Part shown: piece after piece, positions 1 to 64,000 of the stretch | Layout of the letters: every line of letters begins with the position of its first letter | How positions within the stretch are numbered: the first letter of the stretch is position 1 | Source: Minisyncoccota bacterium | GTDB taxonomy: Bacteria; Patescibacteriota; Minisyncoccia; Phycocordibacterales; PALSA-1337 | Length of the DNA: 64,000 nt | Assembly (NCBI GenBank): GCA_036170235.1 | Contig: JAVHOW010000017.1 | Coordinates: forward strand, 4,143-68,142 | Direction: 5' to 3' | Made by a program: the position numbers and the translations under genes | Notes under the pieces: generated by a model | Databases searched by the model: none | Seen by the model: the letters and a program-made list of their open reading frames with translations, nothing else | What the model was told of the DNA's origin: nothing

Positions 1-647
1 GCCAATTGCTCCTTGCCGTCCTGGTATATGCCTTTGTTATCGTCAATGACAATCTTAATTCTTCCATCTGTAGGTGTATTGCCGCCGAAAGCAATCACCG
101 GTAACTCAAGCTTTTTCTTAATCAATCCGGAGTGTAACTTTTCCATATAAACAACAACATTATCGGTGAAGAAGTGATATTTTAATCTGGTCCAGAAGAC
201 TTTTACAGGTTCAATGTCTCCGAATAATGAAGAGAAAAAGATATCGGTTAGATATTCGCCTGTATTCTTGCTTTGTTCTTTGACGGCAAGAGCGCGACCC
301 GTTAACGACTCTTTTGGCGACAAGGTTAGAGATTCCTTGTATTTTTTCACAGGTAAATATATCCTTTCGTTGATCTTGTCATAACCAAAAGAAAAAGACT
401 GATCCTCGATCCGTTTGATGGTTTCTTTCTTATCATGTGCTGATAATGCTATATCCGAATCGACCACCTTTTTCTTGCCATCGATTTCCTGTCTTTCTGC
501 ATCAATTATTTCTAGTAAATCTTTTTGACTTTGAATAATATCGAAATATTCGTACACACTTTTGAATATGCTATGAAAGATTTTCATTTCCAAAGCGTTA
601 ATAAATTCCCGATATTTTTGGTCAAGCTGTGAGGTTACGAAATCCAT
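1..647 (-). CDS. hypothetical protein, N-terminal ~215 aa (C-terminus lies beyond window start)
   Basis: Not in the ORF track because it is open at the window edge. Hand translation of the minus strand from ATG 647-645 reads MDFVTSQLDQKYREFINALEMKIFHSIF... with no stop through base 1. No family recognised. Confidence 0.45.
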   Translation of the reverse strand, partial: MDFVTSQLDQKYREFINALEMKIFHSIFKSVYEYFDIIQSQKDLLEIIDAERQEIDGKKKVVDSDIALSAHDKKETIKRIEDQSFSFGYDKINERIYLPVKKYKESLTLSPKESLTGRALAVKEQSKNTGEYLTDIFFSSLFGDIEPVKVFWTRLKYHFFTDNVVVYMEKLHSGLIKKKLELPVIAFGGNTPTDGRIKIVIDDNKGIYQDGKEQL

Positions 648-684
648 ACATATAGTTTAACATCACCATAAAAGATTACATCTG

Positions 685-1000
685 TGGCGCCTCCCGCTCC
701 AACCGCCTTTTCCGGGCAGGTCGTGCGCGGCCGCTTGTACGAGAGCGCATGGTAGGAGTACGGGCGCGTACACCTCCGCCCTGATGGAGTATGTGGCGCT
801 CCTTACGCACACATCCGTATGTCTCCGCGCATTTCCCCAGTTGCTAATCGCAACAGGGGTGCGCTCTCGACATACCGATGTGTGCTAGTCGCGAATAGAT
901 TCCGTGGTAACGGGCTGAGGTCAACGCGCCCTTATCTGCCAAGCGTCTCGCGCACCACCTACCCTCCAAAGGCGGTAGAGGCGGTCGGCGAACAGGGGTA
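685..1000 (-). ncRNA. GC-rich, highly structured RNA candidate, class unresolved
   Basis: About two-thirds G+C (41/60 in 721-780 by my count) between AT-rich flanks. Segment 688-707 pairs with 971-990 (15 WC + 1 G-U of 20). Segment 714-729 pairs with 949-964 (14 WC + 1 G-U of 16). There is a nested hairpin at 817-875, and 740-749 is perfectly complementary to 860-869. Both wobble pairs are G-U only if the minus strand is the RNA. The ORFs here translate to Arg-rich nonsense. Confidence 0.45.
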
Positions 1001-1056
1001 TTCATAAATTGCTCATTTTGTTGTAGAATATCGTCATTAAGAAATAATATAAAATT

Positions 1057-1344
1057 ATGCCACAAATAATCTCACTGATCATTTTAGCGACAGCTATCTG
1101 GTATACGTTGAAAGTTAGGAAATCAGCTCGAGCAGGTCAAGCAATAGATAGTCTTGGGGAAGGAGAAAAGGTATATGTTTGGGTATCTTCGTTATTAAAC
1201 CCGGTCTTTTCTGGAGCCGCTTTTTATTATGGATGGAAGAAACTTCTACCACATAAGGCAAAACAAGCTAACGCTATCTCTCTTTGGGCGTTTTTGATCG
1301 AACTTGTATTGGGCGCCGCTCTGTTTTTTGCATTATCTCAATAA
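1057..1344 (+). CDS. small hydrophobic membrane protein, hypothetical
   Basis: 95-aa ORF with two or three hydrophobic segments (IISLIILATAIWY, LWAFLIELVLGAALFFAL). No family recognised. Confidence 0.5.
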   Translation: MPQIISLIILATAIWYTLKVRKSARAGQAIDSLGEGEKVYVWVSSLLNPVFSGAAFYYGWKKLLPHKAKQANAISLWAFLIELVLGAALFFALSQ

Positions 1345-1351
1345 TAAAATT

Positions 1352-2509
1352 ATGAATCCTATAAGCACACTGCAACAACAATTTCCGTTAAGTCCAAGGA
1401 AATTTTGGAAAAAAATAATTGAAAAATTAATAGCTTGGTATGCACTGGCTTTTATCGTAGCCGTGATTGATGCGGTTCTCATCATAATGACGAATGACGC
1501 TTATAACGACGGAGCAAAAGCGATTTTGTGGGGAGTTCTTCTAGTAGTCTTATTTATTGTAGTTCTTGTTACAGCTTTATATGGCTGGTATGTAAAAATC
1601 TACATCAAGCGCTATTACTATGACGGTGAGGAACATTTTATAACCATCAAAAAAGGGGTATTTGCTCCTGGTGAAATTCATGTTCAGTGGCAAAAAATCC
1701 AGGATGTATACGTTGATCAGGATATACTGGATCGAATCATGGGCTTATATGATGTTCATATTGCTAGTGCAACTGCAACATCTGGTATTGAAGCTCATAT
1801 TGATGGAGTAGAAAAATTTGCCGCTGAAGGTCTGAAAACTTTTCTATTAAATAAGGTATCGAGTGCTGGAAGAAATAATACGCAGAACAGTACAGCTAAC
1901 ATTACTACTGATCAAGTACAGGCTCAACAAGCTCAACCGCAGGCCTCGACGATTAAGCTAACAGAAGAAATATCGAGCGACACATATCCACTGACAGGAA
2001 AGTGGTTGATAATAAAATTATTCAGTAGATTAGTATCACCATTTGTTTATTGGGCAATCCTTATATTCTTTATCTTCGCCCGCCTTTCAGAAGATGTATC
2101 GTCTGATTATTACTGGATATATATTCTCGGATACATCGCTATTAGTCTATTGAGCGCAATCATCCACATTATTACGCTGTTTCTGTGGAAGAAGAATTAC
2201 GCATTCAAATTCACTTCGGATAATATCTATTATCGTGAAGGGGTTATCAGTCTCTCGGAGAAGCACATGCCATATTCTTCAATGCAGGATGTAACAGTTC
2301 ATCAAGGAGTGCTAGAGCGTCTTGTTGGCTTGGCCAAGGTCCGTATTGAGAACGCAGCACAACAAACAATGCGAACATCACGTGGAAATGTTGTATCGGT
2401 GTTTACTGGAATTATTATCCAGGGAATCTCAATCGATGATGCAAACAAAATTACGAATCTTCTCAAGACAACCGTTCTCGGTAAGAATACATCTCATTAC
2501 GGTTTATAA
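1352..2509 (+). CDS. membrane protein with bacterial PH (bPH_2 / YdbS-YdbT-like) domains
   Basis: TM hairpins are followed by PH-like segments (GEIHVQWQKIQDVYVDQDILDRIMGLYDVHIASA; MPYSSMQDVTVHQGVLERLVGLAKVRIENA). I chose the ATG at 1352 rather than the track start 1304, which overlaps the upstream ORF. Confidence 0.6.
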   Translation: MNPISTLQQQFPLSPRKFWKKIIEKLIAWYALAFIVAVIDAVLIIMTNDAYNDGAKAILWGVLLVVLFIVVLVTALYGWYVKIYIKRYYYDGEEHFITIKKGVFAPGEIHVQWQKIQDVYVDQDILDRIMGLYDVHIASATATSGIEAHIDGVEKFAAEGLKTFLLNKVSSAGRNNTQNSTANITTDQVQAQQAQPQASTIKLTEEISSDTYPLTGKWLIIKLFSRLVSPFVYWAILIFFIFARLSEDVSSDYYWIYILGYIAISLLSAIIHIITLFLWKKNYAFKFTSDNIYYREGVISLSEKHMPYSSMQDVTVHQGVLERLVGLAKVRIENAAQQTMRTSRGNVVSVFTGIIIQGISIDDANKITNLLKTTVLGKNTSHYGL

Positions 2510-2520
2510 AAAATAAATTT

Positions 2521-4194
2521 ATGAACAAACCGACATTCCCTACATGGGCAATCATTATCGTAATAGTTCTCGTAATCATCTTTGCCGGTGTTGTCGGTGG
2601 AATAGTTTATTTTGCATATAATCCATCGATTGCGGCTATACCAGGTAAAATAGTGAGTCTGTTCGTCAAACAAAAAGTTGATGTCATAAACCACAGCATC
2701 TATTTGTATACTTTACAGGATCCTGATCAAGATAAAGATGGATTATCTGATATCGCAGAGATACATATATATAAAACTGATCCAAAAAAGTCTGATTCAA
2801 CTGGAGCCGGTGTTACTGATGGGCAATATATTTACAGTGAGTACATGAAAGCATTTGAAGCTGGCAATGAGAGCTCACTATCACAATATAGAGCGAATTT
2901 TGATCTGTATCAAACGTCAATCTCATCGTCAACTATTGCGACGCAATTTCTAGGAACCGCCTCTCTTGAAGAGATGTTCAATATTAGAGCCCTAGAGACT
3001 TACAACTTATATGTTGGATTACCGGACGACTTGAAACAAATTGTTAGCCAAGCTCTTAATGCTAGACAAAAGGGAGACTACCAGAGATCGCTTGATTTGT
3101 TGCAAGACGCTTTATCAAAAAATTCAGATTCCTCTCTCTTGAAATACCATCTTGGTCTGACCTATCACGGCATGAAGCAATTCGACAATGCAATAAGAAC
3201 ATACGAAGGTATTGTTAATGACCCAACTCTTAAAAGCCCACTTTTATATAGCGATATTGCATCGGCATATTTAGCTCAAGAAAATAGCGATAAATTCGTT
3301 GAGAATATGAGAAAGTCCATACAGGCATTTCCTGAAGATCTAAATCAGTATTCAAAACTCGCTTTATATTATAAGAGTAAAAATCAGTTAAACAACGCTG
3401 AAGAAGTCTTGAACGAAGGACTCAAGGTTGAACCTAGATATGCGGATTATTACAATAGTCTTGCAATTATTGCCCACCTGAAAGGTGATGTGAAAGGCGA
3501 ACTCGAACTCTATAAAAAAGCAGTCTCGTATGATTTTCGATATGCGGCAGGACATGAAAACATTTCAATTCTTTACGAGGAAATACAGAATGATATAAAA
3601 GGAGCACTTACAGAAGCGCTTATAGCGTTAGAGATCAATCCTAACTCATATCATGTGAGTCGTGTGATGGCTCTATATGATAAGCTTGGAAATGTTGCAC
3701 AATCCCAGAAATTTGAAAAGGAATTACTTGCAATGAAAAATATAGATGCGCCTTCTTATAATTCTCTAGGTCTAAAGTACCTTGATGCAAATAATTATCA
3801 GAAAGCAGAGACATATTTTAGAAAAGCTATTGTCGTTGATCCAACTTTACCTAATCCATATAACAATTTGGGTATTGTTCTAGCTTCGACTGATAGAGCC
3901 GAAGAGTCGGCGGCGAGCTATAAAAAAGCTATAGAATTAAATCCGAATTATGCTAATGCGTACAGTAATCTGGGTATTTATTTCACAGGCAAGAAACAAT
4001 ATACGCAGGCAATAGATAGTTTCAACATGGCTATCAAATTGAACCCGAATCTTTGGAGACCATACCAGAGTATTGCCTATGTATACAGAATGCTCAATGA
4101 CACAACGAATGAGAAGCTATATTACGAGAAAGCTATACAATATGGCTGTACAGATCCGGCTGTAATAGAAAGACTGAGAATCCTTAACCAGTAG
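2521..4194 (+). CDS. TPR-repeat protein with N-terminal membrane anchor
   Basis: N-terminal TM (WAIIIVIVLVIIFAGVVGGIVYF) followed by many TPR-like repeats (AETYFRKAIVVDPTLPNPYNNLG, AASYKKAIELNPNYANAYSNLG). Confidence 0.75.
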   Translation: MNKPTFPTWAIIIVIVLVIIFAGVVGGIVYFAYNPSIAAIPGKIVSLFVKQKVDVINHSIYLYTLQDPDQDKDGLSDIAEIHIYKTDPKKSDSTGAGVTDGQYIYSEYMKAFEAGNESSLSQYRANFDLYQTSISSSTIATQFLGTASLEEMFNIRALETYNLYVGLPDDLKQIVSQALNARQKGDYQRSLDLLQDALSKNSDSSLLKYHLGLTYHGMKQFDNAIRTYEGIVNDPTLKSPLLYSDIASAYLAQENSDKFVENMRKSIQAFPEDLNQYSKLALYYKSKNQLNNAEEVLNEGLKVEPRYADYYNSLAIIAHLKGDVKGELELYKKAVSYDFRYAAGHENISILYEEIQNDIKGALTEALIALEINPNSYHVSRVMALYDKLGNVAQSQKFEKELLAMKNIDAPSYNSLGLKYLDANNYQKAETYFRKAIVVDPTLPNPYNNLGIVLASTDRAEESAASYKKAIELNPNYANAYSNLGIYFTGKKQYTQAIDSFNMAIKLNPNLWRPYQSIAYVYRMLNDTTNEKLYYEKAIQYGCTDPAVIERLRILNQ

Positions 4195-4355
4195 TTAATT
4201 TCGTTCTAATATCGTCCCACAGCGCGCACAATTGATTTGTACCCCATAAAGTGGACACAGATTTCACAATTCATTGGTTTCTTTTGTTAGAATTATTAAA
4301 TTAACAAAAGAACAAACATGAGAACAACACTTTATTTTCGTGGTATAATGCACCC

Positions 4356-5330
4356 ATGAATACAAAAACCTCACCCAAAGACTTCTTCCTTCACCTTGGC
4401 GCGACAGTAGCGCTATATGTAGCCGCTGGCGCTCTTATCAATCTTTCGTTTAGCGTCATCAATTATTTTTTACCTGACGCGCTCGCGGGATATTTCTATG
4501 GCAATTCAGTCGCATGGCCGATTTCCATGCTGATTGTGCTTGTTCCAATACTTTATGTGCTGGAGTGGTTTATCAATCGAGATATCACTCGTATGCCAGA
4601 AAAAGCCGATCTTTGGATACGCAAGTGGAGAATATATTTGACACTATTCCTAGCGGTGGTTCTTTTTGGGGGTGACCTCATCGCACTGATCAATACCTAT
4701 TTGAATGGAGAAATCACGGCGCGATTTGTTTACAAAATCATCTTGATACTTTTTGTTGCGGGATCGATTGGTAAATATTATTTCTTCAGCATATACACAT
4801 CACATCGCTGGTCAAAATTTGCGCGTCGTGCCAACGCTTGGTTTGGTATCGTATTGGTCATTGCCGCTATTATCATCGGGTTTATTGCAGTTGGCTCGCC
4901 AGCAAAACAACGTGCATTGCGATTTGACAGCCAGCGCGTCAATGATTTGAGTAGCATTCAGTGGCAGGTGATCAATTATTGGCAACAAAAACAGAAGTTA
5001 CCAGTTGTCCTAACTGATCTCAACGACACTGTTTCTGGTTTTATTGTTCCAACCGATCCTGAGACTAAGGCAGCTTATCAATATTCGATTAAGCCTCTAG
5101 TAGGCAATCTCTCGTTTGAATTATGTGCAACATTTGGTGAAGTAGCACAAGATAATTTTGGAAGGGGAGCTTATAGTGGAGGAGGTATGTATCCGACAAA
5201 TATCTCTTACCCAAGTCCTGTTGGAGGAGTTTCAGATGTCTGGAATCATGATAAGGGTCGAGTTTGTTTTGATCGTGCTATAGATCCTGATAAGTATCCG
5301 GTGAATAGAGTTGTTCCGAAGGGCATCTAG
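4356..5330 (+). CDS. multi-pass membrane protein (DUF5671-like N-terminus), hypothetical
   Basis: N-terminus SPKDFFLHLGATVALYVAAGALINL plus 5-6 TM segments, then a soluble C-terminal domain. TGgTATAAT at 4341-4349 ends 6 nt before the ATG. Confidence 0.55.
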   Translation: MNTKTSPKDFFLHLGATVALYVAAGALINLSFSVINYFLPDALAGYFYGNSVAWPISMLIVLVPILYVLEWFINRDITRMPEKADLWIRKWRIYLTLFLAVVLFGGDLIALINTYLNGEITARFVYKIILILFVAGSIGKYYFFSIYTSHRWSKFARRANAWFGIVLVIAAIIIGFIAVGSPAKQRALRFDSQRVNDLSSIQWQVINYWQQKQKLPVVLTDLNDTVSGFIVPTDPETKAAYQYSIKPLVGNLSFELCATFGEVAQDNFGRGAYSGGGMYPTNISYPSPVGGVSDVWNHDKGRVCFDRAIDPDKYPVNRVVPKGI

Positions 5331-5337
5331 AGTAAAT

Positions 5338-5380
5338 CTTGCAATTTCGCGAGTGAGTCCCGCAGGTATTTAAAAAAACA
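5338..5380. repeat. solo half-copy of hairpin-element arm (matches reverse complement of 6889-6930)
   Basis: The first 33 aligned positions are 27/33 identical to the reverse complement of 6889-6930, followed by an A-run. It starts 8 nt after the stop of the 4356..5330 gene. Confidence 0.6.
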
Positions 5381-5449
5381 TGTCACCAAGGTTACCATTT
5401 TTATGCTACAATAACTTCTCATTTTAATCATAAAACATATAAATCATCC

Positions 5450-6865
5450 ATGAACCTCGGAAAGAAAACTAAGATTGTTTGTACTATCGGACCTGTTACT
5501 GAAAGCGAAGAAAAACTCACTGAACTCGTTAATGCTGGTATGAATGTTATGCGCCTCAACTTTTCGCATGGAGATTTTGCTGAACATCAGAAGCGTGTAG
5601 ACACTATTCGGGAAGTTATGAAAAAGACTGGCAAGACAGTCGCTATTCTTCAAGATCTTTGTGGTCCCAAAATTCGTATAGGTACATTTAAAGATAAAAT
5701 GATCATGTTGCATGAAGGTAAAAATTTCACCTTGACCACAGATGAGATCGAAGGTACAGAAGAAAAAGTACACGTGAATTATCCTGAACTTCCTCGTGAG
5801 GTTAAAAAAGGCAGTATTATCATGCTTCAAGATGGTACCAAGCGTCTCGAAGTACTTGAAGTCAAAGGCAATGACATTATAACCAAAGTTATGATTGGTG
5901 GACGTCTCTCTGGTCGTAAAGGCGTCAATGTCCCAGGTGCCAATCTATCACTTTCTGCTTTGACTGAAAAAGATCGTGCTGACGTTGTATTTGGTATACA
6001 AAATAATGTTGATTTCATAGCCCTTTCATTTGTTCGTCGTGCATCTGATATTACCGATCTTCGCAAAATTCTTGATGACGCAAAGTCTGGTGCCCACATT
6101 ATTGCAAAAATTGAAACACCAGAAGCACTCAATTGTATTGATGAAATCATAGTGGCAGCTGATGGTATCATGATTGCTCGTGGCGACCTAGCTATTGAGA
6201 TTCCAGCCGAAGAAGTTCCACTCGTGCAGAAACTCATTATTTCAAAATGTAACGCTATCGGTAAACCTGTCATTACCGCAACACAGATGTTGGAGTCTAT
6301 GATCAAAAATCCTGTTCCAACTCGCGCTGAAGTTTCAGATATCGCCAATGCCATTATTGATGGTACAGACGCTATTATGCTTTCTGAAGAAACTACTCTC
6401 GGCGATTTTCCGATTGATGCCGTCAAAGTTATGACTAAGGTTGCTTTGCGTGTAGAAAAAGAAGTCTACACTCGCGATACGATTGCTGAATACGATTCAT
6501 CGCACGGTATCACAGATGTCGTCTCCCAGTCAGCTGTTCGAGCCGCACACAATGTGGACGCCGCTCTTATTGTCGCACTGACTCGTTCAGGACGTTCTGC
6601 TCGGATGATTGCTCGTTATAGGCCCGCAGAACATATTTTGGCTTTGTCTGATAATCAAGCTCATGCAAGCAAGTTGATGTTGACTTTCGGTTGTTATCCT
6701 ATGGTTGCGCCAACCTTCAAAACAGTAGATGAGATTATGGAAATCGTGCGTAAAGTGACTCTCGATACAGAACTCGTTAAAAAAGGGGATAAGGTGGTGA
6801 TAGTCGCTGGTATGCCATTCGGCACTGCCGCAGAGACGAATATGATTTTGGTGGAGACGTTGTAG
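5450..6865 (+). CDS. pyk: pyruvate kinase
   Basis: 471 aa. N-terminus KTKIVCTIGPVTESEEKLTELVNAGMNVMRLNFSHGDFAEH, plus IIAKIETPEAL and MIARGDLAIEIP motifs typical of pyruvate kinase. Confidence 0.95.
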   Translation: MNLGKKTKIVCTIGPVTESEEKLTELVNAGMNVMRLNFSHGDFAEHQKRVDTIREVMKKTGKTVAILQDLCGPKIRIGTFKDKMIMLHEGKNFTLTTDEIEGTEEKVHVNYPELPREVKKGSIIMLQDGTKRLEVLEVKGNDIITKVMIGGRLSGRKGVNVPGANLSLSALTEKDRADVVFGIQNNVDFIALSFVRRASDITDLRKILDDAKSGAHIIAKIETPEALNCIDEIIVAADGIMIARGDLAIEIPAEEVPLVQKLIISKCNAIGKPVITATQMLESMIKNPVPTRAEVSDIANAIIDGTDAIMLSEETTLGDFPIDAVKVMTKVALRVEKEVYTRDTIAEYDSSHGITDVVSQSAVRAAHNVDAALIVALTRSGRSARMIARYRPAEHILALSDNQAHASKLMLTFGCYPMVAPTFKTVDEIMEIVRKVTLDTELVKKGDKVVIVAGMPFGTAAETNMILVETL

Positions 6866-6866
6866 G

Positions 6867-7062
6867 AAAAATCAAGAACCACACACACGTGTTTTTTAAT
6901 ACCTGCGGGGCTTGCTCGTTAAATTACAAGGTATTTTGGCGTGGAGGGTCCATCGACACCAAAATACCTTGCAATTTATACTCGCTTCAGACATGTCCTC
7001 AATGAGCACATTGACCTACTGGGTCGGTATTAAAAAACACGTGTGTGTGGTTCTTGATTTTT
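6867..7062. repeat. long hairpin element, copy C (37-bp perfect outer inverted repeat + structured core)
   Basis: 6867-6903 is the perfect reverse complement of 7026-7062. An inner stem pairs 6921-6939 with 6959-6977 (19 bp, one mismatch). The core carries the motif tgtctgaagcgagta on the minus strand. The element starts 1 nt after the pyk stop. Confidence 0.85.
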
Positions 7063-7102
7063 TATTTGCAATTCTATTAAATTTTCATGTTATAATATCT
7101 CA

Positions 7103-7837
7103 ATGCAGAAGAGCATGTACATCATACCCGATACCACGCTCATTCTCGACCGACGCCCTCGTGAGTATCCACTCATGTTCAGGGACCTGCCGTCAGACGA
7201 GAAGCCGCGAGAAAAACTCTTGGCCCACGGCCCAGAGTCGCTTTCGATTGCCGAGCTCACAGCTCTTCTGCTTGTCACTGGGACTACCAAAGAAGATGTT
7301 TTAGAAATGTCCACTCGTGTCGTTCGTGAATATGGCGAAAAAAGTGTTTTTGCTGAACGAGATCCTGCGAAATTATTAGCCGAATTAGGTGTGCCGATTG
7401 TTAAAGCTTGCGCCATTATCGCCGCTGGAGAGTTGGGTCGCCGATTGTATGAACGTTCTGATTCAGGATTCAAAACTATTCGCAACGCCAAGGATGCCTA
7501 TGAATATCTCGTCGACATGCGTAACTTACCAAAAGAACATTTGCGCGGGTTGTACCTCAATAGTCACAACCGCGTGATTGCCGATGAAGTTATTTCTATT
7601 GGTACCGTCAATTCAAATGTCGTTCATCCACGCGAAGTATTCCGTCGCGCAATCGAATGCAATGCCGTGGCTGTAGTTTTAGCTCATAACCATCCATCAG
7701 GTGAAACAACCGCTAGTGCCGAAGATGTAGAAATTACCAGACAAATTATCCAAGCAGGGAAGATCTTGGGTATTCGTGTGCTCGATCATGTCATCATCAC
7801 CAAGGACGCGTACACTAGTGTGCATGCGGACTACTAA
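7103..7837 (+). CDS. radC: RadC-family JAB-domain protein
   Basis: Motifs LSIAELTALLL, VLAHNHPSGETTASAEDVEITRQI (JAMM-like HxHPSG) and the C-terminal LDHVII. TGtTATAAT at 7088-7096 ends 6 nt before the ATG. Confidence 0.88.
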   Translation: MQKSMYIIPDTTLILDRRPREYPLMFRDLPSDEKPREKLLAHGPESLSIAELTALLLVTGTTKEDVLEMSTRVVREYGEKSVFAERDPAKLLAELGVPIVKACAIIAAGELGRRLYERSDSGFKTIRNAKDAYEYLVDMRNLPKEHLRGLYLNSHNRVIADEVISIGTVNSNVVHPREVFRRAIECNAVAVVLAHNHPSGETTASAEDVEITRQIIQAGKILGIRVLDHVIITKDAYTSVHADY

Positions 7838-7848
7838 TTCTTACTACC

Positions 7849-8178
7849 ATGCGAGATTATCAACTTACGTCACCGTCTCTTGATGGTATTCTTCATCACG
7901 ACTCGATTGTATATGAGGGAATCAAACGTCCATTTGAATTATTGCGGATCATGGATGGTCCATCTACGCGGAGCAAAAAGAGAGGTTCGATTATAGATGA
8001 TGTCATTTATACCTTAAGTGAACAAAAAGTCATTCAAGAATATCTGCACGATCTTCAAAGTTTATTCATGAAAAAGTTCTCCCAGTTTATGGTTGAATCA
8101 GATCTGAAGCCTGATGAAGGTGTCAAACTAATGGCAATGTTACAGGAACTTATTAAAATCAAAAAACTCACGATGTAA
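7849..8178 (+). CDS. hypothetical protein
   Basis: 109-aa ORF, co-directional and 11 nt after radC. No family recognised. Confidence 0.4.
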   Translation: MRDYQLTSPSLDGILHHDSIVYEGIKRPFELLRIMDGPSTRSKKRGSIIDDVIYTLSEQKVIQEYLHDLQSLFMKKFSQFMVESDLKPDEGVKLMAMLQELIKIKKLTM

Positions 8179-8265
8179 TGATTCAATGTAGTAATTTAAA
8201 ATAGAATATAAAATATAGAAAAGAGCAACTTTGCGGTTGGAAGTCTTTCACTGTAAACTTATCGC

Positions 8266-9702
8266 ATGACACAACGCGACTATTTCAAAGGCAAACGCAT
8301 TGCGGTGATTGGTCTCGGCGCGCGTGGAGAAATGGTCGAAGACGTGAAATATCTCATCAAAGCCGGCGCGTGGGTCTCTATTTATGACCTGAAAAGCGAG
8401 GCGCGTCTCAAGAACCACCTCGTATTCTTGCGTTCTGTCGGTTTGGCAAATTATGTTTGCGGTTCTATTCCAGCCGAGGATTTGCTCGATATGGATTTGA
8501 TTATCTTATCACATGAATATCCGCGCGACTCGTCATTCCTGAAATCGGTGCATACGCAAAATAGTGAAATCAATATAGAAGGAAAGAGTGATAAAGAAAA
8601 AGTCATTGAAAATTCGGGCATGACAAACTCGGATGGTGAAAAAACTATTGAACGAGCTGAAAAAGATTATCAGAAAAAAATTCCGATTGAATACCCCGAA
8701 ACACTTTTTTTCAAATTGGCGCCACCGGTGACTTTGGTTGGGGTTATGGGTATTTGTGGCAAATCAACTGTTATATCTATTCTGACTCCATTACTTGATG
8801 ACGTTTGTGAAAAATACGAAACGCAGGGATTGTTTGTGGTAGACCCTGAATCCGCGGATGGCGTATTGGTACATCTTAAGAAAATAAAAAGCGGCGACAT
8901 TGTACTCATGCGTATTGTAGATCACATATTGCAAGAAATGAGCACGTTGCGCATCAGTCCACACGTTGCCATCTTCACGACTATTCCTCCAAAAAATTCA
9001 TACACAACATCGCCATTTGAAATTTTGGCGTATCAGACGTATAACAATTTCATTATCGCATCTGATGAAGTGATTGACGCGACTCGTCTCTCGAAGTTTC
9101 AGCCACGCGCCAAAATGTTGCGTACCAAAGCATCGCTTATTCCGGCTGATTGGGGTTTTCTTGGACGTGGTCCGCATGATTATTCCAATGCAGCTTTGGC
9201 TCTCCAGGCGGCAAAATTATTCAAAGTAGATAACGATATTGCTAGGCATATTTTGGGGAACTGGAAAGCCTTGAAAGGTAGATTGGAATTGGTCAAAAAA
9301 GTTAAAAATATAGAATTTTATAATGATACGATGTCGATGACACCTGATGCGACGCTGGCTGGAATTACCGCATTATCGGAAGGTAGAAATGTCATCTTGA
9401 TTTTTGGTGGCTCCGAAGTCGGATATGAATATAATAAATTATACGCGGAATTATCTCGCTACGTGCATACGGTCATAAGTATTCCGGGAAGTGGCACTAT
9501 TCGTCAACGCCTTTCATTGCAGGAGATCGAAGGTCTAACGGTTTATTCCAAATCATCAATCGAAGAAGCGGTTCGGACGGCTTTTGAACATGCGCAAAAA
9601 GGGGATCGGGTTCTTTTTAGTCCGGGTTTTGATGCTGGTGGAGTAGATGGTTCGAAGATCGAGCGTGGTGAGAAATTTGTGAAAGCGGTTAAGGGGTTGT
9701 AG
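8266..9702 (+). CDS. murD: UDP-N-acetylmuramoylalanine--D-glutamate ligase (MurD-like Mur ligase) with ~55-aa insertion
   Basis: N-terminal Rossmann motif KRIAVIGLGARG, P-loop-like VGVMGICGKSTV, and Mur ligase C-terminal features. An AT-rich Lys/Glu-rich insertion lies around aa 95-150. Confidence 0.72.
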   Translation: MTQRDYFKGKRIAVIGLGARGEMVEDVKYLIKAGAWVSIYDLKSEARLKNHLVFLRSVGLANYVCGSIPAEDLLDMDLIILSHEYPRDSSFLKSVHTQNSEINIEGKSDKEKVIENSGMTNSDGEKTIERAEKDYQKKIPIEYPETLFFKLAPPVTLVGVMGICGKSTVISILTPLLDDVCEKYETQGLFVVDPESADGVLVHLKKIKSGDIVLMRIVDHILQEMSTLRISPHVAIFTTIPPKNSYTTSPFEILAYQTYNNFIIASDEVIDATRLSKFQPRAKMLRTKASLIPADWGFLGRGPHDYSNAALALQAAKLFKVDNDIARHILGNWKALKGRLELVKKVKNIEFYNDTMSMTPDATLAGITALSEGRNVILIFGGSEVGYEYNKLYAELSRYVHTVISIPGSGTIRQRLSLQEIEGLTVYSKSSIEEAVRTAFEHAQKGDRVLFSPGFDAGGVDGSKIERGEKFVKAVKGL

Positions 9703-9703
9703 G

Positions 9704-9739
9704 GAACACAAGAAATACATACACACCTTCTTGTGTTCT
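9704..9739. terminator. bidirectional hairpin between convergent genes
   Basis: gaacacaagaa (9704-9714) pairs with ttcttgtgttc (9729-9739). It lies between the murD stop (9702) and the stop of the minus-strand gene (9742). Confidence 0.55.
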
Positions 9740-9741
9740 AA

Positions 9742-10674
9742 TTAATCACCGCAAATCATACATACCACTGCACCGTCAATTTTGTGCTCGACGTACACTG
9801 CTTTCATTGCTCCAACAACGGATAGTGCGCTGTTGGTGGAGATTTCTAGACCAGTGTGAGTTAGCGCCAATTCTTGCGCGGCCTCGACATCTTCGTTTGT
9901 CGCTACCCAACCTTTACCACCAGTTTTTTCGATGAGTGGAATAAGGACTGATTTTCTGTATCCAGTTATATCTACAATGGCATCGGCGATCGAAGGTTCA
10001 TCTGGACCGTCGTAGGTTTCAAATGCATCGGCAAGTGTGTGACATGAAGAGGTTTGCACGATATGAACTTGAATAGGTAGTTTATTTTTCAGAAAATAAG
10101 TGGCGAGCGCTTGCGCGGTTGTGCCTGAAGAAGTGCCGATAAAAACAGCACCAATTTTTTGCGGTTGCGCGCCTTTTGAATTTGAAGTTAATTTATCTGA
10201 AAATTCTTTAATTAATTCCTTAGCCAAAGATTCATAACCAACAAGCGCTTCATCATCGGTCGATTGGCGCAGACTGCGGATACCTTCTTGACTAGCTTGG
10301 GTTAATGCTTGCATTGGGCGTTCTTTCACTAGGACACGAATGTTACCGCTACTTTTTTCGGCTATTGCGCGAATCTTTGCGAGTTTTTTCGGCGATACAT
10401 GATTGCCGACGAAGATGTCTAGTTTCAGACTTCCAAGGTCTGACACTGGACTTTGATTTTTTTCTTGAATATAAAGTGCCCCTGCCAATGCCGCATTTCC
10501 TGAAGATGAAATAGCGAATGAACGGTCGCCGCTAGAATAATAGTGTTCAATCATAACTGGAATAGAGCGACCCTTGTGTGAGCCGTATAGGTGCTTGTCC
10601 TCACGCTTAAAATAGAGATCGGTGACGCTGATCGCTGTGGCTAGTTTCGGGTACTTTTCCAGTGGAGTTAGCAT
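9742..10674 (-). CDS. pyridoxal-phosphate-dependent enzyme, tryptophan-synthase-beta-like (PALP) fold
   Basis: YFKREDKHLYGSHKGRS (PLP-lysine motif of the threonine synthase/cysteine synthase superfamily) and a glycine-rich GTSSGTTAQ loop. Confidence 0.7.
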   Translation of the reverse strand: MLTPLEKYPKLATAISVTDLYFKREDKHLYGSHKGRSIPVMIEHYYSSGDRSFAISSSGNAALAGALYIQEKNQSPVSDLGSLKLDIFVGNHVSPKKLAKIRAIAEKSSGNIRVLVKERPMQALTQASQEGIRSLRQSTDDEALVGYESLAKELIKEFSDKLTSNSKGAQPQKIGAVFIGTSSGTTAQALATYFLKNKLPIQVHIVQTSSCHTLADAFETYDGPDEPSIADAIVDITGYRKSVLIPLIEKTGGKGWVATNEDVEAAQELALTHTGLEISTNSALSVVGAMKAVYVEHKIDGAVVCMICGD

Positions 10675-10699
10675 GAGACAAGTTTACAGGGAAATGCTC

Positions 10700-10727
10700 G
10701 AGGTGTCACCTATGGAGGTGACACCTC
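10700..10727. repeat. conserved GAGGTGnnACC / GGTnnCACCTC hairpin, copy 1
   Basis: An 11-bp perfect stem with loop tatgga. The same motif recurs at 60659-60692 with a compensatory change at the nn positions. Confidence 0.6.
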
Positions 10728-10828
10728 CTTATTCGCTTACTTTACTTTGCACTTTGTACTTCTTTCAGGTACTATTGGAAGAACAGCCCCTAGTAATGTA
10801 TTGGCGGCTGTTATTTACTTAAATATTA

Positions 10829-11026
10829 ATGTTTCATCAAAACCTAAAAACTATGAATATGCTATGTGTATGCCCAGAATGTAAAAATACTATTGATCTG
10901 TCGCGTTATCCAAATCTGACCGCCGGTATGGTCATTGAATGTAATCATTGTGGCATGACTCTTGTGGTAAAGAATATTGCCGCTGACGGCGCGGTCAAGA
11001 CGGAGATTGTTGACGAGGGGAAGTAG
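10829..11026 (+). CDS. small zinc-ribbon protein, LysW/ArgW-like amino-group carrier fold (tentative)
   Basis: CPEC...(17 aa)...CNHCG followed by LVV and an acidic tail TEIVDEGK, resembling LysW (CPxC..C..CG..LEV...EDWGE). The start is uncertain (ATG 10829 or 10853). Confidence 0.4.
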   Translation: MFHQNLKTMNMLCVCPECKNTIDLSRYPNLTAGMVIECNHCGMTLVVKNIAADGAVKTEIVDEGK

Positions 11027-11046
11027 GAAGAGAATTACTAATTGAC

Positions 11047-12456
11047 CTAATTTCTAAGTGGGGTTAATTTACTGACCACCTCCTCAATCATGCCTCTAAA
11101 TCCATGCGATCCAAGGAAGACGATAACGTCACCAGCGTGTGTTTCTGGCTTCAAAAAGTTAACAAGATTCTTGTCATCTTCTATGTAGTGGGTATTGGCG
11201 TGGGTTTTACTAATAATCGTGGTTAATTCTTCGCCTCCCAATGGTTTATCGGTCGCACTTTCGTCAATTTTTAGCTTAGTAAGGCGCGGGATAATTACCA
11301 GATCGGAATTCTTAAATGCATCGTCATACATATGTGCAGAATTTCTTTGTCGTCCTCCTATATTGGGTTCATATACAGCGACGATTTTTCGGTCATAAAC
11401 TTCGCGAATACTTTCAAGAACTGAAGCCGCCTTTTCTGGGGTTGGCGCATGACAATCAAGCACGGTTATTTCTCCTTCAAATCTTTTTTCAAATCGGCGT
11501 TTTATACCTTTGAAGTTGGCAATGGCTTGAATTATTTTATTTGGTTCAATACCAATACTATGTGCCAATGCAAAACAACCTGTTATATTTTCGGCATTGA
11601 AACGTCCGAGCATAGGGGAGTGAATGTTCCACGATTTGCCAGCGTGTTCCACTACAAAATCCAGACCATTTTTTGTGTGATTGATTGAGTGATAATAATA
11701 ATCAGCGCCAGAAGTTTTTCCGTAAGTAATGGTTTTGGAATTTTTGGTAACTTCAATCACACCTTCATTATCTTTGCAGGCGACGATGATTCCTTGTGTT
11801 GGGATTTTCTTTATGAGATTCTTGAATTCATCGAAATACGCTTTTTCGGTAGGATACAGATCTGCATGATCCCAAGACACTGAAGTTAGAAGAAGGTGAG
11901 TCGGAGAATAGTAGACGAATTTTGGTCTCTTGTCCGAAATGGAAACCTGATATTCGTCGCCCTCAACGACGCTCCATTCTGAATCGGATATGGCGCCGGT
12001 GCTGTGAGATAGCGAAAGCCCGCCGGTAAAATAACTTGGATCTAAACCGGATTGTATAAGAATGAATGATAGGAGTGAGGAATTTGTCGTCTTGCCCCAT
12101 GTGCCAACTGTCACGATAGAGTTTTTCTTGATGAAATATTTTTCTAATACTTCTGGATAAGTGTATACAGGTATGCCATGTTCCTTGGCGTATAGAACTT
12201 CTGGATTTGAAGGGCTTGTTCCGCCACCGCCAGTCATAACTATGTCCGGTGTGCCAATATTTTCCGGATGCCAGCCAGCATAAAAAGAGACCCGGTTCTT
12301 CTCCAATTCAGTTGAAACTGGAGGATAAAAACCCTTGTCACTGCCTGTTACAGTGCAACCCTTATTTTTGAAGGCTATAGCAATAGCGCTCGTAGCAACG
12401 CCACAAATGCCTATAACGTGGACTCTTTTGGGTAGATTTTCGGCACTTGATTTCAT
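11047..12456 (-). CDS. Mur ligase family protein, Mpl/MurC-like (UDP-N-acetylmuramate--amino acid/peptide ligase)
   Basis: VHVIGICGVATSAIAIAFKNKGCTVTGSDKGFYPPVSTELE closely follows the Mpl/MurC N-terminus. P-loop VGTWGKTT. Confidence 0.8.
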   Translation of the reverse strand: MKSSAENLPKRVHVIGICGVATSAIAIAFKNKGCTVTGSDKGFYPPVSTELEKNRVSFYAGWHPENIGTPDIVMTGGGGTSPSNPEVLYAKEHGIPVYTYPEVLEKYFIKKNSIVTVGTWGKTTNSSLLSFILIQSGLDPSYFTGGLSLSHSTGAISDSEWSVVEGDEYQVSISDKRPKFVYYSPTHLLLTSVSWDHADLYPTEKAYFDEFKNLIKKIPTQGIIVACKDNEGVIEVTKNSKTITYGKTSGADYYYHSINHTKNGLDFVVEHAGKSWNIHSPMLGRFNAENITGCFALAHSIGIEPNKIIQAIANFKGIKRRFEKRFEGEITVLDCHAPTPEKAASVLESIREVYDRKIVAVYEPNIGGRQRNSAHMYDDAFKNSDLVIIPRLTKLKIDESATDKPLGGEELTTIISKTHANTHYIEDDKNLVNFLKPETHAGDVIVFLGSHGFRGMIEEVVSKLTPLRN

Positions 12457-12509
12457 GGTTTGTTTAGTATAGCTTAAGTAGCAGAACCATCAAAATTCGA
12501 CTTTTACCT

Positions 12510-13181
12510 ATGAGCATAATACGCGAAATTGCCAAACAAGTAGAGTCACCAGTTTTGTCTCCCAAATTGATCAGCCTCATCACTGACGTCTGCTTTGGTC
12601 ACGAATGTTTCGAGCCAGGTCAATATGAGGCTGTGTTAATCTTCGGTACGCCACACGAAGTGAATCAACGGCTGATCGCTGATCTTTTGCCAAATATCAT
12701 TCAGCTCCATAATCCCAGTACGGTATATATTACCGGTAGGCCATATGGGACTAGAACTGCTGAGTCAGAACAAATTCTTCAATTGATTGGTCCTGAAAAA
12801 TATGGAAGCGTCAATTTTAAAGTTGATACGATCTCGACTAATACAAAAGAAAATGTCGAACAAGCCATGATTCTCGGTTTGGCTGATCATCAGAAAATCA
12901 TTTTTGTTGCAAAAACTCCACACTATGGTAGGTGCCATCTTACCCTCAGAAAGTATTTGCCGAATGCAACATTAAAAGGCAATTGCTATGATCCTGTTTT
13001 GTCTCCTGGTCTGTCAGGAACAAGAAATAGTTGGTGGGAATTTCCAGAGATTCGAAATCTGATGTGGGCCGAGTTCCTTCGGATTGAGCTCTATGGAGGG
13101 CGCCACGATATCGATTACCCAGAAGTTGTTCGAACGAAAGTCGAGCGAGTTCGGGAGTTGATTCAAGAGCAGTCTCAGTAA
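12510..13181 (+). CDS. DUF218 (YdcF/ElyC-like) domain protein
   Basis: DTISTNTKENVEQA matches the DUF218 STNTxEN signature. Confidence 0.6.
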   Translation: MSIIREIAKQVESPVLSPKLISLITDVCFGHECFEPGQYEAVLIFGTPHEVNQRLIADLLPNIIQLHNPSTVYITGRPYGTRTAESEQILQLIGPEKYGSVNFKVDTISTNTKENVEQAMILGLADHQKIIFVAKTPHYGRCHLTLRKYLPNATLKGNCYDPVLSPGLSGTRNSWWEFPEIRNLMWAEFLRIELYGGRHDIDYPEVVRTKVERVRELIQEQSQ

Positions 13182-13202
13182 ATGTCTTCAGACAATCGAA
13201 AT

Positions 13203-13234
13203 TGGCGATCCTTCAGTGGGTCGCCATTTTTTTT
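13203..13234 (+). terminator. rho-independent terminator
   Basis: tggcgatcc (13203-13211) pairs with gggtcgcca (13218-13226), followed by T8 (13227-13234). Confidence 0.75.
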
Positions 13235-13269
13235 GATAATTAAATCATTTCACCCGCGTTACTCAACCG

Positions 13270-13929
13270 TTATTCACCCTTCGCCAAAATTTCACGAACT
13301 TTCGCTTCGTCAGTGGACCACTTTTCACCGTCGAACCACTCGAGACCTTCGAATTGCAACTTATAAATATCTCCTGGTCTTTGGAGCGATCCAAGATATG
13401 CATAACCAAGCCCTTTTCCTTGTGCGTATTGAATAGCTTTTGTCATCATACCTAGCCCCATATCTTTTGATGATTTTCCAAGATCATAAAATGGATAGCT
13501 GTAGTGAATGATTTTTGAATTTATATAACAAATTGTGTATCCGATGAGACCTTGCGCGTTTGAAAATAAAAGCAGATTGGTGAAATTACTTTTTTCTTTG
13601 TTGGTGAGAATCTCCTTGATTTTCTGAGCACTCATTATACCTGGACCAAATTTTGCCTCATAAAAATCTTGAGCGAGCTTTCCTAGAGACCAATGATATT
13701 CGCCATAAGGCAAGGTCACTTCTTGCATAGCGATATCGTCGACTTTTTTGAGGATGCGTCGGTTTTCACTACTTGGTTTGAATTTCTCCAAATCAATGCG
13801 CACAGAACGTGTTTGATGCATTACACCTTTTCCAATACGCGTAAAAACGAAACCGTGACTGTACATTTCCGTGACGGATTTTTCAGAGAAGTCGGCGATA
13901 GTTTTTTCGTTCCAGTGTAAGTAAGTCAT
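13270..13929 (-). CDS. arginyl/leucyl-tRNA--protein transferase (ATE/Bpt) family GNAT-fold protein
   Basis: HGFVFTRIGKGVMHQTRSVRIDLEKFKPSSENRRILKK and YAYLGSLQRPGDIYKLQFEGLEWFDGEKW resemble the ATE_N/ATE_C signatures (GFRRSG...R..v..F..S.s.RR; YLGY...YK..F.P.E...W). Confidence 0.55.
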   Translation of the reverse strand: MTYLHWNEKTIADFSEKSVTEMYSHGFVFTRIGKGVMHQTRSVRIDLEKFKPSSENRRILKKVDDIAMQEVTLPYGEYHWSLGKLAQDFYEAKFGPGIMSAQKIKEILTNKEKSNFTNLLLFSNAQGLIGYTICYINSKIIHYSYPFYDLGKSSKDMGLGMMTKAIQYAQGKGLGYAYLGSLQRPGDIYKLQFEGLEWFDGEKWSTDEAKVREILAKGE

Positions 13930-13944
13930 CTGCGGTTATTTGTG

Positions 13945-13973
13945 GTATTCGTGTAATTCGTGGATTCGTATTA
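13945..13973. promoter_or_regulatory. 29-nt triple ATTCGT direct-repeat motif, copy 1
   Basis: gtATTCGTgtaATTCGTggATTCGTatta is 26/29 identical to 59351-59379. It lies between the mraY stop and the start of the ATE-like gene. Confidence 0.45.
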
Positions 13974-13974
13974 A

Positions 13975-15105
13975 TTAATGTAACGCCAACCAGAACCCAA
14001 ATACCACGAAAATAAAATGCACGACCCAGAAACGCATGACGGTTTTTTCTTCGGTCCAACCTTTGAGCTCAAAGTGGTGGTGTAGAGGTGCCATTTTAAA
14101 TATTTTACGGCCGAGGGTGTAACGAGAAATGACTTGGATTACGACTGAAAATGCTTCGATATAGAACATGAAACCAATAAATAAAAGGGAAATAGTCTCA
14201 CCAATTGCCATAGCGTTGACTGCTAGAAGCGCGCCAAGTCCTAGACTGCCGACGTCACCCATCATGAAGCGGGCTGGTTTTATATTGAAATAAGTATAGG
14301 CTACGAGTGCTCCAATAGTGGTAGCATTCAAAATTGCAATCTCACCAAAACCATTTATCCATGAAAGGATAGTCAGTGCACTGAATGTTGTGATAAGCAT
14401 ACCTCCAGCTAAACCATCCATACCATCAGCGATGTTGACGGCATTGGCAGTGAACATAACTATAAAAATAATAACAGGAACAATGATCCAGCCGAGATCA
14501 AAACCATTGGTAATAAATGGAATATAAATGTAATGCCAAGCAGGTCCTAGTTTGGTAAAAATCCACCAGGCGGCAATGGCTCCAGCGACAAATTGTAGGA
14601 TGAGTTTTTCATGAACAAATACACCTTTGCTTGTTCGTGAACCGAACCAAACTGACAGACGTTTGAAAGCACTCCATGGAAAAGTGATAGTGTACCAGAG
14701 GCGCATTTTCCAATCTTTGTGAATACGGATGAGGTTCATAATATGACCGAGTTTACGTGAGCGACGTTCAGCGCCATAAATGTTCATGAGGTCATCGATT
14801 GCACCCAAAGCTGCTGATATGATCATGACGCCTATTGGTACGTAAGTGAACGAACGATTCCAATTAAAAAAATAAGTGATTACTGCAACTGTGATAACAA
14901 CAAGTAGTCCACCCATGACTGGAGTGGTGGCTTTGTAAGCGTGTGAACCAAGAGTTGCTAGTTCTGTTTTGGCGCCTTTTATGATGTTAAATCGGTACAG
15001 AAAACGTATAAGTAATGGTGCCCAAATATAGGCGACAACAGCGCCTGCAAGGGCAAAACCAAGGATATAGGAGAGGTCGGCGGTACCTTCTAGGATGGTT
15101 ATCAT
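13975..15105 (-). CDS. mraY: phospho-N-acetylmuramoyl-pentapeptide transferase
   Basis: 376 aa, 10 TM-like segments. Motifs NAVNIADGMDGLAGG, GDVGSLGLGALLA and APLHHHFE. Confidence 0.93.
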   Translation of the reverse strand: MITILEGTADLSYILGFALAGAVVAYIWAPLLIRFLYRFNIIKGAKTELATLGSHAYKATTPVMGGLLVVITVAVITYFFNWNRSFTYVPIGVMIISAALGAIDDLMNIYGAERRSRKLGHIMNLIRIHKDWKMRLWYTITFPWSAFKRLSVWFGSRTSKGVFVHEKLILQFVAGAIAAWWIFTKLGPAWHYIYIPFITNGFDLGWIIVPVIIFIVMFTANAVNIADGMDGLAGGMLITTFSALTILSWINGFGEIAILNATTIGALVAYTYFNIKPARFMMGDVGSLGLGALLAVNAMAIGETISLLFIGFMFYIEAFSVVIQVISRYTLGRKIFKMAPLHHHFELKGWTEEKTVMRFWVVHFIFVVFGFWLALH

Positions 15106-15151
15106 GGGGTATAAAGTACCACAGAAATGGTGTTTTTGCTAGTTATTCTAA

Positions 15152-15328
15152 ATGTAAGAGCTGAACGACACCTATTTTTTTTGTTGTCTCGAAAACTCGC
15201 AACGTACACCTACCTCAAAATTTTTACACCTTTATTCAAAGTCCGTGGCGATTCCAATTTTGAGTCCGGTGTTACTCGCTCAAACAGTTCAAGACAACAA
15301 AAAAATAGGTGTCGTTTCGCTCTTACAT
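15152..15328. repeat. long hairpin element, copy B (37-38-bp near-perfect outer inverted repeat + conserved core)
   Basis: 15152-15189 pairs with 15292-15328 (two mismatches, T8 versus T7). The reverse complement of the core 15190-15291 aligns with the copy A core, sharing TGAACTGTyTGAGCGAGTAACAC...ACTCAAAATTGGAATC...AATTTTGAG...GTGTACGTTGmGAGTTTTC. Confidence 0.85.
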
Positions 15329-16099
15329 CCACTTCAATTTCCTCAACTCTGTCTTCGATTTTCCGGCACGCACAAAGATACGATTGGTGTCAGCTTGTTT
15401 GTCGTTTTCGGTCCAAACTTGTTCGGTGATGGGTTTGTTGATGTTGGTGATTTCAATAGTGCCTTGTATCACACCAGTGCCATATACACCATCTTCTGGA
15501 TAAGCGACTGCGTGGGAATAATGAATCTTGTATGGAATGAAATTTTGGTATTCGACTTGGTGAATGACGAGGATGTGGTCACGATCGTATTCTGCACTTT
15601 CGCCTACCATCGTAATGATATCTCCAGGCACAATTTCTTTTATCGAAATGGCACGACTATTTTTGTCATTGGTGAGAGTCGAGACATCACAGTTTTCAAT
15701 CGGGCGCAGAGAACAACGGATTTTACCAACAAGTCCGTGGCAATTAACAAATGATATATGTTTGTCGATCGAGCCCTTACCCAACTCTTCGCTTTCCACG
15801 TTGAGTATGTAATATGCGTATGCGGAACAATCGATGCCGAGGTTATTATCCGTGAGTATTTTTTTTAGTGATTCATCGGAAATTGACCCGACAGCTACAT
15901 GAGCTTTTACAAAAAGTGTCTGTACTTCATCAAAAATATCTTTTGGACTACCTTTGCCGCTACTCACACGCAAAGTAGCGCGCGCCTTGACGGTTTTATT
16001 ATTGAAATAGGGAACCGAGCATACGGCATTACCAACCTTGAAATGCAGGTATTGGTCGATGACATTGAGTGCGCGGTTAGAGAGGGTTTTGGTGTTCAT
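15323..16099 (-). CDS. hypothetical protein, possible NlpC/P60-like Cys-His hydrolase
   Basis: GIDCSAYAYYIL followed later by DRDHILVIHQV is compatible with a papain-like Cys...His arrangement. This is weak. Confidence 0.35.
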   Translation of the reverse strand: MNTKTLSNRALNVIDQYLHFKVGNAVCSVPYFNNKTVKARATLRVSSGKGSPKDIFDEVQTLFVKAHVAVGSISDESLKKILTDNNLGIDCSAYAYYILNVESEELGKGSIDKHISFVNCHGLVGKIRCSLRPIENCDVSTLTNDKNSRAISIKEIVPGDIITMVGESAEYDRDHILVIHQVEYQNFIPYKIHYSHAVAYPEDGVYGTGVIQGTIEITNINKPITEQVWTENDKQADTNRIFVRAGKSKTELRKLKWM

Positions 16100-16178
16100 G
16101 TGGCAATTTGGCGCGCAGGGTAGACCTGAGCATTTAAGTGCTCTTAAATATAGCTTAAAATAGAGGTTTTGGTGAGGG

Positions 16179-16207
16179 TTGACATATATAGAGTTTGGGT
16201 GTACAAT
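16179..16207 (+). promoter_or_regulatory. sigma70-type promoter of DGR target 1
   Basis: TTGACA (16179-16184), 17 nt spacer, TACAAT (16202-16207). About 108 nt upstream of the ATG. Confidence 0.55.
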
Positions 16208-16315
16208 ACAGGCAGAAAGTTGGGGTCAAGAACCTTGAGTTTCTAGCTGTGACGAAACCACTACGGCCAAGTCGACAGCGCAAAGAAAACAACAAAGAAA
16301 GGAAGGGTTGCGAAT

Positions 16316-16972
16316 ATGAGCAACAAGGCATCATTAACAAACACGGAACTGGAAGTCACACAAAAAATGCAGACGCATTTTCCACGCGGCTTGGATACGA
16401 AAGTGCTCGGAGCCGTCAACAGTTGCCCAGTGGAAAATCTCACCGCGGCGCTTATGGAGATGGTGGATAAATTGGCGAGCGGTGCGAAAGCCAAAGTCAG
16501 CAAACTCCTCGAATTGGTGACGTCGGTGAAAGTTGCTGCCGTCAAGGAGTTCATCGCCGCCGACAAATTCAAAGCTGGTGAAACAGTTGATGGGGTGAAG
16601 TATTACTCCTCATTCGGCGGCAACTTCATCAAGCACTTCCTGTCCAAGGTTGAGAGAGATGTGGCAGCGACGGATCTTCGGGTCCACAAACTGCTGTGTA
16701 ATTCCAAAGACCTTGGCATCCGCACAGGGATTGGTGAGGACAATGAAGAGACCAGCCTCGCGCACCTTCAGCAGTGCTTGAAGCGTCAGGGTAACGGTGA
16801 AAAAGGTGATCTCCTGATCAATGGTTGGGCGAACATCTTCTACATCCGTGACATGGACGGCAACCTCTGGGCCGTGCGCGCGTACTGGTGCGGCGTTGGT
16901 TGGTGCCTCAGTGCCGACTCCGTCGAGGACCCGGATGGTTGGAGTGCTGGCGACCAGGTCTTCTCCCGCTGA
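16316..16972 (+). CDS. DGR variable protein (target 1), C-terminal VR
   Basis: 218 aa. The last 35 codons are VR1. Paralogous to 19021..19614 (shared ...NIFYIR...GNLWAV...W...GW.L.A.SVE.P..W.AG.QVFSR). No signal peptide or TM seen. Confidence 0.85.
   Translation: MSNKASLTNTELEVTQKMQTHFPRGLDTKVLGAVNSCPVENLTAALMEMVDKLASGAKAKVSKLLELVTSVKVAAVKEFIAADKFKAGETVDGVKYYSSFGGNFIKHFLSKVERDVAATDLRVHKLLCNSKDLGIRTGIGEDNEETSLAHLQQCLKRQGNGEKGDLLINGWANIFYIRDMDGNLWAVRAYWCGVGWCLSADSVEDPDGWSAGDQVFSR
16865..16970 (+). repeat. DGR variable repeat VR1
   Basis: 106 nt aligned to TR 17304-17409 without gaps. There are 15 differences, all at TR adenines. Confidence 0.9.
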
Positions 16973-17023
16973 TTCTTTGTGGTTTTGAACCTCTGCGTTT
17001 GTGTTCTGACACTTTGAATCTCA

Positions 17024-17066
17024 GACCCTCTGAAACTTGCGAAAGTTTTGGAGGGTTCTTTTTTTA
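17024..17066 (+). terminator. hairpin plus T-run after target 1
   Basis: gaccctc...gagggtt outer stem, aaactt/aagttt inner stem, then a T-run at 17057-17067. Confidence 0.6.
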
Positions 17067-17069
17067 TTT

Positions 17070-17078
17070 TGGTATACT
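17070..17078 (+). promoter_or_regulatory. extended -10 element (TGgTATACT), candidate promoter of the TR RNA
   Basis: The sequence tggtatact lies directly after the target 1 terminator, about 225 nt upstream of the TR. Confidence 0.4.
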
Positions 17079-17303
17079 ACAGAGTGAGGATGTCTAAGCT
17101 GTGGCGGTTACGACTTCCACGGAGCGCCTTGGGTATCAAGGTTCGAGAATCGTTTCAAATATTATTTCAAACGAGTGGGGATATTGATATTCAAAAAAAT
17201 AAAAGAATCGGTGCGATATGTCAGATGGTTTCGAGGACCACGCAAAATAGTGAACCTCCCGAGTATTCGAGGGGTAGTCGTACGGATGACATATCGCACG
17301 AAG

Positions 17304-17409
17304 CTCTGGGCCGTGAACGCGAACTGGTACGACGATGGTTGGAACCTCAATGCCAACTCCGTCGAGAACCCGAATGATTGGAATGCTGGCAACCAGGTCT
17401 TCTCCCGCT
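17304..17409 (+). repeat. DGR template repeat (TR)
   Basis: A noncoding copy of the VRs. It carries 24 adenines, mostly in AAC/AAT codons as read in the VR frame. It is invariant elsewhere relative to both VRs. Confidence 0.9.
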
Positions 17410-17421
17410 ATTCATTTTTTT

Positions 17422-17445
17422 CTTCTCTACTTTATTGTAGAGAAG
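17422..17445. terminator. bidirectional hairpin shared by the TR transcript and avd
   Basis: cttctctac (17422-17430) pairs with gtagagaag (17437-17445), followed by ttttcttt on the plus strand. The avd stop codon lies in the loop. Confidence 0.6.
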
Positions 17446-17779
17446 TTTTCTTTATCATATCCTTTCTCCACCCGCCGACATTTTTTCCAATAGTTTCAAG
17501 TTCTGTACCAAAAGATATATATTGCTCATTGGACATCAAACGGTTTTCCCAAAGCAATTGGATGAAGAATCTGATGTCGTCGACTTTTACAACAGCGATT
17601 TCTAGTAGTGATATTTTTTGTTTTGGTTCAGAAAATGAGGCTCTTCTCAATGCTGTGAGTAAATCAAGAAAGGCATTATCTATTCTGGAACCAAGCCCAA
17701 ATCGTTCAGTGCGCGGGATTTTCCTATGAATAATTATCCATGATGAATAAAGTAGTTTAACTTTTTCCACAACTGGCAA
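17432..17779 (-). CDS. avd: DGR accessory variability determinant (Avd; four-helix-bundle, 23S rRNA-IVS protein family)
   Basis: 115 aa. IPRTERFGLGSRIDNAFLDLLTALRRA resembles the Avd FPK.ERF.L..QIRRAA motif. It lies directly beside the DGR RT. Start is a non-ATG codon (TTG 17779 or GTG 17770). Confidence 0.8.
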   Translation of the reverse strand: MPVVEKVKLLYSSWIIIHRKIPRTERFGLGSRIDNAFLDLLTALRRASFSEPKQKISLLEIAVVKVDDIRFFIQLLWENRLMSNEQYISFGTELETIGKNVGGWRKDMIKKTSLQ

Positions 17780-17799
17780 ATATGCTGGTGAAATTGGTT

Positions 17800-17813
17800 G
17801 GGGGGGGGTGGGG
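17800..17813. repeat. homopolymeric G9-T-G4 tract in the avd/RT divergent control region
   Basis: g(17800-17808) t g(17810-13), immediately upstream of TAGACT (17814-17819). Confidence 0.9.
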
Positions 17814-17820
17814 TAGACTT

Positions 17821-18840
17821 ATGAGTATGTGCCAAATTAAGAATATTCATACCTACGAGGATATCATTTCTATGGAAAATTTGCTTGAAGCCTGGAAAGA
17901 GTTTGTGCGTGGAAAAAGAAAAAGAATTGATGTGCAAGACTTTCAATTACGATTATTTGAAAACATCCAGAAACTTCATTCTGATCTTAAAAACATGTCT
18001 TATAGGCATGGCTGTTATACTCCCTTCAAAATCAACGACCCGAAACCTCGTGACATTCACAAAGCATTAGTGAGAGATCGACTTCTCCATCACGCCGTAT
18101 ATAGAAAATTATATCCATTTTTTGATCGTACATTTGTAGCGGATTCCTATTCGTGTAGGAATGAAAAGGGGACACACAGAGCTTTCAATAGGTTTGGCGA
18201 TTTTGCGTACAGATCATCATTCGCGCACACCAAAACGGTCTACGTACTCAAGTGTGATGTAAAGAAATTTTTTGCTTCTATAGATCATCAGATTTTATTT
18301 GTAATTCTTGAACAATACATTCCTGACGTAAATATCATGTGGCTGGTACGAGAAATCGTTAATAGTTTCTGCTCAACAAAAAAAGGAGTTGGTTTGCCGC
18401 TTGGTAATCTGACGTCGCAATTATTTGTGAATATTTACATGAATGAGTTTGACCAATTCATTAAGCATAAACTCAAAGCAGAATGGTATATCAGATATGC
18501 CGATGATTTTGTCATTCTGAATCAAGACCGAAAATGGTTGGGGTTTGTTCTTCAAGAAATTCAAAATTTCTTGAATGAAAAATTGCACTTAATTCTTCAT
18601 CCAAATAAAATAAGCATTGAAACATTTGCTGGAGGAGTTGATTTTCTTGGCTGGATTCATTTCCCAAATCATCGAGTATTGAGAACTGCTACTAAAAAAA
18701 GAATGTTTAGGAATATTGAGATGAAGAAAGGGCAGAATGATCTGGACAAATTGAATGCGACGATTTGGTCATATTTAGGAATGTTGGGTCACGGAGATGG
18801 GTATGGGTTGGAGTGTGTGATCTCAAGATCAATAGTCTAG
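17821..18840 (+). CDS. DGR reverse transcriptase
   Basis: LPLGNLTSQLFVNIYMNEFD (the DGR-specific LGxxxSQ motif), IRYADDFVIL (YxDD) and KCDVKKFFASIDH. The start is more likely ATG 17821 or 17827 than the track start 17782. Confidence 0.92.
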   Translation: MSMCQIKNIHTYEDIISMENLLEAWKEFVRGKRKRIDVQDFQLRLFENIQKLHSDLKNMSYRHGCYTPFKINDPKPRDIHKALVRDRLLHHAVYRKLYPFFDRTFVADSYSCRNEKGTHRAFNRFGDFAYRSSFAHTKTVYVLKCDVKKFFASIDHQILFVILEQYIPDVNIMWLVREIVNSFCSTKKGVGLPLGNLTSQLFVNIYMNEFDQFIKHKLKAEWYIRYADDFVILNQDRKWLGFVLQEIQNFLNEKLHLILHPNKISIETFAGGVDFLGWIHFPNHRVLRTATKKRMFRNIEMKKGQNDLDKLNATIWSYLGMLGHGDGYGLECVISRSIV

Positions 18841-18882
18841 CCATATTGAAGATTTGAATTGTTATCACTATAAAAAAGAGAG

Positions 18883-18911
18883 TTGACAGATATATACTTT
18901 ATGTGTATAGT
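18883..18911 (+). promoter_or_regulatory. sigma70-type promoter of DGR target 2
   Basis: TTGACA (18883-18888), 17 nt spacer, TATAGT (18906-18911). About 110 nt upstream of the ATG. Confidence 0.55.
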
Positions 18912-19020
18912 GTTTTCAGAGCTATGGTGATAGTTTCACCCTCTAGCAAACCGTCGCGTAGCGACCCCTCAACTTGCGGGTAGCAAGAAGTTTCCTGGCA
19001 ATGAGCTGGGGAAAGGTAGT

Positions 19021-19614
19021 ATGAGCAAAAACAAGTACAATGACATAAATAACGGTCAAAACTTCGCCATATACACCAAACTCGGTGGACCCGAGGGCGT
19101 GAAAAGGTTCTTGGCAGGTGAACTGATTATGCGGAAACCGTCGCCTAATCGCCGACTCAAGTCCGTGGATGCGGTCGAATGCCCGAGGATCGAACGTTTC
19201 GAAGCAAAGGACAACTTCGGCAAAGGTGTGGTCAACGGAGTGAAGTTTTATGATTTCAACGAGAATTTCAAAAAACTTTTCATTCCAAAAGTCGAGACTG
19301 ACGTTGCTGAGACGATTCTCCAATCCCACCAACTCCTTCGGAATTCGAATGATCTGGGCATTCTCAAGGAGATCGAGGATGGCAAGGAAATCACAAACCT
19401 AGCGCATCTTCATTACGCACTCACACTCCAAGGTGATGGTCGGGGTGGTGTACTACTGGTTAACGGATATGCAAACATCTTCTACATCCGCGGTACTGAT
19501 GGTAACCTCTGGGCCGTGTTCGCGGACTGGTGCGACGATGGTTGGAGCCTCAATGCCCACTCCGTCGAGTACCCGGATGTTTGGAATGCTGGCAGCCAGG
19601 TCTTCTCCCGCTGA
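19021..19614 (+). CDS. DGR variable protein (target 2), C-terminal VR
   Basis: 197 aa paralog of target 1, ending ...NLWAVFADWCDDGWSLNAHSVEYPDVWNAGSQVFSR. Confidence 0.85.
   Translation: MSKNKYNDINNGQNFAIYTKLGGPEGVKRFLAGELIMRKPSPNRRLKSVDAVECPRIERFEAKDNFGKGVVNGVKFYDFNENFKKLFIPKVETDVAETILQSHQLLRNSNDLGILKEIEDGKEITNLAHLHYALTLQGDGRGGVLLVNGYANIFYIRGTDGNLWAVFADWCDDGWSLNAHSVEYPDVWNAGSQVFSR
19507..19612 (+). repeat. DGR variable repeat VR2
   Basis: 106 nt aligned to the TR without gaps. There are 10 differences, all at TR adenines. Confidence 0.9.
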
Positions 19615-19664
19615 TTCTTTGGGGTTTTGACCCTCTGTGTTTGTGTTCTGACACTTTGAATCTT

Positions 19665-19705
19665 TGGCGCTTTGAAACTCATGGGGTTTTGGGGCGCCAT
19701 TTTTT
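19665..19705 (+). terminator. hairpin plus T-run after target 2
   Basis: tggcgc (19665-19670) pairs with gcgcca (19694-19699), followed by T6. Confidence 0.6.
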
Positions 19706-19751
19706 GTGGGAGAAATTAGTATAATTACAGTTTTTGTGTTATATTTCTGAT

Positions 19752-20159
19752 ATGAAAATTGATGCTTATACATCAGCCATTACAGCTTTTGCCGAGAAAT
19801 ACGAGCTTGATTTCGTGGTACTTTTTGGTTCACAGGCAACCGGAAAAACACATTCAAAAAGTGATGTAGACATTGCAGTGATCAAGCGTGGCGAGATTAA
19901 TGTTGCTCGTTTGGCGGTTGAATGTGAGAAAATATTTAAACGTGAAGATGTTGAAGTCATAAGTCTTTCTGGAGCGTCGCCAACACTTATGCGCGCGGTA
20001 TATAAAGATGGAATTCTTTTGTACGAAAAAGAACCGGGGACATATCTCAGATGGAGAGTGTATGCGGCAAAAATCTGGATGGATACCGAATGGTTACGCA
20101 GAATGCGTGATCGTAAACTTATGGATTGGTCCAAGGCATATAATATAGCTAATGCATAA
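19752..20159 (+). CDS. mntA: nucleotidyltransferase-domain antitoxin (MntA-like)
   Basis: The VVLFGSQATGKTHSKSDVDIAV motif (GSx10-SDxD) of minimal nucleotidyltransferases. I chose the ATG at 19752. Confidence 0.8.
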   Translation: MKIDAYTSAITAFAEKYELDFVVLFGSQATGKTHSKSDVDIAVIKRGEINVARLAVECEKIFKREDVEVISLSGASPTLMRAVYKDGILLYEKEPGTYLRWRVYAAKIWMDTEWLRRMRDRKLMDWSKAYNIANA

Positions 20160-20164
20160 TTCAA

Positions 20165-20584
20165 ATGAATTATCCAGAAATAAACAGAAAGCTCGAAATC
20201 TTGCGTGGATACATGGAAACTCTCAAACCATACAGCGTTATGGATTTTGCTGATATATTGAAAAATGAAGAGAGAATTTTAGCTATGGAACGATTGTTTC
20301 AATTAATTGTTGACGAAGCCGCTGACATCAATTCATATATTGCATATCAAGTTTTGAACAAAGTTCCTGAATCATACAAATCTTCCTTTGGTGTTTTAGT
20401 GGAGGGTAATATCCTCGATCAAACTCTCATAGATACTATATCCGAATCTGCCAAAGTTAGAAATCAAATTGTTCATGATTATGAAAAGTTACAGAAAAAA
20501 GACGCAGTATCAGCCATACAGAAATTCTTTCCTGTTTACGAACAATATTTAGATGCGTTAGTAAAAAAGTTTATTGCAAATTAG
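20165..20584 (+). CDS. hepT: HEPN-domain toxin (HepT / DUF86)
   Basis: VRNQIVHDY is the Rx4HxY HEPN motif. It lies 5 nt downstream of the MNT gene. Confidence 0.8.
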   Translation: MNYPEINRKLEILRGYMETLKPYSVMDFADILKNEERILAMERLFQLIVDEAADINSYIAYQVLNKVPESYKSSFGVLVEGNILDQTLIDTISESAKVRNQIVHDYEKLQKKDAVSAIQKFFPVYEQYLDALVKKFIAN

Positions 20585-20625
20585 TTCAGGATATTTTCCG
20601 GCTTGATTTGCATTCGCACCTATTT

Positions 20626-21840
20626 TTACGAAATCTTTTCCACCACTTCTTTTCCGCGGGAATTAAAAACCCCATGAGTCTCAATGATTCCACGCGCACC
20701 TTGTATCCTGACCAAATCTTCATTCAAATCAGTGTTCGGATAAATGGAAATGTTATAACCGACTGACTCTAGTGCCGCGATCTTTTCTGCTGGAACAGAC
20801 TTCACATTTTTTGTAACACGCTGGACTATTTGCGCGCCGTCATTTATGGGGATGAGTGGCTCAGTGATTTTTTCACCAAGGAGCGCTTTTAGATGGGCTT
20901 CGAATGTGGTGATGCCTTTCACTCCAGCGAGGCGATTTTCATTTTGCAAATAAGATTCGAAAGTAGTTGATGCGGGTTGGCGAGCGTTTATTTCTATAAG
21001 ATGAATGTTGCCAGTCTTATCATCGCGAATAATGTCCACACCATAGAGACCGCGCCAGCCAGCGATGTTCAACTTTTTGCCGATGTCACTGGTCATGGTT
21101 TCGATAAATTCAACCTCTGATTCATTGAGTAGACTATGCGTGGCACCCCAATCATTTCCCACAGTGCTAAATTGATTGTCGGTGAATGGCGCGATGCCAG
21201 TGATCTGATAGCTGATATTACCAACGAGTATTTTGTCCGCGGCAACTACGGCGTTGACGGTGAATGATGGACCAAGGACATAAATTGTACGACGAGTTAT
21301 ACGATATGGAAATTTTTCCTGAATAGCTTTGAGTTCGGCTTCGGTATTGATTAGAAGAGTTCCTCCACCGGTATGACCATGTGCCCATTGCACGATGAAT
21401 GGTTCGCCAGTCCATGTTAGTTTCTTAGCGGGCATGATGACATTGTGTGGCAAATACTTTTTTCCAAGTTCACCGAGCCATTCAACCTGACTCATTTTAT
21501 TTTCAACAGTTTCGGAAAGGTTGGCTTTTGGGTTCAAAATATGCAAACTATTTTTGGTGGCGGCTTCCTCTACACGCGCGGTATTTTTGAAGACCAAAAT
21601 ATCGCTCGGTCTAGTGGTAAGCTTTTCTTTGATGATTGGATGATCGATGAGTTCGCGTGTACCGAGGACGCCATTTTCTGGTGTGCCATTAACCAACCAG
21701 ACATTTTCAGGAAATCGTGCGGCGAATTTTTCCGCATACGGCGTCTTGTTGGCAACGATGACATAATCACCAGAAGGATCCATGCCTAGAGCTCTCTCAA
21801 TATCGCGGGTTATGTAGGTGATAGGTTTGGGGAGTTTCAT
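20626..21840 (-). CDS. ATP-grasp domain protein, substrate unknown
   Basis: WRGLYGVDIIRDDKTGNIHLIEINARQPAST is the ATP-grasp C-terminal signature. Confidence 0.7.
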   Translation of the reverse strand: MKLPKPITYITRDIERALGMDPSGDYVIVANKTPYAEKFAARFPENVWLVNGTPENGVLGTRELIDHPIIKEKLTTRPSDILVFKNTARVEEAATKNSLHILNPKANLSETVENKMSQVEWLGELGKKYLPHNVIMPAKKLTWTGEPFIVQWAHGHTGGGTLLINTEAELKAIQEKFPYRITRRTIYVLGPSFTVNAVVAADKILVGNISYQITGIAPFTDNQFSTVGNDWGATHSLLNESEVEFIETMTSDIGKKLNIAGWRGLYGVDIIRDDKTGNIHLIEINARQPASTTFESYLQNENRLAGVKGITTFEAHLKALLGEKITEPLIPINDGAQIVQRVTKNVKSVPAEKIAALESVGYNISIYPNTDLNEDLVRIQGARGIIETHGVFNSRGKEVVEKIS

Positions 21841-21985
21841 GAAGCTTAATGTAGCAGAAAACCATACAATGTTCTAATTGACTGGATGACTTACATATTA
21901 TGAAATTTGTCACTGTCTTTTGTTGAAAAAATTAGGTCGTGGTAGAAGTTCTTGCTTTTTTTGCGCGTAAGTATAGACTGCAACT

Positions 21986-22699
21986 ATGTCTATATTCTCA
22001 ATTGTTGCTACACCTATTGGAAACCTCGAAGACATCACGCTTCGAGCTTTGAAAACGCTTTCCGCCGCTGATATCATTCTCTGCGAAGATACGCGTGTGA
22101 CCAAAAAGTTACTCGATCGTCATGGAATTAAAAAATCAACCCTGTCTTATCATGCGCACAGCAAACTTTCGCGTGTTGATGAAATTATTTCGTATTTGAA
22201 AGAAGGAAAAAATTTGGCATTAGTTTCTGACGCAGGCACTCCTGGAATTTCTGATCCGGGATCTGAATTGATGAAAAAGATTCGTAAAGAATTAGAAAAT
22301 GAAATCAGAAGTGGCGAAGTAAAGATTGAAACTATTCCTGGTCCTTCAGCGCTTACTTCCGCGCTTTCTATAGCTGGTGTACCATGCGCTGATTTTGTTT
22401 TTCTTGGATTTTTACCACACAAAAAGGGCAGAGAAACTTTGTTCAAAGAAATTGCCAATTCGGAGCGCACAATGATTTTCTATGAATCACCGCATCGGAT
22501 TATGAAATCATTGGAAAGTTTGGAAGAACATTTGAATGACATATCAGATGCCAAGCCACCGCGGAAAGTCACAGTCTGTCGTGAATTGACGAAGATATTT
22601 GAAGAAGTTGTGCAGGGTACTGCCAAGGAAGTTAAGAATTATTTTGAGGAACATGCCGATAAAGTTAGAGGGGAGTTTGTGGTGATTGTTAGTAGTTAA
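21986..22699 (+). CDS. rsmI: 16S rRNA (cytidine1402-2'-O)-methyltransferase
   Basis: SIVATPIGNLEDITLRALKTLSAADIILCEDTR, LVSDAGTPGISDPG and FYESPHR motifs. Confidence 0.9.
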   Translation: MSIFSIVATPIGNLEDITLRALKTLSAADIILCEDTRVTKKLLDRHGIKKSTLSYHAHSKLSRVDEIISYLKEGKNLALVSDAGTPGISDPGSELMKKIRKELENEIRSGEVKIETIPGPSALTSALSIAGVPCADFVFLGFLPHKKGRETLFKEIANSERTMIFYESPHRIMKSLESLEEHLNDISDAKPPRKVTVCRELTKIFEEVVQGTAKEVKNYFEEHADKVRGEFVVIVSS

Positions 22700-22864
22700 G
22701 AGTTGGCAAGCGTGAGGATGTGTATTTGCACGTATTGAACTGTCTGAGCGAGTAACACGTAACTCAAAATTGGAATCACCACCGTAGCCACGTAAAATTT
22801 TGAGTGGAGTGTACGTTGAGAGTTTTCAAGACGCGCAAATACACATCCTCACGCTTGCCAACTC
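22700..22864. repeat. long hairpin element, copy A (30-bp perfect outer inverted repeat + conserved core)
   Basis: 22700-22729 is the perfect reverse complement of 22835-22864. The core 22735-22830 contains TGAACTGTCTGAGCGAGTAACAC, the stem ACTCAAAATT/AATTTTGAGT and GTGTACGTTGAGAGTTTTCA. The element starts 1 nt after the rsmI stop. Confidence 0.88.
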
Positions 22865-22907
22865 GTAATAAAAGAGCCGCGCAAATCAGTGAAGAGATGG
22901 CGGCTTG

Positions 22908-23336
22908 TTATGCTTTTTCAAGAAGATGCCCAATGGCGAGTACATCAGATCCACGGTATGACAGGTGGGTAAAACCTTCGACACTGGATATTCCAGCAAT
23001 CCCGTTTCCCTTTTCGAATATCGGATGCACGATCATCTGCGGCTCATTGAGTGTAAACTTCAGGACTTTATCTTTTGTGCCAGCAATAGCACGATCGATC
23101 ACTGCTTGTACCAAAGAATTTTCCGGAAGCCAGATGCTTTTTTGTGCTTGGCGTTCAAATCGGACTGAAGACTTCAGTTCGATAATGCACTTTGTACCAT
23201 CGAGTTCGTGGCTTGCAAGTATGCCAGCGTACCAATGGTATGGTGAGACAAAGAGCCGTACGACGATTATTTTAGAGATCGGGTACAGCTTGAGATGCTC
23301 CTCGGTCAGAGGAGTAGTTTCGTAGGGTGTGCTCAT
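22908..23336 (-). CDS. hypothetical protein
   Basis: The 142-aa ORF has an ordinary protein-like composition. I preferred it over the overlapping plus-strand ORF 22804..23325, which is Cys/Ser-rich and begins inside hairpin element A. Confidence 0.5.
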   Translation of the reverse strand: MSTPYETTPLTEEHLKLYPISKIIVVRLFVSPYHWYAGILASHELDGTKCIIELKSSVRFERQAQKSIWLPENSLVQAVIDRAIAGTKDKVLKFTLNEPQMIVHPIFEKGNGIAGISSVEGFTHLSYRGSDVLAIGHLLEKA

Positions 23337-23412
23337 AACTATACCTTTTCCTTTCTGGTTCTCGATGAACCGTTTCTGGCGTTATCATAGCACTTTGCGC
23401 TATACTATCAAC

Positions 23413-23655
23413 ATGTCAAAAAGACAACTTTTAATTGTGCTAGGAGTATGGGTTATAGTATTTTTATTCCTCCATTTTCCATCAACTTGGAATAAGATTT
23501 TTGCCGTGGTGACTGGTCTTCTGATTATCATTATCGCGCTCAAGTTCAAGTCTGCGGGCAAGGTTGTTTCAGCAGGACAAGTTCCGTACGTTGAATACAA
23601 GAGTGCTACAAAAACTCCACCCATTACCAACACCGATTTACCGACTGCCTCATGA
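23413..23655 (+). CDS. small membrane protein, hypothetical
   Basis: MSKRQLLIVLGVWVIVFLFLHF...LLIIIIALKF gives two TM segments. I chose the ATG at 23413. Confidence 0.45.
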   Translation: MSKRQLLIVLGVWVIVFLFLHFPSTWNKIFAVVTGLLIIIIALKFKSAGKVVSAGQVPYVEYKSATKTPPITNTDLPTAS

Positions 23656-24935
23656 TGCGAATGTTCCGCGGTTTTGGAGCTACTCGAACAGCGATCATCA
23701 TCGTTGGTGCTTTTTTAATTATAATTATTGGTTGTATCGTTGTAGTATCTCTTCCATTTGGGCATATTGATTATTCTGCTAACGTAAGTCAGGCTATTTC
23801 AGCAACTTCTTCGGCGATAACCACTTCCTCCACAACTCAATCGTTACTTTCAGCAAGTACGACGCCAGTATTCATCGTTACTCATGTTCCAACGCCATCT
23901 TCCGTAAAAGCGGTTTATATGACTAGTTGGGCGGCTGGCAATGATAAATTTCGAAAGCATTTGTTTGATCTTGTTGATACAACCGAGATTAACGCGGTTG
24001 TTATTGATGTCAAAGATTATAGTGGTCATATCAGTTTTCCTGTTGAAGATCCAATGCTCAAAGCAACAGGTGCCGCGGAAAAAAGAATCCCTGACGTAAA
24101 AGAGTTTGTTGGTGAACTCCATAAAAAAGGAGTTTATGTGATCGCGCGCATTTCTTCATTCCAAGATTCATATATGATAAATATTCATCCTGAATGGGCT
24201 GTAAAAACAAAAGAAGGGAAGGTTTGGCAAGATTATAAAGGCGTGAAGTGGCTCGATGCTGGAGCCAAGCCAGTGTGGGATTATTTGGTGGCAATTGGAA
24301 AAGAGGCGCACGCTGTTGGATTTGATGAATTAAATTTTGACTACATTCGTTTTCCTTCAGATGGAAATTTGGTAGATATTGCGTATTCATGGGGTGCTGG
24401 ACGTAATCGCGTGGAAGTCATGAAAGATTTCTTCAGATACATGCATGATCAATTTGCTACAACTGGCATCCCGATTTCCGCTGACTTATTTGGTTTAACT
24501 ACAAGTGCCGATGGTGATTTGGGAATTGGACAAGTCTTGGAATACGCTCTGGCAGAATTTGACTATGTATCGCCGATGGTTTACCCATCTCATTTTGGTT
24601 ATGGTTTCAATGGATATAAAAAGCCAGCGCAATATCCTTATGAAGTAGTAAAATATTCCATGGATCACGCTATTGCAAAAGCAGAGGCAACTACTACACG
24701 GTTACGTTCGTTGGGAGAAGAACTGATTGCTTCGACAACGCCACCACTTTACACAAAGCAGACGTATGACAAAAATAAATTACGACCGTGGTTGCAAGCA
24801 TTTGATTTGGGAGCGATTTACACGCCGGCAATGGTTCGTACGCAAATTCAAGCTACTTACGATTCTGGTTTGACTAGTTGGATGCTCTGGAATGCTGGGA
24901 GTGTGTATAACAAAGAGGCGTTATTGGTGAAGTAA
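23652..24935 (+). CDS. membrane-anchored putative glycoside hydrolase (DUF4015 / GHL family)
   Basis: VKAVYMTSWAAGN...INAVVIDVKDYSGHISF...FDELNFDYIRFPSDG is typical of DUF4015 TIM-barrel proteins. It has an N-terminal TM segment. Confidence 0.6.
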   Translation: MMRMFRGFGATRTAIIIVGAFLIIIIGCIVVVSLPFGHIDYSANVSQAISATSSAITTSSTTQSLLSASTTPVFIVTHVPTPSSVKAVYMTSWAAGNDKFRKHLFDLVDTTEINAVVIDVKDYSGHISFPVEDPMLKATGAAEKRIPDVKEFVGELHKKGVYVIARISSFQDSYMINIHPEWAVKTKEGKVWQDYKGVKWLDAGAKPVWDYLVAIGKEAHAVGFDELNFDYIRFPSDGNLVDIAYSWGAGRNRVEVMKDFFRYMHDQFATTGIPISADLFGLTTSADGDLGIGQVLEYALAEFDYVSPMVYPSHFGYGFNGYKKPAQYPYEVVKYSMDHAIAKAEATTTRLRSLGEELIASTTPPLYTKQTYDKNKLRPWLQAFDLGAIYTPAMVRTQIQATYDSGLTSWMLWNAGSVYNKEALLVK

Positions 24936-24967
24936 AGTTTCTTTTTGTGGTACACTTATATCTGAAT

Positions 24968-27001
24968 ATGGCTATAGTCCCTACAGATGAAAATCGCATA
25001 ACTTATTTCGCTGAAACAGATGCCCGCAACAAGCGAGTTAAATTTGGCATCAAAGCGAAAGATCGCGCCAAGCACGTCTACGTGATTGGTAAAACTGGCA
25101 TGGGAAAATCTACCATGCTGGAAAATATGGCAGTACAAGATATTCAGAACGGTGAAGGTATGTGCTTCATTGATCCGCACGGAAAAACCGCTGATTTACT
25201 TTTGGAATATGTACCCAAAGAACGTATTCGTGATGTGATATACATCGCGCCATTTGACGTTGAGTATCCGATTTCATTTAACGTTATGGAAAGTGTCGAT
25301 CCAGCCAAGCGGCACCTTGTGGTTTCAGGTCTGATGAGTACCTTCAAAAAGATTTGGGTTGATGCTTGGTCGGCGCGTATGGAATATATTTTGACAAATA
25401 CTTTGTTAGCTTTGCTTGAAGCACCTGGAACAACTTTGCTTGGAGTTAACAGAATGTTGTCTGACAAAGAATATCGCAAAGAAATCGTTTCGCATGTGCA
25501 AGATCCATCAGTCAAAGCTTTTTGGGTCAAAGAATTCGCTAGCTATACTGAACGTCAAGCCGCTGAAGCTGTGCCGGCAATTCAAAACAAAGTCGGTCAA
25601 TTCACCGCCAATCCACTGATTCGCAACATGATCGGTCAGCCAGTATCGTCATTCGATTTTCGTCAGGCTATGGATAGTCGCAAGATTATCATCATCAACT
25701 TATCAAAAGGAAGAATCGGTGACGAGAATATGAAATTGCTCGGTGGACTTTTGGTGACCAAAATATATTTGGCGGCAATGTCGCGCGCTGATGTGCCAGA
25801 TCGGGTTATGAAGATGTTACCGAACTTTTATTTATTTGTTGATGAATTCCAAAACTTTGCCAACGCTTCGTTTGCCGATATTCTTTCTGAAGCTCGAAAG
25901 TATAAATTGAACTTGACGATAGCGCACCAGTATATAGAACAAATGGATGAGATCGTTCGTCCGGCAGTCTTCGGTAACGTTGGCACGATGATAGCGTTTC
26001 GCGTTGGCGCCACTGATGCCGAAGCATTGGAACAAGAATTCGCGCCAGTGTTCGTAATTGAAGATTTGGTGAATTTGGGCGCGTATCAAATTTATTTAAA
26101 ATTGATGATAGATGGTTTGAGCTCGACGCCATTTTCAGCGAAAACGATTGACGCTATACCACACCCAGATACTTCATACATGAATGAGATTATTGCGGCA
26201 TCTCGTGAACAATTCTCTCGACCACGAGCGGAGGTTGAAGCGCTGGTCATCAAGTTCCATGAACCAACGGTTCCAGTGAAGAAGGTTGTTGCGCCTGTGG
26301 TCACGGTTCCGCCAGTTGTACCAATTACGACTCCAAAATCAACGACTCCCGGCTCCGCAAATGTAGGTTTGAGAGACACGCAGTCGTCCTCGCCTGCAAT
26401 TACGAAACCAGCAGGCGAGGACGCTACTAGTTCTCGTCGCCGCCTTAATGGGTTAGATAAACAACAACTCCGCGGCGGTTCCGAAATGTCTCCAAAACCT
26501 CCACTTGCTTCACTGGAGAGTCGTACTCCTTTACCTGTGGCGATCAAACCCAAACCTCCTTCTTCAGTAGAATTAAAAATTACACCAGCGCCGATTCAAA
26601 AAAACGCACCCCCAGTCCAACCATCTGTTCAACCATCTGTCCAAATAAAACCAGTATCACTAGCCTCGCTTTCTCCAAGTATTACGACTGCCAGACAAGA
26701 CCCGAAAGTTCCTTCAGCAAAGAATGTAAATGATTTGAAGAATGCCTTGACGGCGGCTTTGAATAAGTCAAAAGTTGAAACTAAATCTTCAATACCAGCT
26801 CAATCTTCACAACCAATTAAAATGCCAACTGAAGACGGTTTTCAGCCACTAACTTCTTTGAAAAACCTGAAACCAATTCAGAAAATTCAGTCATCACAGT
26901 CGCCAATTACTCCCGCACCAATTCAAAACAGCCAAAATGTTCCAATAAAGCCAGCAGAAGTTCCAGAAGATGTTCTCAAGAAGGTATTGAAAGTAGACTA
27001 A
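24968..27001 (+). CDS. VirD4/TraG/TraD-like P-loop ATPase (type IV coupling-protein-like) with Pro/Ser/Thr-rich tail
   Basis: HVYVIGKTGMGKSTMLENM (Walker A), FYLFVDEFQNF (Walker B) and TIAHQY. The last ~240 aa are low-complexity (PVQPSVQPSVQ...). Confidence 0.6.
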   Translation: MAIVPTDENRITYFAETDARNKRVKFGIKAKDRAKHVYVIGKTGMGKSTMLENMAVQDIQNGEGMCFIDPHGKTADLLLEYVPKERIRDVIYIAPFDVEYPISFNVMESVDPAKRHLVVSGLMSTFKKIWVDAWSARMEYILTNTLLALLEAPGTTLLGVNRMLSDKEYRKEIVSHVQDPSVKAFWVKEFASYTERQAAEAVPAIQNKVGQFTANPLIRNMIGQPVSSFDFRQAMDSRKIIIINLSKGRIGDENMKLLGGLLVTKIYLAAMSRADVPDRVMKMLPNFYLFVDEFQNFANASFADILSEARKYKLNLTIAHQYIEQMDEIVRPAVFGNVGTMIAFRVGATDAEALEQEFAPVFVIEDLVNLGAYQIYLKLMIDGLSSTPFSAKTIDAIPHPDTSYMNEIIAASREQFSRPRAEVEALVIKFHEPTVPVKKVVAPVVTVPPVVPITTPKSTTPGSANVGLRDTQSSSPAITKPAGEDATSSRRRLNGLDKQQLRGGSEMSPKPPLASLESRTPLPVAIKPKPPSSVELKITPAPIQKNAPPVQPSVQPSVQIKPVSLASLSPSITTARQDPKVPSAKNVNDLKNALTAALNKSKVETKSSIPAQSSQPIKMPTEDGFQPLTSLKNLKPIQKIQSSQSPITPAPIQNSQNVPIKPAEVPEDVLKKVLKVD

Positions 27002-27021
27002 GAATGTGGAAGTATGGAGGT

Positions 27022-28239
27022 ATGAACAAATCTCGCCGTGTCCTAATATTTTCATTGGTGTATTACCCTCGCTTTATCGGCGGGGCAGAGGTTGCTGTTA
27101 AAGAAATTACTGACCGTATTTCAGAAAAGGAAATTGAATTTGATATGGTGACCTTGCGTCTAGATGCGCGTCTGCCAAAATTTGAACGCATTGGCAATGT
27201 GAATGTGTATAGAGTTGGTTGGGCAAATCCAAGGTCGGACCTTGGACAAGTTTCTCTGGCAGATTCATTACCGCGGTATTTGCATCTAAATAAATACGCG
27301 TATTTGGTAACAGGATTTTTTAAAGCTCTATCACTTCAGCGTGTTCGAAAATACGATGCGACTTGGTCACTCATGGCGACCTACAATTCATTCGCGGCAC
27401 TTTTTTTCAAGTTGACTCATCCGAAAATTCCGTTTATTTTCACTCTCCAAGATGGCGATCCGATCGCGTATCTCAAACATCGGGCTCTGCCATTGTACCC
27501 ATTATTCAAAATGATTTTTACGCGAGCGGATCATATCCAAGCTATTTCAACATATTTGGCAGACTGGGCGCGTGATATGGGTGCGAAGTGTCCAGTTACA
27601 GTTGTACCGAACGCGGTTGATGTAGATTTATTTTCTCAAGATTTATCAATCGGTGAAGCGTCAGAACTCAAGCGTACATTAGGTAAAAAAGAGGGCGATG
27701 TCTTCTTAATCACAACTTCAAGATTGGTGACCAAAAACGCGGTCGGGGATATTATTTCAGCTCTTACTTATTTACCGCCGAATATTAAGTTGATTATTCT
27801 CGGTCAAGGATATCAGGAGGAAGATCTTAAAGCTCAAAGTGTTCAACTTAAACTCATGGGTCAATCAAATGCTGAAGACCGAGTGAAATTTTTGGGTCAT
27901 ATTCCACACGAAGACATGCCACCATATTTGCACATTTCTGAAATTTTTATTCGCCCGTCACTTTCAGAAGGTTTGGGTAATTCATTCTTGGAAGCGATGG
28001 CGGCTGGTATTCCAGTTATTGCCACGCCAGTCGGTGGTATTCCAGATTTTCTTGTTGATGGAGAGACTGGTTTATTTTGTGAAGTAAATAATCCGCACAG
28101 TATTGCGCAAAAAGTTGAGAAATTAATCAAGGATAAGGAGTCGCGGGAGTATATCGTCAGAAATGCGAAGAAGATGGTTGAGGAAAAATATAGTTGGGGA
28201 AGGGTGGTTGGGGAGATGAGGGAGATATTTGTGAGGTGA
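27022..28239 (+). CDS. glycosyltransferase family 4 (GT-B)
   Basis: PSLSEGLGNSFLEAMAAGIPVIATPVGGIPDFLVDGETG (E-x7-E type motif). Confidence 0.85.
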   Translation: MNKSRRVLIFSLVYYPRFIGGAEVAVKEITDRISEKEIEFDMVTLRLDARLPKFERIGNVNVYRVGWANPRSDLGQVSLADSLPRYLHLNKYAYLVTGFFKALSLQRVRKYDATWSLMATYNSFAALFFKLTHPKIPFIFTLQDGDPIAYLKHRALPLYPLFKMIFTRADHIQAISTYLADWARDMGAKCPVTVVPNAVDVDLFSQDLSIGEASELKRTLGKKEGDVFLITTSRLVTKNAVGDIISALTYLPPNIKLIILGQGYQEEDLKAQSVQLKLMGQSNAEDRVKFLGHIPHEDMPPYLHISEIFIRPSLSEGLGNSFLEAMAAGIPVIATPVGGIPDFLVDGETGLFCEVNNPHSIAQKVEKLIKDKESREYIVRNAKKMVEEKYSWGRVVGEMREIFVR

Positions 28240-28372
28240 GGTACGACACATGGCACAAAACACGGGATTCGGATACACGGATATTTTTCTGGTGAAAAAT
28301 TCCTATGCTCGGGCTCATCGCCCTCCGCAGTGTATCCTCACCCGTGTTTTGTGTCATGTGTCGTACCTCACC
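28235..28372. repeat. long hairpin element, copy D (32-bp outer inverted repeat with one G-T; core only loosely related)
   Basis: 28235-28266 pairs with 28341-28372. Inner stems are ggatacac/gtgtatcc and atttttc/gaaaaat. The minus strand carries tgagcccgagcata, resembling the TGAGCGAGTA motif. The left arm overlaps the stop codon at 28237-28239. Confidence 0.7.
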
Positions 28373-28395
28373 CAAATTATGCTAGACTTATAATT

Positions 28396-29514
28396 ATGAA
28401 AATCCTAATCGCTTCAGGAATATACCCACCCGACATTGGCGGCCCGGCGCAGTACGCACGCAATTTGTATGAGACATGGAAGAATGCAAAAGATGCGCCC
28501 GCCTTCGCTGAAGCTTCGGCGGGCAAGCAGGGCCAACTTTTACATGAAGTCAAAGTTGCGGCATATCGTTGGGAACGAGCATTTCCACCACTCGTTCGTC
28601 ACTTTTTGTATTTCTTGAAAATACTTCGTAAGGGTTGGAATGCAGATTTGATTTTAGTGCTTGATACTTGGTCTGCGGCAGTGCCGGCAATGTATGCGTG
28701 CAAATTGATGCGCAAAAAATACATCATTCGCACTGGTGGAGATTTTTTATGGGAATCGTATGTCGAGCGAACTGGTGATCTGGTTTTGTTCCGAGATTTT
28801 TATTTAGGAGGTTTTGGCGCAGAAAGATCGGGCGCGGAAGGATTTGACGGAGGTCAGAATTTTCTGGAGAAACTTTCGCGCAAAGAACGATTAATTTTCA
28901 AACTTGGAGGAAATGCTTTGCGCAATGCGTCCGCGCTTATTTTCAGTACCGATTGGCAGAAGCAGATTTTCGAAAAAGCATACAATTTAGACACGAAGAA
29001 AAGTCATATTGTGGAAAATTATTGCGGTGTACGTGAACCATTCATTGAACCAGAAAATCGGATGTTCGTGGCTGGTACTCGTCCGCTCAAATGGAAGAAC
29101 GCCGAACTACTAAAAGAAGCCTTCCTAGAGGCTCAAAATGAGGTTAAAAGGCTCAATTTGCCCGATATTGAGTTAGATTGCGGTAAAGCAGTTTATGATA
29201 GTTTTGTGGAGAAAATACACCGTTCTTACGCGGTAATTTTAGTCTCAATTGGTGATATTAGTCCGAATATGATATTTGACGCGGTACGCACAGGAACACC
29301 GTTTATTGTTACCAAAGAAAATGGAATTGCTGGTTGCATAAGAGATGCGGCGATTTTTATTGATCCAAAAAACAAAAAAGATATTGTGGAGAAAATCGTC
29401 TGGTTGGCTGATCCGAAAAATCGGGGGGTGCAGGCGAAGAAAGTTCAAGCATTAGCGTTTACGCATTCGTGGGAAGAGGTTGCTGATGAGATTGTGAGGA
29501 TTAGTCAGAAATAA
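28396..29514 (+). CDS. glycosyltransferase (GT-B fold, GT1/GT4-like)
   Basis: MKILIASGIYPPDIGGPAQYARNL is the N-terminus typical of GT-B enzymes. I chose the ATG at 28396 (TAGACT ends 7 nt upstream). Confidence 0.65.
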   Translation: MKILIASGIYPPDIGGPAQYARNLYETWKNAKDAPAFAEASAGKQGQLLHEVKVAAYRWERAFPPLVRHFLYFLKILRKGWNADLILVLDTWSAAVPAMYACKLMRKKYIIRTGGDFLWESYVERTGDLVLFRDFYLGGFGAERSGAEGFDGGQNFLEKLSRKERLIFKLGGNALRNASALIFSTDWQKQIFEKAYNLDTKKSHIVENYCGVREPFIEPENRMFVAGTRPLKWKNAELLKEAFLEAQNEVKRLNLPDIELDCGKAVYDSFVEKIHRSYAVILVSIGDISPNMIFDAVRTGTPFIVTKENGIAGCIRDAAIFIDPKNKKDIVEKIVWLADPKNRGVQAKKVQALAFTHSWEEVADEIVRISQK

Positions 29515-29533
29515 TTTTTGCTAACAATCAACT

Positions 29534-30610
29534 ATGCAACCAAAAAGACTATTAATGATTTCGACTGATAGGAAAATCTTCGAAGAAGGGAGCGCGGTTA
29601 GGGCGCGTCAAGTTGAATATGCGAAGGAGTGGGGAGAGGTGCATATAATTATTTTCGAAGGACGGAGCACGAAGGACGGAGAACGAATGGAGCAAAAAAA
29701 TTTTAGGGAAAATGAAACTGTCATTGCGCCAAATTGCTGGGCGTACTCGACAAGGTCAAGGTCAAAATTTTTGTACCCGTTTGACGCTATCCGTTTGGGG
29801 CGATTTATTATTGAAAAACGTGGGATAACGGAAATAACTTGCCAAGACGCTTCGTTGACTGCCATGGCTGGAATTTCTTTGAAGAAGCAGTTTCAGAATA
29901 AATCCAAATCTAATATTCCGATTCAACTTGAGATTCAAGTTCACGAAGATCTCGGCAGTCCGAATTTTGGTTATACTCTTTCAAATAAAATTCGCAAGAT
30001 GTTGGCACTTTCATACCTTCCAAAGGCGGATCGGATTCGGGTTGTTTCAAATAGGATTAAGAATTATTTAGTTGAGTCGCTTGACATCGATAGCGCGAAA
30101 ATTACCGTAAAGCCGATTGCAGTTGATGTAGAGAAAATTAAAAACGCGCCAATTCTTTCTGACGCTGATTTGCGCAAAAAGTATCCGCAGTTTGAAAAGA
30201 TTGTGTTGATGGCTGGGCGGTTGGAAAGGGAGAAGAATATTTCAGTTGCCTTGAAAGCTTTTAAGATTGTCCTCGATAAAATACCAAAAGCGGGACTTGT
30301 CATAATCGGGTCTGGTAGTCAGAAAAATAATCTTGAAGGTCAAGTAAGAAGACTTAAAATAGAAAATTCAGTTATTTTTGAAGGCTGGCAAAATTACCCG
30401 GTTTCTTACTACAAAACATGTGATTGTTTCTTGGTCACTTCTTTATTTGAAGGATATGGTTTAACGCTTGCAGAGGTGCGTGCCGCTAATATAGGTGTGT
30501 CGAACGTGATAGTATCTACTGATGTTGGAATCGCCAAGGAAGTCGGAGCTAGGATTGTAGGTTATACTCCAGACGAAATAGCTATAGGTGTCCTAGAAAA
30601 AATCTCATGA
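29534..30610 (+). CDS. glycosyltransferase family 4
   Basis: VLMAGRLEREKN, LVIIGSGS and LVTSLFEGYGLTLAEV motifs. Confidence 0.75.
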   Translation: MQPKRLLMISTDRKIFEEGSAVRARQVEYAKEWGEVHIIIFEGRSTKDGERMEQKNFRENETVIAPNCWAYSTRSRSKFLYPFDAIRLGRFIIEKRGITEITCQDASLTAMAGISLKKQFQNKSKSNIPIQLEIQVHEDLGSPNFGYTLSNKIRKMLALSYLPKADRIRVVSNRIKNYLVESLDIDSAKITVKPIAVDVEKIKNAPILSDADLRKKYPQFEKIVLMAGRLEREKNISVALKAFKIVLDKIPKAGLVIIGSGSQKNNLEGQVRRLKIENSVIFEGWQNYPVSYYKTCDCFLVTSLFEGYGLTLAEVRAANIGVSNVIVSTDVGIAKEVGARIVGYTPDEIAIGVLEKIS

Positions 30611-31659
30611 AACTTCTCATCATCACCCAAAAAGTAGACAAAAATGACCCGATTCTCGGTTTTTTTCATAGATGGATCATTGAGTTTGCTAAACATTGTG
30701 AGTCTATAGTTGTAATTTGTTTGGAAAAGGGTACGTACGAATTGCCGGCGAATGTCCGCTTACTATCTCTTGGTAAAGAAAAAGGGAAATCTAGAGTTAA
30801 GTATTTGAAGAACTTTTACAAGTATATTTGGAGTGAGAGAAAAAATTATGATGTGGTGTTCGTGCATATGAATCAGGAGTATGTGTTACTTGGAGGATTG
30901 ATTTGGCATTTATTGAGAAAAAACATTTATATGTGGAGGAATCATGTCAGAGGTGGCATGCCAACTAGATTGGCGGTGTTATTTTCTAATAAAGTATTCT
31001 GTACTTCTAAGCAGTCATTCACGGCAAGATTTAAAAAATCTCTGATAATGCCCGTGGGGATTGATACCGATCTTTTTACACCAAATAGTAAGTCTTTTAA
31101 AAGTAAAGGAAGCATTTTATATTTAGGAAGAATCGCACCAATAAAAAATATCGAGATGATCATTGAATCTATTGCAGAATTAAAGAAAGATGGTGAATTA
31201 ATTAGATTAACAATTGTTGGAAATTCTACACCAACTGATAGTTGGTATTATAAGAGTCTTAAGAAGATGGTATTAAGGATGAATCTTGTAGATGTTGTTG
31301 AATTTAGACCAGCAGTACCAAATTATCATGCAGTGAATTATTATATTTCTAATGAGATATTTATAAACGCAACGCCTGCAGGGAGTGCAGATAAAACAAT
31401 ATTTGAGGCAATGTCTTGCGGAACTATTGTAGTTGTCAGTAATGAAGAGATGATTAATAATGTATCGTTTGGAGGATATGTATTTAATAAAAGTAACGGA
31501 CTAGCTCCTGTTCTTAAAACAATCTTAAATATGAATGATTCTGAAAGAGAGTCCATTAGCAGATATCTTCATTCATACGTCATTAATAAACACAGTTTAA
31601 ATATTTTGATAACTAAATTAATTATGGAAATGAAAGATGTGTCAGATTTGCAAAAATAG
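30607..31659 (+). CDS. glycosyltransferase (GT-B fold)
   Basis: ILYLGRIAPIKN, LTIVGN and INATPAGSADKTIFEAMSCG motifs. It overlaps the upstream gene by 4 nt. Confidence 0.65.
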   Translation: MKLLIITQKVDKNDPILGFFHRWIIEFAKHCESIVVICLEKGTYELPANVRLLSLGKEKGKSRVKYLKNFYKYIWSERKNYDVVFVHMNQEYVLLGGLIWHLLRKNIYMWRNHVRGGMPTRLAVLFSNKVFCTSKQSFTARFKKSLIMPVGIDTDLFTPNSKSFKSKGSILYLGRIAPIKNIEMIIESIAELKKDGELIRLTIVGNSTPTDSWYYKSLKKMVLRMNLVDVVEFRPAVPNYHAVNYYISNEIFINATPAGSADKTIFEAMSCGTIVVVSNEEMINNVSFGGYVFNKSNGLAPVLKTILNMNDSERESISRYLHSYVINKHSLNILITKLIMEMKDVSDLQK

Positions 31660-31682
31660 TATGTTAATATAGTCTATAAATT

Positions 31683-32279
31683 ATGCATTCCTCATACGAA
31701 AAATTTATTGAACTAAAAGTTAAGGATATTAGCCGCTGTCATACGGTGCTTGATATTGGCGGAGGAGAACGTTTTCAGAAATGGCTGGCTCCGTATCAGC
31801 ATTTATTTGCTGACTGTGAATACAAGACCATGGATTATGATGCCTCGACTGGCGCAGACGTGGTCGGTGATATCCACGCGATACCGCTGGCGGATAACAG
31901 TGTTGACGGCATCATCTGCCACTCAGTGTTGGAGCACATCGAAAATCCCTGGAAAGCCATGGCTGAACTTCGTAGAATATTAAGACCTGGTGGAAAATTA
32001 TTCATCTATGTTCCATCGATCTATCCCTATCATGCGCGTAAAGGGTCCTATCCGGATTACTGGAGATTTTTCGATGATACATTATTGCTTCTCTGCAAAG
32101 GTATGCACGATGTTGAGCTGGTAAAACGTGGGGGATATTTCAAGGCGCTTTTGTTCTTCTTTCCGTTCCAGCACAAACTTCGCTGGATCATTGACCCAGT
32201 TGCCGGTTTTTTGGACAAGGTCCTCAAGACTGAGTCGCGAGTGACAACTTCGGGGTATTATTTGTACGCGGTAAAGTAG
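31683..32279 (+). CDS. class I SAM-dependent methyltransferase
   Basis: VLDIGGGE and DGIICHSVLEHIENPWKAMAELRRILRPGGKLFIYVP (Methyltransf_11-like). Confidence 0.75.
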   Translation: MHSSYEKFIELKVKDISRCHTVLDIGGGERFQKWLAPYQHLFADCEYKTMDYDASTGADVVGDIHAIPLADNSVDGIICHSVLEHIENPWKAMAELRRILRPGGKLFIYVPSIYPYHARKGSYPDYWRFFDDTLLLLCKGMHDVELVKRGGYFKALLFFFPFQHKLRWIIDPVAGFLDKVLKTESRVTTSGYYLYAVK

Positions 32280-32306
32280 GACGGCTAAGGATAGCAACAT
32301 ACTATC

Positions 32307-33476
32307 GTGAAGAAAATCATATACATATGTAATACACGCTTTCCGACGGAAAAAGCTCACGGCTTGTCTACAGTAAAGTTGTGCGAGGCTTTTGCCGAAG
32401 AAGGCTACCATGTTGATCTGGTTATTCCACGCCTGTGGAGAAAAAATACGCAAGATTTGTTTTTATACTACAACATCAAGAATAATTTCACCGTCCGGAC
32501 GGTACAGTGCATTGATTTTTTGGGATTATTTTTCATCCCGCAAATTGAGCGTCTAACTTTTTTGATACAAATAATGTCGTTCTCATTTCTTTCATATTTT
32601 TTTGTATTTAGAAAATACAGCCGTGAAGAGCGTTCGTCAGCAATCTTCATGTCGCACGACTACATGCCATTGTACGCTTCGAGTTTTGCTGGATCGCGTA
32701 TATTTTATGACGTTCATCATTTTCCCGGCAAAAATTTCATGTATCAGCGATTGATGAAAAAATGTTTTGGTTTTGCGGTTCAGACAAAGTGGAAAATCGG
32801 GGAGCTTTCAAAAATATACTCTATTGTCCCAGAAAAAATCGTGTATTGGCCCAACGGTACAGATGTTAGAAAATTTGGCCAGAATATTTCAAAAGCAGAA
32901 GCGCGTGCGGGGCTGGGTTTGGCAGTATCAAAGAATATGGTTGTCTATACTGGTCAGCTTTTTGGTTGGAAGGGAGTTGATACGCTTGTACGTTCGATAG
33001 AGCATATGGGTAAGGATGTGGCGCTGTACATTATTGGAGGAGTTGCGCATGATGTCGAACGAATGAAGTCTGAGATTGCCCAGGCACAAGACCCTCGTAT
33101 TGTTTTTATTGGTCCGCGTCCTCACGATGAAGTGGTTACCTGGCTCAAAGCCGCAGATGTCCTCGTTCTCCCGAATACGGGCAAACAGAAGGTTTCTTTG
33201 TACTACACTTCACCCATGAAACTGTTTGAGTACATGGCCGCGGGACGACCTATTGTTGCCACTAAAATACCATCAATACAGGAGATATTGAATGATACCA
33301 ATTCTGTGTTGGTCAATCCTGATGATCCGCAGGATATGGCGCGGGGTATTGAATGGGCATGTACTAATCAGAGCGACGCAGATGCACGAGCTCTGCAAGC
33401 GCAGAAAGATGTTCAGCAGTACACATGGGGTGAGCGTGCACGTAGAATAATTGGGCTTTTCACTATTTATGAATAA
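32307..33476 (+). CDS. glycosyltransferase family 4
   Basis: VVYTGQLFGWKGVD and YYTSPMKLFEYMAAGRPIVATKIPSIQEIL. GTG start. Confidence 0.8.
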   Translation: MKKIIYICNTRFPTEKAHGLSTVKLCEAFAEEGYHVDLVIPRLWRKNTQDLFLYYNIKNNFTVRTVQCIDFLGLFFIPQIERLTFLIQIMSFSFLSYFFVFRKYSREERSSAIFMSHDYMPLYASSFAGSRIFYDVHHFPGKNFMYQRLMKKCFGFAVQTKWKIGELSKIYSIVPEKIVYWPNGTDVRKFGQNISKAEARAGLGLAVSKNMVVYTGQLFGWKGVDTLVRSIEHMGKDVALYIIGGVAHDVERMKSEIAQAQDPRIVFIGPRPHDEVVTWLKAADVLVLPNTGKQKVSLYYTSPMKLFEYMAAGRPIVATKIPSIQEILNDTNSVLVNPDDPQDMARGIEWACTNQSDADARALQAQKDVQQYTWGERARRIIGLFTIYE

Positions 33477-34626
33477 AAAATTATCCAAAAGAATGTTCAT
33501 GATTGGTCTTATTGTGCTGTCATACGTGGCTGCACCGATATTGTTCATATGTAAGAAGTCGAAAAAGGCGAATCAAGTGAATGCTCCGCGGTTTTTGATC
33601 ATTCCCCAACTAACGCGCATCGGTGATGTTATTTGTACCACGCCAGTTTTTCGCGCAATAAAAGATAAATACCCACAGAGCCATATTGCAGTTTTCGTTT
33701 CAGTCATGACTTCATCGCTTCTTACGCACAATCCACATGTTGATGAGATTGTCCAATTTGAAGATTATTCGTTTTTTCAATTAGCAAAGAAAATCCGTGC
33801 AGAACACTATGATTGGTGTTTTAGTTTTTCCGGAACATCATTGAGTACATTGATTGCGCTCTGGGGGTTGATTACTCGTCGCGCCAAGATAACCAGACCT
33901 GATAGGCCACTCAGCGAGTCGTTGACTGATTGGATGGCTACGGACACACTTGAATATGCAGATCACTCGTATTTGCCGCAGGTGTATTTGAATCTGTTAA
34001 GATATGCCGGTATCGATTCATTTGATACAAAAAAGGAGGTGTTTACGAGTCCAGGTGGTGAGCAAAAGGCCGAAGCATTCCTTGCATCATATGCTCTTTC
34101 TAGTACAGATATGATAGTTGGTATCAGTGTAACCGCCGGTAATGCTATCAAAGAATGGGGTGATGAAAAATTTGTTGCGCTTGTCATACGTATCATTGAT
34201 CGCTACAAAGCGAAGATTGTTTTTATCGGATCACCTCGAGATGGTGCACGCATATCTACGGTCATTTCTTCAATTGATGGAGTGCACAGAACATCATGTG
34301 TCCAAGCAACAGATTTTTCTCTAGAAGAATTACCGTCACTCATCAAGCGTTTTAATTTCTTTATAAGCGGGGATACGGGACCTATGCATATAGCGCACGC
34401 TCTCGGGGTGCCACTCATCGATATCATCGGTCCAGTCCACCATGGTGAGCAGGCTCCTCGAGATAGTAAGAGTATCATCGTAAAACCAGAAGAAGAGTAT
34501 CAGCCGACCATATTTGCTTTTGAAAAAGCGGGTGACTCCAAACTTTCTCGCAAGGCGCTTGATACTACGAGTGTGGAGGCGGTGTTTTGGGCGTTTGAGG
34601 GGCTCATTGAAAGGATAAAGCGGTAG
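33469..34626 (+). CDS. glycosyltransferase family 9 (heptosyltransferase-like)
   Basis: FLIIPQLTRIGDVICTTPVFRAIKDKYPQSHIAVFV and ISGDTGPMHIAHALGVPLIDIIGP. Confidence 0.8.
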   Translation: MNKKLSKRMFMIGLIVLSYVAAPILFICKKSKKANQVNAPRFLIIPQLTRIGDVICTTPVFRAIKDKYPQSHIAVFVSVMTSSLLTHNPHVDEIVQFEDYSFFQLAKKIRAEHYDWCFSFSGTSLSTLIALWGLITRRAKITRPDRPLSESLTDWMATDTLEYADHSYLPQVYLNLLRYAGIDSFDTKKEVFTSPGGEQKAEAFLASYALSSTDMIVGISVTAGNAIKEWGDEKFVALVIRIIDRYKAKIVFIGSPRDGARISTVISSIDGVHRTSCVQATDFSLEELPSLIKRFNFFISGDTGPMHIAHALGVPLIDIIGPVHHGEQAPRDSKSIIVKPEEEYQPTIFAFEKAGDSKLSRKALDTTSVEAVFWAFEGLIERIKR

Positions 34627-34759
34627 TATTGATATATATCAAACAACGCATTTCACCTAATAAGATGAATTAATAATGTAGGCGTGCGTGTTTCGACATC
34701 CTTGCATTTCTGTTATTTTAGATGTACTGTACGATTGTTCTATTTAATCGCTCAATGCA

Positions 34760-35758
34760 ATGGCAATTCAGCATATTCTAATAACTGGCGGTACGGGATC
34801 TTTCGGATCAACTATGGCAAGTAGGCTGCTTAATGATGGTCGTATTTCAAAAGTAACAATTTTGAGTCGTGACGAGAAAAAACAACACGATATGCGTCAG
34901 CAATTTAGTTCGCCAAAAATCAGGTTTATTGTTGGTGATATCCGTGATTATCAGGCAGTCGATCAGGCTATGGAAGGGGTTGATGTTGTATTCCATGCGG
35001 CTGCGCTAAAACAAGTTCCTACAGGTGAGTTTTTTCCGATTGAATTAGTCAAGACTAATATTTTAGGAACACATAACGTCTTTCAGGCTGCAAAGAAGCA
35101 TCATGTAAAAAAAGTTATTTTATTGACTACTGATAAGGCGGTGTATCCAATTAACGCCATGGGAATATCAAAGGCAATGGCGGAAAAGGTAATGATTGCA
35201 GAGTCTGCGAACAGTAGTCAAACGGTTTTTTGTGGTGTCCGATACGGAAATGTTATGGCCTCGCGTGGGTCAGTTATACCCCTTTTTGTTGATGCTATGT
35301 TAGAGGGTAAGAATATAAAAATTACTGATCCACTCATGACTCGCTTTCTGCTTTCTTTGAACGACGCTATTGATCTAGTTGATTTTGCTATTCAACATGG
35401 ACAACAGGGTGACATCTTTATACAAAAAGCTCCAGCGGCTACTATTCGAGACCTCGGTCAAGCATTACTAAATATTTTCAACTCAAAAAGTAAGATAGAG
35501 CTTATCGGTACACGAGAAGGGGAAAAGATGCATGAGACATTGGCTACTTACATAGAGTTATCAAAGGCGCATGATATGGGCAAGTTTTATCGTATTAGTA
35601 ATATATTGGGACAGGATTATGGTCGGTATTATGAAAAAGGTAAAAAAAGAGGTTCATTGAAAGATTATACTTCAGAAAATACCAAACGTTTGTCAGTAAA
35701 ACAAATTGAAAAACTCCTACTATCTCTTGATTATATTCAACAGAAATTATCAAAATGA
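34760..35758 (+). CDS. fnlA: UDP-N-acetylglucosamine 4,6-dehydratase/5-epimerase (CapE/FnlA/WbjB type)
   Basis: Close collinear resemblance to S. aureus CapE as I recall it: LITGGTGSFGS, SRDEKKQ, FHAAALKQVP, YPINAMGISKAM, RYGNVMASRGSVIPLF, TDPLMTRF, IGTREGEK. Confidence 0.88.
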   Translation: MAIQHILITGGTGSFGSTMASRLLNDGRISKVTILSRDEKKQHDMRQQFSSPKIRFIVGDIRDYQAVDQAMEGVDVVFHAAALKQVPTGEFFPIELVKTNILGTHNVFQAAKKHHVKKVILLTTDKAVYPINAMGISKAMAEKVMIAESANSSQTVFCGVRYGNVMASRGSVIPLFVDAMLEGKNIKITDPLMTRFLLSLNDAIDLVDFAIQHGQQGDIFIQKAPAATIRDLGQALLNIFNSKSKIELIGTREGEKMHETLATYIELSKAHDMGKFYRISNILGQDYGRYYEKGKKRGSLKDYTSENTKRLSVKQIEKLLLSLDYIQQKLSK

Positions 35759-36870
35759 AGAAAATCGGCATTACAGGAAGCGGCGGATTTATTGGGTGGC
35801 ATCTTAGATGCGCCATAAAATCCTATTGTACGGATATTGTGCCTGTACTCATACCACGGACTGCATTTGATAATCCGGTTGAAATGGAAAAATATGTGTC
35901 AGAGTGTGATGTGATTGTGCATTTGGCTGGACTCAATAGGGCAGATGAACAGGTAATTTACCAGACAAACATTTCGTTGGTCCAAGCAATCATTAGTGCA
36001 TGTGTAAAGGGCAACGTATCTCCACAGATCGTTTTTTCATCATCAACGCACGTCGATAATAATACTGAGTACGGTAGATCGAAGAAAGATTCGGTCATGT
36101 TATTGAGAAATTGGGCCAATACGCATAAGGCAGTTTTTTCAAACATCATTATTCCGAATGTCTTCGGTGAATATGGGAAACCTTTTTACAATAGTGTTAT
36201 TGCAACATTTTGTCAGCAGATTGTCGATGGTACCCCATGTGATATCAAGAGTGATGGGGAGTTTAAGATTATATATGTCCAAGATGTAGTAAAAAATATT
36301 TTGGAAGCCATTGATACGAGATCAAATCAGGAATTGAGGCTTGTCGGCGTGCCTGTTTCTCCGCGGTCTATACATTCCAAACTTCTCGACTTTAAAGCAG
36401 ATTATGATCGGAATATCATACCAGAGTCTCAGTCTGATATTGATGTGCAATTATTTAATACGTTTAGGTCATTTTTATTTCCTGAATATTTTCCACGAAA
36501 ACTGGAACTTAAAACTGATAACCGTGGATCACTGTTTGAAATTATTAAAGGAAATACAAAGGGTCAAATTTTTTATTCTACGACCAAACCAGGAATTACA
36601 CGAGGAAATCATTATCATTTGAGAAAAATAGAGAGATTTTGTGTTGTACAAGGTAAAGCTGAAATATCATTGCGTAGGTTATTTACTGACAAAATACAGA
36701 CATATACAGTGGATGGAAGTCAGCCGGTCTATATCGACATGCCGACATGTACCACACATAATATAACTAATATTGGCCAGGATCCGCTTCATACCTTGTT
36801 TTGGTCAAATGAGGTCTTTAATCAACAAGACCCAGATACATACTCGGATACAATACCAACATCTAAATGA
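35755..36870 (+). CDS. fnlB: UDP-2-acetamido-2,6-dideoxy-hexose 3-epimerase/reductase (CapF/FnlB/WbjC type; SDR + cupin)
   Basis: HLAGLNRA, YNSVIATFC, TDNRGSLFEIIK, KPGITRGNHYH and QQDPDTY match the CapF layout. Confidence 0.85.
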   Translation: MKKIGITGSGGFIGWHLRCAIKSYCTDIVPVLIPRTAFDNPVEMEKYVSECDVIVHLAGLNRADEQVIYQTNISLVQAIISACVKGNVSPQIVFSSSTHVDNNTEYGRSKKDSVMLLRNWANTHKAVFSNIIIPNVFGEYGKPFYNSVIATFCQQIVDGTPCDIKSDGEFKIIYVQDVVKNILEAIDTRSNQELRLVGVPVSPRSIHSKLLDFKADYDRNIIPESQSDIDVQLFNTFRSFLFPEYFPRKLELKTDNRGSLFEIIKGNTKGQIFYSTTKPGITRGNHYHLRKIERFCVVQGKAEISLRRLFTDKIQTYTVDGSQPVYIDMPTCTTHNITNIGQDPLHTLFWSNEVFNQQDPDTYSDTIPTSK

Positions 36871-38012
36871 ACAAAGATCACATAAAAATTAAAGTTATGA
36901 CCGTAGTTGGAACTCGACCAGAGATTGTTCGTCTGTCCGAAGTAATTAAAGAACTTGATCTTCATACAGATCACTGTTTGGTTCATACAGGTCAAAATTA
37001 TGACTACGAGCTGAATGAAATATTTTTTAAGGAACTCAAATTGAGAAAACCTGATTATTTTTTGGATGCAGCAAAGAAAACTTCTGTAGGTACCATTGCA
37101 AACATTATTGCAAAGATAGACATCGTTCTTGAAAAGGAAAAACCAGATGCTTTTTTGGTTCTTGGCGATACAAACAGTTGCTTGGCTGCCTATGCAGCGA
37201 AACGAAGGAAAATTCCAATATTCCATATGGAAGCCGGCAATCGATGTTTTGATGAGCGCGTCCCCGAGGAGATCAATCGAAAAATTATTGATCATATAAG
37301 CGATATTAATATCACGTATAGTGATTTGTCTCGTACAAATTTATTGCGAGAAGGATTGTCACCGAACAGGGTGCTAAAAAGCGGGTCGCCGATGTATGAA
37401 GTTATCTCGGCCCATAAAAAGGAGATTGACTCTTCACGTGTACTTAAACGTTTAAAGCTTTCGCCGCGTGGATATTTTGTGCTCAGTGCACACCGCGAAG
37501 AGAATGTTAGTGATGATGGACAATTTCAGAGATTACTTGATATTATTCGAGTTGTTTCTGATACCTATAAACTGCCAATTATTTTTTCAGCTCATCCACG
37601 AACCAAGAAAAAGCTGGAAGAAAAAAATGTCATATTGCCGAAACAAGTTATTATTTCAAAGCCAATGGGTTTTTTTGACTTTGTTAAGCTTCAAATAAAT
37701 GCTGTTTGCACGCTCAGTGATAGTGGTACTATAAGTGAAGAATCATCCATATTGAAATTTTCAGCAATTAATTTGCGTGAAGCGCACGAAAGGCCAGAGG
37801 CTATGGATGAAACGGCCGTTATTATGACCGGGTTGAATACAAAACGTGTTATACAATCGATTGAATTGCTTACAGCCCAACGTGTATTAAAGAATGCAGT
37901 CACCACACCATCAGATTATATGGTGGGTAATGTGTCTAAAAAAATTGTTAGGATTATTTTGAGTCACGTCGATTATATTAATGTGCATGTATGGAAAAAG
38001 AGGTTAAACTAG
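36867..38012 (+). CDS. fnlC: UDP-N-acetylglucosamine 2-epimerase, non-hydrolysing (CapG/FnlC/WbjD type)
   Basis: VMTVVGTRPEIVRLS, HTGQNYDYELNEIFF, VLGDTNSC, IPIFHMEAGNRCFDERVPEEINR, SDSGTISEESS and AHERPE. Confidence 0.88.
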   Translation: MNKDHIKIKVMTVVGTRPEIVRLSEVIKELDLHTDHCLVHTGQNYDYELNEIFFKELKLRKPDYFLDAAKKTSVGTIANIIAKIDIVLEKEKPDAFLVLGDTNSCLAAYAAKRRKIPIFHMEAGNRCFDERVPEEINRKIIDHISDINITYSDLSRTNLLREGLSPNRVLKSGSPMYEVISAHKKEIDSSRVLKRLKLSPRGYFVLSAHREENVSDDGQFQRLLDIIRVVSDTYKLPIIFSAHPRTKKKLEEKNVILPKQVIISKPMGFFDFVKLQINAVCTLSDSGTISEESSILKFSAINLREAHERPEAMDETAVIMTGLNTKRVIQSIELLTAQRVLKNAVTTPSDYMVGNVSKKIVRIILSHVDYINVHVWKKRLN

Positions 38013-38017
38013 TCTAA

Positions 38018-38881
38018 CTATCTCTTGTACGTAAATATATCGATGCATGAGTAAAAGAGCCGTTTGAGGTTTTCGTACAATCCTGGCATGTGTCTTTTGA
38101 AGATGTCGAGTAATTTGATGCGTCCACGGATAAGGTAGATTTTTTTTGCCGGGATGAGATTCCCTCCATATCGTTTTGCGATGATTTTTCTTTCTGCGGT
38201 AAATTTATTCTGACTCATGGAGGTCTTTGATTTTTCCCATATTCTGAATGCACCAACAGTGTAAGGAAGATACATGGCTTTTGATAATTTAAATATTCGA
38301 AACCAAAGATCCAAATCCATACAGTATTGAAGAGATTCATCGAGGTAACCAACTTTGTCTAGTATTTTTTTTGTAAAAAAATTCAGAGCAAAAGAATTTC
38401 CTCGTGTTCGTAGGCTCTCAAAATTTTCATCGTTTCGTGGCCGTGGGTCTATAGATGGAGCACGACCATTGTTATACACCTTCAGACAGTCAGTGTAGAT
38501 AAAATCAATATTTGGTTTATTCTCAAACGCCTGACTCACTTCCGAAAAGGCACCTGGCATATAATAGTCATCCGAATTCATCCATGCACAAGCATATCCT
38601 TGAGCCATACGAAGCCCCATGTTTATGGCGCTTGTCTGCCCGCCATTTTTTCGAGTCACATATCGGTATGAAATACCAAGGCATTTTACTGGCCATAATT
38701 TATTTTTTAGGATACGGTCGTATTTTTCTATGATCGACAATGTTGTATCGGTGCTTCCATCATTGATTATTAAGTAATCTATGTAGAAATCTCCCTCTTG
38801 GGACAAAATGCTTTCGATTGTTTGGCCAATGTATGCATCCTGGTTGTACGTTGGCGTAACAATACTTAAAGTTATAGGCAT
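38018..38881 (-). CDS. glycosyltransferase family 2
   Basis: LSIVTPTYNQDAYIGQTIESILSQ, IINDGSTD and MNSDDYY (DxD). Confidence 0.88.
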   Translation of the reverse strand: MPITLSIVTPTYNQDAYIGQTIESILSQEGDFYIDYLIINDGSTDTTLSIIEKYDRILKNKLWPVKCLGISYRYVTRKNGGQTSAINMGLRMAQGYACAWMNSDDYYMPGAFSEVSQAFENKPNIDFIYTDCLKVYNNGRAPSIDPRPRNDENFESLRTRGNSFALNFFTKKILDKVGYLDESLQYCMDLDLWFRIFKLSKAMYLPYTVGAFRIWEKSKTSMSQNKFTAERKIIAKRYGGNLIPAKKIYLIRGRIKLLDIFKRHMPGLYENLKRLFYSCIDIFTYKR

Positions 38882-38886
38882 TCTAG

Positions 38887-39555
38887 TTACTTTACACCCT
38901 CTAAATTCAGGCCAATACTATAAATGCCATGTACTTTTCTTGGACCAGCCCAGTCTTTGAATGAATAGTATGGAGCGGTTTCTGGATCCCACTCACGCAC
39001 AGATGAAAAACCAGCTTTCAAAAGTATGTCAGTTAAATATGATTTATTGAAAACCGCTCGATGAAAATCGAAATCTCCACTTTCGTGAGTCCCCATGAGT
39101 GGAGGGATTATTCGATAAATATCGTGGTTTTCTTTTTCGTAGATGTGTATTATCTTATCGAAATCAGGTACAGATAATCTTAATACACCGCCTTTTTTCA
39201 ACACACGTCCCCACTCTTGTAATATTTCGACTAGTTTCTGATGCGAAAGGTGCTCTAATACATGACAGGCGTACACTAAGTCAGCAAAGTTGTCAGCGAA
39301 CATGGGCAGTTTTTCTACGCGGGAGAGGTAGTGAACATGTGGAAATGGAAGTCCATCCACATTAATATAACGGCTGTCATTTTGATAACCGCAACCCAAA
39401 TGAATCAATTTTTTATTATCCTTATTGTGTGGCAATGCTGGCGGATTTACTAATCGTTTTGTCCCGTACAACGCATTAGTCATAAGAAACCTAGTCTTCA
39501 GTTTGAGGGGTCTAAGGATTTTTCGTATTTTTTTATATATAGTGTGTATGGGCAT
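38887..39555 (-). CDS. class I SAM-dependent methyltransferase
   Basis: LIHLGCG and YACHVLEHLSHQKLVEILQEWGRVLKKGGVLRLSVPDF. Confidence 0.72.
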   Translation of the reverse strand: MPIHTIYKKIRKILRPLKLKTRFLMTNALYGTKRLVNPPALPHNKDNKKLIHLGCGYQNDSRYINVDGLPFPHVHYLSRVEKLPMFADNFADLVYACHVLEHLSHQKLVEILQEWGRVLKKGGVLRLSVPDFDKIIHIYEKENHDIYRIIPPLMGTHESGDFDFHRAVFNKSYLTDILLKAGFSSVREWDPETAPYYSFKDWAGPRKVHGIYSIGLNLEGVK

Positions 39556-39673
39556 AGTTTGTGTATATTTATGTGTCCATACTATCTTAAATAATATATT
39601 TTGTCATTAAACGCGTCCTCTAGAAATTTTCCTGAAAATGAGGTACAGTCATGTTTCAAGACTCGTTATCACG

Positions 39674-41089
39674 ATGGAACATCCTACGCCCACAAAGCCA
39701 TCAACACCAAAGCCATTTTACAAGACGTACCTCAAGGGGGAGTTCTTTTTTGGTGTATGGAATGTAGTATCGCGCGGTGTTGGTTTTTTCAATACGCTGA
39801 TCGTACTTTCAAAGCTCACCGTCTATCAGTATGGTGTATTTCAGCTCATTTTGTCGTCATTTTCAGGCATTGCAGTCTTTATGGGGTTGGGAGGGGAAAC
39901 GATGCGTAATGACATTCTCCGCTATGTGGGCGAGCAGGATATTCCGCGTGCAAAGAGACTTTTCTATGAATCGACCGTTGCGCGCGTGGGGATTGGTATT
40001 ATCTTGTGGGCTGTAATATTTTTTGGTGCATCATTCTTTTTCTCAAAATACAGCACGGATTTTATATTCTACATTCGCATTATGTCGTTCCTGTTCCTTC
40101 ATGATGCGATTCTTCCTTCGCTGCGTTTGGCCCTGGAAGCTGAGAAAAAGTTCAGTTTGATTGCGAGCAGATCATCAATAAGTCGATTTATTCAGCTCGC
40201 CATCATCGCCTGGTTTTATTTCTTTGCATCTGTCGGACTCAAAGAAGTTATTCTTTCGCTTGTTGCTGCGTCATATATCTCAATTATTTTCATGGTAGTC
40301 CCTGTGGTGAGAAGTTATTTCAAAATATGGCGACAGTATCCAGTTGCTGGAGAATATATGACGTGGCCTCTTCTGTCTTCATATGGAAAGTGGGAGCTCT
40401 TGCGTCCAGTTGCGGCCAAATTGGTCGATTTCGTCCAGGTCTGGATGACAAAGTTCTTGATCAGTACCGAAGCTGTGGCTATATTCTCAGTAGCGCAGAC
40501 CATGATCGGAACGCTGGCGAACTTTATGCCAGTCAATACATTATCCGTACTTATACCGCTTCACATTGCCGAAAAGGAGAAACTTCAAAAAATATATAAC
40601 ACTGGCACGAAATATCTCATCCTTTTCTCAATCGTTGTTGGTATTGGTGGACTTATTGCCGCACAGCCATTTATCCATTGGTTCTTTCCAAAATATATCG
40701 CGGCATTGCCATATTTTGATGTTCTGTTATTGACGTTACCAATTACGGCTGCGACAGCAGTCGCAGGAGTATTTTTCGTTGTGTATCGTCGACAGGGGTT
40801 CTTGTTGTTCCAAAAGCTTATGAAAGGTGTCTTGGGAATCGCCCTGTACGCGCTCTTGATACCAGTCTTTGGTATGTGGGGTTTGGTAGTGCAAGCAATT
40901 ATACTGTCATTGGTTCTTTTCGTAATTGTGTATGTATACATGGTCAGATCAAAACTTGATGTCAGTCTCAATTGGAAATATCTGACCAGTTATAATGACG
41001 CGGACAAAGAGTTCCTCAGGAATTTCTTTTCGGATGTGAAAAAGGTTATGGGGAGATGGATCCCGTCATTTGCAAAAACCAAAGAATAG
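39674..41089 (+). CDS. polysaccharide flippase (Wzx / MOP superfamily-like)
   Basis: About 12-14 hydrophobic segments in a layout typical of oligosaccharide flippases. Preferred start is ATG 39674. Confidence 0.7.
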   Translation: MEHPTPTKPSTPKPFYKTYLKGEFFFGVWNVVSRGVGFFNTLIVLSKLTVYQYGVFQLILSSFSGIAVFMGLGGETMRNDILRYVGEQDIPRAKRLFYESTVARVGIGIILWAVIFFGASFFFSKYSTDFIFYIRIMSFLFLHDAILPSLRLALEAEKKFSLIASRSSISRFIQLAIIAWFYFFASVGLKEVILSLVAASYISIIFMVVPVVRSYFKIWRQYPVAGEYMTWPLLSSYGKWELLRPVAAKLVDFVQVWMTKFLISTEAVAIFSVAQTMIGTLANFMPVNTLSVLIPLHIAEKEKLQKIYNTGTKYLILFSIVVGIGGLIAAQPFIHWFFPKYIAALPYFDVLLLTLPITAATAVAGVFFVVYRRQGFLLFQKLMKGVLGIALYALLIPVFGMWGLVVQAIILSLVLFVIVYVYMVRSKLDVSLNWKYLTSYNDADKEFLRNFFSDVKKVMGRWIPSFAKTKE

Positions 41090-41108
41090 TAATGTGACGA
41101 GTATGTTT

Positions 41109-41918
41109 TTACCAAGCAGTCTGACCTCCATCTACAACTATGTTGCTGGCGGTGACGAATTCTGACGCCTTTGAAGAGAGGAATAGGATGACACCACGGT
41201 ATTCATCTGGCTGAGCTGGTCTGCCAAGCATATTTCTGGAGCCAAGTTTGGCTAAAAATTCTGGTTCCATTGATCCAAAATTGACCGCGCCAAATGAGAC
41301 TGAGTTTACGCGTACTCCAGGTGCTACAGCGGCAAAATATGATGCCCATGCGCGAGTAAGTCCAAGCAGGGCAGTCTTGACCGTCGGGTAGGCGACTGAT
41401 TTAAATTTACCTTTTTCATATTTTCCATGCTGTGGAGCGGTAATGGCGGAAGTAGAGGAAATGTTTATGACAGATCCTTCTTTTTGCTTCATCATGTAGG
41501 GCGCTACTGCTTGTGTGCAGAATTGGGCTCCCGAGAGGCCAACAGAAATTTCTTTTTCCCATTGGGGTTGGGGGTATTTTTCATAGGGGCTGAACATCGC
41601 CTCATCAGCCGCAGTAGCATCTTTGCCGACTTTCGGATTGAGAGCGGCATTATTAATGAGAATGTGGATACCTCCGTGAGCTGACGCGACTTCGTCAACA
41701 ACTTTTTTTATATCTAGTGGTTTCGTAATGTCTACGATATATTGGTCAGCAATGCCGTCGAGTGCGGGGTTTTTTGTCATATCAAATGATACAACATGTG
41801 CCCCCGCATCTTTTAAAATAGTTGCGTGTTCAATACCAAGTCTTCCTGCACCACCAGTAATGATGGAGGTTTTTCCTTCGAGTGAAAAAAGCCTGAGTAT
41901 TTTTTTAGTATTAATCAT
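41109..41918 (-). CDS. SDR-family oxidoreductase
   Basis: GKTSIITGGAGRLGIEHA (TGxxxGxG), NNAA and a Y-x3-K context (AYPTVK). Confidence 0.82.
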   Translation of the reverse strand: MINTKKILRLFSLEGKTSIITGGAGRLGIEHATILKDAGAHVVSFDMTKNPALDGIADQYIVDITKPLDIKKVVDEVASAHGGIHILINNAALNPKVGKDATAADEAMFSPYEKYPQPQWEKEISVGLSGAQFCTQAVAPYMMKQKEGSVINISSTSAITAPQHGKYEKGKFKSVAYPTVKTALLGLTRAWASYFAAVAPGVRVNSVSFGAVNFGSMEPEFLAKLGSRNMLGRPAQPDEYRGVILFLSSKASEFVTASNIVVDGGQTAW

Positions 41919-41929
41919 AATGGTGGTTT

Positions 41930-42739
41930 TTATGTAACTAGCTTTCGTACGAAGTCTAGATACGTGGTATTGAGTGATACATCGTCGATTTGCGCGTCGC
42001 GTGCACCTTGGAGAATATAAGGTCCATTGTAGCCGATGCGATTGAGTGCGTCAAAAGCTCCACCAAAATCGGCAGTACCTGTGCCGAGCCGTACACTCTC
42101 ACCTCCGTTTTCCCGTCTGTCTTTTATGTGTACACCTTTGATCAATTGTCCGAGCGTTAGGATGTCATGTGCGAGATTGACACCCATACTCGCCATATTC
42201 CCAATATCATAGTAGATACCGATAGCTGGTGAATTGAACGATTCGACAAATTCTTTCAATTCTGGTGCGGACATTTCCGCCTCAATGGCAATTGAGATAC
42301 CATATTTCTCTGCACACGTTAGTGGTTTGGCGAGTTGGGAGCGGGCTTTTTTCTTGTCTGTTTCGGTTCGTAGGATCATATCATTGAAAAAAGATACCAG
42401 AATTGTCCGAGCTCCAATGAGTGATGCTTGGGCAATGAGTGTGCAGTATACATCGGGATACCATGATTCTGATGAGAAGAATCCGTGTATAGATGGTGTT
42501 TCAATCCTATATTTTTTTTGTAGTGCCACTATCTTTTGTGTGCCGGTTTCAGTAAACAGTGGATTGTGGTGGTATCCATCTTTTTTTACCAGCAATTCAA
42601 TACATGAGAATCCTATTTTCTGAGCACTACTGAATTCATCGCGCCACTCTGTGTCGGGAAAAAACTGGATGCCTCTACCGTTTGAAGGTGTCAGTCGTCC
42701 TTGCAAGATCCCAATTCTATTGTGCGCCTTGGAAGCCAT
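41930..42739 (-). CDS. sugar phosphate isomerase/epimerase (xylose-isomerase-like TIM barrel)
   Basis: GFSCIELLV, IAIEAE and VHIKD, elements typical of AP_endonuc_2/IolE-like barrels. Confidence 0.65.
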   Translation of the reverse strand: MASKAHNRIGILQGRLTPSNGRGIQFFPDTEWRDEFSSAQKIGFSCIELLVKKDGYHHNPLFTETGTQKIVALQKKYRIETPSIHGFFSSESWYPDVYCTLIAQASLIGARTILVSFFNDMILRTETDKKKARSQLAKPLTCAEKYGISIAIEAEMSAPELKEFVESFNSPAIGIYYDIGNMASMGVNLAHDILTLGQLIKGVHIKDRRENGGESVRLGTGTADFGGAFDALNRIGYNGPYILQGARDAQIDDVSLNTTYLDFVRKLVT

Positions 42740-43701
42740 TATTTTTTCTTTTTTCCGATAAAAATGATATTTGAAGTAATCTTCAGATCCGCAAGTGTTT
42801 TTTTGTATTCAATATCCACACGCTTGATGAATGCATCAAGTGTCTTCGTAATGCGTAGGGAAACATTCTTTCGAATAGGAAGAACTGGCGCCGATAGTCC
42901 AGCAAGTGGTGTACCTTGAGGAGCATCATTTACGATCCAGTTCATGTGGTTCAGGATATTGTAGTCTTGCGTGTGAAAAGTTTTACCCTTGAATCCTGAG
43001 GCGGACATGACTTTTTCGAGGCTTTTTTCGGTGAAATACCAGAGATGGGATTTGTGATAGAAAAATTGATAATGACGAGGCAAGTCATACATGTGTGCCA
43101 AAGCGTCATTGAGATTTGGCACTTCGATAGCGATAACACCACCTGGTGCAAGATATTCTTCAAGGCCCGCAATGAATGTTCTATGGTCGCTCACATGTTC
43201 GAGCGTTTGAAATGCAACTATCACGTCAAAGTATTTCTTCTTCAAGGGAGTTTCTTTGATATCTGTTGTGTAAACCTTGCACTTGCATTTTTTGGCTGCA
43301 TACGCTGCTGACGCTAGATCAAAATCAATGCCAACAATTTCTTTTACTAAAGGCTTTACATGATGAAGAAACATGCCAGCTGAACAACCAACTTCAAGCA
43401 ATTTTGTTTTCTTGGTGAGATATGGTTTGAGCAGGCGTAAGCGATCTACTTGGAATCTTTCGTATATAGAAAATAGTTCATCAGTCTCGGATGTTGCCGC
43501 AAGTTTTGGTCGGCCAATCTTGCGGTATTCGCTCGCGTAATATTTTTTGAGATCTGCTACGCTAATATGTGCATCGAGGATGCCAAGTTCACAATGTGAA
43601 CACAGAAAAACTTTTCGCTTTTCTCCGGTGCGTAGAGTGTTGGCAATTACTTTTGATGATGTTTTGTTACAAATGGGGCAGTTCATGATAGTTTTGGCCA
43701 T
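42739..43701 (-). CDS. SAM-dependent methyltransferase with N-terminal zinc ribbon (C-methyltransferase-like)
   Basis: CPICNK...CSHCELG, then LLEVGCSAGMF and AFQTLEHV. Confidence 0.75.
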   Translation of the reverse strand: MAKTIMNCPICNKTSSKVIANTLRTGEKRKVFLCSHCELGILDAHISVADLKKYYASEYRKIGRPKLAATSETDELFSIYERFQVDRLRLLKPYLTKKTKLLEVGCSAGMFLHHVKPLVKEIVGIDFDLASAAYAAKKCKCKVYTTDIKETPLKKKYFDVIVAFQTLEHVSDHRTFIAGLEEYLAPGGVIAIEVPNLNDALAHMYDLPRHYQFFYHKSHLWYFTEKSLEKVMSASGFKGKTFHTQDYNILNHMNWIVNDAPQGTPLAGLSAPVLPIRKNVSLRITKTLDAFIKRVDIEYKKTLADLKITSNIIFIGKKKK

Positions 43702-44624
43702 TGGGCAGGATCTACTTGGTTTGGTGTATTAAGTGCGATTTTGTGTAATCTGACGACAATCTCTGATGGCAATGGACCGTCTTTAAGAGCGTTCACTGCT
43801 TTTTGTACATTACCAATTTTATTGCTACCAATCAATGAGGATGAAATTAGTGGACTATTGAGTGCGAAACGGATGGCTAATGTCGGTAGGTCAGTGCCTA
43901 TTTCGCGAGCGATTGTTTCAATTTCGTCAATGGTGTGTTGCAAACCTTCAAGACCTGCAGGTAACTTTTTTCTTAGTGCGGTAAGAGATCCTTTTAGAAG
44001 GACTGATCTATTTATGATTCCAACACCAGCTTTTTGTGCCGCAAGGAATACACGAGGTTCCATGCGCTGGTCAGGAACATTGTACGCAACCTGTATGACA
44101 TCAAAGAAGCCTGAATTAATAGCTGAAAGCGGCGACTCTTCACCTCGCGTTGAAACTCCAGTGAAGCGAATTTTTCCGGCCTGTTTGAGATCCTTCAATA
44201 TTCCAGTCAATTCACCTCGTTCGATATCTTCAACACTCGGTCCATGCAACATCAGTATTGGCAGGGAGTCAATCTGTAATTTTTCTAGACTTTCATTGAC
44301 TTGCACACTTATTTTTTCTGTAAGCTCTGGAAGTGAATATTTTTCGCCCTTTTCAAGAAACTGCGCGCATTTTGTTTCTACGATAATGTCTGGATCTTTG
44401 AGTATTCCTGATTTACCAATACGCTCTTCAGCCACGCCGTAATAGCTGGCCGTATCAAAAAAAGTAATGCCGAGGTCGACTGATTGTCTGAGGAGATCGA
44501 TAGCTTCAGTTTCGGAAGGAAGCGGTCTCTCACCAAGTCCATAAGAAAAACCAATTTCCGCAGTTCCAAGTCCAATACGAGAAACCTTGAGTCCGGTGCG
44601 GCCAAGTTTCGAATACGTCATCAT
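43683..44624 (-). CDS. aldo/keto reductase
   Basis: YSKLGRTGLKVSRIGLGTAEIG, FFDTASYYG and LMLHGP. ATG 44624 forms an ATGA overlap with the upstream stop. Confidence 0.85.
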   Translation of the reverse strand: MMTYSKLGRTGLKVSRIGLGTAEIGFSYGLGERPLPSETEAIDLLRQSVDLGITFFDTASYYGVAEERIGKSGILKDPDIIVETKCAQFLEKGEKYSLPELTEKISVQVNESLEKLQIDSLPILMLHGPSVEDIERGELTGILKDLKQAGKIRFTGVSTRGEESPLSAINSGFFDVIQVAYNVPDQRMEPRVFLAAQKAGVGIINRSVLLKGSLTALRKKLPAGLEGLQHTIDEIETIAREIGTDLPTLAIRFALNSPLISSSLIGSNKIGNVQKAVNALKDGPLPSEIVVRLHKIALNTPNQVDPAQWPKLS

Positions 44625-45994
44625 GAGAGTAATTCGGCGAAGCATTCGTCGATGACTGTCACACCCTCGATAAGTGCGGCGTCGGGTATGGTGAGCGGGG
44701 GGCCAATCTTTATTGATTCTCTACCGGTATGAACCATGAGGAGTCCCTTCTGCATTGCACGCTCGCAGATGTGGGTCGCAAGTTCGCTCAGGGGTGCACC
44801 CTTAGTATCCTCAATAATAAGTGCGGCCACCATGCCGGTTCCCAAAATTCTGGCAATAACTTTCGGATATTTCGCTTTAAGTTTGGCTAGTTCTGTGTGG
44901 AGAATCTTTCCTTTGCGTCCGGCTTCTGCAACAAGTCCCTTTTTCTCAAAATAATTTAGAGTCGCGAGACCAGCCGCACATCCGAGCGGTTGTGCTGAGT
45001 GCGTACTCGACATTGAACCAAAAGCGGGAATATCGAGGATATTCTTACGGCCAATGACTGCGGAGATGGGGAAGCCGCTGCCAAGCGCTTTTCCGAGGCA
45101 CAGCAAATCAGGGGTTACGTCGTAGTGCTGATAGCAGAATAACTTACCTGTTCGGCCGAAGCCGGATTGGATTTCATCAAACATGACCAGTATACCGTGC
45201 TTCCGGGCGAAGGCAACAAGCGCTTGGATATACGCTTTCGGGTAGAGTACTGCACCCCATCCTTGGTACGACTCGATCGCGAATCCTATGACCTTCTTCA
45301 TGTTCACGCCACTCTTTTCGAGGGTGTGCATATCTTTTTCAAAATGTTTTTTCCAATCATATCCTTTATTTTCATGTTTCCATGAATAAGGGAATGGGAC
45401 GTGGTGTATATTCGGGTCTGCATGACCGATCCAGGCGGATGAGTCTGGACGGCCGCGAAGCATCTCGGCGCCCATGGTTCGCCCGTGCATGCTTCCAGTG
45501 AATGAAATAATGCCGACGCGGTCGGATGAAGTCTGCTGACCGTAGAGTCGCATCAGTTTGAGGGCGCACTCGGACGCTTCTGTTCCCGATGAAACCAGGA
45601 ATGCTTTTTCACAGAATGCTGGAGTGAATTCGACAAGTTTTTTAAGGAATTGCGCGCGAATATTGCTGGCAAAGGTATAGGTATGAATCAGTGGCTGTTT
45701 GAGTTGAGTTTGCATAGCCTTGATAACGTCTGGATTTGAATGTCCTGCATTGGCCACGAAAATAGTTGAAGTGAAGTCTATCCAACAGTTGCCGTGCTTG
45801 TCGAATACTTGGAAATCTTTTGCTTTGTCCCAGACTATCGGCAATTGGCCGTGCATCGATCGCGACTCATATTTCTCGAGCTCTGCGAAAATATCAGCTG
45901 TTCCTGGCGCAGGAATTGCGGTCCGAATCTTGCGGTATTTGGTGCTGATGGCGGGTACGCGTGCCAGTTTTTTTGAAAAATCTGAATGGGCCAT
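44621..45994 (-). CDS. class III (GABA/GSA-type) pyridoxal-phosphate aminotransferase
   Basis: SGTEASECALKL, FDEIQSGFGRTGKLF and LCLGKALGSGFPISAV (PLP lysine). Confidence 0.85.
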   Translation of the reverse strand: MAHSDFSKKLARVPAISTKYRKIRTAIPAPGTADIFAELEKYESRSMHGQLPIVWDKAKDFQVFDKHGNCWIDFTSTIFVANAGHSNPDVIKAMQTQLKQPLIHTYTFASNIRAQFLKKLVEFTPAFCEKAFLVSSGTEASECALKLMRLYGQQTSSDRVGIISFTGSMHGRTMGAEMLRGRPDSSAWIGHADPNIHHVPFPYSWKHENKGYDWKKHFEKDMHTLEKSGVNMKKVIGFAIESYQGWGAVLYPKAYIQALVAFARKHGILVMFDEIQSGFGRTGKLFCYQHYDVTPDLLCLGKALGSGFPISAVIGRKNILDIPAFGSMSSTHSAQPLGCAAGLATLNYFEKKGLVAEAGRKGKILHTELAKLKAKYPKVIARILGTGMVAALIIEDTKGAPLSELATHICERAMQKGLLMVHTGRESIKIGPPLTIPDAALIEGVTVIDECFAELLS

Positions 45995-46758
45995 TATTTT
46001 TTTGGAAAATTCTTTTTTAAATACTCGTAAATATCCCAGGCTGTTTTCTCAAGATTATACTCGGTGAACCGGAAATCTTCCTTCGAGTCGATCTCGCCAG
46101 TATCTGGGCTGGTATACGCCAGAATTTTTGGACCGTGCAAGCTCGATGAGTTCATAATATGTTTTGTGACTAAAATGTCAACGTAGCCATCTGGCTGATA
46201 TACAGGAGGAAATGTTTGTCGTGGTAGGTCGTAATATTCTGGACGAGGATCATCAGGAAAAAGTCCGGTAAAGTGTCCGTCATTGATGCCAAATAGTTTG
46301 TAGGGCGATTCGCGAATCTCGTGGCCCGATCGTAGTGACGTTGACCCTTTTGATGTACGCATGAGTTTGATAGCCTCATCTATGTGACGGGAATTGCGGA
46401 GGGGAGTTGTTGGTCGTAAATACACTAGAAAATCAGGGTGGTGATTTTCATTCTTCTTGAGCCAGTCGAGGACGTGCCTGATGACGTCTATGTCCTTTGA
46501 TTTATCAGTCGCGTATTCATCTGGTCGGAGAAACGGAACTTCAGCTCCATAGTGTCGCGCGATTTCCGCAATTTCTTCGTTGTCGGTACTGACAATAACG
46601 CGCTCAATATCTTTAGATAACTTCGCAGCGGCAATAGAGTAGGCGATCAGAGGGTATCCAGCAAGTGAATGCACGTTCTTTTTTGGCACACCCTTCGAAC
46701 CACCTCGTGCAGGAATGAGTGCGATGACTTTGTGCTTTGTTGGGCGCTTTGGCTTCAT
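45994..46758 (-). CDS. acylneuraminate cytidylyltransferase family (CMP-nonulosonate synthetase)
   Basis: VIALIPARGGSKGVPKKNVHSLAGYPLIAYSI and YLRPTTPLR. Confidence 0.85.
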   Translation of the reverse strand: MKPKRPTKHKVIALIPARGGSKGVPKKNVHSLAGYPLIAYSIAAAKLSKDIERVIVSTDNEEIAEIARHYGAEVPFLRPDEYATDKSKDIDVIRHVLDWLKKNENHHPDFLVYLRPTTPLRNSRHIDEAIKLMRTSKGSTSLRSGHEIRESPYKLFGINDGHFTGLFPDDPRPEYYDLPRQTFPPVYQPDGYVDILVTKHIMNSSSLHGPKILAYTSPDTGEIDSKEDFRFTEYNLEKTAWDIYEYLKKNFPKK

Positions 46759-46843
46759 AGTGAAGGATTATAGCTGGTGTAAGGAGGAAATACAAAGGTC
46801 TATTTGACTTATAAAGTCGCAGTATTTTTATTAATAAAAAAAT

Positions 46844-46869
46844 CCGGCAGGGGTTTGGGACCCTGCCGG
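46844..46869 (-). terminator. rho-independent terminator of the GC-rich neuB-like gene
   Basis: ccggcaggg/ccctgccgg stem. An A-run on the plus strand at 46834-46840 gives a U-run on the minus-strand transcript. Confidence 0.65.
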
Positions 46870-46892
46870 TTGTTTGCATGACTGATTATTGG

Positions 46893-47909
46893 TTAACCTG
46901 GAGATGTTCGCAACCAAGCGACACCGACGTCGGAACGCGGAGAGCGACGCACGCGGCGCAGTTTCTTTGCGACCTCCTCTTCGCCGGGGTAGATGACGAT
47001 CTTGCCGTTACCTTTGGCAACGTCGAGTTCCTTGACCGCCTTGAAGAGGCGACTGAACTCTGCCGGCTCAAGGGAGCTCGCTTGATCTGAACCGTACATC
47101 CCGCGTTCGAGCGTGATGTGGACCTCGATCATACACGCGCCCATGGCAACCGCCGCATACACCGGCATGATGCCGCTGAAGTGGCTGGAGAACCCGACGG
47201 GAACATCGAAGGTGTCAGCCAAGACTTCGATGCCGTTGAGGTTGACCATCGACAGAAGCTCGTCACCGTGCTCCGTACCTTTTGGATAGACACTGGTGCA
47301 GTGTAGGATGATGAGGTTTTCCTTGCCGAGAACATCAACCGCCGCGCCCACACCATATATGTCCGTCATGCCCGTCGAGAGAATGACCGGCTTGCCAGTC
47401 TTGCTCACTGCCGCCAAAAGTTCGTCGTCTTCGTTGCATGCAGACGCGATCTTGTGACACGGGAGGTTGAAGGGAATCATCCGGGCCAGTGCCTGGGTGT
47501 CCCAGCACGAGGTCAACCAGACGATTCCTTTTTCCGCACAGTAAAAATCAATTGCGCGGTATTCATCATCAGTAAACTCGAGAATCCGCTTGAGGTCACC
47601 GTTGGTGGTGTTTTCGAAATCCGACTGCATTAGTCGTTCGACAGAAAGCGGTGGAAGTACGCCACGCTTGATGCCGTTTTCGATCATTGATCGAGGGACG
47701 GGCCGTGCTTTTGCCAGTTCTTCTGGCGTATACACGACTTCGATCGTGCGAGTCTGGAATTTGACCGCATCGGCACCTGCCTTTGCAGCCGTGTCGATGA
47801 GTTGCTTCGCAATCTTGATGTCGCCATTGTGATTGATGCCGATTTCCGCGACAATAAAGCACGGGCAATTGGGGCCGACAAGTCGGCCGTTGATGTTAAG
47901 AACTTTCAT
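46893..47909 (-). CDS. neuB: N-acetylneuraminate (nonulosonate) synthase NeuB family, GC-rich, SAF domain apparently truncated
   Basis: CFIVAEIGINHNGDIKIAKQLIDTAAKAGADAVKFQTR. 39/60 G+C in 46921-46980, against 27/60 in 46741-46800. The C-terminus RRSPRSDVGVAWLRTSPG is far shorter than a SAF domain. AAGGAAG lies 8 nt before the ATG. Confidence 0.82.
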   Translation of the reverse strand: MKVLNINGRLVGPNCPCFIVAEIGINHNGDIKIAKQLIDTAAKAGADAVKFQTRTIEVVYTPEELAKARPVPRSMIENGIKRGVLPPLSVERLMQSDFENTTNGDLKRILEFTDDEYRAIDFYCAEKGIVWLTSCWDTQALARMIPFNLPCHKIASACNEDDELLAAVSKTGKPVILSTGMTDIYGVGAAVDVLGKENLIILHCTSVYPKGTEHGDELLSMVNLNGIEVLADTFDVPVGFSSHFSGIMPVYAAVAMGACMIEVHITLERGMYGSDQASSLEPAEFSRLFKAVKELDVAKGNGKIVIYPGEEEVAKKLRRVRRSPRSDVGVAWLRTSPG

Positions 47910-48027
47910 TTTGTTTCTTCCTTGGTTGGTGGTTGCCGAATAAATTCAGTGACTCAAGGAGTGAGTCTACTATAAAGCTAACACGACATCCTAGACGTGA
48001 CACTATTGACGCATAAGCATATAAATG

Positions 48028-48729
48028 CTACTTTTTTTCCAACCAAATCCAAAAATAACGCTGACCTTCACCTTCAGATTTGATAATGGTGAGTGGTAGA
48101 TCTCTGATGAGCTTGTTTGCATCAGCAACAGAAAAAGAAGGACCGTAGAACCAATTCTTTTTGCTGGTCGGTAAGCCACGAAGTTGTATTTTTGCGATAC
48201 CATTTGGACGAAGTACACGTGATACTTCCGTCAGATTCTTTTCAATAGTCTGTCTGTCCGGCATGTGCTGAAATACTATAAATGAAAAAACGAAATCAAA
48301 TGAAGAATTGGCAAATAGGAAACTGGTCCCGTCTGTTGCTTTGAAAGAAATGTTTTTCGTTGAAGCGAGTCGTTGACCGCCTTTACGTATCATCTCTTCG
48401 GAAATATCTACAGCTGATATCGTTTTGAAATTTTTTGAAAGAAATTCAGTAATACGACCGATACCGCATCCAATTTCCATAACATCTTTAGTGTTGAAAG
48501 GAGAGAGGCGACTTTGAACTAAGGTGTCACCGGCAATAAGCTCATTATAGTCTTTCATGCCTGAAGCCCTAAACTGTTCTTCGGTGATACCTTCTCCATA
48601 ATCAGTCATCACAAAATATGCGGCATTTTTCTCAGCCAGCGAGTTCCACTTTTTCTTGCTGTCGATAAGGTTCTCTGTCGGTACAAAGCTATTAATTAGT
48701 GTGTGAATCCATTTTTTGACAGTATGCAT
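48028..48729 (-). CDS. class I SAM-dependent methyltransferase
   Basis: VMEIGCGIGRITEFLSKNFKTISAVDISEEMI and SFIVFQHMP. Confidence 0.78.
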   Translation of the reverse strand: MHTVKKWIHTLINSFVPTENLIDSKKKWNSLAEKNAAYFVMTDYGEGITEEQFRASGMKDYNELIAGDTLVQSRLSPFNTKDVMEIGCGIGRITEFLSKNFKTISAVDISEEMIRKGGQRLASTKNISFKATDGTSFLFANSSFDFVFSFIVFQHMPDRQTIEKNLTEVSRVLRPNGIAKIQLRGLPTSKKNWFYGPSFSVADANKLIRDLPLTIIKSEGEGQRYFWIWLEKK

Positions 48730-48748
48730 AAGTATGCGCTATTGTATC

Positions 48749-50068
48749 ATGGCATTCATGAATGTCACCTCACCCGTTCGAAAGCCGAGGATAGTGCTCG
48801 TACCACATTATACCGGTAGCCTCAGGTATTACGAGAAGCTCGGCGAATATCTCAAGGAACACTACGACGTCTCTTTTCTATTGATTCAATTGCCGCGCCT
48901 TGGTAGAAAAAGTTACACCGCATCCCATTATAATTTTGATGAGATGGTGTCGCGTTGTACGGAGAAGGGTCTTACTTTTTATACGATTCGTCAACCGGCA
49001 CCATTGCCTTTGCTCGCTCGATTTCCATTCATACAATTTCTTGCGTCTGCTCGTACCTACGCTCGCGATGTCAGTAACGTCTTGTCCGACACACGTATCC
49101 GAAAACTCATCGCGATCAATGATGCTGGTTTTTATTTTGGCACCATTTTTGGAGAAGCAAAGAAGCGAGGAATAAAGACATATGTACTTCAGTGGGACGT
49201 AACGTACGACGTGCAAGCCAATGGCGCTTCAATGAAATCAATTTCCGCATGGCGTCGTTCGGTGCATGCGGTGAGAAAAAACATTGAGAATTCAATAAAA
49301 GCACTGATGCTAAAATTTGTTGCTGGACGTAATGCGCGCAATGTAAAATCTGTGCCAGGATCAAATCTATCGGACAAATTTGGGGTCATCAATCAGCAGG
49401 CTTTTGATTATTTTTCTTCTCTTGGGGTGCAACAAGAAAAAATGACAGTTGTAGGGTATCTCGATTTCCATGTGACAACAGTGCTCAAACAAAGACTTGA
49501 TACCGATGTGTCTGTGAGGGCTGACGTCGCACATCGATTGGGGATTAATGTATCAAAAAATAATATTGTCATTTTTAGTTCAGCATATAATTCTAATGTC
49601 GTGCATGTGCTTGATGATGCTGGCCAGCTTGCGTTCTATGAGGAAATCATTGAGATGATTCGCGAGTCATGTCCGGCAGAACATTATGCTATATCTATTA
49701 AAATTCATCCTATCGAAAATGCTACACTTTATGAGCCTCTCAAACAGCGCGGAGTGAAAATATATGATAAATTTATCGACAATGCCGAATTGATTTATTT
49801 TTCTGATCTATATATTGCAGATAGTACGACGGTCAATTTTGTACCCGTATTGATGAATAAAAAAGCTCTGTTTGTTAATTTTGTTAAATTACCACTTATT
49901 GAAGCGTCGCGAGAATATTTTGGTATCAAAAAATACATTACTGACAAAGACGAGTTCCGTGCTCTGATTAAGGCTTATGCAGGTGGTCATCTCGAGTCTC
50001 AATATGATTCGGATACGCGCATTTTTACCAAGGATTCATTAAAGAGAATAGTTGAGTGGATCGGATAA
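48749..50068 (+). CDS. hypothetical protein, possibly GT-B-like capsule/teichoic-type transferase
   Basis: About 440-aa soluble protein in the glycan island with no firm motif. The start is ambiguous (48734/48749/48758). It diverges from the methyltransferase gene. Confidence 0.35.
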   Translation: MAFMNVTSPVRKPRIVLVPHYTGSLRYYEKLGEYLKEHYDVSFLLIQLPRLGRKSYTASHYNFDEMVSRCTEKGLTFYTIRQPAPLPLLARFPFIQFLASARTYARDVSNVLSDTRIRKLIAINDAGFYFGTIFGEAKKRGIKTYVLQWDVTYDVQANGASMKSISAWRRSVHAVRKNIENSIKALMLKFVAGRNARNVKSVPGSNLSDKFGVINQQAFDYFSSLGVQQEKMTVVGYLDFHVTTVLKQRLDTDVSVRADVAHRLGINVSKNNIVIFSSAYNSNVVHVLDDAGQLAFYEEIIEMIRESCPAEHYAISIKIHPIENATLYEPLKQRGVKIYDKFIDNAELIYFSDLYIADSTTVNFVPVLMNKKALFVNFVKLPLIEASREYFGIKKYITDKDEFRALIKAYAGGHLESQYDSDTRIFTKDSLKRIVEWIG

Positions 50069-50075
50069 TACACAC

Positions 50076-51128
50076 ATGATATCTTCAACATCTACAACTG
50101 AGCTCACCATTTGTACCGTATCTTTTGGTCAACGAGATATTATCGAGGCGAATATTGTGCAAACTAAGCGATTTAATCCTGGAGTTTCTATCCGATGGAT
50201 AATTGTCGAAAATGGTCATGAAAGTATGGTGGGTAGATTTCCTATTGGTAACTTTGTAGATGGTATTGTTATACAAGGTATAAAGAATGAGTTTACCGGT
50301 GTAGCTCCGGCAAGTTATCACCACGCATCTGGACTCAATCGAGCAATTAAGGAAGTTGTTACTCGTTTTACACTTGTGCTTGATCCAGATTTTTATATTG
50401 TAAAAAAGGGATGGGTACGTGAAATTCTTGAGCACATGAATGATAGGGGGCTCGCATTTTTTGGAGCCCCGTACAATCCGAAACGATATATGAAGTATCG
50501 CTATTTTCCGTGTATTCACTGTATGTTCATTGATCTTAAAAAAGTGGAAAAGGGTCAGCTCGATTTTTCACCACGTTACGAACAAGACCGACTTCTTGCG
50601 GGTCGAGCAAAAGCCACCGCAGCTTCGGAGCAAAAAAACACTTCTGTTAAAACAAATTCAACACACAAAATAGCCAGAATAATTCCAACTCTCAAACATT
50701 TTTTAAAAATGTGGTTGCGAAGATCGGCGATCGTCGGTTCTTCACGTGATACAGGATATGGTGTCTATGAGGTGTTCGACACACAATCTAACATTCATGC
50801 AGAATGTGCCCAGCCGGTTTTCAAGTTTAGCTCAAGTAATATCAATCCAAGGTACCTTATCTCGTCCTTCAATCGTTTTGTAGAGAAATTCCTACCAGAA
50901 CGTCTGTGTTATCTGCCCAAAAAACGCGGATATTTCACGGAAAAGGGATTTGCAGAATACGGTATAACAGACGTATTTTCTCGTGGCTGGGATGAGTTTG
51001 TGTGGAAGGATATGCCATTCGGTTTTCATCTCCAAGGCGCGCGTCGTGATGGAAAAACTACAGATCATACGTCAGAAATTCCTGCGCTTCTGGAAATTTT
51101 CAAAGTATGCGAGAATATGATGCCATGA
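50076..51128 (+). CDS. glycosyltransferase family 2-like protein
   Basis: ICTVSFGQRDIIEANI...WIIVENG...LVLDPDFYIV (DxD-like). Confidence 0.5.
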   Translation: MISSTSTTELTICTVSFGQRDIIEANIVQTKRFNPGVSIRWIIVENGHESMVGRFPIGNFVDGIVIQGIKNEFTGVAPASYHHASGLNRAIKEVVTRFTLVLDPDFYIVKKGWVREILEHMNDRGLAFFGAPYNPKRYMKYRYFPCIHCMFIDLKKVEKGQLDFSPRYEQDRLLAGRAKATAASEQKNTSVKTNSTHKIARIIPTLKHFLKMWLRRSAIVGSSRDTGYGVYEVFDTQSNIHAECAQPVFKFSSSNINPRYLISSFNRFVEKFLPERLCYLPKKRGYFTEKGFAEYGITDVFSRGWDEFVWKDMPFGFHLQGARRDGKTTDHTSEIPALLEIFKVCENMMP

Positions 51129-52480
51129 AAACAATTTTTATTACGGTATTCGAAGGAGTGGAAGCAAAGAATATTTTGCGTACTGGCATTGTTGATGCGA
51201 TCCTCAAAAATAGTTCTGACACGCGGATTGTACTTTTTGTAAAAAATAAAGAGCGTGCGGACTATTATGGCCGTGAATTTTCTAACCCAAGAATATCATA
51301 TGAAGTTGTTGCTCCTTATGACCAGGTTGGCATTCACAAGCTTTTTAGTTCTTGGAAGTTTCTCTTTTTGCAGACGGACACTACTGATTTACGTGCCAAG
51401 ATGGTTTCGGAAGATCGTGGTGCATGGTATTGGTATTATTCCCGTGTGATTCACCGTATATTGGCCCATCGTCCTTTTGTTGCGCTTTTCCGTACGCTCG
51501 ATCGTATGTTGTCGAGGAATCCTGTCTTTGATCAGTATTTTCGCACCTACAAACCTGATTTGATCTTACTCGCGAATCTATTTGAGGATTTTGAAGTTGA
51601 TTTTCTCAAATCTGCCAAGAGGCATGGCGTTCGATCTATTGGACTCACCAACAGCTGGGATCGTGCAACTGCACGTTGCATTTTGCGTGTGATTCCAGAC
51701 AAGACTATTGTGTTCAATGATACGTTGCTTGATCAGATGGCTACACACAATTACATACCACGTTCGGATTTCTTTCTTTCCGGCATTCCGCAGTACGATG
51801 ATTATTTTTCACCACCGAGTGTGTCGCGTGATGAATTTTTCAAAAGTATAGGTATTGATCCAAAAAAGAAATTGATGGTCTATTCGCCGATCGGTGGAAT
51901 GTTCAGTAATTCTGATTGGGACATCATGGATCATTTGCATGAGCTTCATGTCGCGGGGAAGTTTGGTGCGGATGTCGAAATTCTCGTACGCTTTTCTCCA
52001 AATGATTTTATTAAGGAAGTCGATCTCAAAAAGCGTCCGTATCTTCATTATCAAATTCCTGGAACTCGTTTTTCGTCAGTACGCTCGACCGATTGGGATA
52101 TGAATGGTCGTGAACTCGAGGAGCTCCGCAATACGCTTCATCATATGTCGCTCATTCTTTGTTATGCGTCGAGTATTTCGGTGGATGCGGCAGTCGTCAA
52201 CAAGCCAGTTATCAATATTGATTTTGAGATCAAGGATAACGGCAAACTTTCAAAATCTCCGACTGTATTTTATGGCATGACTCATTATGCCAAAGCGTTG
52301 AGCTATGGAGGTGTACGCATGGCTACGAATACAGATGAGCTGGTAACCTGGGTCAATAAGTATATAAGTGATCCAATCCTTGATGCAGAAGGACGCAAAA
52401 AACTGTCCGTTGCGCAGTGCCAGTTTCTCGACGGAAAGTCAGTTGATAGGATTTCGACGTATATCGTGGCGAATCTTTAA
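51125..52480 (+). CDS. hypothetical GT-B-like protein (CDP-glycerol glycerophosphotransferase/TagF-like, tentative)
   Basis: MKTIFITVFEG... has a Rossmann-like two-domain layout. The C-terminal half (LILCYASSISVDAAVVNKPVINI) resembles GT-B donor domains. Confidence 0.35.
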   Translation: MKTIFITVFEGVEAKNILRTGIVDAILKNSSDTRIVLFVKNKERADYYGREFSNPRISYEVVAPYDQVGIHKLFSSWKFLFLQTDTTDLRAKMVSEDRGAWYWYYSRVIHRILAHRPFVALFRTLDRMLSRNPVFDQYFRTYKPDLILLANLFEDFEVDFLKSAKRHGVRSIGLTNSWDRATARCILRVIPDKTIVFNDTLLDQMATHNYIPRSDFFLSGIPQYDDYFSPPSVSRDEFFKSIGIDPKKKLMVYSPIGGMFSNSDWDIMDHLHELHVAGKFGADVEILVRFSPNDFIKEVDLKKRPYLHYQIPGTRFSSVRSTDWDMNGRELEELRNTLHHMSLILCYASSISVDAAVVNKPVINIDFEIKDNGKLSKSPTVFYGMTHYAKALSYGGVRMATNTDELVTWVNKYISDPILDAEGRKKLSVAQCQFLDGKSVDRISTYIVANL

Positions 52481-52513
52481 ACGTTCTATATAGTCGGTTT
52501 ATATACAGGTTTG

Positions 52514-53053
52514 TTATTTTCTCACTCGAAGCTCAAATGTAAGCGTCTTGATGATATCCCAAAAGAATCGGCCGAATATGCGGTTGATGCCTGGAACATG
52601 GCGGAACCACGGTGTGTAGTATTTGTAGGAAATATTTTTGACCTGAAAATCACATTTCATATGATAATCAGGCAGGCGTCCGGCATTGAGAAGGTTTTTG
52701 TCAAAATATTCAAACGTACGCTCAGTAAAGAATTTTTTGTGAGTTGGATCCTTGAAAGCAGCAGTTGATTTTACATAAGGGACGGTGATGATAATTTTTG
52801 CGTTGTTTTTTGAAACGCGATACATTTCTTCCATAATAAAAACAGTATCTTCCAAATGTTCGATAATACTGAGCGCCAAGATTTCTTCTACAGAATTGTC
52901 CGGCAGAGGGATGCCTTTGGTAATGTCTGCAACAATATCAACCTCTGGATAGGCGATAATATCGATGGTAGCATAGCCAAGTTGCTTGTTTCTTCCACCA
53001 CCTAAATTGATCTTCGTGCAGTCTTTCATGGGGTATAGTATAGTATTAGTCAT
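52514..53053 (-). CDS. class I SAM-dependent methyltransferase
   Basis: INLGGG and ILALSIIEHLEDTVFIMEEMYRVSKNNAKIIITVPY. The ATG at 53053 abuts the divergent ATG at 53054 (CATATG). Confidence 0.68.
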   Translation of the reverse strand: MTNTILYPMKDCTKINLGGGRNKQLGYATIDIIAYPEVDIVADITKGIPLPDNSVEEILALSIIEHLEDTVFIMEEMYRVSKNNAKIIITVPYVKSTAAFKDPTHKKFFTERTFEYFDKNLLNAGRLPDYHMKCDFQVKNISYKYYTPWFRHVPGINRIFGRFFWDIIKTLTFELRVRK

Positions 53054-53929
53054 ATGAAAATGGAAATGACACAAACTGAGTACCAGAATATTATTGATAC
53101 GACAAAGGCCGACATTGTCGTTGGCGTTGATCGTGTTGGTAATGAAGTGTCAGTTTTGGCTACACGAAAAGGGGTGACTCGTGAGACCGCGCAGAATATA
53201 TTTCCGGTAGTTATCGATGAATATGAATGGTCGCGTGAAGAGCAGATCAAGCGTGCTCAGCAGTTTCGTGATCGAATCGAGTATATTTATTCTCCTGAAA
53301 ATGATTCGTCACATCCGATGCTTGCGACATGGAGACTGGATGATACGGCACGCCTCAAGACGACATTGGCCTTACCGTTTGGTGAAAAAGTGCTTGAGAC
53401 AGGATGTTCATCGGGCACGGTTGCCATCGAGATTGCCAAACTTGATGAGGTCAAGAAAGTTGTCGGTATTGATCTTCGACCAGATGCTATCGCTACAGCC
53501 AATGAATTGTTGAATACTCTGCGTACACAAGGAAAGATTTCGGCCGAGGACGCTGGTAAGGTTCGTTTTGAAGTTTCAGCCATAGAAGATCTCAAGTCTG
53601 TCGACGGCTATTATGACAGTGTCTGCGCGTTTGAAGTATTGGAGCATTTGACGATCACCGATTTTCACAAAGCCATGGCTAACATGCTCCGCCTACTTTC
53701 GTCAGAGGGAGCATTTCTTATGAGTGTGCCAAACAGGTATCCTGATGCATTTTATACTGATGCAAAACGCGCTCGCTGGAATGCGCCTGACCACAAGGAT
53801 TATTTCAGCAAAGAGAGCCTGGAGTGGCTGTTCAAGCCGTATTTCAAGCAGGTGACATTCCATTCGGTCGACAATCGTCCGGTCGGTAAAGGAGTCTATT
53901 TGTTCGCGGAAGGTAGGAAAAAGAAATAG
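53054..53929 (+). CDS. class I SAM-dependent methyltransferase
   Basis: VLETGCSSGTVAIEIAKL, VVGIDL and AFEVLEHL. Confidence 0.72.
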   Translation: MKMEMTQTEYQNIIDTTKADIVVGVDRVGNEVSVLATRKGVTRETAQNIFPVVIDEYEWSREEQIKRAQQFRDRIEYIYSPENDSSHPMLATWRLDDTARLKTTLALPFGEKVLETGCSSGTVAIEIAKLDEVKKVVGIDLRPDAIATANELLNTLRTQGKISAEDAGKVRFEVSAIEDLKSVDGYYDSVCAFEVLEHLTITDFHKAMANMLRLLSSEGAFLMSVPNRYPDAFYTDAKRARWNAPDHKDYFSKESLEWLFKPYFKQVTFHSVDNRPVGKGVYLFAEGRKKK

Positions 53930-53980
53930 CTGGATAGGTCTTTACGACTACCATATAAGTGTGGTAGAGTAAGTTTTCTC

Positions 53981-54829
53981 ATGAACGCACTATATAATAC
54001 CCCAAAAATCATCGCGGAAATCGCCTCGTCCCATAATGGCGACATTGAGCTGGCAAAAAAGATGATCTGGGCGGCAAAAGATGCGGGTGTTGATATTGTG
54101 AAGTTCCAATCCTGGCAGAGTAAAAATGTCGACGAGTCGGATCCTGACAAAAAGCGCTACGCATCACTCGAACTTTCAGACGAGGCTCATATTATTCTCA
54201 AGAAAGAATGTGAAAAGGCTGGCGTTAAATTTATGACGACTTGCTATGATGCCGCACGCATTCCGTTTCTAAAAAAACTTGGCCTCACGTCGATAAAAGT
54301 TGCTAGTACTGATCTCAAGCACTACGCATTTTTGCAGAAACTTCGTGACAATTTTGATGAAGTCATTGCTTCGGCCGGCATGACGACTGAAGATGAGATC
54401 AAAAAAGCGCTCAAGATATTGAAAAATGGTGAGTTTACGATTATGCACTGCGTGTCGGTCTATCCATGTCCTTTGGAAAAAGCTAATCTTGGCAAGTTGG
54501 TATGGCTCAAAGAGCAAACGCCTCATGTTGGCTATTCCGATCACGTGCAAGGTGCGGTAGCAGCCATACTTACTCTTGGCATGGGTGTAAAATATATTGA
54601 AAAGCATTTTACCCTCGACCGCGAGACGCCACAGCCGGACCACACTGTCGGCAAAGGGCTGAAACCAATCACTACGCATAGTATTGCAGATGAGCCGGGC
54701 GTATTCAAGGAACTTGTTGAATGGAGGGATCGCTTTGTTACTGCTCTGGGCACGAGCAGTCTCGAACTGTTGCCTGAGGAGAAACTGACCCGCGCAAAAT
54801 ACACCGGCAGACTTGGTAATAATAGCTAA
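53981..54829 (+). CDS. neuB: NeuB-family nonulosonate synthase (no SAF domain)
   Basis: KIIAEIASSHNGDIELAKKMIWAAKDAGVDIVKFQSW and MHCVSVYPCP. Confidence 0.8.
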   Translation: MNALYNTPKIIAEIASSHNGDIELAKKMIWAAKDAGVDIVKFQSWQSKNVDESDPDKKRYASLELSDEAHIILKKECEKAGVKFMTTCYDAARIPFLKKLGLTSIKVASTDLKHYAFLQKLRDNFDEVIASAGMTTEDEIKKALKILKNGEFTIMHCVSVYPCPLEKANLGKLVWLKEQTPHVGYSDHVQGAVAAILTLGMGVKYIEKHFTLDRETPQPDHTVGKGLKPITTHSIADEPGVFKELVEWRDRFVTALGTSSLELLPEEKLTRAKYTGRLGNNS

Positions 54830-54833
54830 TTAG

Positions 54834-56042
54834 ATGTATATGAAAATCATAAAAAATAAAAACCCACAGACGCCAAAACGAAAAATTTGTTTTGTGATAA
54901 CGAGTTTTATCCATTACAGCAGAAATATGCTTGTTTTAAACGAACTCAATAAAAGAAAGGACGTTGAACTCCACGTCGTTGTCGGCGGAAGTGCACTTAT
55001 TTCAAAATATACATCAAGGTATGCACAGGTAAAATCATTACTTCAAGCTGATGGTGTCAATAATGTTCACGAAGTTTTTTTCAATCTCGAAGGAGATAGT
55101 GCTGTTGTCAAAGCCAAGACTGCAGGACTCGGTATTGTCGAGTTTGCCAACCTGTTTAGTGAAATTATGCCCGATGTGGTCATCGTCCGAGGTGACCGTT
55201 TTGAGGTGTTGGCTGCGGCGACTGCGGCGGCGTACATGAATATCACAGTTGCTCACATCGAGGGTGGAGATGTGTCAGGGACTCTTGATGAGAGTGTTCG
55301 TCATGCCATAACTAAACTTTCCCATATCCATTTTGCGACCAATGAGCCCGCAAAAAACAGAATTATTTCCATGGGTGAAAATAAAAAGTACGTTTTCAAT
55401 TTCGGCAGTCCTGATATCGAAGTGGTGCAAAAAATTAGTAAGGACGACTCGATAGATTTGAACGATACTGGAAGTGGTGCGCCTTTTGACGTTAATGCCG
55501 AATTCATTGTTGTGCTATATCATCCAGTTGCGACTGAATACACGAAACTTTCAGAGCAGACCAGGAAAGTTCTTAAAGCTGTCTATGAACTTGGTGTGCC
55601 TACCATTTGGTTTTGGCCAAATGTGGATATTGGCGCGGAAGAGATTTCGCACGAGCTACGCATTTTCAACAATGAGGTCAAGGATCACAAAATCCGCTTC
55701 ATGCGCTATTTGCCACCAAAGAAATTTATTTCGCTTCTCAATAAATCGAAGTGTCTAGTCGGTAACTCCTCTGCAGGCATCAAGGAATGTTCATATCTCG
55801 GTGTCCCTGTAGTGAATATTGGTTCCCGCCAGAAAAATCGTATGAGGAGTGCGAATGTTCTGGATGTTCAATATCATACCTCGTCGATTAAAGATGCAAT
55901 TGCAATACAGATCGGTAAAAGGAGATTTAAATCCTCAGATATGTATTTCGTAAAAGACACTGCAAAAAAAATTGCTAAAACGGTGGCGGCGATTCCACTT
56001 TATGTGCAAAAGAAATATCATGATCAAAAAACAAATGATTAA
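54834..56042 (+). CDS. neuC: UDP-N-acetylglucosamine 2-epimerase (hydrolysing), NeuC type
   Basis: VRGDRFEVLAAATAAAYMNITVAHIEGGDVSGTLDESVRHAITKLSHIHFATNE and VGNSSAGIKECSYLGVPVVNIGSRQ, collinear with SiaA/NeuC as I recall it. Confidence 0.88.
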   Translation: MYMKIIKNKNPQTPKRKICFVITSFIHYSRNMLVLNELNKRKDVELHVVVGGSALISKYTSRYAQVKSLLQADGVNNVHEVFFNLEGDSAVVKAKTAGLGIVEFANLFSEIMPDVVIVRGDRFEVLAAATAAAYMNITVAHIEGGDVSGTLDESVRHAITKLSHIHFATNEPAKNRIISMGENKKYVFNFGSPDIEVVQKISKDDSIDLNDTGSGAPFDVNAEFIVVLYHPVATEYTKLSEQTRKVLKAVYELGVPTIWFWPNVDIGAEEISHELRIFNNEVKDHKIRFMRYLPPKKFISLLNKSKCLVGNSSAGIKECSYLGVPVVNIGSRQKNRMRSANVLDVQYHTSSIKDAIAIQIGKRRFKSSDMYFVKDTAKKIAKTVAAIPLYVQKKYHDQKTND

Positions 56043-56751
56043 TATTTTATGTGTCATCACTGCTCGTGGCGGGTCGAAAGGGATACCATGCAAGAATATA
56101 AAGATGCTCGGAGACAAACCGCTTATCGCTTACAGCGTTTTGGCGGCCTCAAAAAGTAAACTCATTACTCATACTATCGTCTCCACGGATGATCCGGAAA
56201 TAGCCGAAGCGGCAAAAAAATATGGTGCAGATGTGCCATTTATGCGCCCCAAAGAAATAGCGCAAGACATGACTCCGCATGTGCCAGTCATGCAGCACGC
56301 CATCGATTTTATGGAAAAGAAACTGGGTATTGTGTTTGATTATACAGTTATTTTCCAGCCAACTTCACCATTCAGGCTGACGGAGGACATTGATGGAACT
56401 CTCAATATTCTTATTGATTCGAAGGCCGATAGTGCGGTCAGTCTTGTCAAAGCCGACTCACATGAACATCCGATCAAGATGAAAAAATTGGAGGGAACCA
56501 AAGTTGTCCCGTACTGTATCCCCGAACCAGAAGGAATCGGGCGACAAGGTCTATCTCCGGTATATCGCCGCAGTTCAGCTGTTTATGCGATGAGACGTGA
56601 TATTATTATCAAAAATAGTAAACTATTTGGTGATAATATTGTTGGATACGTTGTTCCAGAAGAAAGATCAATAGATATAGATACACCATTTGATTGGATT
56701 AAAGCAGAATATATGCTTCAGGATTTAAAAAATAAAGGATACACATGGTAG
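56020..56751 (+). CDS. neuA: acylneuraminate cytidylyltransferase (CMP-nonulosonate synthetase)
   Basis: ILCVITARGGSKGIPCKNIKMLGDKPLIAYSV and IFQPTSPFR. I chose the ATG at 56020, which overlaps the neuC end. Confidence 0.85.
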   Translation: MIKKQMINILCVITARGGSKGIPCKNIKMLGDKPLIAYSVLAASKSKLITHTIVSTDDPEIAEAAKKYGADVPFMRPKEIAQDMTPHVPVMQHAIDFMEKKLGIVFDYTVIFQPTSPFRLTEDIDGTLNILIDSKADSAVSLVKADSHEHPIKMKKLEGTKVVPYCIPEPEGIGRQGLSPVYRRSSAVYAMRRDIIIKNSKLFGDNIVGYVVPEERSIDIDTPFDWIKAEYMLQDLKNKGYTW

Positions 56752-56850
56752 TCATAGTATTGAACTCGAGGTCTAATCCATAGCACTTTCCACAACCACA
56801 TGTTATATTAGCATCTACGTTATTATTTTAATTATTTATAACTAATTTTT

Positions 56851-59232
56851 ATGAACCTACAGAAAACCTTAAGTTATATCGCCGTTGGATCTTTATTTCT
56901 CATACCTATCTTTCCACTCCTAGTCGCTAACTCGTTCTTCTTTCCATTCATCACCGGCAAGGCATTTTATTTCCGTATTCTAGTAGAGTTAGCGTTCTCA
57001 AGCTGGATCATTCTAGCTTTTCTGGATACTAAGTATCGTCCAAAATTTACCCCGCTTACGATCGGCGTAACTCTGTTTGCGGTTATTGCGTTAGTTGCAG
57101 ATCTTCTCGGAGTTGCTCCAATTCGTAGTATTTGGTCAAACTTCGAACGTATGGAAGGTTGGTTGGTAGTTGCACATCTATGGATGTTCTACATGGTTGC
57201 CGTGCACATGTTTGGGGCAGGAGAAGAGGGTAAGCGCATGTGGCATCGTTGGCTGAACATGTCACTTGGAGTTGCTTGTATTATAACTATATATGCACTT
57301 GTCCAACTTTTTGGTGGAGCGGCTATACACCAAGGTAGTACTCGTTTGGATGCGTCATTGGGTAATGCGGCATATCTAGCGGTGTATTTATTGATGCACA
57401 TTGGTATCACGATGTACTTGTTCTTTGTTGCGCGAGCAAAACAGATTGCAAATGCAGGATTTTTGCAGTTGGCTTATCCGATACTCGCAATCATTTTTAG
57501 TTTTATTGTTCTTGAAACACAAACTCGCGGTACCATCGTTGGTCTCATTGGAGCAGTTCTTCTCGCCCTTGCACTCTACGCACTCTGTGCTCGCGGAGCG
57601 ACTGCAAAGAAGTCTCGCATCATATCAGGGAGTATTATTGGAGGAATTATACTGGTGATCCTAATGTTTACAAGTATTGTATACCTACACCGAATCCCAT
57701 TAGCTTCAGTTAAGAATGAGTCTCCAATAGTGCGAGCTATAATGTATGTTGATGTGATGAGTGCGGTGTCGGGTGGTCCATCATTGATATATAGAGTTGG
57801 TAATTTTATCGACAAAAGCCCCATCCTCAATCGTATCGCGAGTATTTCTTTGAGTGATACCAAAACTCAAGCTCGTGCCTATATTTGGCCCATGGCGCTA
57901 AAAGGCGCCCTAGAACGTCCCATCCTCGGCTGGGGACAAGAGAACTTTAACTACATCTTCAACAAGGATTACAACCCAAAGATGTGGACTCAAGAACAGT
58001 GGTTCGACCGCGCACACAGCGTTTTTCTGGATTGGTTAGTGGCGTCTGGTTTTGTGGGTCTGATAGCTTATCTCGCATTGTATGTATTGGCGCTAGTTGC
58101 AATCTGGAGGTCCGACCTCAAGATTGCGCAAAAAAGTGTCTTGACTGGACTTATTGCAGGCTACGCTGTTCACAACATATTCGTGTTCGATAACTTGGCT
58201 AGTTATGTATTCTTCTTTGCCTTACTTGGTTTTACAGGTTCTCTATCTGTGTCAGCGTCATTAAAATCAAAGAAATCTGGCGTATCATCAGGCGCAGTAT
58301 TGGGTGCGTCAAGTTCATCAAAACTTTCTTTGTGGTTCGAACAGAAAACTTTCAGCAAAGATGCTGTCGAATACATCGTCGCCCCAATCGCAATCGTGGC
58401 TTTGGTTGCGGGCATCTATTTCTTGAACGTCCGTCCGATTCAAGCAAACACTCAACTGATCACTGCTCTTACCGCTTGTTCAGGTAGTGCTGGTACTGCT
58501 GACACCACATTGTTCACCAAAGCATTGCTAGTTTCACCGATTGCAAATCAAGAAATTCGCGAGCAGATCCTCTCGTGCGCAGGTAATGTCATCGGCAGTC
58601 AATATCCAGGACCAACAAAGCAGGCTTTCTTCGAGCTTGCCACAAAAGCGATTCAAGATCAGATTGCGGCCGCTCCGAAAGACGCGCGTATGTATGTTTT
58701 GGGAGGAGTATTTTTGGCTAATGTAAATCAGGCTACTCAAGCTCTGCCTATTCTCGAAAAGGCGCATGAACTTACTCCAGGCAAACAAATGGTCGCGATA
58801 CAGTTGGCTTCAATCTATATCAATACTGGCAAAACCGATGAGGCTCTGGCTCTACTCAAAACTGCATACGAATCGGATCCAAGTTATGGTGAGGCACAAT
58901 CGGCATACGTGACTGGTTTGATTATTGCAAACAAGGACGCTGAAGCTCACAGATTATTTGGGACTACAACTCCATCATTATTTGAAACAGATCGTGTAGC
59001 TCGAGCATATTTGTCAATAAAGCAATATGACAAGGCGATTGAAATATATAAGAAATTACTTGCAACGGATGATAAGAATGTGGATCTTCGCGCACAGTTA
59101 GCTCAAGCGTATTATGGGGCTGGAATGATTTGGTTGGCAGTTGATACGATGCGTGCCATAGAAAAGGATCATCCTGAATACAAAGCTCAAGTTGAGGCGG
59201 CTATCAAGCAGATTCAGGCGCCACAAAAATAG
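56851..59232 (+). CDS. O-antigen ligase/polymerase-like (Wzy_C) membrane protein with C-terminal TPR domain
   Basis: Many TM segments, ETQTRGTIVGLIGAVLLALALY (Wzy_C-type loop), and C-terminal TPR-like repeats. Confidence 0.7.
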   Translation: MNLQKTLSYIAVGSLFLIPIFPLLVANSFFFPFITGKAFYFRILVELAFSSWIILAFLDTKYRPKFTPLTIGVTLFAVIALVADLLGVAPIRSIWSNFERMEGWLVVAHLWMFYMVAVHMFGAGEEGKRMWHRWLNMSLGVACIITIYALVQLFGGAAIHQGSTRLDASLGNAAYLAVYLLMHIGITMYLFFVARAKQIANAGFLQLAYPILAIIFSFIVLETQTRGTIVGLIGAVLLALALYALCARGATAKKSRIISGSIIGGIILVILMFTSIVYLHRIPLASVKNESPIVRAIMYVDVMSAVSGGPSLIYRVGNFIDKSPILNRIASISLSDTKTQARAYIWPMALKGALERPILGWGQENFNYIFNKDYNPKMWTQEQWFDRAHSVFLDWLVASGFVGLIAYLALYVLALVAIWRSDLKIAQKSVLTGLIAGYAVHNIFVFDNLASYVFFFALLGFTGSLSVSASLKSKKSGVSSGAVLGASSSSKLSLWFEQKTFSKDAVEYIVAPIAIVALVAGIYFLNVRPIQANTQLITALTACSGSAGTADTTLFTKALLVSPIANQEIREQILSCAGNVIGSQYPGPTKQAFFELATKAIQDQIAAAPKDARMYVLGGVFLANVNQATQALPILEKAHELTPGKQMVAIQLASIYINTGKTDEALALLKTAYESDPSYGEAQSAYVTGLIIANKDAEAHRLFGTTTPSLFETDRVARAYLSIKQYDKAIEIYKKLLATDDKNVDLRAQLAQAYYGAGMIWLAVDTMRAIEKDHPEYKAQVEAAIKQIQAPQK

Positions 59233-59350
59233 TGTGGATAACTAGTTTGATTTTTCTACTTAATTGTGACATCATATTCTGGTGAGTGCTCGTGTGGGCA
59301 TTTCCAGATAATAAATGTTTCGCAAAGTCCCGCTCTCGGCGGGCTTTTGC

Positions 59351-59379
59351 GTATTCGCGTAATTTGTAGATTCGTATTA
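59351..59379. promoter_or_regulatory. 29-nt triple ATTCGT direct-repeat motif, copy 2
   Basis: gtATTCGCgtaATTTGTagATTCGTatta is 26/29 identical to 13945-13973. It lies about 140 nt upstream of murB, just after a hairpin at 59321-59351. Confidence 0.45.
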
Positions 59380-59516
59380 TACTATATTTCAGATTGTACC
59401 AAATGACGGCGACGGCTGTACTCACATAAATTTAAACATTTTATTTGGAGCTCGCACCCGTCGCCATCATTCGGCGCAAAAGTAAATATTCCATATTGTA
59501 GAATTGAAAATGGAGT

Positions 59517-60656
59517 ATGGAAATAAAGATTAGCGACTTTACTATGACTATTCAGGAACAAATACCACTTGCGTCATATACGACTTTTAAAATCGGTGGT
59601 CCAGCCAGATTTTTTTGTCAGGTATCAGATGAGGATGGATTGCGTGAAGCGGTGACTTTTGCGCATGACAAAAAATTGCGCGTATTTATTCTTGGAGGCG
59701 GGTCGAATATTTTGATGAATGATAAAGGTTTTGATGGATTGGTTATCAAGATGGAGATAATAGGATTCACGATTCAAGATTCAGGAATCACGAATAAGGG
59801 AGTAGGGAGCACGATTAACGATTCAGGAATAACGAATAACAAGGAAGCAAAAATTACGCACGGTGAAAATGTTACTGTTTCAGTTGGCGCTGGTGAGCAG
59901 TGGGACACCTTGGTTGAGCAGACCGTTGAGCGTGGTCTGTATGGCTTGGAAAATTTGTCTGCGATCCCTGGCACAGTTGGCGCGGCTCCGGTGCAGAACA
60001 TTGGTGCGTACGGTTCTGAAGCCGCCAAAGTGATTACGAATGTTCGTGCTTTTGATACAAAAACTATGAAGTTCGTTGAATTTTCTAATGCTGATTGTCA
60101 TTTTTCATATCGCGATAGCTTATTTAAGAAAGAAAAAGGTCACTATATCATCACTAGAGTTGACTTTTCATTATCAAAAAATGGCAAAGTTAATATCGGT
60201 TACAAAGATCTTGCGGATTATTTTGCGAATCTGACGAGGGTAGACCCCAGCAAGAAATTCCCAAATCTCCATGAAGTGCGCGAAGCGGTCATCAATGTTC
60301 GTTGGGGTAAATTACCAGATTGGAAATTGTGGGGAACCGCTGGTTCATTTTTCAAGAATCCGATAATTTCAGCTGACAAATTTGCAGAGCTTAAAAGTAA
60401 GTATCCTGAATTGCCAGGATTTCCAGAATCAGATGGTCGAGTAAAAATTTCACTTGGTTGGTTTTTGGATAAGGTTTGTGATGTTAAGGGTCTGCAAAAA
60501 GGGAATGTTCAGGTTTATGAAAAACAGGCGTTGGTGCTTGTTACAAAACCCGGCGCCACATCCGAAGAAGTTGTTAGTCTGGCGCATGAATTGATGAATC
60601 TGGTCAAGGAGAAAACTGGTATCGAGATTGAAGGGGAGGTGGAATGGGTGAATTAA
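59517..60656 (+). CDS. murB: UDP-N-acetylenolpyruvoylglucosamine reductase with internal repeat-bearing insertion
   Basis: PLASYTTFKIGGPARFF, ILGGGSNIL and AGSFFKNP. An insertion at about aa 85-125 contains the tandem DSGITN (DNA gattcaggaatcacgaataa at 59787-59806 and gattcaggaataacgaataa at 59820-59839, 19/20). An alternative start is at 59544. Confidence 0.85.
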   Translation: MEIKISDFTMTIQEQIPLASYTTFKIGGPARFFCQVSDEDGLREAVTFAHDKKLRVFILGGGSNILMNDKGFDGLVIKMEIIGFTIQDSGITNKGVGSTINDSGITNNKEAKITHGENVTVSVGAGEQWDTLVEQTVERGLYGLENLSAIPGTVGAAPVQNIGAYGSEAAKVITNVRAFDTKTMKFVEFSNADCHFSYRDSLFKKEKGHYIITRVDFSLSKNGKVNIGYKDLADYFANLTRVDPSKKFPNLHEVREAVINVRWGKLPDWKLWGTAGSFFKNPIISADKFAELKSKYPELPGFPESDGRVKISLGWFLDKVCDVKGLQKGNVQVYEKQALVLVTKPGATSEEVVSLAHELMNLVKEKTGIEIEGEVEWVN

Positions 60657-60658
60657 TG

Positions 60659-60692
60659 TGGAGGTGCTACCTACTGAGGTAGCACCTCCACA
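60659..60692. repeat. conserved GAGGTGnnACC / GGTnnCACCTC hairpin, copy 2 (possible murB terminator)
   Basis: A 14-bp perfect stem (gtggaggtgctacc / ggtagcacctccac) with loop tactga. No T-run follows. Confidence 0.6.
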
Positions 60693-60783
60693 ACCTCCAC
60701 AAGTCGCTAACTTTATTTAACTCGAACACATTTTTAATTAGTTGGGAACTTCACAAAACTGTTTTTTCGCCTATAATTATAGT

Positions 60784-60999
60784 ATGAAAGTATTAGATTT
60801 TACAAAAGTTGCAATAAAATACAAAGGTATGTGGGTGGCGTTGGCTGGACCACAAACAACCAAAGTTGCGGGAGCTGGAAAGACTATTGAAGAGGCATTA
60901 AAACATGCTTATGAAAAAGGATGTAAAAATCCAATATTATCTTTCATGTCTCCTAATATTACCAAGATTCACGTCGGGTGTTTTCCAATTGATATATGA
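60784..60999 (+). CDS. DUF5678-like small protein
   Basis: KYKGMWVALAG...TIEEALKHAYEKG matches the DUF5678 pattern (kYrGkWVAi...). TTCACA, 16 nt spacer, TATAAT (60772-60777) ends 6 nt before the ATG. Confidence 0.55.
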   Translation: MKVLDFTKVAIKYKGMWVALAGPQTTKVAGAGKTIEEALKHAYEKGCKNPILSFMSPNITKIHVGCFPIDI

Positions 61000-61171
61000 T
61001 CAAATTTCCCTATATGCAATATGGTCCGAATCCAAGGCCGGTGATTCCGGTCGTTATTTCTAATAAGGGCAAGAAGGTTGCTATGGTATTCTGGGGCAAC
61101 GTGGTTTTTTCGATAATTTTTTGATTAAGTTTGATCTTAGTAAAAGGGAAGTCTCGATCAAAAGGAACTAA
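60996..61171 (+). pseudogene. remnant of a retropepsin-like aspartyl protease gene (internal deletion + frameshift)
   Basis: An ATGA overlap with the upstream gene. Frame 1 gives MIKFPYMQYGPNPRPVIPVVISNKGKKVAMVFWGNVVFSIIF*. A +2 shift gives GFFDNFLIKFDLSKREVSIKRN*. These match the N- and C-terminal ends of the family, but the D(T/S)G catalytic middle is missing. Confidence 0.45.
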
Positions 61172-61225
61172 TTTTCATATCAGGGTTTTTTTATTAACTA
61201 AAATGTGTTAAAGTGCCCTCTACAT

Positions 61226-63976
61226 ATGGCATTTTTGACCAAACTATTCAACCGTTCGAACACCAAGAATGTGAAGGAATTCGAGCCTTTTGTGGCACAA
61301 ATTAACGCTTTTGAGGCGGCGATGAAGGCATTGTCGGATGTGGAATTGAGGGCTAAAACTGATGAATTTAAGGCAAAAATAAAGGAGTATGATGAACGTA
61401 ATAAAAAACCCGAAACTCGAAATCCCGATCGAGCACGATCGCCACTGGGTCAATCCGAGACAAATTCCAAATCAGAAATTCAAAATTCAAAAAAGGCGCA
61501 ACACCCAGTATTGGATGAAATTATGCCAGAAGCTTTTGCCGTTGTTCGTGAAGCATCACGTCGCACACTTGGTCAACGTCACTTTGATGTACAACTTCTT
61601 GGAGGCATGGTTTTGAATTCTGGAGCAATTGCCGAGATGCGCACTGGTGAAGGAAAAACTTTGGTTGCGACACTTCCCGCATATTTAAATGCGCTTACAG
61701 GTAAAGGTGTTCACATTGTGACCGTTAACGATTACCTCTCACGTCGTGACGCAGTCTGGATGGGTCAAATTTACGCATTCCTCGGATTGTCGGTTGCAGT
61801 AATAAACAATGAGGCGAGTTTTGTGTATGATTCGATGCATCGAAGTGACGCGGACGGTACCGCAACTGTTCCTCAGGACACGCCGTCAACCTCTGGTGAG
61901 GTTGCGGCTGGTTCTCCTTCGCCTTCGCTCAGTCCGAAGCGTCCTTCGGATTCAGTTGCGGTACCGTCCGCTAACAACGACCCGCTCGACAAAGAACGCG
62001 ACCAACTTGGTGCTTTTAAAGTTGTTCACGAATTCCTCCGACCAGTCACACGCAGGGAAGCCTATGCCGCTGACATTACTTATGGAACAAACAATGAATT
62101 TGGTTTTGATTATCTTCGTGACAACCTCGAATACAGCCCAGACAAATTACGTCAGCGTGAACCGAACTATGCCATCGTTGATGAAATAGATTCTATTCTC
62201 ATTGATGAGGCGCGCACGCCGCTGATCATTTCCGCACCGATGCGTGATGCCGAATCGACCTACAAACAGTTCGCCTCGATGGTTCGGGCATTTAAAAAAG
62301 ATGAAGATTATACAGTTGAAGAAAAGCATCGCTCGATTTCTTTGACCTCAGACGGTATTACCAAAGCTGAAAAAATTCTTGGTATCGACAATATTTATAC
62401 TGACAAAGGCATCAAGTCTGTGCACCATTTGGAAACTGCCATCAAGGCGCAAGCTTTGTATCACAATGACAAGGAGTATGTCGTTAAGGATGGTCAGATT
62501 GTCATTGTTGATGAATTCACAGGTCGCATGCAACCAGGTCGTCGTTGGTCAGATGGTTTGCATCAAGCTATTGAGGCAAAGGAGGGTGTTGGTATTCAGC
62601 AAGAATCTCGCACCTATGCCTCGATCACATTTCAAAACTTTTTCCGAATGTATCCAAAATTAGCAGGTATGACTGGTACTGCCGCTACGTCAGCGGAGGA
62701 ATTTTTCAAAGTTTATGGTTTGGAAGTCGCTGTTGTTCCAACAAATGTCCAACCGATTCGTCTTGATCGCAATGATCAAATTTTTCAGACCGAGCTCGGT
62801 AAATTCAAAGCTATCGCACGTAAAGTCAAAGAATTGCATGCCAAAGGTCAGCCAGTCCTTATCGGTACAGTTTCTATTGAAAAGAATGAACTTCTGTCAC
62901 AATTTTTGAAATCCGAAGGCGTTCCACATCAGATGTTGAATGCCAAAAACCACGAACGTGAAGGTGAGATCATCGCGCAGGCCGGTAAGAAAGGTGGAGT
63001 TACTATAGCCACGAACATGGCTGGTCGCGGCGTGGACATCAAGCTCGGTGGTAATCCGAATACTCCGGAATTATATGAACAAATAAAGTCAGCTGGTGGT
63101 CTGTTCGTGCTCGGAACTGAACGTCATGAAGCACGCCGTATCGACAATCAGCTTCGTGGTCGTTCTGGTCGTCAAGGAGATCCTGGCGAAACTCAATTTT
63201 TCGTATCTCTTGAAGATACATTGATGCGTGTCTTTGCGTCTGATATGTTGAAGTCGATGATGGGTAAACTTGGCGTGGCTGATGATGAACCGATAGAGCA
63301 CAAACTTATTTCAAAGTCATTGGAGAGCGCGCAGGAAAAGATTGAGGGATTCAACTTCGATTCACGCAAACATGTTTTGGAATTTGATGACATCATCAAT
63401 ACGCAGAGGAAGAATATTTACGGACGGCGCAGGAGGTTGCTGTTGGGGACGGTTGATGATGTGGAGGGTGAATTGATGAATATCGTCGGAGTTGGTTCTG
63501 CGGAGCCAGAACAAGCTTTGGTATCAATCATCGACAAAAAAATCGCGGAATTTGGTCGCGAGAATTTCCTCAATGCGGTACGCATTGTCCTATTACAAGC
63601 TATAGACATGTATTGGGTGGAACACCTCGAAGTCATGGATTACACACGTTCCAGCGTCAATTTGCGCGCATACGGTCAACGTGATCCGTTAGTTGAATAC
63701 AAAAAGGAAGGATTGCGTCTATTCAAAGAAATGCAGGTCGCCATGCGTGCGCAGGTAGTCAAAGTTTTGCCTCATGTAGTCCCGATGATGAATGGCACAG
63801 CGGTCGCTCCTGAACAAAAGAACCTAAAAGAAGTTCATGAAAATGCGCAAATTATCGGCGCAGGTGATGGTTCCAGTGGCAACTCTGATGGAATTAAAAA
63901 GGAGCCAGAAGTTGGCAGAAATGACCTCTGTCCTTGCGGTTCAGGCAAGAAGTACAAGAAGTGTCATGGGAAATAA
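61226..63976 (+). CDS. secA: preprotein translocase ATPase SecA, with two lineage-specific insertions
   Basis: MPEAFAVVREASRRTLGQRHFDVQLLGG, MRTGEGKTLVATLPAYLNALTGKGVHIVTVNDYL, DEIDSILIDEARTPLII, TNMAGRGVDI and the C-terminal CPCGSGKKYKKCHGK. Insertions lie at about aa 55-95 and aa 210-275. Confidence 0.95.
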   Translation: MAFLTKLFNRSNTKNVKEFEPFVAQINAFEAAMKALSDVELRAKTDEFKAKIKEYDERNKKPETRNPDRARSPLGQSETNSKSEIQNSKKAQHPVLDEIMPEAFAVVREASRRTLGQRHFDVQLLGGMVLNSGAIAEMRTGEGKTLVATLPAYLNALTGKGVHIVTVNDYLSRRDAVWMGQIYAFLGLSVAVINNEASFVYDSMHRSDADGTATVPQDTPSTSGEVAAGSPSPSLSPKRPSDSVAVPSANNDPLDKERDQLGAFKVVHEFLRPVTRREAYAADITYGTNNEFGFDYLRDNLEYSPDKLRQREPNYAIVDEIDSILIDEARTPLIISAPMRDAESTYKQFASMVRAFKKDEDYTVEEKHRSISLTSDGITKAEKILGIDNIYTDKGIKSVHHLETAIKAQALYHNDKEYVVKDGQIVIVDEFTGRMQPGRRWSDGLHQAIEAKEGVGIQQESRTYASITFQNFFRMYPKLAGMTGTAATSAEEFFKVYGLEVAVVPTNVQPIRLDRNDQIFQTELGKFKAIARKVKELHAKGQPVLIGTVSIEKNELLSQFLKSEGVPHQMLNAKNHEREGEIIAQAGKKGGVTIATNMAGRGVDIKLGGNPNTPELYEQIKSAGGLFVLGTERHEARRIDNQLRGRSGRQGDPGETQFFVSLEDTLMRVFASDMLKSMMGKLGVADDEPIEHKLISKSLESAQEKIEGFNFDSRKHVLEFDDIINTQRKNIYGRRRRLLLGTVDDVEGELMNIVGVGSAEPEQALVSIIDKKIAEFGRENFLNAVRIVLLQAIDMYWVEHLEVMDYTRSSVNLRAYGQRDPLVEYKKEGLRLFKEMQVAMRAQVVKVLPHVVPMMNGTAVAPEQKNLKEVHENAQIIGAGDGSSGNSDGIKKEPEVGRNDLCPCGSGKKYKKCHGK
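61850..61971. repeat. GC-rich palindromic element embedded in the secA coding sequence
   Basis: gcggacggtaccgcaactg (61850-61868) is the perfect reverse complement of 61953-61971. The interior has its own hairpin tccgaag/cttcgga. It is translated as a Pro/Ser/Thr-rich segment absent from canonical SecA. Confidence 0.75.
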
Positions 63977-64000
63977 AAATTTCTAAATAAGTTTCTTACC

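Follow-up and report, generated by a model that had tools for sequence, protein, structure and literature searches.

The window, i.e., the whole 64-kb stretch of DNA analysed here, belongs to a contig that is placed in the Paceibacteria (a 'Ca. Taylorbacteria'-like CPR lineage) by RsmI and its neighbours. Genomes of the CPR/Patescibacteria are minimal and thought to be repeat-poor. The gene order DUF5671, pyk, radC, murD-like, ..., mraY, p258, ATP-grasp, rsmI, p142 and DUF4015 is kept in many metagenomic relatives; groundwater sites, e.g., Hainich, yielded the relatives. The closest relative, L001/L089, encodes PK, RadC, MraY and DUF4015 proteins that are 97-99% identical to those of the window, and its radC gene shares about 90% nucleotide identity; the window, L110 and L001 are three close and roughly equidistant relatives. 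Two long hairpins, termed copies A and B, lie in intergenic gaps of the window:

22696..22868, plus strand: copy A, whole hairpin (family Fam1, A/B subfamily), an insertion relative to L001, L004 and L007
22700..22729, plus strand: 5' basal-stem arm of A, 30 nt, perfect, GAGTTGGCAAGCGTGAGGATGTGTATTTGC, unrelated to the B arm
22730..22834, plus strand: conserved core of A, the 105-nt interior
22835..22864, plus strand: 3' basal-stem arm of A, 30 nt, perfect complement of 22700-22729
15152..15328, minus strand: copy B, whole hairpin (Fam1, A/B subfamily)
15292-15328 (5' on the minus strand) and 15152-15189: arms of B, 37/38 nt, with two mismatches and one T-run indel
15190-15291, minus strand: core of B

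Copy A is located between the rsmI stop codon (22697-22699) and a native bidirectional terminator (stem 22875-22880 / 22900-22905), and its stem pairing runs on across the stop codon with one mismatch (TTAAGAG / CTCGTAA). The core of A comprises TTGAAC-TGTCTGAGCGAG, an inner stem ACTCAAAATT/AATTTTGAGT, an apical TTGGAAT motif and GTGTACGTTGAGAGTTTTCAAGAC. The 5' arm of B takes in the last codon and the stop of gene 15323..16099, where ATGTAA is paired with TTACAT. Both copies begin at the stop codon that ends the gene upstream, as the original prediction had it.

The same prediction held that A and B share a core and differ in their arms, and alignment bears out both statements. Over about 105 nt the two cores reach a local-alignment z of 31 against shuffles, and the three core blocks quoted at the time occur in the 64-kb window at A and B only (chance expectation 0 to 0.02). 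The arms of A and B are without similarity, with alignment z values of -0.05 and -0.69. Each copy folds as a single long hairpin (-89.7 kcal/mol for A and -84.4 kcal/mol for B; z = -12.0 and -11.4), and none of 200 shuffles matches the real fold energies. Perfect inverted repeats of at least 18 nt that enclose a spacer of 25-300 nt number five in the window, compared to none in 20 shuffled windows. The window also contains further elements of this kind:

6867..7062, minus strand: 'I2', a third, diverged Fam1 copy in the pyruvate kinase (PK)/radC gap, E=1.6e-19 and E=5e-25 in profile/covariance searches
6867-6903 and 7026-7062: arms of I2, 37 nt, perfect
5331..5380, plus strand: Fam1 half-remnant, a 3' half (...CTTGCAATTTCGCGAGTGAGTCCCGCAGG) plus an A-rich arm, E=5e-5
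28235..28372, minus strand: 'I3', a Fam2 hairpin with 32-nt arms (one mismatch) and a 74-nt core

The I2 core reads GAGGACATGTCTGAAGCGAGTA ... AACGAGCAAGCCCCGCAGG on the minus strand. The half-remnant is found immediately 3' of the stop of the DUF5671 gene (4356..5330), and the orthologous gap in L117 contains a full Fam1 copy (3462-3643). An arm of I3 encloses the TGA stop of gene 27004..28239, and the I3 core has a homologue in L097 (3452-3568) and another, of about 90% identity, in L117 (8059-8188).

Searches with a profile HMM and the covariance model R1 yield a total of nine full Fam1 copies and three remnants in the window and five related genome types. Fam2 and Fam3 are core families other than Fam1, which are equally arm-clasped in build:

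Fam1, full copies: A, B, I2 (minus strand), L092 10775 and 18305, L094 11824, L117 3462 and 5125 and, weakly, L013 7657
Fam1, remnants: window 5331-5380, L001 12859-12906 and the L001 solo arm
Fam2: I3, L097 3452 and L117 8059
Fam3: L011 and L101 14216

The elements measure 110-200 nt and harbour no conserved ORF. When all pairs of hairpin interiors were compared, the majority proved unrelated, and families surfaced only as more relatives were sampled. A and B are members of a clade-wide non-coding hairpin repeat family residing in Paceibacteria intergenic gaps. The original prediction had made its case depend on further copies and on compensatory changes; extra copies are present in the window and in relatives, and the Fam1 stems vary with compensation. 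The contig is metagenome-assembled and was seen once, and chimeric inverted joins in such a genome, or chance similarity, could in principle have produced the pattern. However, homologous clasped hairpins of the same architecture recur in assemblies made independently by different studies and at different sites, the hairpins are placed so as to keep to gene boundaries, shuffled sequences lack long inverted repeats, and the core similarity of A and B is far outside the range of shuffles. An artefact or coincidence is thus effectively refuted and extremely improbable.

The elements occupy the space between genes, and as a rule they begin within 0-8 nt of a stop codon. The p258/mraY gap is filled, by different families, in the window (B), L092, L013, L011, L097, L098 and L099, and the B site is empty in L001 and L004. 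In the PK/RadC gap Fam1 is present in the window, L092, L094 and L117, while L110 has arms only and L001 a solo arm. The DUF5671/PK gap holds the L117 element and the window remnant, and the gap between DUF4015 and the next gene holds elements in L009 and L013 and a remnant in L001. In these gaps the elements decay to half-elements or solo arms. Sharing of one gap by distant lineages reflects either orthology or repeated insertion at a hotspot.

Site A is empty in all of the approximately 17 relatives examined (at least 60% RsmI identity), and therefore copy A is a lineage-specific gain; it brought its own arms. At this site in L001, the stop codon and the shared terminator are separated by AACAAA alone, with neither palindrome nor arm. 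The suggestion that the element targets palindromes is unsupported, given this empty, palindrome-free site in a close relative. Comparison of filled and empty sites at A, B, I2 and I3 revealed no clear direct target-site duplication; at all four, the flanks extend the inverted repeat instead of a direct repeat.

The direction of the core also differs between lineages. In the PK/RadC gap, L092 and L117 have the core running the same way as the genes, and the window and L094 have it in antisense orientation; it has therefore been inverted between its arms. This finding raises the possibility of an inverton, in which the arms would serve as recombination sites and the core would carry an orientation-dependent signal, e.g., a promoter, that is flipped to alter the expression of neighbouring genes. 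As in invertons, perfect inverted repeats surround a short segment, and both orientations are found at one locus, here in different lineages rather than in one population. Moreover, weak sigma-70-like matches are present inside I2 (TCGACA-18-TATACT, toward radC) and A (TTGGAA-17-TAAAAT). Yet, the arms differ between loci, such that no single site-specific invertase could recognise them, and no recombinase gene is found among the annotated neighbours. A sigma-70-like match was sought in B and not found, and the promoter-like matches are not conserved between copies. Unlike invertons, the elements have no shared repeat sequence, no nearby invertase and no conserved promoter, and their interiors span just 40-130 nt. 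Template switching also inverts spacers, to judge from what PMC8604942 describes. An inverton is accordingly a highly doubtful explanation.

An internal promoter or terminator as such was dropped from consideration, since the consensus matches are weak and non-conserved. A terminator-like site consisting of a GC-rich stem and a U-tract was sought at A and B and not found. The element is not a canonical terminator, as had been entertained initially: it is without a U-tract, and A lies upstream of the native terminator, which L001 also has.

The Fam1 core contains invariant blocks, GAGGAC/TTGAAC-TGTYTGAGCGA and GAGCGAGTTCCGCAG, which flank covarying stems. In strand-specific form these invariant or nearly invariant blocks read GAGGAC-TGTYTGAGCGAC-TA and GGAGCGAGTTCCGCAG; the corresponding versions in A and B are TTGAAC-TGTYTGAGCGAG and GTTG(A/C)GAGTTTTC. 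The conserved blocks are non-palindromic. The middle stem covaries and the apical part is variable, TTGGAAT being common to A, B and L092b and GGGAAT occurring in L094. The motif strand folds better than its complement by 2-13 kcal/mol in nine of nine Fam1 copies, and G·T-type pairs outnumber A·C-type pairs by 10 to 3; based on this asymmetry, recognition of the core in single-stranded form, be it RNA or ssDNA, is probable.

The conserved pattern GGAC-UGUYU-GA.../...GA-GUUCC allows a drawing in which the C-stem GGAC/GUUCC is joined by a bulge of 5 nt (UGUYU) and by GA facing GA, and the GAGGAC subtype adds GC/GC and then a second GA/GA to this drawing. Drawn by eye in this manner, the core loop resembles a k-turn and may form a k-turn-like internal loop. 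The K-turn RNA motif comprises a 3-nt bulge, a C-stem, tandem sheared G·A pairs and an NC-stem, whereas the Fam1 bulge measures 5 nt.

These features would suit a host-functional structured RNA, which would be transcribed mostly as part of the upstream mRNA, in its 3' UTR or between cistrons. Its perfect basal helix of 30-40 bp could be a substrate for an RNase III-type enzyme; the stem would separate and cap neighbouring messages, and a core of about 110 nt would be released or retained as a putative protein-binding RNA via the k-turn-like loop. The loop blocks are invariant though arms and apical loops are saturated with change, and the strand asymmetry in folding as well as the excess of G·U-type pairs fit an RNA. 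Copy A lies within the rsmI 3' UTR upstream of the native terminator, and the same gaps have been occupied long-term across lineages. Of ten Fam1 copies or remnants, seven point the same way as the gene upstream. The other three, however, are antisense to both flanking genes, among them L094 with its motifs fully intact, and a 7:3 split represents no clear bias. The initial idea of a small RNA excised by RNase III is compatible with the structure, yet weakened because of these antisense copies. Furthermore, no consistent internal promoter was found, all four window sites lack elements in close relatives, and the stems are without G·U pairs and perfect even after core loss in L110, which argues for a DNA-level cause of the clasp. 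A host RNA is a serious though unlikely explanation, and it is not exclusive of a duplicative element.

The arms show how the clasp has changed over time. The inner 8-20 nt are conserved within subfamilies (CAYRTG-T6-RRTAYC; ATTTTTAT), and the motif CAYRTG-T6-RRTAYC is found in the L001 solo arm, in L117a and in the window remnant. The outer arms differ everywhere, to the point that those of A and B are wholly unrelated. Whole arms are homologous in orthologous or paralogous copies (window I2, L110, L001 and the L001 12859 copy), and the I2-type arm recurs at another L001 locus. The arms are therefore part of the element and evolve faster than the core.

At PK/RadC the arms are complementary at 37 of 37 positions in window I2 and at 40 of 40 in L110. 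The arms of the two are homologous and differ at four positions, and every one of these changes on one arm has its mirror image on the other. In L110 the Fam1 core is gone, and the perfect stem has been kept and even lengthened. Because this stem without a Fam1 core retains its perfection and the mirrored changes, stem perfection would be a DNA-level property of the inverted repeat, arising by arm-to-arm copying, and not a consequence of core function. Inverted-repeat template switching between arms has been reported to result in homogenisation, expansion and spacer inversion (PMC8604942, PMC13100816, PMC8794818), and this matches the arm pattern. The quasipalindrome process as described there accounts for perfect arms, mirrored substitutions, outward stem growth and spacer inversion; there, it is a mutational process acting on ordinary inverted repeats, with no conserved-core family and no route for core duplication.

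At some sites the copying has a recognisable direction. The stem base of L117 8059-8188 (GTAAAAAC...GTTTTTAC) holds the TAA stops of both convergent genes, and the right arm of L009 complements the last four codons of p258. Arm copying is directional where one side is constrained, since the complement of coding sequence and stop codons is found in the non-coding arm. The notion that the element creates palindromes consequently stands for the outermost few bases only, where a non-coding arm was copied from the coding side over the stops, and falls for the remainder.

A more radical version of this notion is that insertion itself makes the clasp: a mobile core of about 100 nt would integrate, and one target flank would be copied in inverted form through fold-back or snap-back priming, for which the resident reverse transcriptase is a possible agent, such that all arms would be target-derived. 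Besides the outermost arm bases that copy constrained coding sequence, L001 has one I2 arm as a single-copy sequence, and a DGR reverse transcriptase is encoded between B and A, 2.5 kb from B and 3.9 kb from A. The 30-nt arms of A, however, have no counterpart in the empty L001 site. The L001 arm at PK/RadC is a deletion remnant, because it carries the inner-arm motif of the family, its arm type is found at a second L001 locus, and outgroups have full elements in this gap. For the same reasons, namely the family's own motif in the single arm and the full Fam1 elements at PK/RadC in outgroups, our earlier view of the arms as inverted target copies was withdrawn. The presence of the reverse transcriptase does not track the hairpins across relatives either. 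The arms are not made from the target, and formation of the clasp by insertion is very improbable. Arms as spacer-like captures were likewise dropped, as they are without another match in the window or in about 1.4 Mb of relatives' DNA.

No described family or partner gene emerged from the collections searched. In the 64-kb window Rfam gave no matches at the gathering threshold, self-cleaving ribozymes, 6S, SRP and C/D-box being among the families looked for, and in E-value mode A, I3, L094 and L117 gave merely far-sub-threshold matches to miRNA-type hairpins or snoRNAs. The absence of an Rfam match, on which the original prediction also relied, is confirmed to this extent. Exact-pattern scans with the A/B core and the Fam1 consensus found no match in viral contigs, GTDB genomes or JGI metagenomes. 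Among the scanned collections the A/B subtype occurs solely on this contig, and the donor copy of A is unseen. The literature searched contained no account of hairpin or MITE repeats in CPR. The element family is real, spans multiple genomes and is without an Rfam or literature counterpart within what was searched.

No transposase, recombinase or RNase gene adjoins any copy among the annotated neighbours, and 1.9 Mb of related loci yielded no ORF enclosed by two element ends, as expected for an autonomous partner. For a Y1 transposase of the relative L007 no homologue was found in the 64-kb window, and a link to IS200/Y1 was dropped. The L007 Y1_Tnp gene is not associated with hairpins, and a short resemblance in its left end was judged to be chance. 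The sole reverse transcriptase of the window (17782..18840) is that of a DGR with its own TR and two VRs, which show adenine-specific TR/VR differences. It has no sequence similarity to the element, and with its distribution among relatives this speaks against a DGR, reverse-transcriptase or retron link. Integron attC sites, with their R''/R' core sites (RYYYAAC/GTTRRRY), cassette genes and integrase, were rejected as well: the ends of the element are GAG...CTC, and it is flanked by housekeeping genes in syntenic order (rsmI, mraY, pyk, radC).

The best reading of these results is that A and B are old, diverged copies of a clade-wide duplicative palindromic repeat, kin in kind to MITE, REPIN, ERIC and Correia elements. 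That they belong to such a MITE/REPIN/ERIC-like hairpin element, with a basal stem that is sequence-unconstrained but homogenised arm-to-arm, is in our estimate probable by a modest measure. The unit would be the whole hairpin, built in three layers: a constrained, strand-asymmetric core, a covarying middle stem with the apical part, and a free-varying basal stem. The core layer may adopt the k-turn-like internal loop, with a C-stem GAGGAC/GTTCC (TTGAA/TTCAA in A and B), the bulge UGUYU and GA opposite GA. The basal stem would be kept self-complementary by intramolecular template switching or gene conversion between the arms, and the same copying would extend it outward until it meets constrained sequence, so that its base abuts or includes stop codons. 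New copies would arise by insertion of the whole hairpin, arms included, as exemplified by A and presumably with the aid of a mobilising enzyme; later on, copies would undergo inversion, be shortened to half-elements or solo arms, or disappear. The elements reside in the few permissive intergenic gaps of Paceibacteria genomes. Unique arms around a conserved core may be explained by neutral concerted evolution of the arms as opposed to purifying selection on the core.

The conservation of the loop blocks at shared gaps of distant lineages is stronger than expected of a repeat that is purely selfish and decaying, and suggests a role for the host. A rather improbable alternative goes further and regards the hairpin as a new, structure-defined genetic unit, in which the core of about 110 nt, with its k-turn-like loop, would be a functional single-stranded RNA or DNA ligand conserved across Paceibacteria, the perfect clasp would be actively renewed by self-templated copying, and the hairpin, as opposed to a terminal sequence, would be recognised, processed (e.g., by RNase III) and propagated. 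If true, this unit would be an RNA-gene cassette that is mobile and has a self-rewriting processing stem. Clade-wide elements in the same few gaps of many lineages provide a new handle on gene boundaries, RNA processing and genome dynamics in CPR. The family bears on the origin and maintenance of long perfect hairpins, as it offers a natural example of a long stem with concertedly evolving sides, including mirrored substitutions, growth over stops and perfection after core loss. Should the core prove to be an RNA or ssDNA motif that is bound, it would define a new ribonucleoprotein specific to CPR, or else a new mobilisation system that recognises structure.

Among known repeats, MITEs share with the present family their small size (below about 600 bp), the lack of coding capacity, the multiple copies and the insertion polymorphism, the latter exemplified by A in the window lineage only. 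Terminal repeats of MITEs are conserved among copies, while here this holds only for the inner 8-20 nt within subfamilies, and the direct target-site duplication of MITEs has no clear equivalent. The original prediction saw in the element the opposite of a MITE. This description is apt insofar as the arms of A and B are unrelated, but it partly reflects the sampling of two copies, given the inner arms conserved within subfamilies.

ERIC (IRU) and the Neisseria Correia/NEMIS elements are palindromic intergenic repeats of about 100-160 bp. When Correia hairpins are part of an mRNA they serve as substrates of RNase III, and the stability of mRNAs is affected by ERIC copies. Like these repeats, the Paceibacteria elements are short and non-coding, form one long hairpin over the whole unit, lie near gene ends in transcribed intergenic space, and are present in multiple copies whose presence or absence differs between relatives. 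ERIC and Correia elements have conserved termini and a TA target duplication, whereas here the outer 10-30 bp of the stem differ and the centre is most conserved. Further differences are the lack of an evident target duplication, stems that are perfect rather than imperfect, the CPR host and the very few copies per 64 kb.

REPINs, which are inverted REP doublets mobilised by RAYT, a Y1 HUH enzyme, have arms formed by conserved REP units with a 5' GTAG-type motif around a variable loop, and the layout here is reversed. No RAYT/Y1 gene was found in the 64-kb window, and copy numbers appear far lower. Common to both are intergenic hairpin repeats that can persist for long in a lineage, and strand-specific conserved motifs beside the hairpin, as expected for recognition in single-stranded form.

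The Fam1 hairpin repeats consist of a conserved core between long paired arms. In the close relative L110, the gap between the pyruvate kinase gene and radC harbours a hairpin (1069-1188) that has kept arms of the type found in I2, the diverged Fam1 copy of the window, and these arms are now perfectly paired (40/40). The interior of 40 nt is unrelated and does not contain the Fam1 core; the clasp, i.e., the basal stem formed by the arms, has survived the loss of its own core. Further long hairpins with perfect arms of 28-37 nt are found in related Paceibacteria contigs, and their interiors show no match to any of the core families of clasped hairpin build (Fam1, Fam2 and Fam3).

Long hairpins outside the three core families in related contigs
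L092 7592-7699, long hairpin in a divergent promoter region, not after a stop codon
L092 15544-15655, long hairpin
L122 6660-6769, long hairpin
L101 12378-12498, long hairpin
L009 6619-6730, long hairpin
L117 6050-6142, candidate long hairpin, listed solely for a sub-threshold Rfam hairpin match

The close relative L001 has two truncated Fam1 remnants, and both are directly bordered (at 540-570 and 12900-12930) by the motif TGCTATAATT(T/A)CCCC, a -10-like box located 6-11 nt upstream of the ATG. The deletions in L001 may have joined the Fam1 remnants to a downstream promoter of the leaderless type.

A palindrome of 19-nt perfect arms and an 84-nt spacer (61850-61971) lies within the coding region of secA (61205..63976), with its first base at a codon boundary. 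The Pfam SecA_DEAD match is split at residues ~204-255, the stretch containing the palindrome, where the protein is ~24 residues longer than Thermotoga SecA. The palindrome may represent an in-frame palindromic insertion, reminiscent of the Rickettsia palindromic elements.

The window also carries a complete diversity-generating retroelement (DGR; 16316-19614), comprising two target genes with variable repeats (VR), a template repeat (TR) and a reverse transcriptase (RT).

Components of the DGR
16316..16972, target gene 1, VR at 16862-16970
17301-17409, TR
17782..18840, RT
19021..19614, target gene 2, VR at 19504-19612

TR adenines are the site of 15 of the 16 and 10 of the 11 TR-VR mismatches. 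The cassette is missing in L001 and found in the related contig L007, its RT being 78% identical to that of the window. Directly upstream of the TR lies an inverted repeat (17211-17299) with perfect arms of 13 nt, GTGCGATATGTCA...TGACATATCGCAC, and a 63-nt spacer, which probably forms a structured portion of the DGR RNA. The DGR of L007 is preceded by a conserved counterpart to a portion of this repeat, CCCGAG..TATTC.AGGGGTAGTCG..GGATGACAT.

A toxin-antitoxin pair (19734-20584) adjoins the DGR in the variable region missing from L001.

Genes of the toxin-antitoxin pair
19734..20159, nucleotidyltransferase (Polbeta/MNT)
20165..20584, HepT-like RNase

The same variable region contains an IS200-type Y1 transposase gene in L007 (5531-6640) and L111 (19966-20424), flanked by several GC-rich hairpins. 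The 12-nt sequence GTCTGAAGGCGA in the left end of this locus resembles the Fam1 motif, a likeness judged to be due to chance.

Finally, a non-coding island at ~685-1000 (59% GC versus ~37% for the genome) without a match in Rfam folds into a ~300-nt rod (-131.7 kcal/mol over 261 nt, z = -7.6). The relatives L111-L115 share the 3' part of the island at 82-87% identity. It may thus be listed as a candidate gene for a structured RNA of unknown class.

Follow-up and report, generated by a model that had tools for sequence, protein, structure and literature searches.

The module considered here occupies positions 41109-48729 of the window, the 64-kb stretch of DNA that was analyzed. As summarized in Table 1, a check of the open reading frames recovered eight genes, all on the minus strand and all starting with ATG, at the positions assigned to them in the preliminary description, and the families proposed there were confirmed at the Pfam level for every one.

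Table 1. Features of the module and of two adjoining genes in the window
Feature	Position	Strand	Details
Candidate ulosonic acid transferase	51107..52480	+	457 aa; weak BFO_1060 family match
MT1, class I SAM methyltransferase	48028..48729	-	233 aa; Methyltransf_25, 3e-20
NeuBL, NeuB-family PEP-condensing ulosonic acid synthase	46893..47909	-	338 aa; NeuB (PF03102), 2e-62, in two stretches
Terminator-like hairpin with T-run, NeuBL/CMP-transferase interval	46844..46869	-	9-bp stem, 8 GC pairs
CTP, CMP-ulosonic acid synthetase (CMP-transferase), NeuA/PseF/LegF branch	45994..46758	-	254 aa; CTP_transf_3 (PF02348), 7e-21
AT3, class III PLP enzyme, GabT-like fold	44621..45994	-	457 aa; Aminotran_3 (PF00202), 9.5e-89
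AKR, aldo/keto reductase	43683..44645	-	320 aa, or 313 aa from Met8; Aldo_ket_red (PF00248), 1.4e-36
MT23, methyltransferase with N-terminal four-Cys Zn-ribbon	42739..43701	-	320 aa; Methyltransf_23 (PF13489), 5.5e-23
TIM, xylose-isomerase-like TIM barrel	41930..42739	-	269 aa; AP_endonuc_2 (PF01261), 3.1e-21
SDR, classical SDR oxidoreductase	41109..41918	-	269 aa; adh_short_C2, 5.4e-35
Multi-pass membrane protein, probably Wzx-type flippase	39638..41089	+	position and L004 orthologue

From the CMP-transferase onwards the genes are tightly packed. The CMP-transferase/AT3 and MT23/TIM junctions overlap by 1 nt (at 45994 and 42739), AKR and MT23 by 19 nt (43683-43701), and TIM and SDR are 11 nt apart. 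The overlap between AT3 and AKR is 25 nt with the first ATG of AKR and 4 nt (44621-44624) with a start at Met8, thus the four overlaps noted before are all present, the one at 44621-44624 presupposing the Met8 start. MT1 and NeuBL are separated by 118 nt, and NeuBL and the CMP-transferase by 134 nt. The latter gap contains the terminator-like hairpin, with the tail ATTTTTTTAT, and a TATAAT, which is a consensus match only, lies 8 nt 5' of the CMP-transferase ATG. The genes, strand, and coordinates of the eight-gene operon proposed in the preliminary description therefore stand, but because of this strong hairpin 3' of NeuBL a single transcript is doubtful; more likely, six of the genes form one unit and the other two stand apart. 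MT1, which is preceded by a promoter-like site (48768-48741) and whose conservation does not extend beyond the closest relatives (87% identity in L004-L006), is a peripheral member of the module, probably with its own promoter.

None of the eight proteins reached the cut-off of an NCBIfam equivalog model, so no characterized pathway was matched by the profile searches. NeuBL scored 218.6 bits against the NeuB equivalog (cut-off 399.65) and 176.6 bits against the PseI model (cut-off 340.25). The CMP-transferase matched the PseF model over its full length (137.8 bits, cut-off 205.7); KdsB models matched its N-terminus only, and in CTP-HAD fusions the cytidylyltransferase half shares 41-45% identity with it. 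When aligned to Neisseria meningitidis NeuB, NeuBL retains the EIGINH, KxQ, SxH, ExH, and GxD motifs and carries an insert of ~30 aa (residues ~62-95); the alignment stops at residue 284 of 349 and includes no C-terminal SAF domain. NeuBL is 31% identical to the second NeuB of the window, and its gene has a GC content of 0.55 and a GC3 of 0.655, compared to 0.419 for the window. Over 100 homologues are 49-83% identical to NeuBL, and where a source is named, it is mostly Patescibacteria/Parcubacteria.

To assess conservation, we used 85 NeuBL loci, and 83 AT3-anchored loci from other phyla that were retrieved via AT3. Seven families (NeuBL, CTP, AT3, AKR, MT23, TIM, and SDR) recur in other Patescibacteria (L003, L004-L006, and L009), where NeuBL is 55-79% identical to that of the window and either AT3 or TIM/SDR lie on the opposite strand, with the family set intact. 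AT3, TIM, and SDR of the window are just 35-43% identical to those of L004, the nearest relative, and the products may therefore differ between strains. The gene immediately 5' of AT3 encodes the CMP-transferase in 71 of the 83 AT3 loci (a contig end falls there in 7), and NeuBL is found in 54. The Zn-ribbon methyltransferase family occurs in 31 AT3 and 19 NeuBL loci, the TIM barrel in 17 and 23, respectively, and SDR is the commonest companion family of NeuBL (46/85). A Margulisbacteria contig with the order HAD-NeuB-CTP-AT3-VOC-MT23-SIS-TIM-SDR matches the window order, and a wider core of NeuBL, CMP-transferase, TIM, and SDR, in which the CMP-transferase is frequently joined to a KdsC-type phosphatase, is present in Chloroflexota, Acidobacteriota, Myxococcota, and others, with TIM and SDR 3' of NeuBL across many phyla. 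A KdsC-type HAD accompanies NeuBL in up to 45 of the 85 loci, 22 free and 23 fused to the CMP-transferase; that of L004 exceeds the KdsC subfamily cut-off and also matches the KDN-9-P phosphatase model. Within the 64-kb window there is no HAD phosphatase, SIS isomerase, or GFO oxidoreductase. The minimal core elsewhere is NeuB-CTP-AT3-VOC-MT, often without a nearby dehydrogenase.

The persistence of the set despite strand rearrangements, the 71/83 adjacency, and one CMP-transferase/AT3 fusion indicate that the module genes are functionally linked and not chance neighbors, which speaks against NeuBL and the CMP-transferase merely lying next to an unrelated tailoring operon. A related possibility is that these two genes form a plain Kdn- or Neu5Ac-type pathway and that the five downstream genes are a separate sugar or polyol pathway in the same island. 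The hairpin between NeuBL and the six packed genes, the deviating GC3 of NeuBL, and two loci that have NeuBL and the CMP-transferase without the tailoring set (L007 and L011) are consistent with such a division. However, the hairpin leaves the CMP-transferase with the tailoring genes, where it overlaps AT3, the gene that it adjoins at most AT3 loci and to which it is fused in one case, and both the frequency of NeuBL at AT3 loci and the location of TIM and SDR 3' of NeuBL in many phyla connect the two halves, so that we consider two pathways quite improbable. A modified ulosonic acid had been called unexpected for a lineage viewed as biosynthetically minimal, which, given the number of NeuBL homologues from Patescibacteria/Parcubacteria and the wide distribution of the core, was overstated: the core is not lineage-specific and recurs, unstudied, across many uncultured bacterial phyla.

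AT3 retains the PLP lysine, the Asp/Gln and Thr residues, and the equivalent of GabT Arg141, whereas in the active site GabT Glu211 is replaced by Trp and Arg398 by Lys. Both substitutions are common to the AT3s of L003, L004, and L009, which are 37-39% identical to the window AT3, and they span 37-100% identity; more than 120 homologues share at least 60% identity. Judged by these residues, AT3 belongs to a specialized clade of class III enzymes. Since the GabT residues that recognize glutamate/2-oxoglutarate are lost and the closest solved relative is a broad-specificity amino-acid racemase (7.8e-61), with GABA aminotransferases also among the best, AT3 may catalyze something other than transamination. 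These relatives, and the retained counterpart of Arg141, a residue that contacts a distal carboxylate, would suit a pathway in which AT3 and its partners make or racemize an amino-acid-like substituent (e.g., 4-aminobutyryl, beta-alanyl, or D-aminoacyl) that decorates an ordinary nonulosonic acid with an unmodified sugar skeleton, and nonulosonic acids with amino-acid-derived N-acyl groups are known. However, the module has no ATP-grasp enzyme, acyltransferase, or ligase for attachment and no aminotransferase/acetyltransferase set to make an acylatable amino-nonulosonic acid, while the fusion protein (P0214, CTP_transf_3+Aminotran_3) and the strict adjacency suggest that a sugar is the substrate of AT3. 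Decoration by a substituent therefore seems unlikely.

MT1 also matched NodS (4.3e-8) and Methyltransf_PK, an N-terminal amine methylase (6.2e-8), in Pfam, and the NCBIfam model of the phospholipid N-methyltransferase PmtA (3.6e-11, below cut-off). MT23 had been called a Zn-ribbon C-methyltransferase-like enzyme. The Zn-ribbon is there (CPIC...CSHC, and CPLC...CLGC in relatives), but the second part of the name did not hold, as the Pfam search gave no match to PF08421 or PF08484 and the weak PDB matches were mostly to N-methyltransferases (TylM1, 2.6e-5; DesVI; phosphoethanolamine and PE N-methyltransferases; NodS). MT23 is possibly an N-methyltransferase, and the leaning of the weak MT1 and MT23 matches was counted in favor of N-methylation. 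The top PDB match of AKR is L-galactose dehydrogenase (2e-26), and its orthologues in L003, L004, L009, and L029 are 52-88% identical. In loci from outside the candidate phyla radiation (CPR), to which the window organism belongs, its slot is filled by a small VOC/glyoxalase-fold protein, which is located 3' of AT3 in 65 of the 83 AT3 loci and has no counterpart within the 64-kb window. SDR scored 128 bits against a gluconate 5-dehydrogenase-like model (cut-off 279) and 97 bits against a KduD-like model; it would catalyze either an oxidation or the reduction of a keto group. TIM resembles UlaE (9.5e-9) and D-allulose 3-epimerase (5e-7), and its GPYILQGA aligns with GPYLIEMW of UlaE; where UlaE and the ketose 3-epimerases have their second catalytic Glu, 23 of 24 family members have Gln. 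The window protein belongs to this distinct subfamily, and of the earlier assignment as an isomerase/epimerase the TIM-barrel family is secure and the catalytic role uncertain.

Comparison with known systems did not reveal a matching nonulosonic acid cluster, and we found no description of such a gene combination in the literature. The Kdn pathway (Kdn-9-P synthase, KdsC-type phosphatase, and CMP-Kdn synthetase) likewise combines a NeuB-family synthase without amino-sugar genes with a NeuA-type cytidylyltransferase, and the KdsC/KDN-9-P-phosphatase-like HADs of the module's relatives add to the likeness. In contrast to this pathway, the module also encodes a class III PLP enzyme, together with an AKR, an SDR, and two methyltransferases; there is no phosphatase in the 64 kb, and the module proteins reach no equivalog cut-off. 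In Serratia marcescens KL1/KL2, NeuA and a NeuB with a COG1082 domain have been tied to KDN production, thus the same TIM-barrel superfamily is associated with NeuB there (PMC9000132). Canonical NeuC/NeuB/NeuA, Leg, and Pse clusters share PF03102 PEP condensation, PF02348 CMP activation, and location in a surface-glycan island with the module, which, however, has no NeuC, PseB/LegB, PseC/LegC, PseH/LegH, or PseG/LegG, and a synthase without SAF.

In principle, the module could be a divergent Leg, Pse, or Neu route to a known nonulosonic acid in which non-orthologous enzymes replace the usual ones. Of the NCBIfam models, NeuB fits the synthase best and PseF the CMP-transferase, and a Pse-like Vibrio cluster contains AKR-cytidylyltransferase fusions and a methylmalonyl-CoA-epimerase-like protein (PMC7371886). 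Against this, every equivalog score is far under the cut-off, the Pfam search found no 4,6-dehydratase, DegT-type aminotransferase, N-acetyltransferase, or NeuC/PseG hydrolase in the operon, there is a single amine-forming enzyme, and the NeuBL family is accompanied by KdsC-type phosphatases. Moreover, the island already holds a canonical NeuB/NeuC/CMP-transferase set at 53981-56751, 5 kb from the module, of which NeuC passes its equivalog cut-off. We regard a divergent known route as very improbable.

The Kdo8N route of Shewanella, in which the KdnB oxidase and KdnA, a sugar-aminotransferase-type enzyme, act on Kdo, follows the logic that we propose for the module: a non-amino ulosonic acid is oxidized to a carbonyl, transaminated, and activated with CMP. 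It differs in that the window has neither an Fe-alcohol dehydrogenase nor a KdsA-type synthase in the Pfam search, its aminotransferase being of class III and its synthase of NeuB type. Amino-deoxysugar pathways pair an aminotransferase with an N,N-dimethyltransferase (TylB/TylM1 and DesV/DesVI), using DegT-type aminotransferases on dTDP-hexoses. As in the module, an amine-forming PLP enzyme always occurs with a SAM methyltransferase, and TylM1 and DesVI are among the nearest solved relatives of MT23; the module enzyme, however, has a class III fold, the carrier is CMP, and the resemblance to these methyltransferases is weak (E about 1e-5). The combination thus fits no characterized Neu, Leg, Pse, or Kdo8N route, and a route distinct from these is the best reading.

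We lean towards the interpretation that the module makes a CMP-activated 3-deoxy-2-ulosonic acid other than Neu5Ac, legionaminic, or pseudaminic acid, namely an aminated, probably N-methylated, Kdn-like acid; the original suggestion of a modified, possibly methylated or aminated ulosonic acid still describes the data best. Gene families, conserved co-occurrence, gene order, and one fusion are the observations from which we derive a provisional substrate, step order, amination position, and N- rather than O-methylation. The SAF-less NeuBL would join PEP to an aldose that carries no acetamido group and is probably a sugar phosphate, yielding a Kdn-like acid, which in relatives would be dephosphorylated by the KdsC-type phosphatase. 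The KdsC-type HADs at NeuBL loci favor such a phosphorylated intermediate, but with no HAD phosphatase in the 64 kb the phosphate route is tentative for the window organism. The PseF/NeuA-type enzyme would attach CMP, SDR and/or AKR would generate a carbonyl, and AT3 would turn this into an amine, perhaps on the CMP-sugar, as the CMP-transferase-AT3 fusion suggests. The TIM-barrel protein might rearrange a center adjacent to a carbonyl, and the methyltransferases would act on the product, plausibly at the new amine. The frequent lack of a nearby dehydrogenase in the minimal core counts against this route because it leaves the carbonyl source for transamination unexplained; the missing catalytic Glu of the TIM barrel was also counted against it.

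The product is probably an aminated, methylated sialic-acid-like sugar made for the cell surface. Within the larger surface-glycan island, the CMP-sugar could be used by the Glyphos_transf/BFO_1060-like candidate transferase, whose gene falls outside the region covered by the preliminary description; the latter also drew no connection between the module and the canonical set. The transferase matches the BFO_1060 family glycosyltransferase of NCBIfam weakly (1.1e-8), and its homologues (21-31% identity), with faint or weak Glyphos_transf matches, accompany NeuBL in ~20 loci from several phyla; the module's CMP-sugar is probably used by this enzyme. On the other side, the membrane protein gene abuts the SDR gene. 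The encoded protein has no Pfam match at 1e-5, and its L004 orthologue, 85% identical and in the same position, matches Polysacc_synt weakly, suggesting that it is probably a Wzx-type flippase.

All eight minus-strand ORFs of the module were present at exactly the positions of the preliminary description, and Pfam searches confirmed the family name given to each of them (see table). The six downstream genes are tightly spaced: they overlap by 1, 25, 19 and 1 nt at four junctions and are 11 nt apart at the fifth, and the 25-nt overlap shrinks to 4 nt if Met8 is taken as the start of AKR. The two upstream junctions have gaps of 118 nt and 134 nt, and the latter gap contains, as consensus matches, a strong terminator-like hairpin followed by a T-run, and a TATAAT element 8 nt ahead of the CTP start. 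These two elements make a single eight-gene operon doubtful, and of the operon proposed initially the eight genes and the packed run of six stood, whereas the single transcript probably does not. Judged from the sequence, a six-gene unit with two separately transcribed genes ahead of it would fit better. A 233-aa ORF is located antisense to the AKR gene, and comparable antisense ORFs lie within other genes of this region; in all likelihood they are shadows of the minus-strand genes and do not code for protein.

Features of the window, with coordinates in window positions
Feature	Coordinates	Strand	Assignment
Trio: FnlA-like, CapF/WbcJ-like, WecB-type 2-epimerase	34760-38012	+	UDP-L-FucNAc-type 6-deoxy-hexosamine pathway
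Flippase	39638-41089		probable flippase
SDR	41109-41918	-	SDR
TIM	41930-42739	-	xylose-isomerase-like TIM barrel
MT23	42739-43701	-	Methyltransf_23 enzyme, CxxC...CxxC motif at N-terminus
AKR	43683-44645	-	aldo/keto reductase
Antisense ORF	43741-44442	+	probable shadow ORF in AKR
AT3	44621-45994	-	class III aminotransferase fold (9.5e-89)
CTP	45994-46758	-	CMP-transferase; CTP_transf_3 cytidylyltransferase
Hairpin and T-run	46844-46869		terminator-like
NeuBL	46893-47909	-	NeuB-family synthase (PF03102, 2e-62)
MT1	48028-48729	-	class I methyltransferase
Three unannotated ORFs (450, 358, 457 aa)	48716-52480	+	no Pfam match at 1e-5
Third of these ORFs	51107-52480	+	candidate transferase
Second nonulosonic acid set	53981-56751	+	canonical; NeuB, NeuC, cytidylyltransferase
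NeuC of second set	54834-56042	+	NeuC
Block: Wzy_C + TPR protein, MurB-like protein, SecA	56851-63976		Wzy_C protein is O-antigen-ligase-like
GT1, GT9, GT2			glycosyltransferases of the surface-glycan island

The module is best classed as a variety of nonulosonic/ulosonic acid biosynthesis cluster. The central idea of the preliminary description, an atypical and uncharacterised CMP-ulosonic acid pathway, stands, as the genes proved to be linked and no known pathway matched. Profile searches of each enzyme did not place the set in a characterised pathway, every NCBIfam equivalog or subfamily model being well below its cut-off for the module proteins, and a literature search on the gene combination, on nonulosonic acids in the candidate phyla radiation (CPR) and on Kdn-9-P did not yield a description of this module. 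To our knowledge, only a handful of routes have been described, namely those to Neu, Leg, Pse and their epimers, Kdn, and Kdo/Kdo8N. The Neu5Ac pathway needs NeuC, and there is none among the eight ORFs. The NeuC of the second set has a NeuB and a CMP-transferase of its own, and only a few of 85 NeuBL loci contain NeuC homologues; for these reasons we rejected the idea that this NeuC, 6 kb away, feeds NeuBL. The Leg and Pse pathways use a 4,6-dehydratase, a DegT aminotransferase, an N-acetyltransferase and a nucleotide-sugar hydrolase, whereas the eight ORFs gave no Pfam match to PF02719/PF01370, PF01041, hexapeptide or GNAT acetyltransferases, or PF02350. In the Kdn pathway a KdsC-type (C0 HAD) phosphatase lies beside the synthase, whereas a tblastn search with 45 HAD and CTP-HAD sequences found no HAD in the window. 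The HAD of L004, a locus from another member of the Patescibacteria, scored 109.7 against a cut-off of 106.95 (TIGR01670) and 89.7 bits on the KDN-9-P phosphatase model. The Kdo8N system (KdnA/KdnB) follows a parallel logic, first oxidising and then transaminating, but it uses an iron-containing alcohol dehydrogenase and a KdsA-type Kdo-8-P synthase, and neither Pfam family is found in the eight ORFs. Only partial precedents were found in the literature: in Serratia marcescens KL1/KL2, KDN is tied to NeuA and a NeuB with a COG1082 TIM-barrel domain (PMC9000132), and a Vibrio Pse-like cluster contains a cytidylyltransferase-AKR fusion, a dehydrogenase and a methylmalonyl-CoA-epimerase-like protein with unassigned roles (PMC7371886).

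NeuBL has the TIM-barrel domain with metal and PEP-binding residues that characterises PF03102 members. Its EIGINH, VKFQ, SSH, EVH and GSD motifs are invariant in the subfamily and align to those of N. meningitidis NeuB (NmNeuB), in which Glu25, Lys53, Gln55, His215, Glu234/His236 and Asp247 bind metal and PEP. In NmNeuB, the C-terminal SAF/antifreeze-like domain contacts the N-acetyl group of the substrate. NeuBL showed no PF08666 match for this domain; its alignment stops at NmNeuB residue 284 of 349, with 26 query residues left over, and it carries an insert of ~30 aa. The scores were below the cut-offs of both NeuB (TIGR03569, 218.6 versus 399.65) and PseI (TIGR03586, 176.6 versus 340.25), and the solved NeuB, PseI and SpsE proteins are about equally distant from NeuBL (95-114 bits). 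CTP matched PF02348 (7e-21) and positions 1-219 of 222 of the PseF model (E 3.9e-40), with a score under the PseF equivalog cut-off (137.8 versus 205.7), and KdsB models matched its N-terminus only; by these matches, CTP is of the PseF/NeuA type and not of the KdsB type. NeuBL is also a compositional outlier (GC 0.55 and GC3 0.655, versus a GC of 0.419 for the window), and the GC of AT3 is likewise high (0.49), which would be compatible with recent horizontal acquisition.

The CLGKAL, FDEIQ, SSTHS and MHGRT segments of AT3 align to E. coli GabT, and the PLP lysine, the Asp/Gln pair and the equivalents of Thr297 and Arg141 are retained. Glu211 and Arg398 of GabT, which recognise glutamate/2-oxoglutarate, are replaced by Trp (QGWG) and Lys (SIKIG), respectively. 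Both substitutions are conserved across the AT3 clade, including the 37-39%-identical AT3s of other CPR loci, indicating a single specialised clade that may differ from GabT in amino donor or reaction type. AT3 scored below all GabT and ArgD NCBIfam cut-offs, and it might be a racemase or another PLP enzyme.

The closest solved relatives of AKR are L-galactose dehydrogenases (2e-26). SDR, which scored below the gluconate 5-dehydrogenase cut-off, had no PDB match at E 1e-25 or better and thus no specific relative that could be named. TIM was below the UlaE cut-off; it keeps the Asp (YDIGN) and His (VHIKD) of the UlaE/ketose-3-epimerase site, and the last Glu of the Glu-Asp-His-Glu tetrad is Gln (ILQGA) in 23 of 24 family members. 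The two-Glu catalytic tetrad is therefore incomplete, which makes a classical two-base 3-epimerase unlikely and leaves the earlier isomerase/epimerase label unsupported. The same is true for the C-methyltransferase-like label of MT23: it gave generic Pfam matches only (Methyltransf_23/11/31/25/12) and none to the PF08421 Zn-binding or PF08484 C-terminal domains, and its PDB neighbours are N-methyltransferases (E about 1e-5). The weak specific matches of MT23 and MT1, neither of which showed a C-methyltransferase domain, were mainly to N-methyltransferases as well, including TylM1, DesVI, phosphoethanolamine and PE N-methyltransferases, and NodS.

More than 100 homologues of NeuBL share 49-83% identity with it, and those with a source name are mostly from Patescibacteria. 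Three independent CPR neighbourhoods repeat NeuBL, CTP, AT3, AKR, the Zn-ribbon methyltransferase, TIM and SDR, with NeuBL identities of 60% (L003), 79% (L004-L006) and 55% (L009). In all three AT3 lies on the opposite strand, as do TIM and SDR in L004, and survival of the gene set through such rearrangement speaks for selection acting on the set as such. Between the window and L004, CTP, AKR and MT23 are 84-91% identical, versus 37% for AT3, 35% for TIM and 43% for SDR, the three genes on the other strand in L004. Here genes have been swapped for others of the same family, which is typical of surface-glycan diversification, and their divergence in a near relative suggests that the sugar varies at strain level.

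Species-representative genomes, scanned with a NeuBL alignment, gave 80 loci at 41-50% identity, from Chloroflexota, Acidobacteriota, Myxococcota, Nitrospirota, Omnitrophota, Verrucomicrobiota, Desulfosarcina variabilis and a Nanoarchaeota MAG. When all flanking ORFs of 85 NeuBL loci were clustered, the partner families included SDR (46 loci), CMP-transferase (34), GFO_IDH_MocA oxidoreductase (29), the TIM-barrel family of the window (23), CMP-transferase fused to a KdsC-type HAD phosphatase (23), free KdsC-type HAD (22), an ALS-like TPP enzyme (20), a Glyphos_transf-like protein (20) homologous to the third unannotated ORF of the window, Zn-ribbon methyltransferase (19) and a GmhA-like SIS isomerase (18). 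A typical order in Chloroflexota is Zn-ribbon methyltransferase, Glyphos_transf-like protein, CTP, CTP-HAD, NeuBL, TIM, GFO, SDR and SIS. The CTP-HAD fusion (about 413 aa) lies directly upstream of NeuBL in Chloroflexota and other phyla (L016, L018, L024, L036, L051, L052, L055, L056, L082 and others), often next to a second, stand-alone cytidylyltransferase. A second type of neighbourhood, found in Acidobacteriota and others, consists of NeuBL-HAD followed by an acetolactate-synthase-like TPP enzyme (L017, L022, L033-L035, L046, L047, L053, L057, L064, L066, L074), and often adjoins genes for glucose-1-P cytidylyltransferase, epimerase/dehydratase, DegT and GmhA-like SIS proteins; other loci have split transketolases (L091, L094). 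The TPP and transketolase neighbourhoods suggest that chain-extended or branched aldose precursors feed the NeuB-type synthase. The GmhA-like SIS proteins could point to a ten-carbon acid made from heptose-7-P, an idea that we did not adopt since the family name is its sole support. Two cultured, annotated examples were found, on plasmids of Azospirillum thermophilum and Methylomagnum ishizawai, the Methylomagnum locus comprising a split transketolase, class III aminotransferase, SDR, NeuB and HAD.

For AT3, more than 120 homologues were found at 60% identity or above, among them proteins from Omnitrophota, WOR-3 and Margulisbacteria, and one of them (P0214) is a CTP_transf_3+Aminotran_3 fusion. 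In 83 AT3 loci, obtained by scanning metagenomes with an AT3 alignment, with three contigs added by look-up, a CMP-transferase was directly upstream of AT3 in 71, with 7 others at contig ends, and a 143-aa glyoxalase/VOC-fold protein was directly downstream in 65. NeuBL was found in 54 of these loci, a short methyltransferase in 43, the Zn-ribbon methyltransferase in 31, SDR in 20, TIM in 17, SIS in 15 and HAD in 11. A Margulisbacteria contig carries HAD-NeuB-CTP-AT3-VOC-MT23-SIS-TIM-SDR-SDR, the order of the window with VOC replacing AKR. The recurrence in CPR genomes, together with adjacency and fusion elsewhere, indicates that NeuB and the CMP-transferase are not unrelated neighbours of a separate operon, the possibility that had been considered fatal to the original idea, and since the core is widespread beyond the CPR, the module is no peculiarity of a 'minimal' lineage. 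The same adjacency statistics and CTP-AT3 fusion, along with the missing enzymes, disfavour three other explanations, which we consider less likely: that two pathways are co-located by chance, that AT3 makes an amino-acid-derived substituent rather than modifying the sugar, and that the module is a known Leg, Pse or Neu route in divergent form. Outside the CPR, the NeuB-CTP-AT3-VOC core is also accompanied by a SPASM-type radical-SAM protein (266 aa, 33 of the 83 loci) or a B12-binding radical-SAM protein (18 of the 83), for example in L093-L096, L101, L107, L110 and many other AT3 loci, which hints at radical tailoring, such as C-methylation, that the window lacks. A scan of the window for the HAD, SIS, GFO, TPP, VOC and radical-SAM partners of its relatives found none.

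We propose that the module makes a CMP-activated, Kdn-like, aminated and methylated ulosonic acid, a route that, taken as a whole, we consider slightly better than an even bet. NeuBL would condense PEP with a non-acetamido aldose, probably a sugar phosphate, yielding a Kdn-like acid that the CMP-transferase would activate. The KdsC-type phosphatases of relatives suggest the sugar phosphate, and with no phosphatase in the window itself the phosphate step is extrapolated from them. SDR or AKR would make a carbonyl for AT3 to aminate, TIM may rearrange the centre neighbouring this site, and the methyltransferases would methylate the product, plausibly on the new amine. The CMP-transferase/AT3 fusion and strict adjacency suggest that amination is coupled to CMP activation. 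A possible rationale lies in cyclisation onto the C2 keto group, which could happen in a free amino-ulosonic acid and cannot in a CMP-glycoside. Amination of C2 of the alpha-keto acid by AT3 was rejected, as we infer that this would remove the anomeric hydroxyl needed by the adjacent or fused CMP-transferase. A weak point of this scheme is that minimal cores elsewhere often have no nearby dehydrogenase to account for the carbonyl that AT3 would use.

Nonulosonic acids shape the recognition of bacterial surfaces by hosts, phages and partner cells, and the module would add a route with a different class of aminating enzyme and different tailoring chemistry. Its carriers are episymbiotic CPR bacteria, about whose surface chemistry next to nothing is known, as well as numerous other uncultured phyla. 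For finding the product, the conserved NeuB-CTP-AT3 core offers, together with the CTP-AT3 fusion, a concrete set of genes that can be cloned, and the core is a tractable way towards what may be a new class of bacterial surface sugar. More speculatively, and with the odds rather against it, the loci may represent a widespread pathway family, undescribed in the literature searched, in which a Kdn-type acid is aminated after or with CMP activation by a class III PLP enzyme and then N-methylated, resulting in a new class of zwitterionic/cationic sialic-acid-like surface sugars in Patescibacteria, Omnitrophota, Margulisbacteria, Chloroflexota and other largely uncultured phyla.

The module sits within a large surface-glycan island, and tRNA and Rfam scans of the window found nothing. 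In the trio of the 6-deoxy-hexosamine pathway the WecB-type 2-epimerase alone is above its equivalog cut-off, the FnlA-like and CapF/WbcJ-like proteins being below. The first two of the three unannotated ORFs are conserved in close relatives only. The third has a weak match to the BFO_1060 glycosyltransferase family, and its homologues, with faint Glyphos_transf matches, accompany NeuBL across phyla, which makes it a candidate transferase. The second nonulosonic acid set has a NeuB without SAF domain (282 aa), a second PseF-like cytidylyltransferase, and a NeuC that passes its equivalog cut-off (350.9 versus 235.9). This set is conserved alongside the module in L001 and L004, and the products of the organism probably include two different CMP-ulosonic acids. 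Contigs of Patescibacteria, Ca. Taylorbacteria and Ca. Nomurabacteria share synteny with the 3' end of the window (Wzy_C+TPR protein, MurB-like protein and SecA), with SecA identities of 64-73%, which makes the lineage assumed in the preliminary description reasonable. The Wzy_C+TPR protein adjoins MurB and SecA in several Parcubacteria lineages (L003, L008, L020, L030), and variable glycan islands that contain NeuBL are inserted beside this block, a neighbourhood that looks like a conserved hot spot.

Follow-up and report, generated by a model that had tools for sequence, protein, structure and literature searches.

The window that we analyzed, the whole 64,000-nucleotide stretch of DNA, contains a secA gene with a long palindrome in its coding sequence (Table 1). 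The secA ORF scores 1043 bits against the NCBIfam SecA equivalog (cut-off 814), and its product matches SecA structures in the PDB with E-values down to 6e-231. SecA proteins at 70-100% identity range from 837 to 989 residues in size, and in an alignment of 120 SecA homologs the region hosting the palindrome, variable slot 1, is 0 to ~60 residues long. AlphaFold models both SecA residues 215-273 and the insert as coil, at low confidence (pLDDT <50). An earlier, sequence-only reading of this DNA had canonical SecA pass directly from the NBD1 strand to REAYAADITYGTNNE at this point. For the SecA of this lineage this is incorrect: all relatives have a conserved module of 35-45 residues in between (SF.YD ... 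LDKERDQLGAFKVVHEFLRP), and the element lies in the variable tip of that module.

Table 1. Features of secA and its palindrome in the window, and locations of the other copies of the core.
Feature	Position	Strand	Description
secA ORF	61205..63976	+	923 codons counted from GTG (ORF listing)
SecA protein P0001	61226 (probable true start, ATG)	+	916 aa
SecA variable slot 1 (host site of the element)	61832..61978	+	~residues 210-258, between the SF.YD and D.LDKERD motifs
Closing stem, left arm	61850..61868	+	GCGGACGGTACCGCAACTG; copy-specific
Inner stem, left side	61869..61875	+	TTCCTCA; within the 84-nt interior, common to the closest subfamily; from alignment and consensus fold
Asymmetric conserved core, 69 nt	61876..61944	+	GGAC...GTCC; 23 codons, read as DTPSTSGEVAAGSPSPSLSPKRP
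Internal hairpin P2	61887..61904	+	CAACCTC TGGT GAGGTTG; invariant CGTC ahead (61884-61887)
Invariant CTTCG-CTCAGTC-CGAAG	61923..61939	+	Candidate small hairpin; copies differ only in the loop dinucleotide
Inner stem, right side	61945..61952	+	TTCGGATT; from alignment and consensus fold
Closing stem, right arm	61953..61971	+	CAGTTGCGGTACCGTCCGC
SecA slot 2	63494..63512	+	Element-free in the window genome; small hairpin GGTTCTG-CGGAGC-CAGAAC; relatives carry the element family there
Copies in SecA slot 1			Window, L081, L084, L085/L089, L097, L098
Copies in SecA slot 2			L081, L003, L083, L088, L095
Copy in leuS fragment			L087
Copy inside tgt			L091
Copies in comF			Three syntenic orthologs: P0121/L092, P0125/L096, P0126
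Copy in typA fragment			P0123
Intergenic copy			L094; 40 nt past the tgt stop codon, convergent genes on either side

The two arms of the palindrome are 19 nt long, 100% complementary, and enclose 84 nt. When we shuffled the window 100 times while preserving its composition, the longest perfect arm was 17 bp and none reached 19 bp; inverted repeats with arms of at least 14 bp were observed 7 times, against a mean of 0.07 per shuffled window. The 122 nt fold to -44.8 kcal/mol as DNA (z -11.0) and to -74.5 kcal/mol as RNA (z -10.0), with 0/200 shuffles as good in either case, and their G+C content is 0.62-0.63 versus 0.42 for the window. Thus, the perfect repeat and the GC-rich patch described in the sequence-only reading are both real, and so is the uniqueness of the arms: the left arm does not occur elsewhere in the window, even with up to 3 mismatches allowed. 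An arm copied from another place in the window was ruled out, as there is no second match within it. The 7-bp inner hairpin that had been proposed (TCCGAAG/CTTCGGA) is present at 61933-61950 but is not kept in other copies; P2 is the hairpin that is conserved and covaries. Similarly, the segment was rightly said to keep the secA frame, in which it translates as DADGTATVPQDTPSTSGEVAAGSPSPSLSPKRPSDSVAVPSAN (the predicted insert peptide includes DTPSTSGEVAAGSPSPSLSPK), but the bounded 122 nt is not a multiple of 3. Three lengths do fit the frame: 84 nt for the interior (28 codons), 69 nt for the core (23 codons), and a net 102 nt (34 codons) gained relative to the closest element-free allele. The flanks on either side of the element (...GAAGTGAC and TAACAACG...) contain no direct repeat of 2-12 nt, i.e. 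no target-site duplication.

A possible link of the palindrome to intergenic hairpins in the window had also been raised. These are alike in architecture, and two of them (22696-22868 and 15152-15328) have a conserved interior in common while their arms differ, but the secA core has no sequence counterpart among them, and a motif as short as c(t/c)gaagcg means little. We therefore dropped a common origin, for which there is no sequence support. A connection between the hairpins and the reverse transcriptase encoded in the window was dropped as well; the enzyme is part of a DGR with its own repeats, and we saw no link.

To describe the element beyond the window, we compared it with its other copies. 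The 69-nt core is also found in 14 further catalogued copies at 13 further loci, with 53 invariant alignment columns. It occupies five other positions in four other genes plus one intergenic site, in both orientations, and the identities of the genes hosting copies were checked. An 82-aa predicted protein, P0124, was rejected as a spurious ORF over the intergenic copy. All genic copies keep the frame of their host gene, and the frame used has no stop codons. Counting copies found by DNA rather than by protein searches, 2 of the 6 frames are seen, both of them non-arginine-rich. The recurrent predicted peptides are DTPS..SPSL.PKRP in the forward frame, which is Ser/Pro/Ala/Gly-rich, and GRFG.SEGE.EP...DGVS in the reverse frame, which is Glu/Gly-rich. 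The comF orthologs are only 58% identical, yet 62/69 core bases are kept. An exact 24-nt core pattern was found in only 6 stretches of the metagenome collection, a profile run in the forward frame only gave 3 true matches among 1.84 billion representative proteins, and viral contigs searched with two patterns held no copy. The 64-kb window has 1 copy of the element and the 23-kb L081 locus has 2.

Our results support the earlier proposal that a discrete palindromic element has colonized secA without breaking its frame, much as Rickettsia palindromic elements (RPEs) do. Neither outcome that the proposal named as refuting it was seen: insertion-free alleles exist in close relatives (see below), and a core that recurs in either orientation and in other genes, with 84 nt shared within the closest subfamily, marks out a discrete unit. 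There is only a very slight chance that SecA of this lineage has an ordinary loop here, palindromic by accident and not a separate element. The slot is indeed hypervariable in all relatives, and the SecA of T. maritima likewise has additional residues in the slot 1 region. However, the presence of the 69-nt core outside secA in both orientations already contradicts this explanation, and both the SecA relatives at 80-82% identity that lack the element and the failure of 100 shuffles to produce a perfect 19-bp repeat speak against it.

Insertion-free alleles, which the sequence-only reading had suggested looking for, exist among the relatives of the window genome. In P0003 (SecA 82% identical), slot 1 lacks the element and slot 2 carries a reverse copy, and slot 1 is also free of it in P0008-P0012 (~79-80%). 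The closest comparison is L081, whose secA is 90% identical to that of the window and has the element in both slots, including slot 2, where the window has none. The two 84-nt interiors of L081 are 1 base apart, while their arms are unrelated and both perfect over 19 bp. These two young copies have the same 19/84/19 geometry, and the net gain relative to the empty allele is 102 nt at each site. The slot 1 copies of the window and L081 are identical over 134 nt, a run whose first base is also that of the arm, whereas 26% of third codon positions elsewhere in the two secA genes differ. A separate identical run of 170 nt elsewhere in secA demonstrates that recombination tracts exist. Function, recent recombination, or gene conversion between copies could each account for the 134-nt identity. 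The identical 122-nt element is found at the same secA site in L081, L082, and L090, which are independently assembled contigs (ENA/NCBI and JGI). This recurrence, together with the related copies across many other assemblies, leaves a close to negligible chance that metagenome assembly created the palindrome, through an error or a chimera, even though the source genome is uncultured and assembly errors can make palindromes.

The same two SecA slots are occupied again and again. Among 34 secA genes, slots 1 and 2 together contain 12 of the 13 perfect inverted repeats with arms of at least 11 bp; the window SecA has no hairpin in its N-terminal variable slot (folding z -1.3). Repeated occupation of the same slots by the element points to targeting or allele exchange over random insertion followed by selection.

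We found that the copies share a structure as well as a sequence. Across 8 non-redundant copies, 93.2% of the cells of the consensus structure are paired, compared with 40-47% in slid registers, and 26 pairs have changed on both sides, compared with 8-12; none of 500 shuffles matched the observed pairing and covariation values. Specifically, hairpin P2 has 98.6% of cells paired and 5 of its 9 pairs changed on both sides, with stem variants AACCTC, GGCGCT, GACGCG, GGCGCC, GGCGCG, GACCTC, and TGCGCC. The putative stem at 61923..61939 is invariant, so covariation is silent on it either way.

This conservation raises the alternative that the core is a functional nucleic-acid element under selection and not selfish DNA, either a DNA site for a recombinase or for machinery of replication, repair or uptake, or a structured RNA, in which the closing stem need only pair. 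In favor of it, the core is almost invariant over deep divergence, substitutions in its stems are always compensated, the 134 nt described above do not differ between the window and L081 copies, and conservation is equal whichever frame is translated, which means that conservation is not operating on the peptide. On the other hand, the core is found in either orientation with respect to the host mRNA and inverts in place (see below), which argues against a sequence-specific role in the transcript, and it is absent from the same sites in close relatives. Moreover, its host genes are functionally unrelated, stem mismatches show no excess of G-U wobbles, and no Rfam family matches it even at E up to 10 (for the window, Rfam 15 gave no match at gathering thresholds, and the best relaxed matches had E >5). 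We consider a functional core unlikely.

Mitochondrial bypass elements are skipped by the ribosome, and the hairpin might similarly be an intervening sequence, skipped or removed from the RNA at its stem, such that it is absent from mature SecA. A long perfect stem that joins both flanks would suit this explanation, as would a GC-rich element in an AT-rich gene. Even so, we regard it as very improbable: all genic copies are in the host frame without stop codons, no intron, intein, or ribozyme signature was found, and the restriction to two non-arginine-rich frames would be absent if the segment were removed.

Unlike the core, the arms differ in sequence from site to site. They are perfect over 7-19 bp and longer when mismatches are included. 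An exception is the pair L091 and L094, which have homologous, co-evolved arms at different positions, and we accordingly dropped the claim that arms are never co-transferred. In addition, we observe that the element has been inverted in place between close relatives. The secA genes of L084 and L097 are 87% identical at the nucleotide level with collinear flanks, and a 96-nt segment within them is 62% identical when aligned directly and 94% identical, ungapped, as the reverse complement. For L083 and L095, the local score in slot 2 is 55.5 as the reverse complement and 12.5 in direct orientation. Furthermore, one difference between arms equals an inverted copy of the flank: the base of the right arm of L084 has exactly 18 nt more, the reverse complement of which matches its own upstream flank (AGAGGTCTCG, 10/10).

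We consider it likely that the palindrome is a copy of a small, non-autonomous, selfish family of hairpin repeats in Paceibacteria-type CPR genomes that permissive loops can accommodate. What we have shown is a discrete, dispersed element of conserved structure that is always in frame, lies in either orientation, and varies in presence among close relatives; it has been inverted in place, and one arm difference equals an inverted flank copy. We propose that copies arise at new sites, behave as selfish or neutral DNA, and last only where the host tolerates them, either in intergenic DNA or, with the frame kept, in flexible loops of housekeeping proteins. Such tolerance is in keeping with the intact frame of all genic copies, the predicted coil of the insert, and the clustering of inverted repeats in the variable slots of secA. 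The insert is probably translated and may be neutral for SecA. A resident palindrome would then be remodelled at the DNA level, by flipping between its own inverted arms and by rebuilding or extending these arms from the neighbouring flank, most likely through replication template switching. Such switching would account for arms that are unique to each copy and often perfect, and it is a documented route to perfect, concertedly evolving arms (PMC6649704). Template switching as the mechanism of remodelling, like the spread to new sites, is inferred. Several observations count against the selfish reading: copy number looks low, none of the 50 window ORFs encodes a transposase-like protein and there is no target-site duplication, simple selfish decay would predict a less conserved core, the window and L081 copies are identical over 134 nt, and the same two SecA slots are occupied repeatedly.

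In-frame palindromic colonization of essential genes has been seen as a peculiarity of Rickettsia, with scattered REP cases elsewhere, and our full-text literature searches turned up no description of in-frame palindromic repeats in CPR/Patescibacteria. As a tentative and more doubtful extension, the family may represent a class of CPR mobile element that is defined by structure instead of conserved ends: a 69-84-nt core in a self-renewing palindrome, which takes its arms from the local flank in ~18-nt blocks, flips in place, and repeatedly re-occupies hairpin-bearing slots. Such blocks would fit the 19/84/19 geometry common to the two young copies, the 102-nt gain at each of their sites, and the 18-nt inverted flank copy. 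If true, such a class would imply a hairpin-targeting or hairpin-generating insertion without terminal repeats, target duplication, or a known transposase, as well as a general source of new disordered loops in the essential proteins of reduced genomes. Length variation and low-complexity inserts in conserved CPR proteins may partly be repeat-derived and not adaptive, which matters for annotation, phylogenetic alignments, and structure prediction. With its conserved core, site-specific perfect arms, in-place inversion, and inverted flank copies, the family offers a natural system for studying the origin and upkeep of palindromes in bacterial chromosomes, and presence, absence, and orientation polymorphisms at fixed slots could be handy strain markers in metagenomes.

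How does this family compare to known elements? REPINs are inverted REP doublets mobilized by RAYT (IS200/IS605-type) transposases, and MITEs are flanked by target-site duplications and end in inverted repeats of 15-30 bp whose sequence the copies share. The element described here resembles both in being a small, non-coding, non-autonomous hairpin repeat of ~100 nt with a single long stem. It differs from both in that its arms are variable where their arms or terminal repeats are conserved, from MITEs in having no target-site duplication, and from REPINs in that its core is asymmetric and not a doublet of one unit; the 50 window ORFs include no RAYT or IS200/IS605 gene. As a separate observation, a true REPIN-like element (GTCATTCCCGCGAAGGCGGGAATCCAGGAT plus an inverted copy) lies in the element's SecA slot in L003 and L009.

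In the RPE family, the whole element including its ends is conserved among copies, whereas only the 69-84-nt interior is shared here, between closing arms that are unrelated among copies and often perfect. RPEs are ~100-150-bp repeats of intergenic and protein-coding regions (Ogata et al. 2000, as summarized in PMC1779305 and PMC10969869). They lie in frame in the ORFs of functional proteins, where they encode a recurrent peptide, and 44 RPE insertions are reported in R. conorii (PMC10969869); RPE copies also lose their repeat identity over time (PMC6649704). The likenesses are considerable: a 122-nt unit with genic copies (two slots of secA, leuS, tgt, comF, typA) and one intergenic copy, palindromic structure, in-frame insertion into unrelated housekeeping genes with a recurrent peptide, old insertions common to orthologs (PheT in Rickettsia, comF here), and a loop location compatible with protein function. 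On these described features, the element appears to work like RPEs. With its unique arms, no target-site duplication, and no transposase found among the 50 window ORFs, however, it does not appear to be a member of the RPE family. The host phylum is Patescibacteria/CPR rather than Rickettsiales, copy number appears low, as counted above for the window and the L081 locus, and in-place inversion and arm remodelling are documented here.

A further likeness is to the CGTC-tagged REP palindromes (Di Nocera et al. 2013, PMC3733652), among them RPE-4 and RPE-6. Their stem of 8-9 bp starts with two A-T pairs and encloses a loop of 4-5 nt, and a short CCA-like tail follows (PMC3733652). In our element, a CGTC that is invariant in 8 copies abuts hairpin P2, the loop is 4 nt long (TGGT/TGCT), stems are subfamily-specific, some copies lie in genes, and, as for the CGTC-tagged REPs, a dedicated transposase is not known. 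In contrast, its stem is 6-7 bp, only the window-type variant has AA..TT, GCGG stands after the hairpin in place of a CCA tail, there are no head-to-head dimers, and the tagged hairpin is part of a larger asymmetric core. Finally, mitochondrial genes of Nematomorpha contain long perfect inverted repeats that are translated. Species have gained and lost these repeats, whose perfect arms are ascribed to active maintenance, with template switching as the proposed mechanism (PMC6649704). Whereas those repeats have no conserved core and both of their arms encode conserved protein sequence, the palindrome in secA holds a conserved, non-palindromic core between its arms, and the whole unit sits in a dispensable loop.

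The 19-bp palindrome in secA is not a chance occurrence. Its left arm (GCGGACGGTACCGCAACTG, 61850-61868) and the complement at 61953-61971 form a perfect inverted repeat around 84 nt, and a perfect 19-bp arm was seen in none of 100 shuffles of the window that kept local composition; inverted repeats with arms of at least 14 bp numbered seven in the window against a mean of 0.07 per shuffle. Folding of the 122-nt element gave z scores of -11.0 (DNA) and -10.0 (RNA), and G+C content is 62% in the patch versus 42% in the window. The host ORF of 923 codons stays open across the patch (0 stops), and every test identifies its predicted product as SecA (NCBIfam equivalog, 1043 bits with a cut-off of 814; PDB SecA chains, E 6e-231). 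The sequence-only reading, which had described a perfect GC-rich repeat lying in frame in secA, is thus confirmed in its observations.

The element sits at a variable site of the protein. When aligned with T. maritima SecA, query residues 94-203 and 255-748 are covered and the inserted segment remains unaligned. Across 120 relatives (70-100% identity, length 837-989 residues), this site (slot 1) is bounded by the conserved motifs SF.YD and D.LDKERDQLGAFKVVHEFLRP and holds 0 to ~60 residues. Given these conserved flanking motifs, a small extra module is present in this lineage, as in Thermotoga, and the element occupies its variable tip. Three further variable slots follow residues 64, 764 and 868. 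In an AlphaFold model from 65 sequences, whose quality is moderate (mean pLDDT 66.9), residues 215-273 form coil (pLDDT <50) between well-predicted NBD1 strands and helices, which is consistent with a flexible loop, short of proof. In 34 secA genes, 12 of the 13 perfect inverted repeats with arms of at least 11 bp lie within slot 1 or slot 2. In the window, the N-terminal variable slot (SecA residues ~64-98) reads PETRNPDRARSPLGQSETNSKSEIQNSKK and is not a hairpin (z -1.3); the secA of relative L081 carries a longer and different insert there, and KSEI.NPKSETNSK-like peptides fill slot 1 in five proteins of other SecA lineages (P0013, P0015, P0017, P0028 and P0084).

Slot peptides recur across unrelated SecA lineages, and two of them, DTPS...SPSL.PKRPS and SEGRFG.SEGE.EP...DGVSRG, are opposite strands of one DNA. 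All copies have in common a core of 69 nt, exactly 23 codons (GGACACGCCGTC-[6 bp]-TGST-[6 bp]-GCGGCTGGTTCTC..TCGCCTTCGCTC..TCCGAAGCGTCC), which also occurs outside secA (see table; the identity of the host genes was verified). The family looks small: the 64-kb window holds one core copy, an exact 24-nt pattern matched six stretches in the metagenome collection, 1.84 billion representative proteins yielded three true matches, and searches of viral contigs with the core patterns found none. The L083 copy in slot 2 contains a nested 24-nt (8-codon) insertion, CGAATCAGCAGATTCGAGCCTGGC, with a 6-bp hairpin of its own.

Location of the secA element, its core copies and other features (bare coordinates, window; L, DNA loci of relatives; P, proteins of relatives)
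Feature	Location	Remarks
secA element	61850-61971	122-nt palindrome
Core of secA element	61876-61944	69 nt
SecA slot 1	61832-61978	hosts the element
SecA slot 2	63494-63512	no element in window
SecA N-terminal variable slot	61395-61495	
Core copies, SecA slot 1	window, L081, L084, L085/L089, L097, L098	
Core copies, SecA slot 2	L081, L003, L083, L088, L095	
Reverse copy, slot 2 of P0003	L083:2353-2445	nested insertion in core
Core copy, leucyl-tRNA synthetase fragment	L087	
Core copy, tRNA-guanine transglycosylase	L091	within the gene
Core copies, three syntenic ComF-family genes	P0121/L092, P0125/L096, P0126	adjoining type IV pilus cluster
Core copy, TypA fragment	P0123	
Core copy, intergenic	L094	40 nt past tgt stop codon, between convergent genes
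tgt gene	L094:587-1942	no element at the site occupied in L091
REPIN-like doublets, SecA slot 1	L003:1638-1874, L009:3481-3774	different palindromic family
Long intergenic hairpin	6867-7062	
Long intergenic hairpin	15152-15328	reverse strand; interior in common with 22696-22868
Long intergenic hairpin	22696-22868	interior in common with 15152-15328
Long intergenic hairpin	28235-28372	
Long intergenic hairpin	60657-60692	
Diversity-generating retroelement (DGR)	16316-19614	
DGR reverse transcriptase	17782-18837	Pfam RVT_1, E 2e-20
DGR template repeat	17301-17409	
DGR variable repeats (two)	3' ends of ORFs 16316-16972 and 19021-19614	
Nucleotidyltransferase and HepT-like RNase	19734-20581	adjoining DGR

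Every genic copy keeps the host frame. Among the roughly nine genic insertions, which were found by DNA pattern so that the count is free of frame bias, only two of the six frames are used: one gives a peptide rich in Ser/Pro/Ala/Gly, the other a peptide rich in Glu/Gly. No insertion uses the arginine-rich frames, which several variants leave open. Such frame usage and the confinement to slots are what one would expect of translated inserts that persist only when they are harmless and lie in loops, and we infer from them that the insert is translated.

Insertion-free alleles were sought among the relatives and found: the slot 1 element is absent from P0003 (82% identical) and from P0008-P0012, and the window secA is longer than that of L083 by 102 nt at this site. 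L081 secA, 90% identical to that of the window, shares the slot 1 copy and has another in slot 2, a site without the element in the window. The interiors (84 nt) of the two L081 copies are one base apart and their perfect 19-bp arms are unrelated. In the window, slot 2 is a small hairpin (GGTTCTG-CGGAGC-CAGAAC). Its left arm has a homologue in the outer left arm of the element-bearing L095 hairpin (GGTTCAG...CTGAACC), and a matching change in the right arm compensates the T/A difference. This small hairpin may be what was left when the core was lost, or may have been there before any insertion.

In the consensus fold of eight non-redundant copies, a long stem closes the element; inside it lie a short inner stem, which has a 2x2 internal loop, and an internal hairpin that immediately follows an invariant CGTC. 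In this structure 93.2% of cells are paired, compared with 40-47% when partners were slid by 1-3 columns, and 26 pairs were changed on both sides versus 8-12 in the slid registers; none of 500 shuffles reached the observed values. The closing stem is unique in sequence to each copy, and at least seven compensated variants of the internal hairpin occur. G-U pairs are not in excess among stem mismatches and the youngest copies are Watson-Crick throughout, so DNA-templated copying fits better than selection on an RNA. A search of Rfam with the element found no matching family.

Resident copies appear to be remodelled in place. The slot 1 cores of L084 (forward) and L097 (reverse) lie in secA genes that are 87% identical with collinear flanks, and their 96-nt arm-bounded segments are 62% identical directly and 94% as reverse complement (90/96, gap-free). 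Likewise, the slot 2 copies of L083 and L095 give local scores of 12.5 directly and 55.5 as reverse complement, the match reaching into the inner arms. Judged from these alignments, both elements were inverted in place, so that independent insertions are unnecessary to explain two orientations at one slot. At the base of its right arm, L084 has exactly 18 nt (six codons) more than L097, and their reverse complement matches the upstream flank of L084 itself (AGAGGTCTCG, 10/10); hence either the L084 arm grew by an inverted copy of the flank on the other side, or L097 has lost the block. Replication-fork template switching is a documented route to perfect quasi-palindromes with concertedly evolving arms (PMC6649704). 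The same process would operate on these arms, and we propose it tentatively, at slightly under an even balance, as their source. The copies inside tgt (L091) and 3' of it (L094) have clearly homologous but diverged arms with compensated differences; arms can thus move together with the core as well.

Differences between the window and L081 secA affect 10.2% of sites and 25.9% of third codon positions, and yet 134 nt (61850-61983) are identical, starting exactly at the first left-arm base. Elsewhere in the gene, a 170-nt identical run (62627-62796) suggests a recent recombination tract between the lineages; since such tracts occur, the 134-nt identity may also stem from recent exchange rather than constraint. 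Two comF orthologs with no more than 58% identity have 62 of 69 core bases in common; the internal stem accounts for six of the seven changes and is still fully paired. This conservation exceeds what would be expected of a decaying selfish repeat, and could be explained by gene conversion recurring between copies, by recent spread or by a function at the DNA level. The same SecA slots are occupied repeatedly, by other hairpin families too, which suggests that existing hairpins are targeted or that alleles are exchanged. A search of the 50 window ORFs found no transposase, and target-site duplication is absent at the secA element. Slot 1 of L003 and L009 holds a REPIN-like doublet of two inverted GTCATTCCCGCGAAGGCGGGAATCCAGGAT copies with a small hairpin in each, translated as VIPAKAGIQ...LDSRLRGNDK. 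The Tgt of L094 carries the peptide ISRSDLPEI at two separate variable positions, which suggests another short repeat family in coding loops.

The window also contains long intergenic hairpins, whose arms span 16-55 bp and are perfect in two cases (37 and 16 bp). All of them start at or within a few bases of an upstream stop codon (pyruvate kinase, glycosyltransferase, a TP_methylase-family gene, MurB), and they may be terminator-associated. Two have a common, conserved interior (TTGAACTGT.TGAGCGAGTAACAC...ACTCAAAATTGGAATC...AAAATTTTGAG...GTGTACGTTG.GAGTTTTC) and different outer arms; this motif had 0 occurrences in the L loci. The suggested kinship with the secA element holds for these two in design, a core with unique arms, but not in sequence, where there is no similarity. 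In the two DGR variable repeats, template adenines are the site of 15 of 16 and of 10 of 11 mismatches. The neighbouring gene pair, a nucleotidyltransferase (Polbeta/MNT, E 7e-17) next to a HepT-like RNase (E 2e-18), matches, by its predicted domains, a type VII toxin-antitoxin module.

The dispersed core, the in-frame copies and the element-free relatives support the earlier interpretation of a palindrome colonising secA in the manner of Rickettsia palindromic elements (RPEs), and we consider a selfish, RPE-like nature probable. No account of such elements in CPR bacteria turned up in full-text literature searches that paired CPR taxon names with terms for palindromic or inverted repeats, and a general search for in-frame palindromic inserts returned other systems only. 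According to two reports, RPEs are 100-150 bp repeats, intergenic and coding, inserted in frame, with recurrent peptides and some insertions common to orthologs (PMC1779305, PMC10969869). The secA element is functionally alike in size, sites, in-frame insertion, recurrent peptides and ortholog-shared insertions, but its family lacks the conserved ends that mark RPEs, as judged from their descriptions. CGTC-tagged REPs, a class that includes RPE-4 and RPE-6 (PMC3733652), resemble the internal hairpin in the CGTC tag and 4-nt loop, but differ in stem length, A-T positions and the CCA tail. Because its arms are the variable part, the element falls outside the definitions of MITEs and REPINs; in REPINs the arms are the conserved part, as they are in the GTCATTCCCGCGAAGGCGGGAATCCAGGAT family of L003 and L009. 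The secA element is best described as one of the palindromic repeats that colonise coding sequences, a known kind of element, and what is new is the host phylum and the unusual architecture of a conserved core with site-specific arms.
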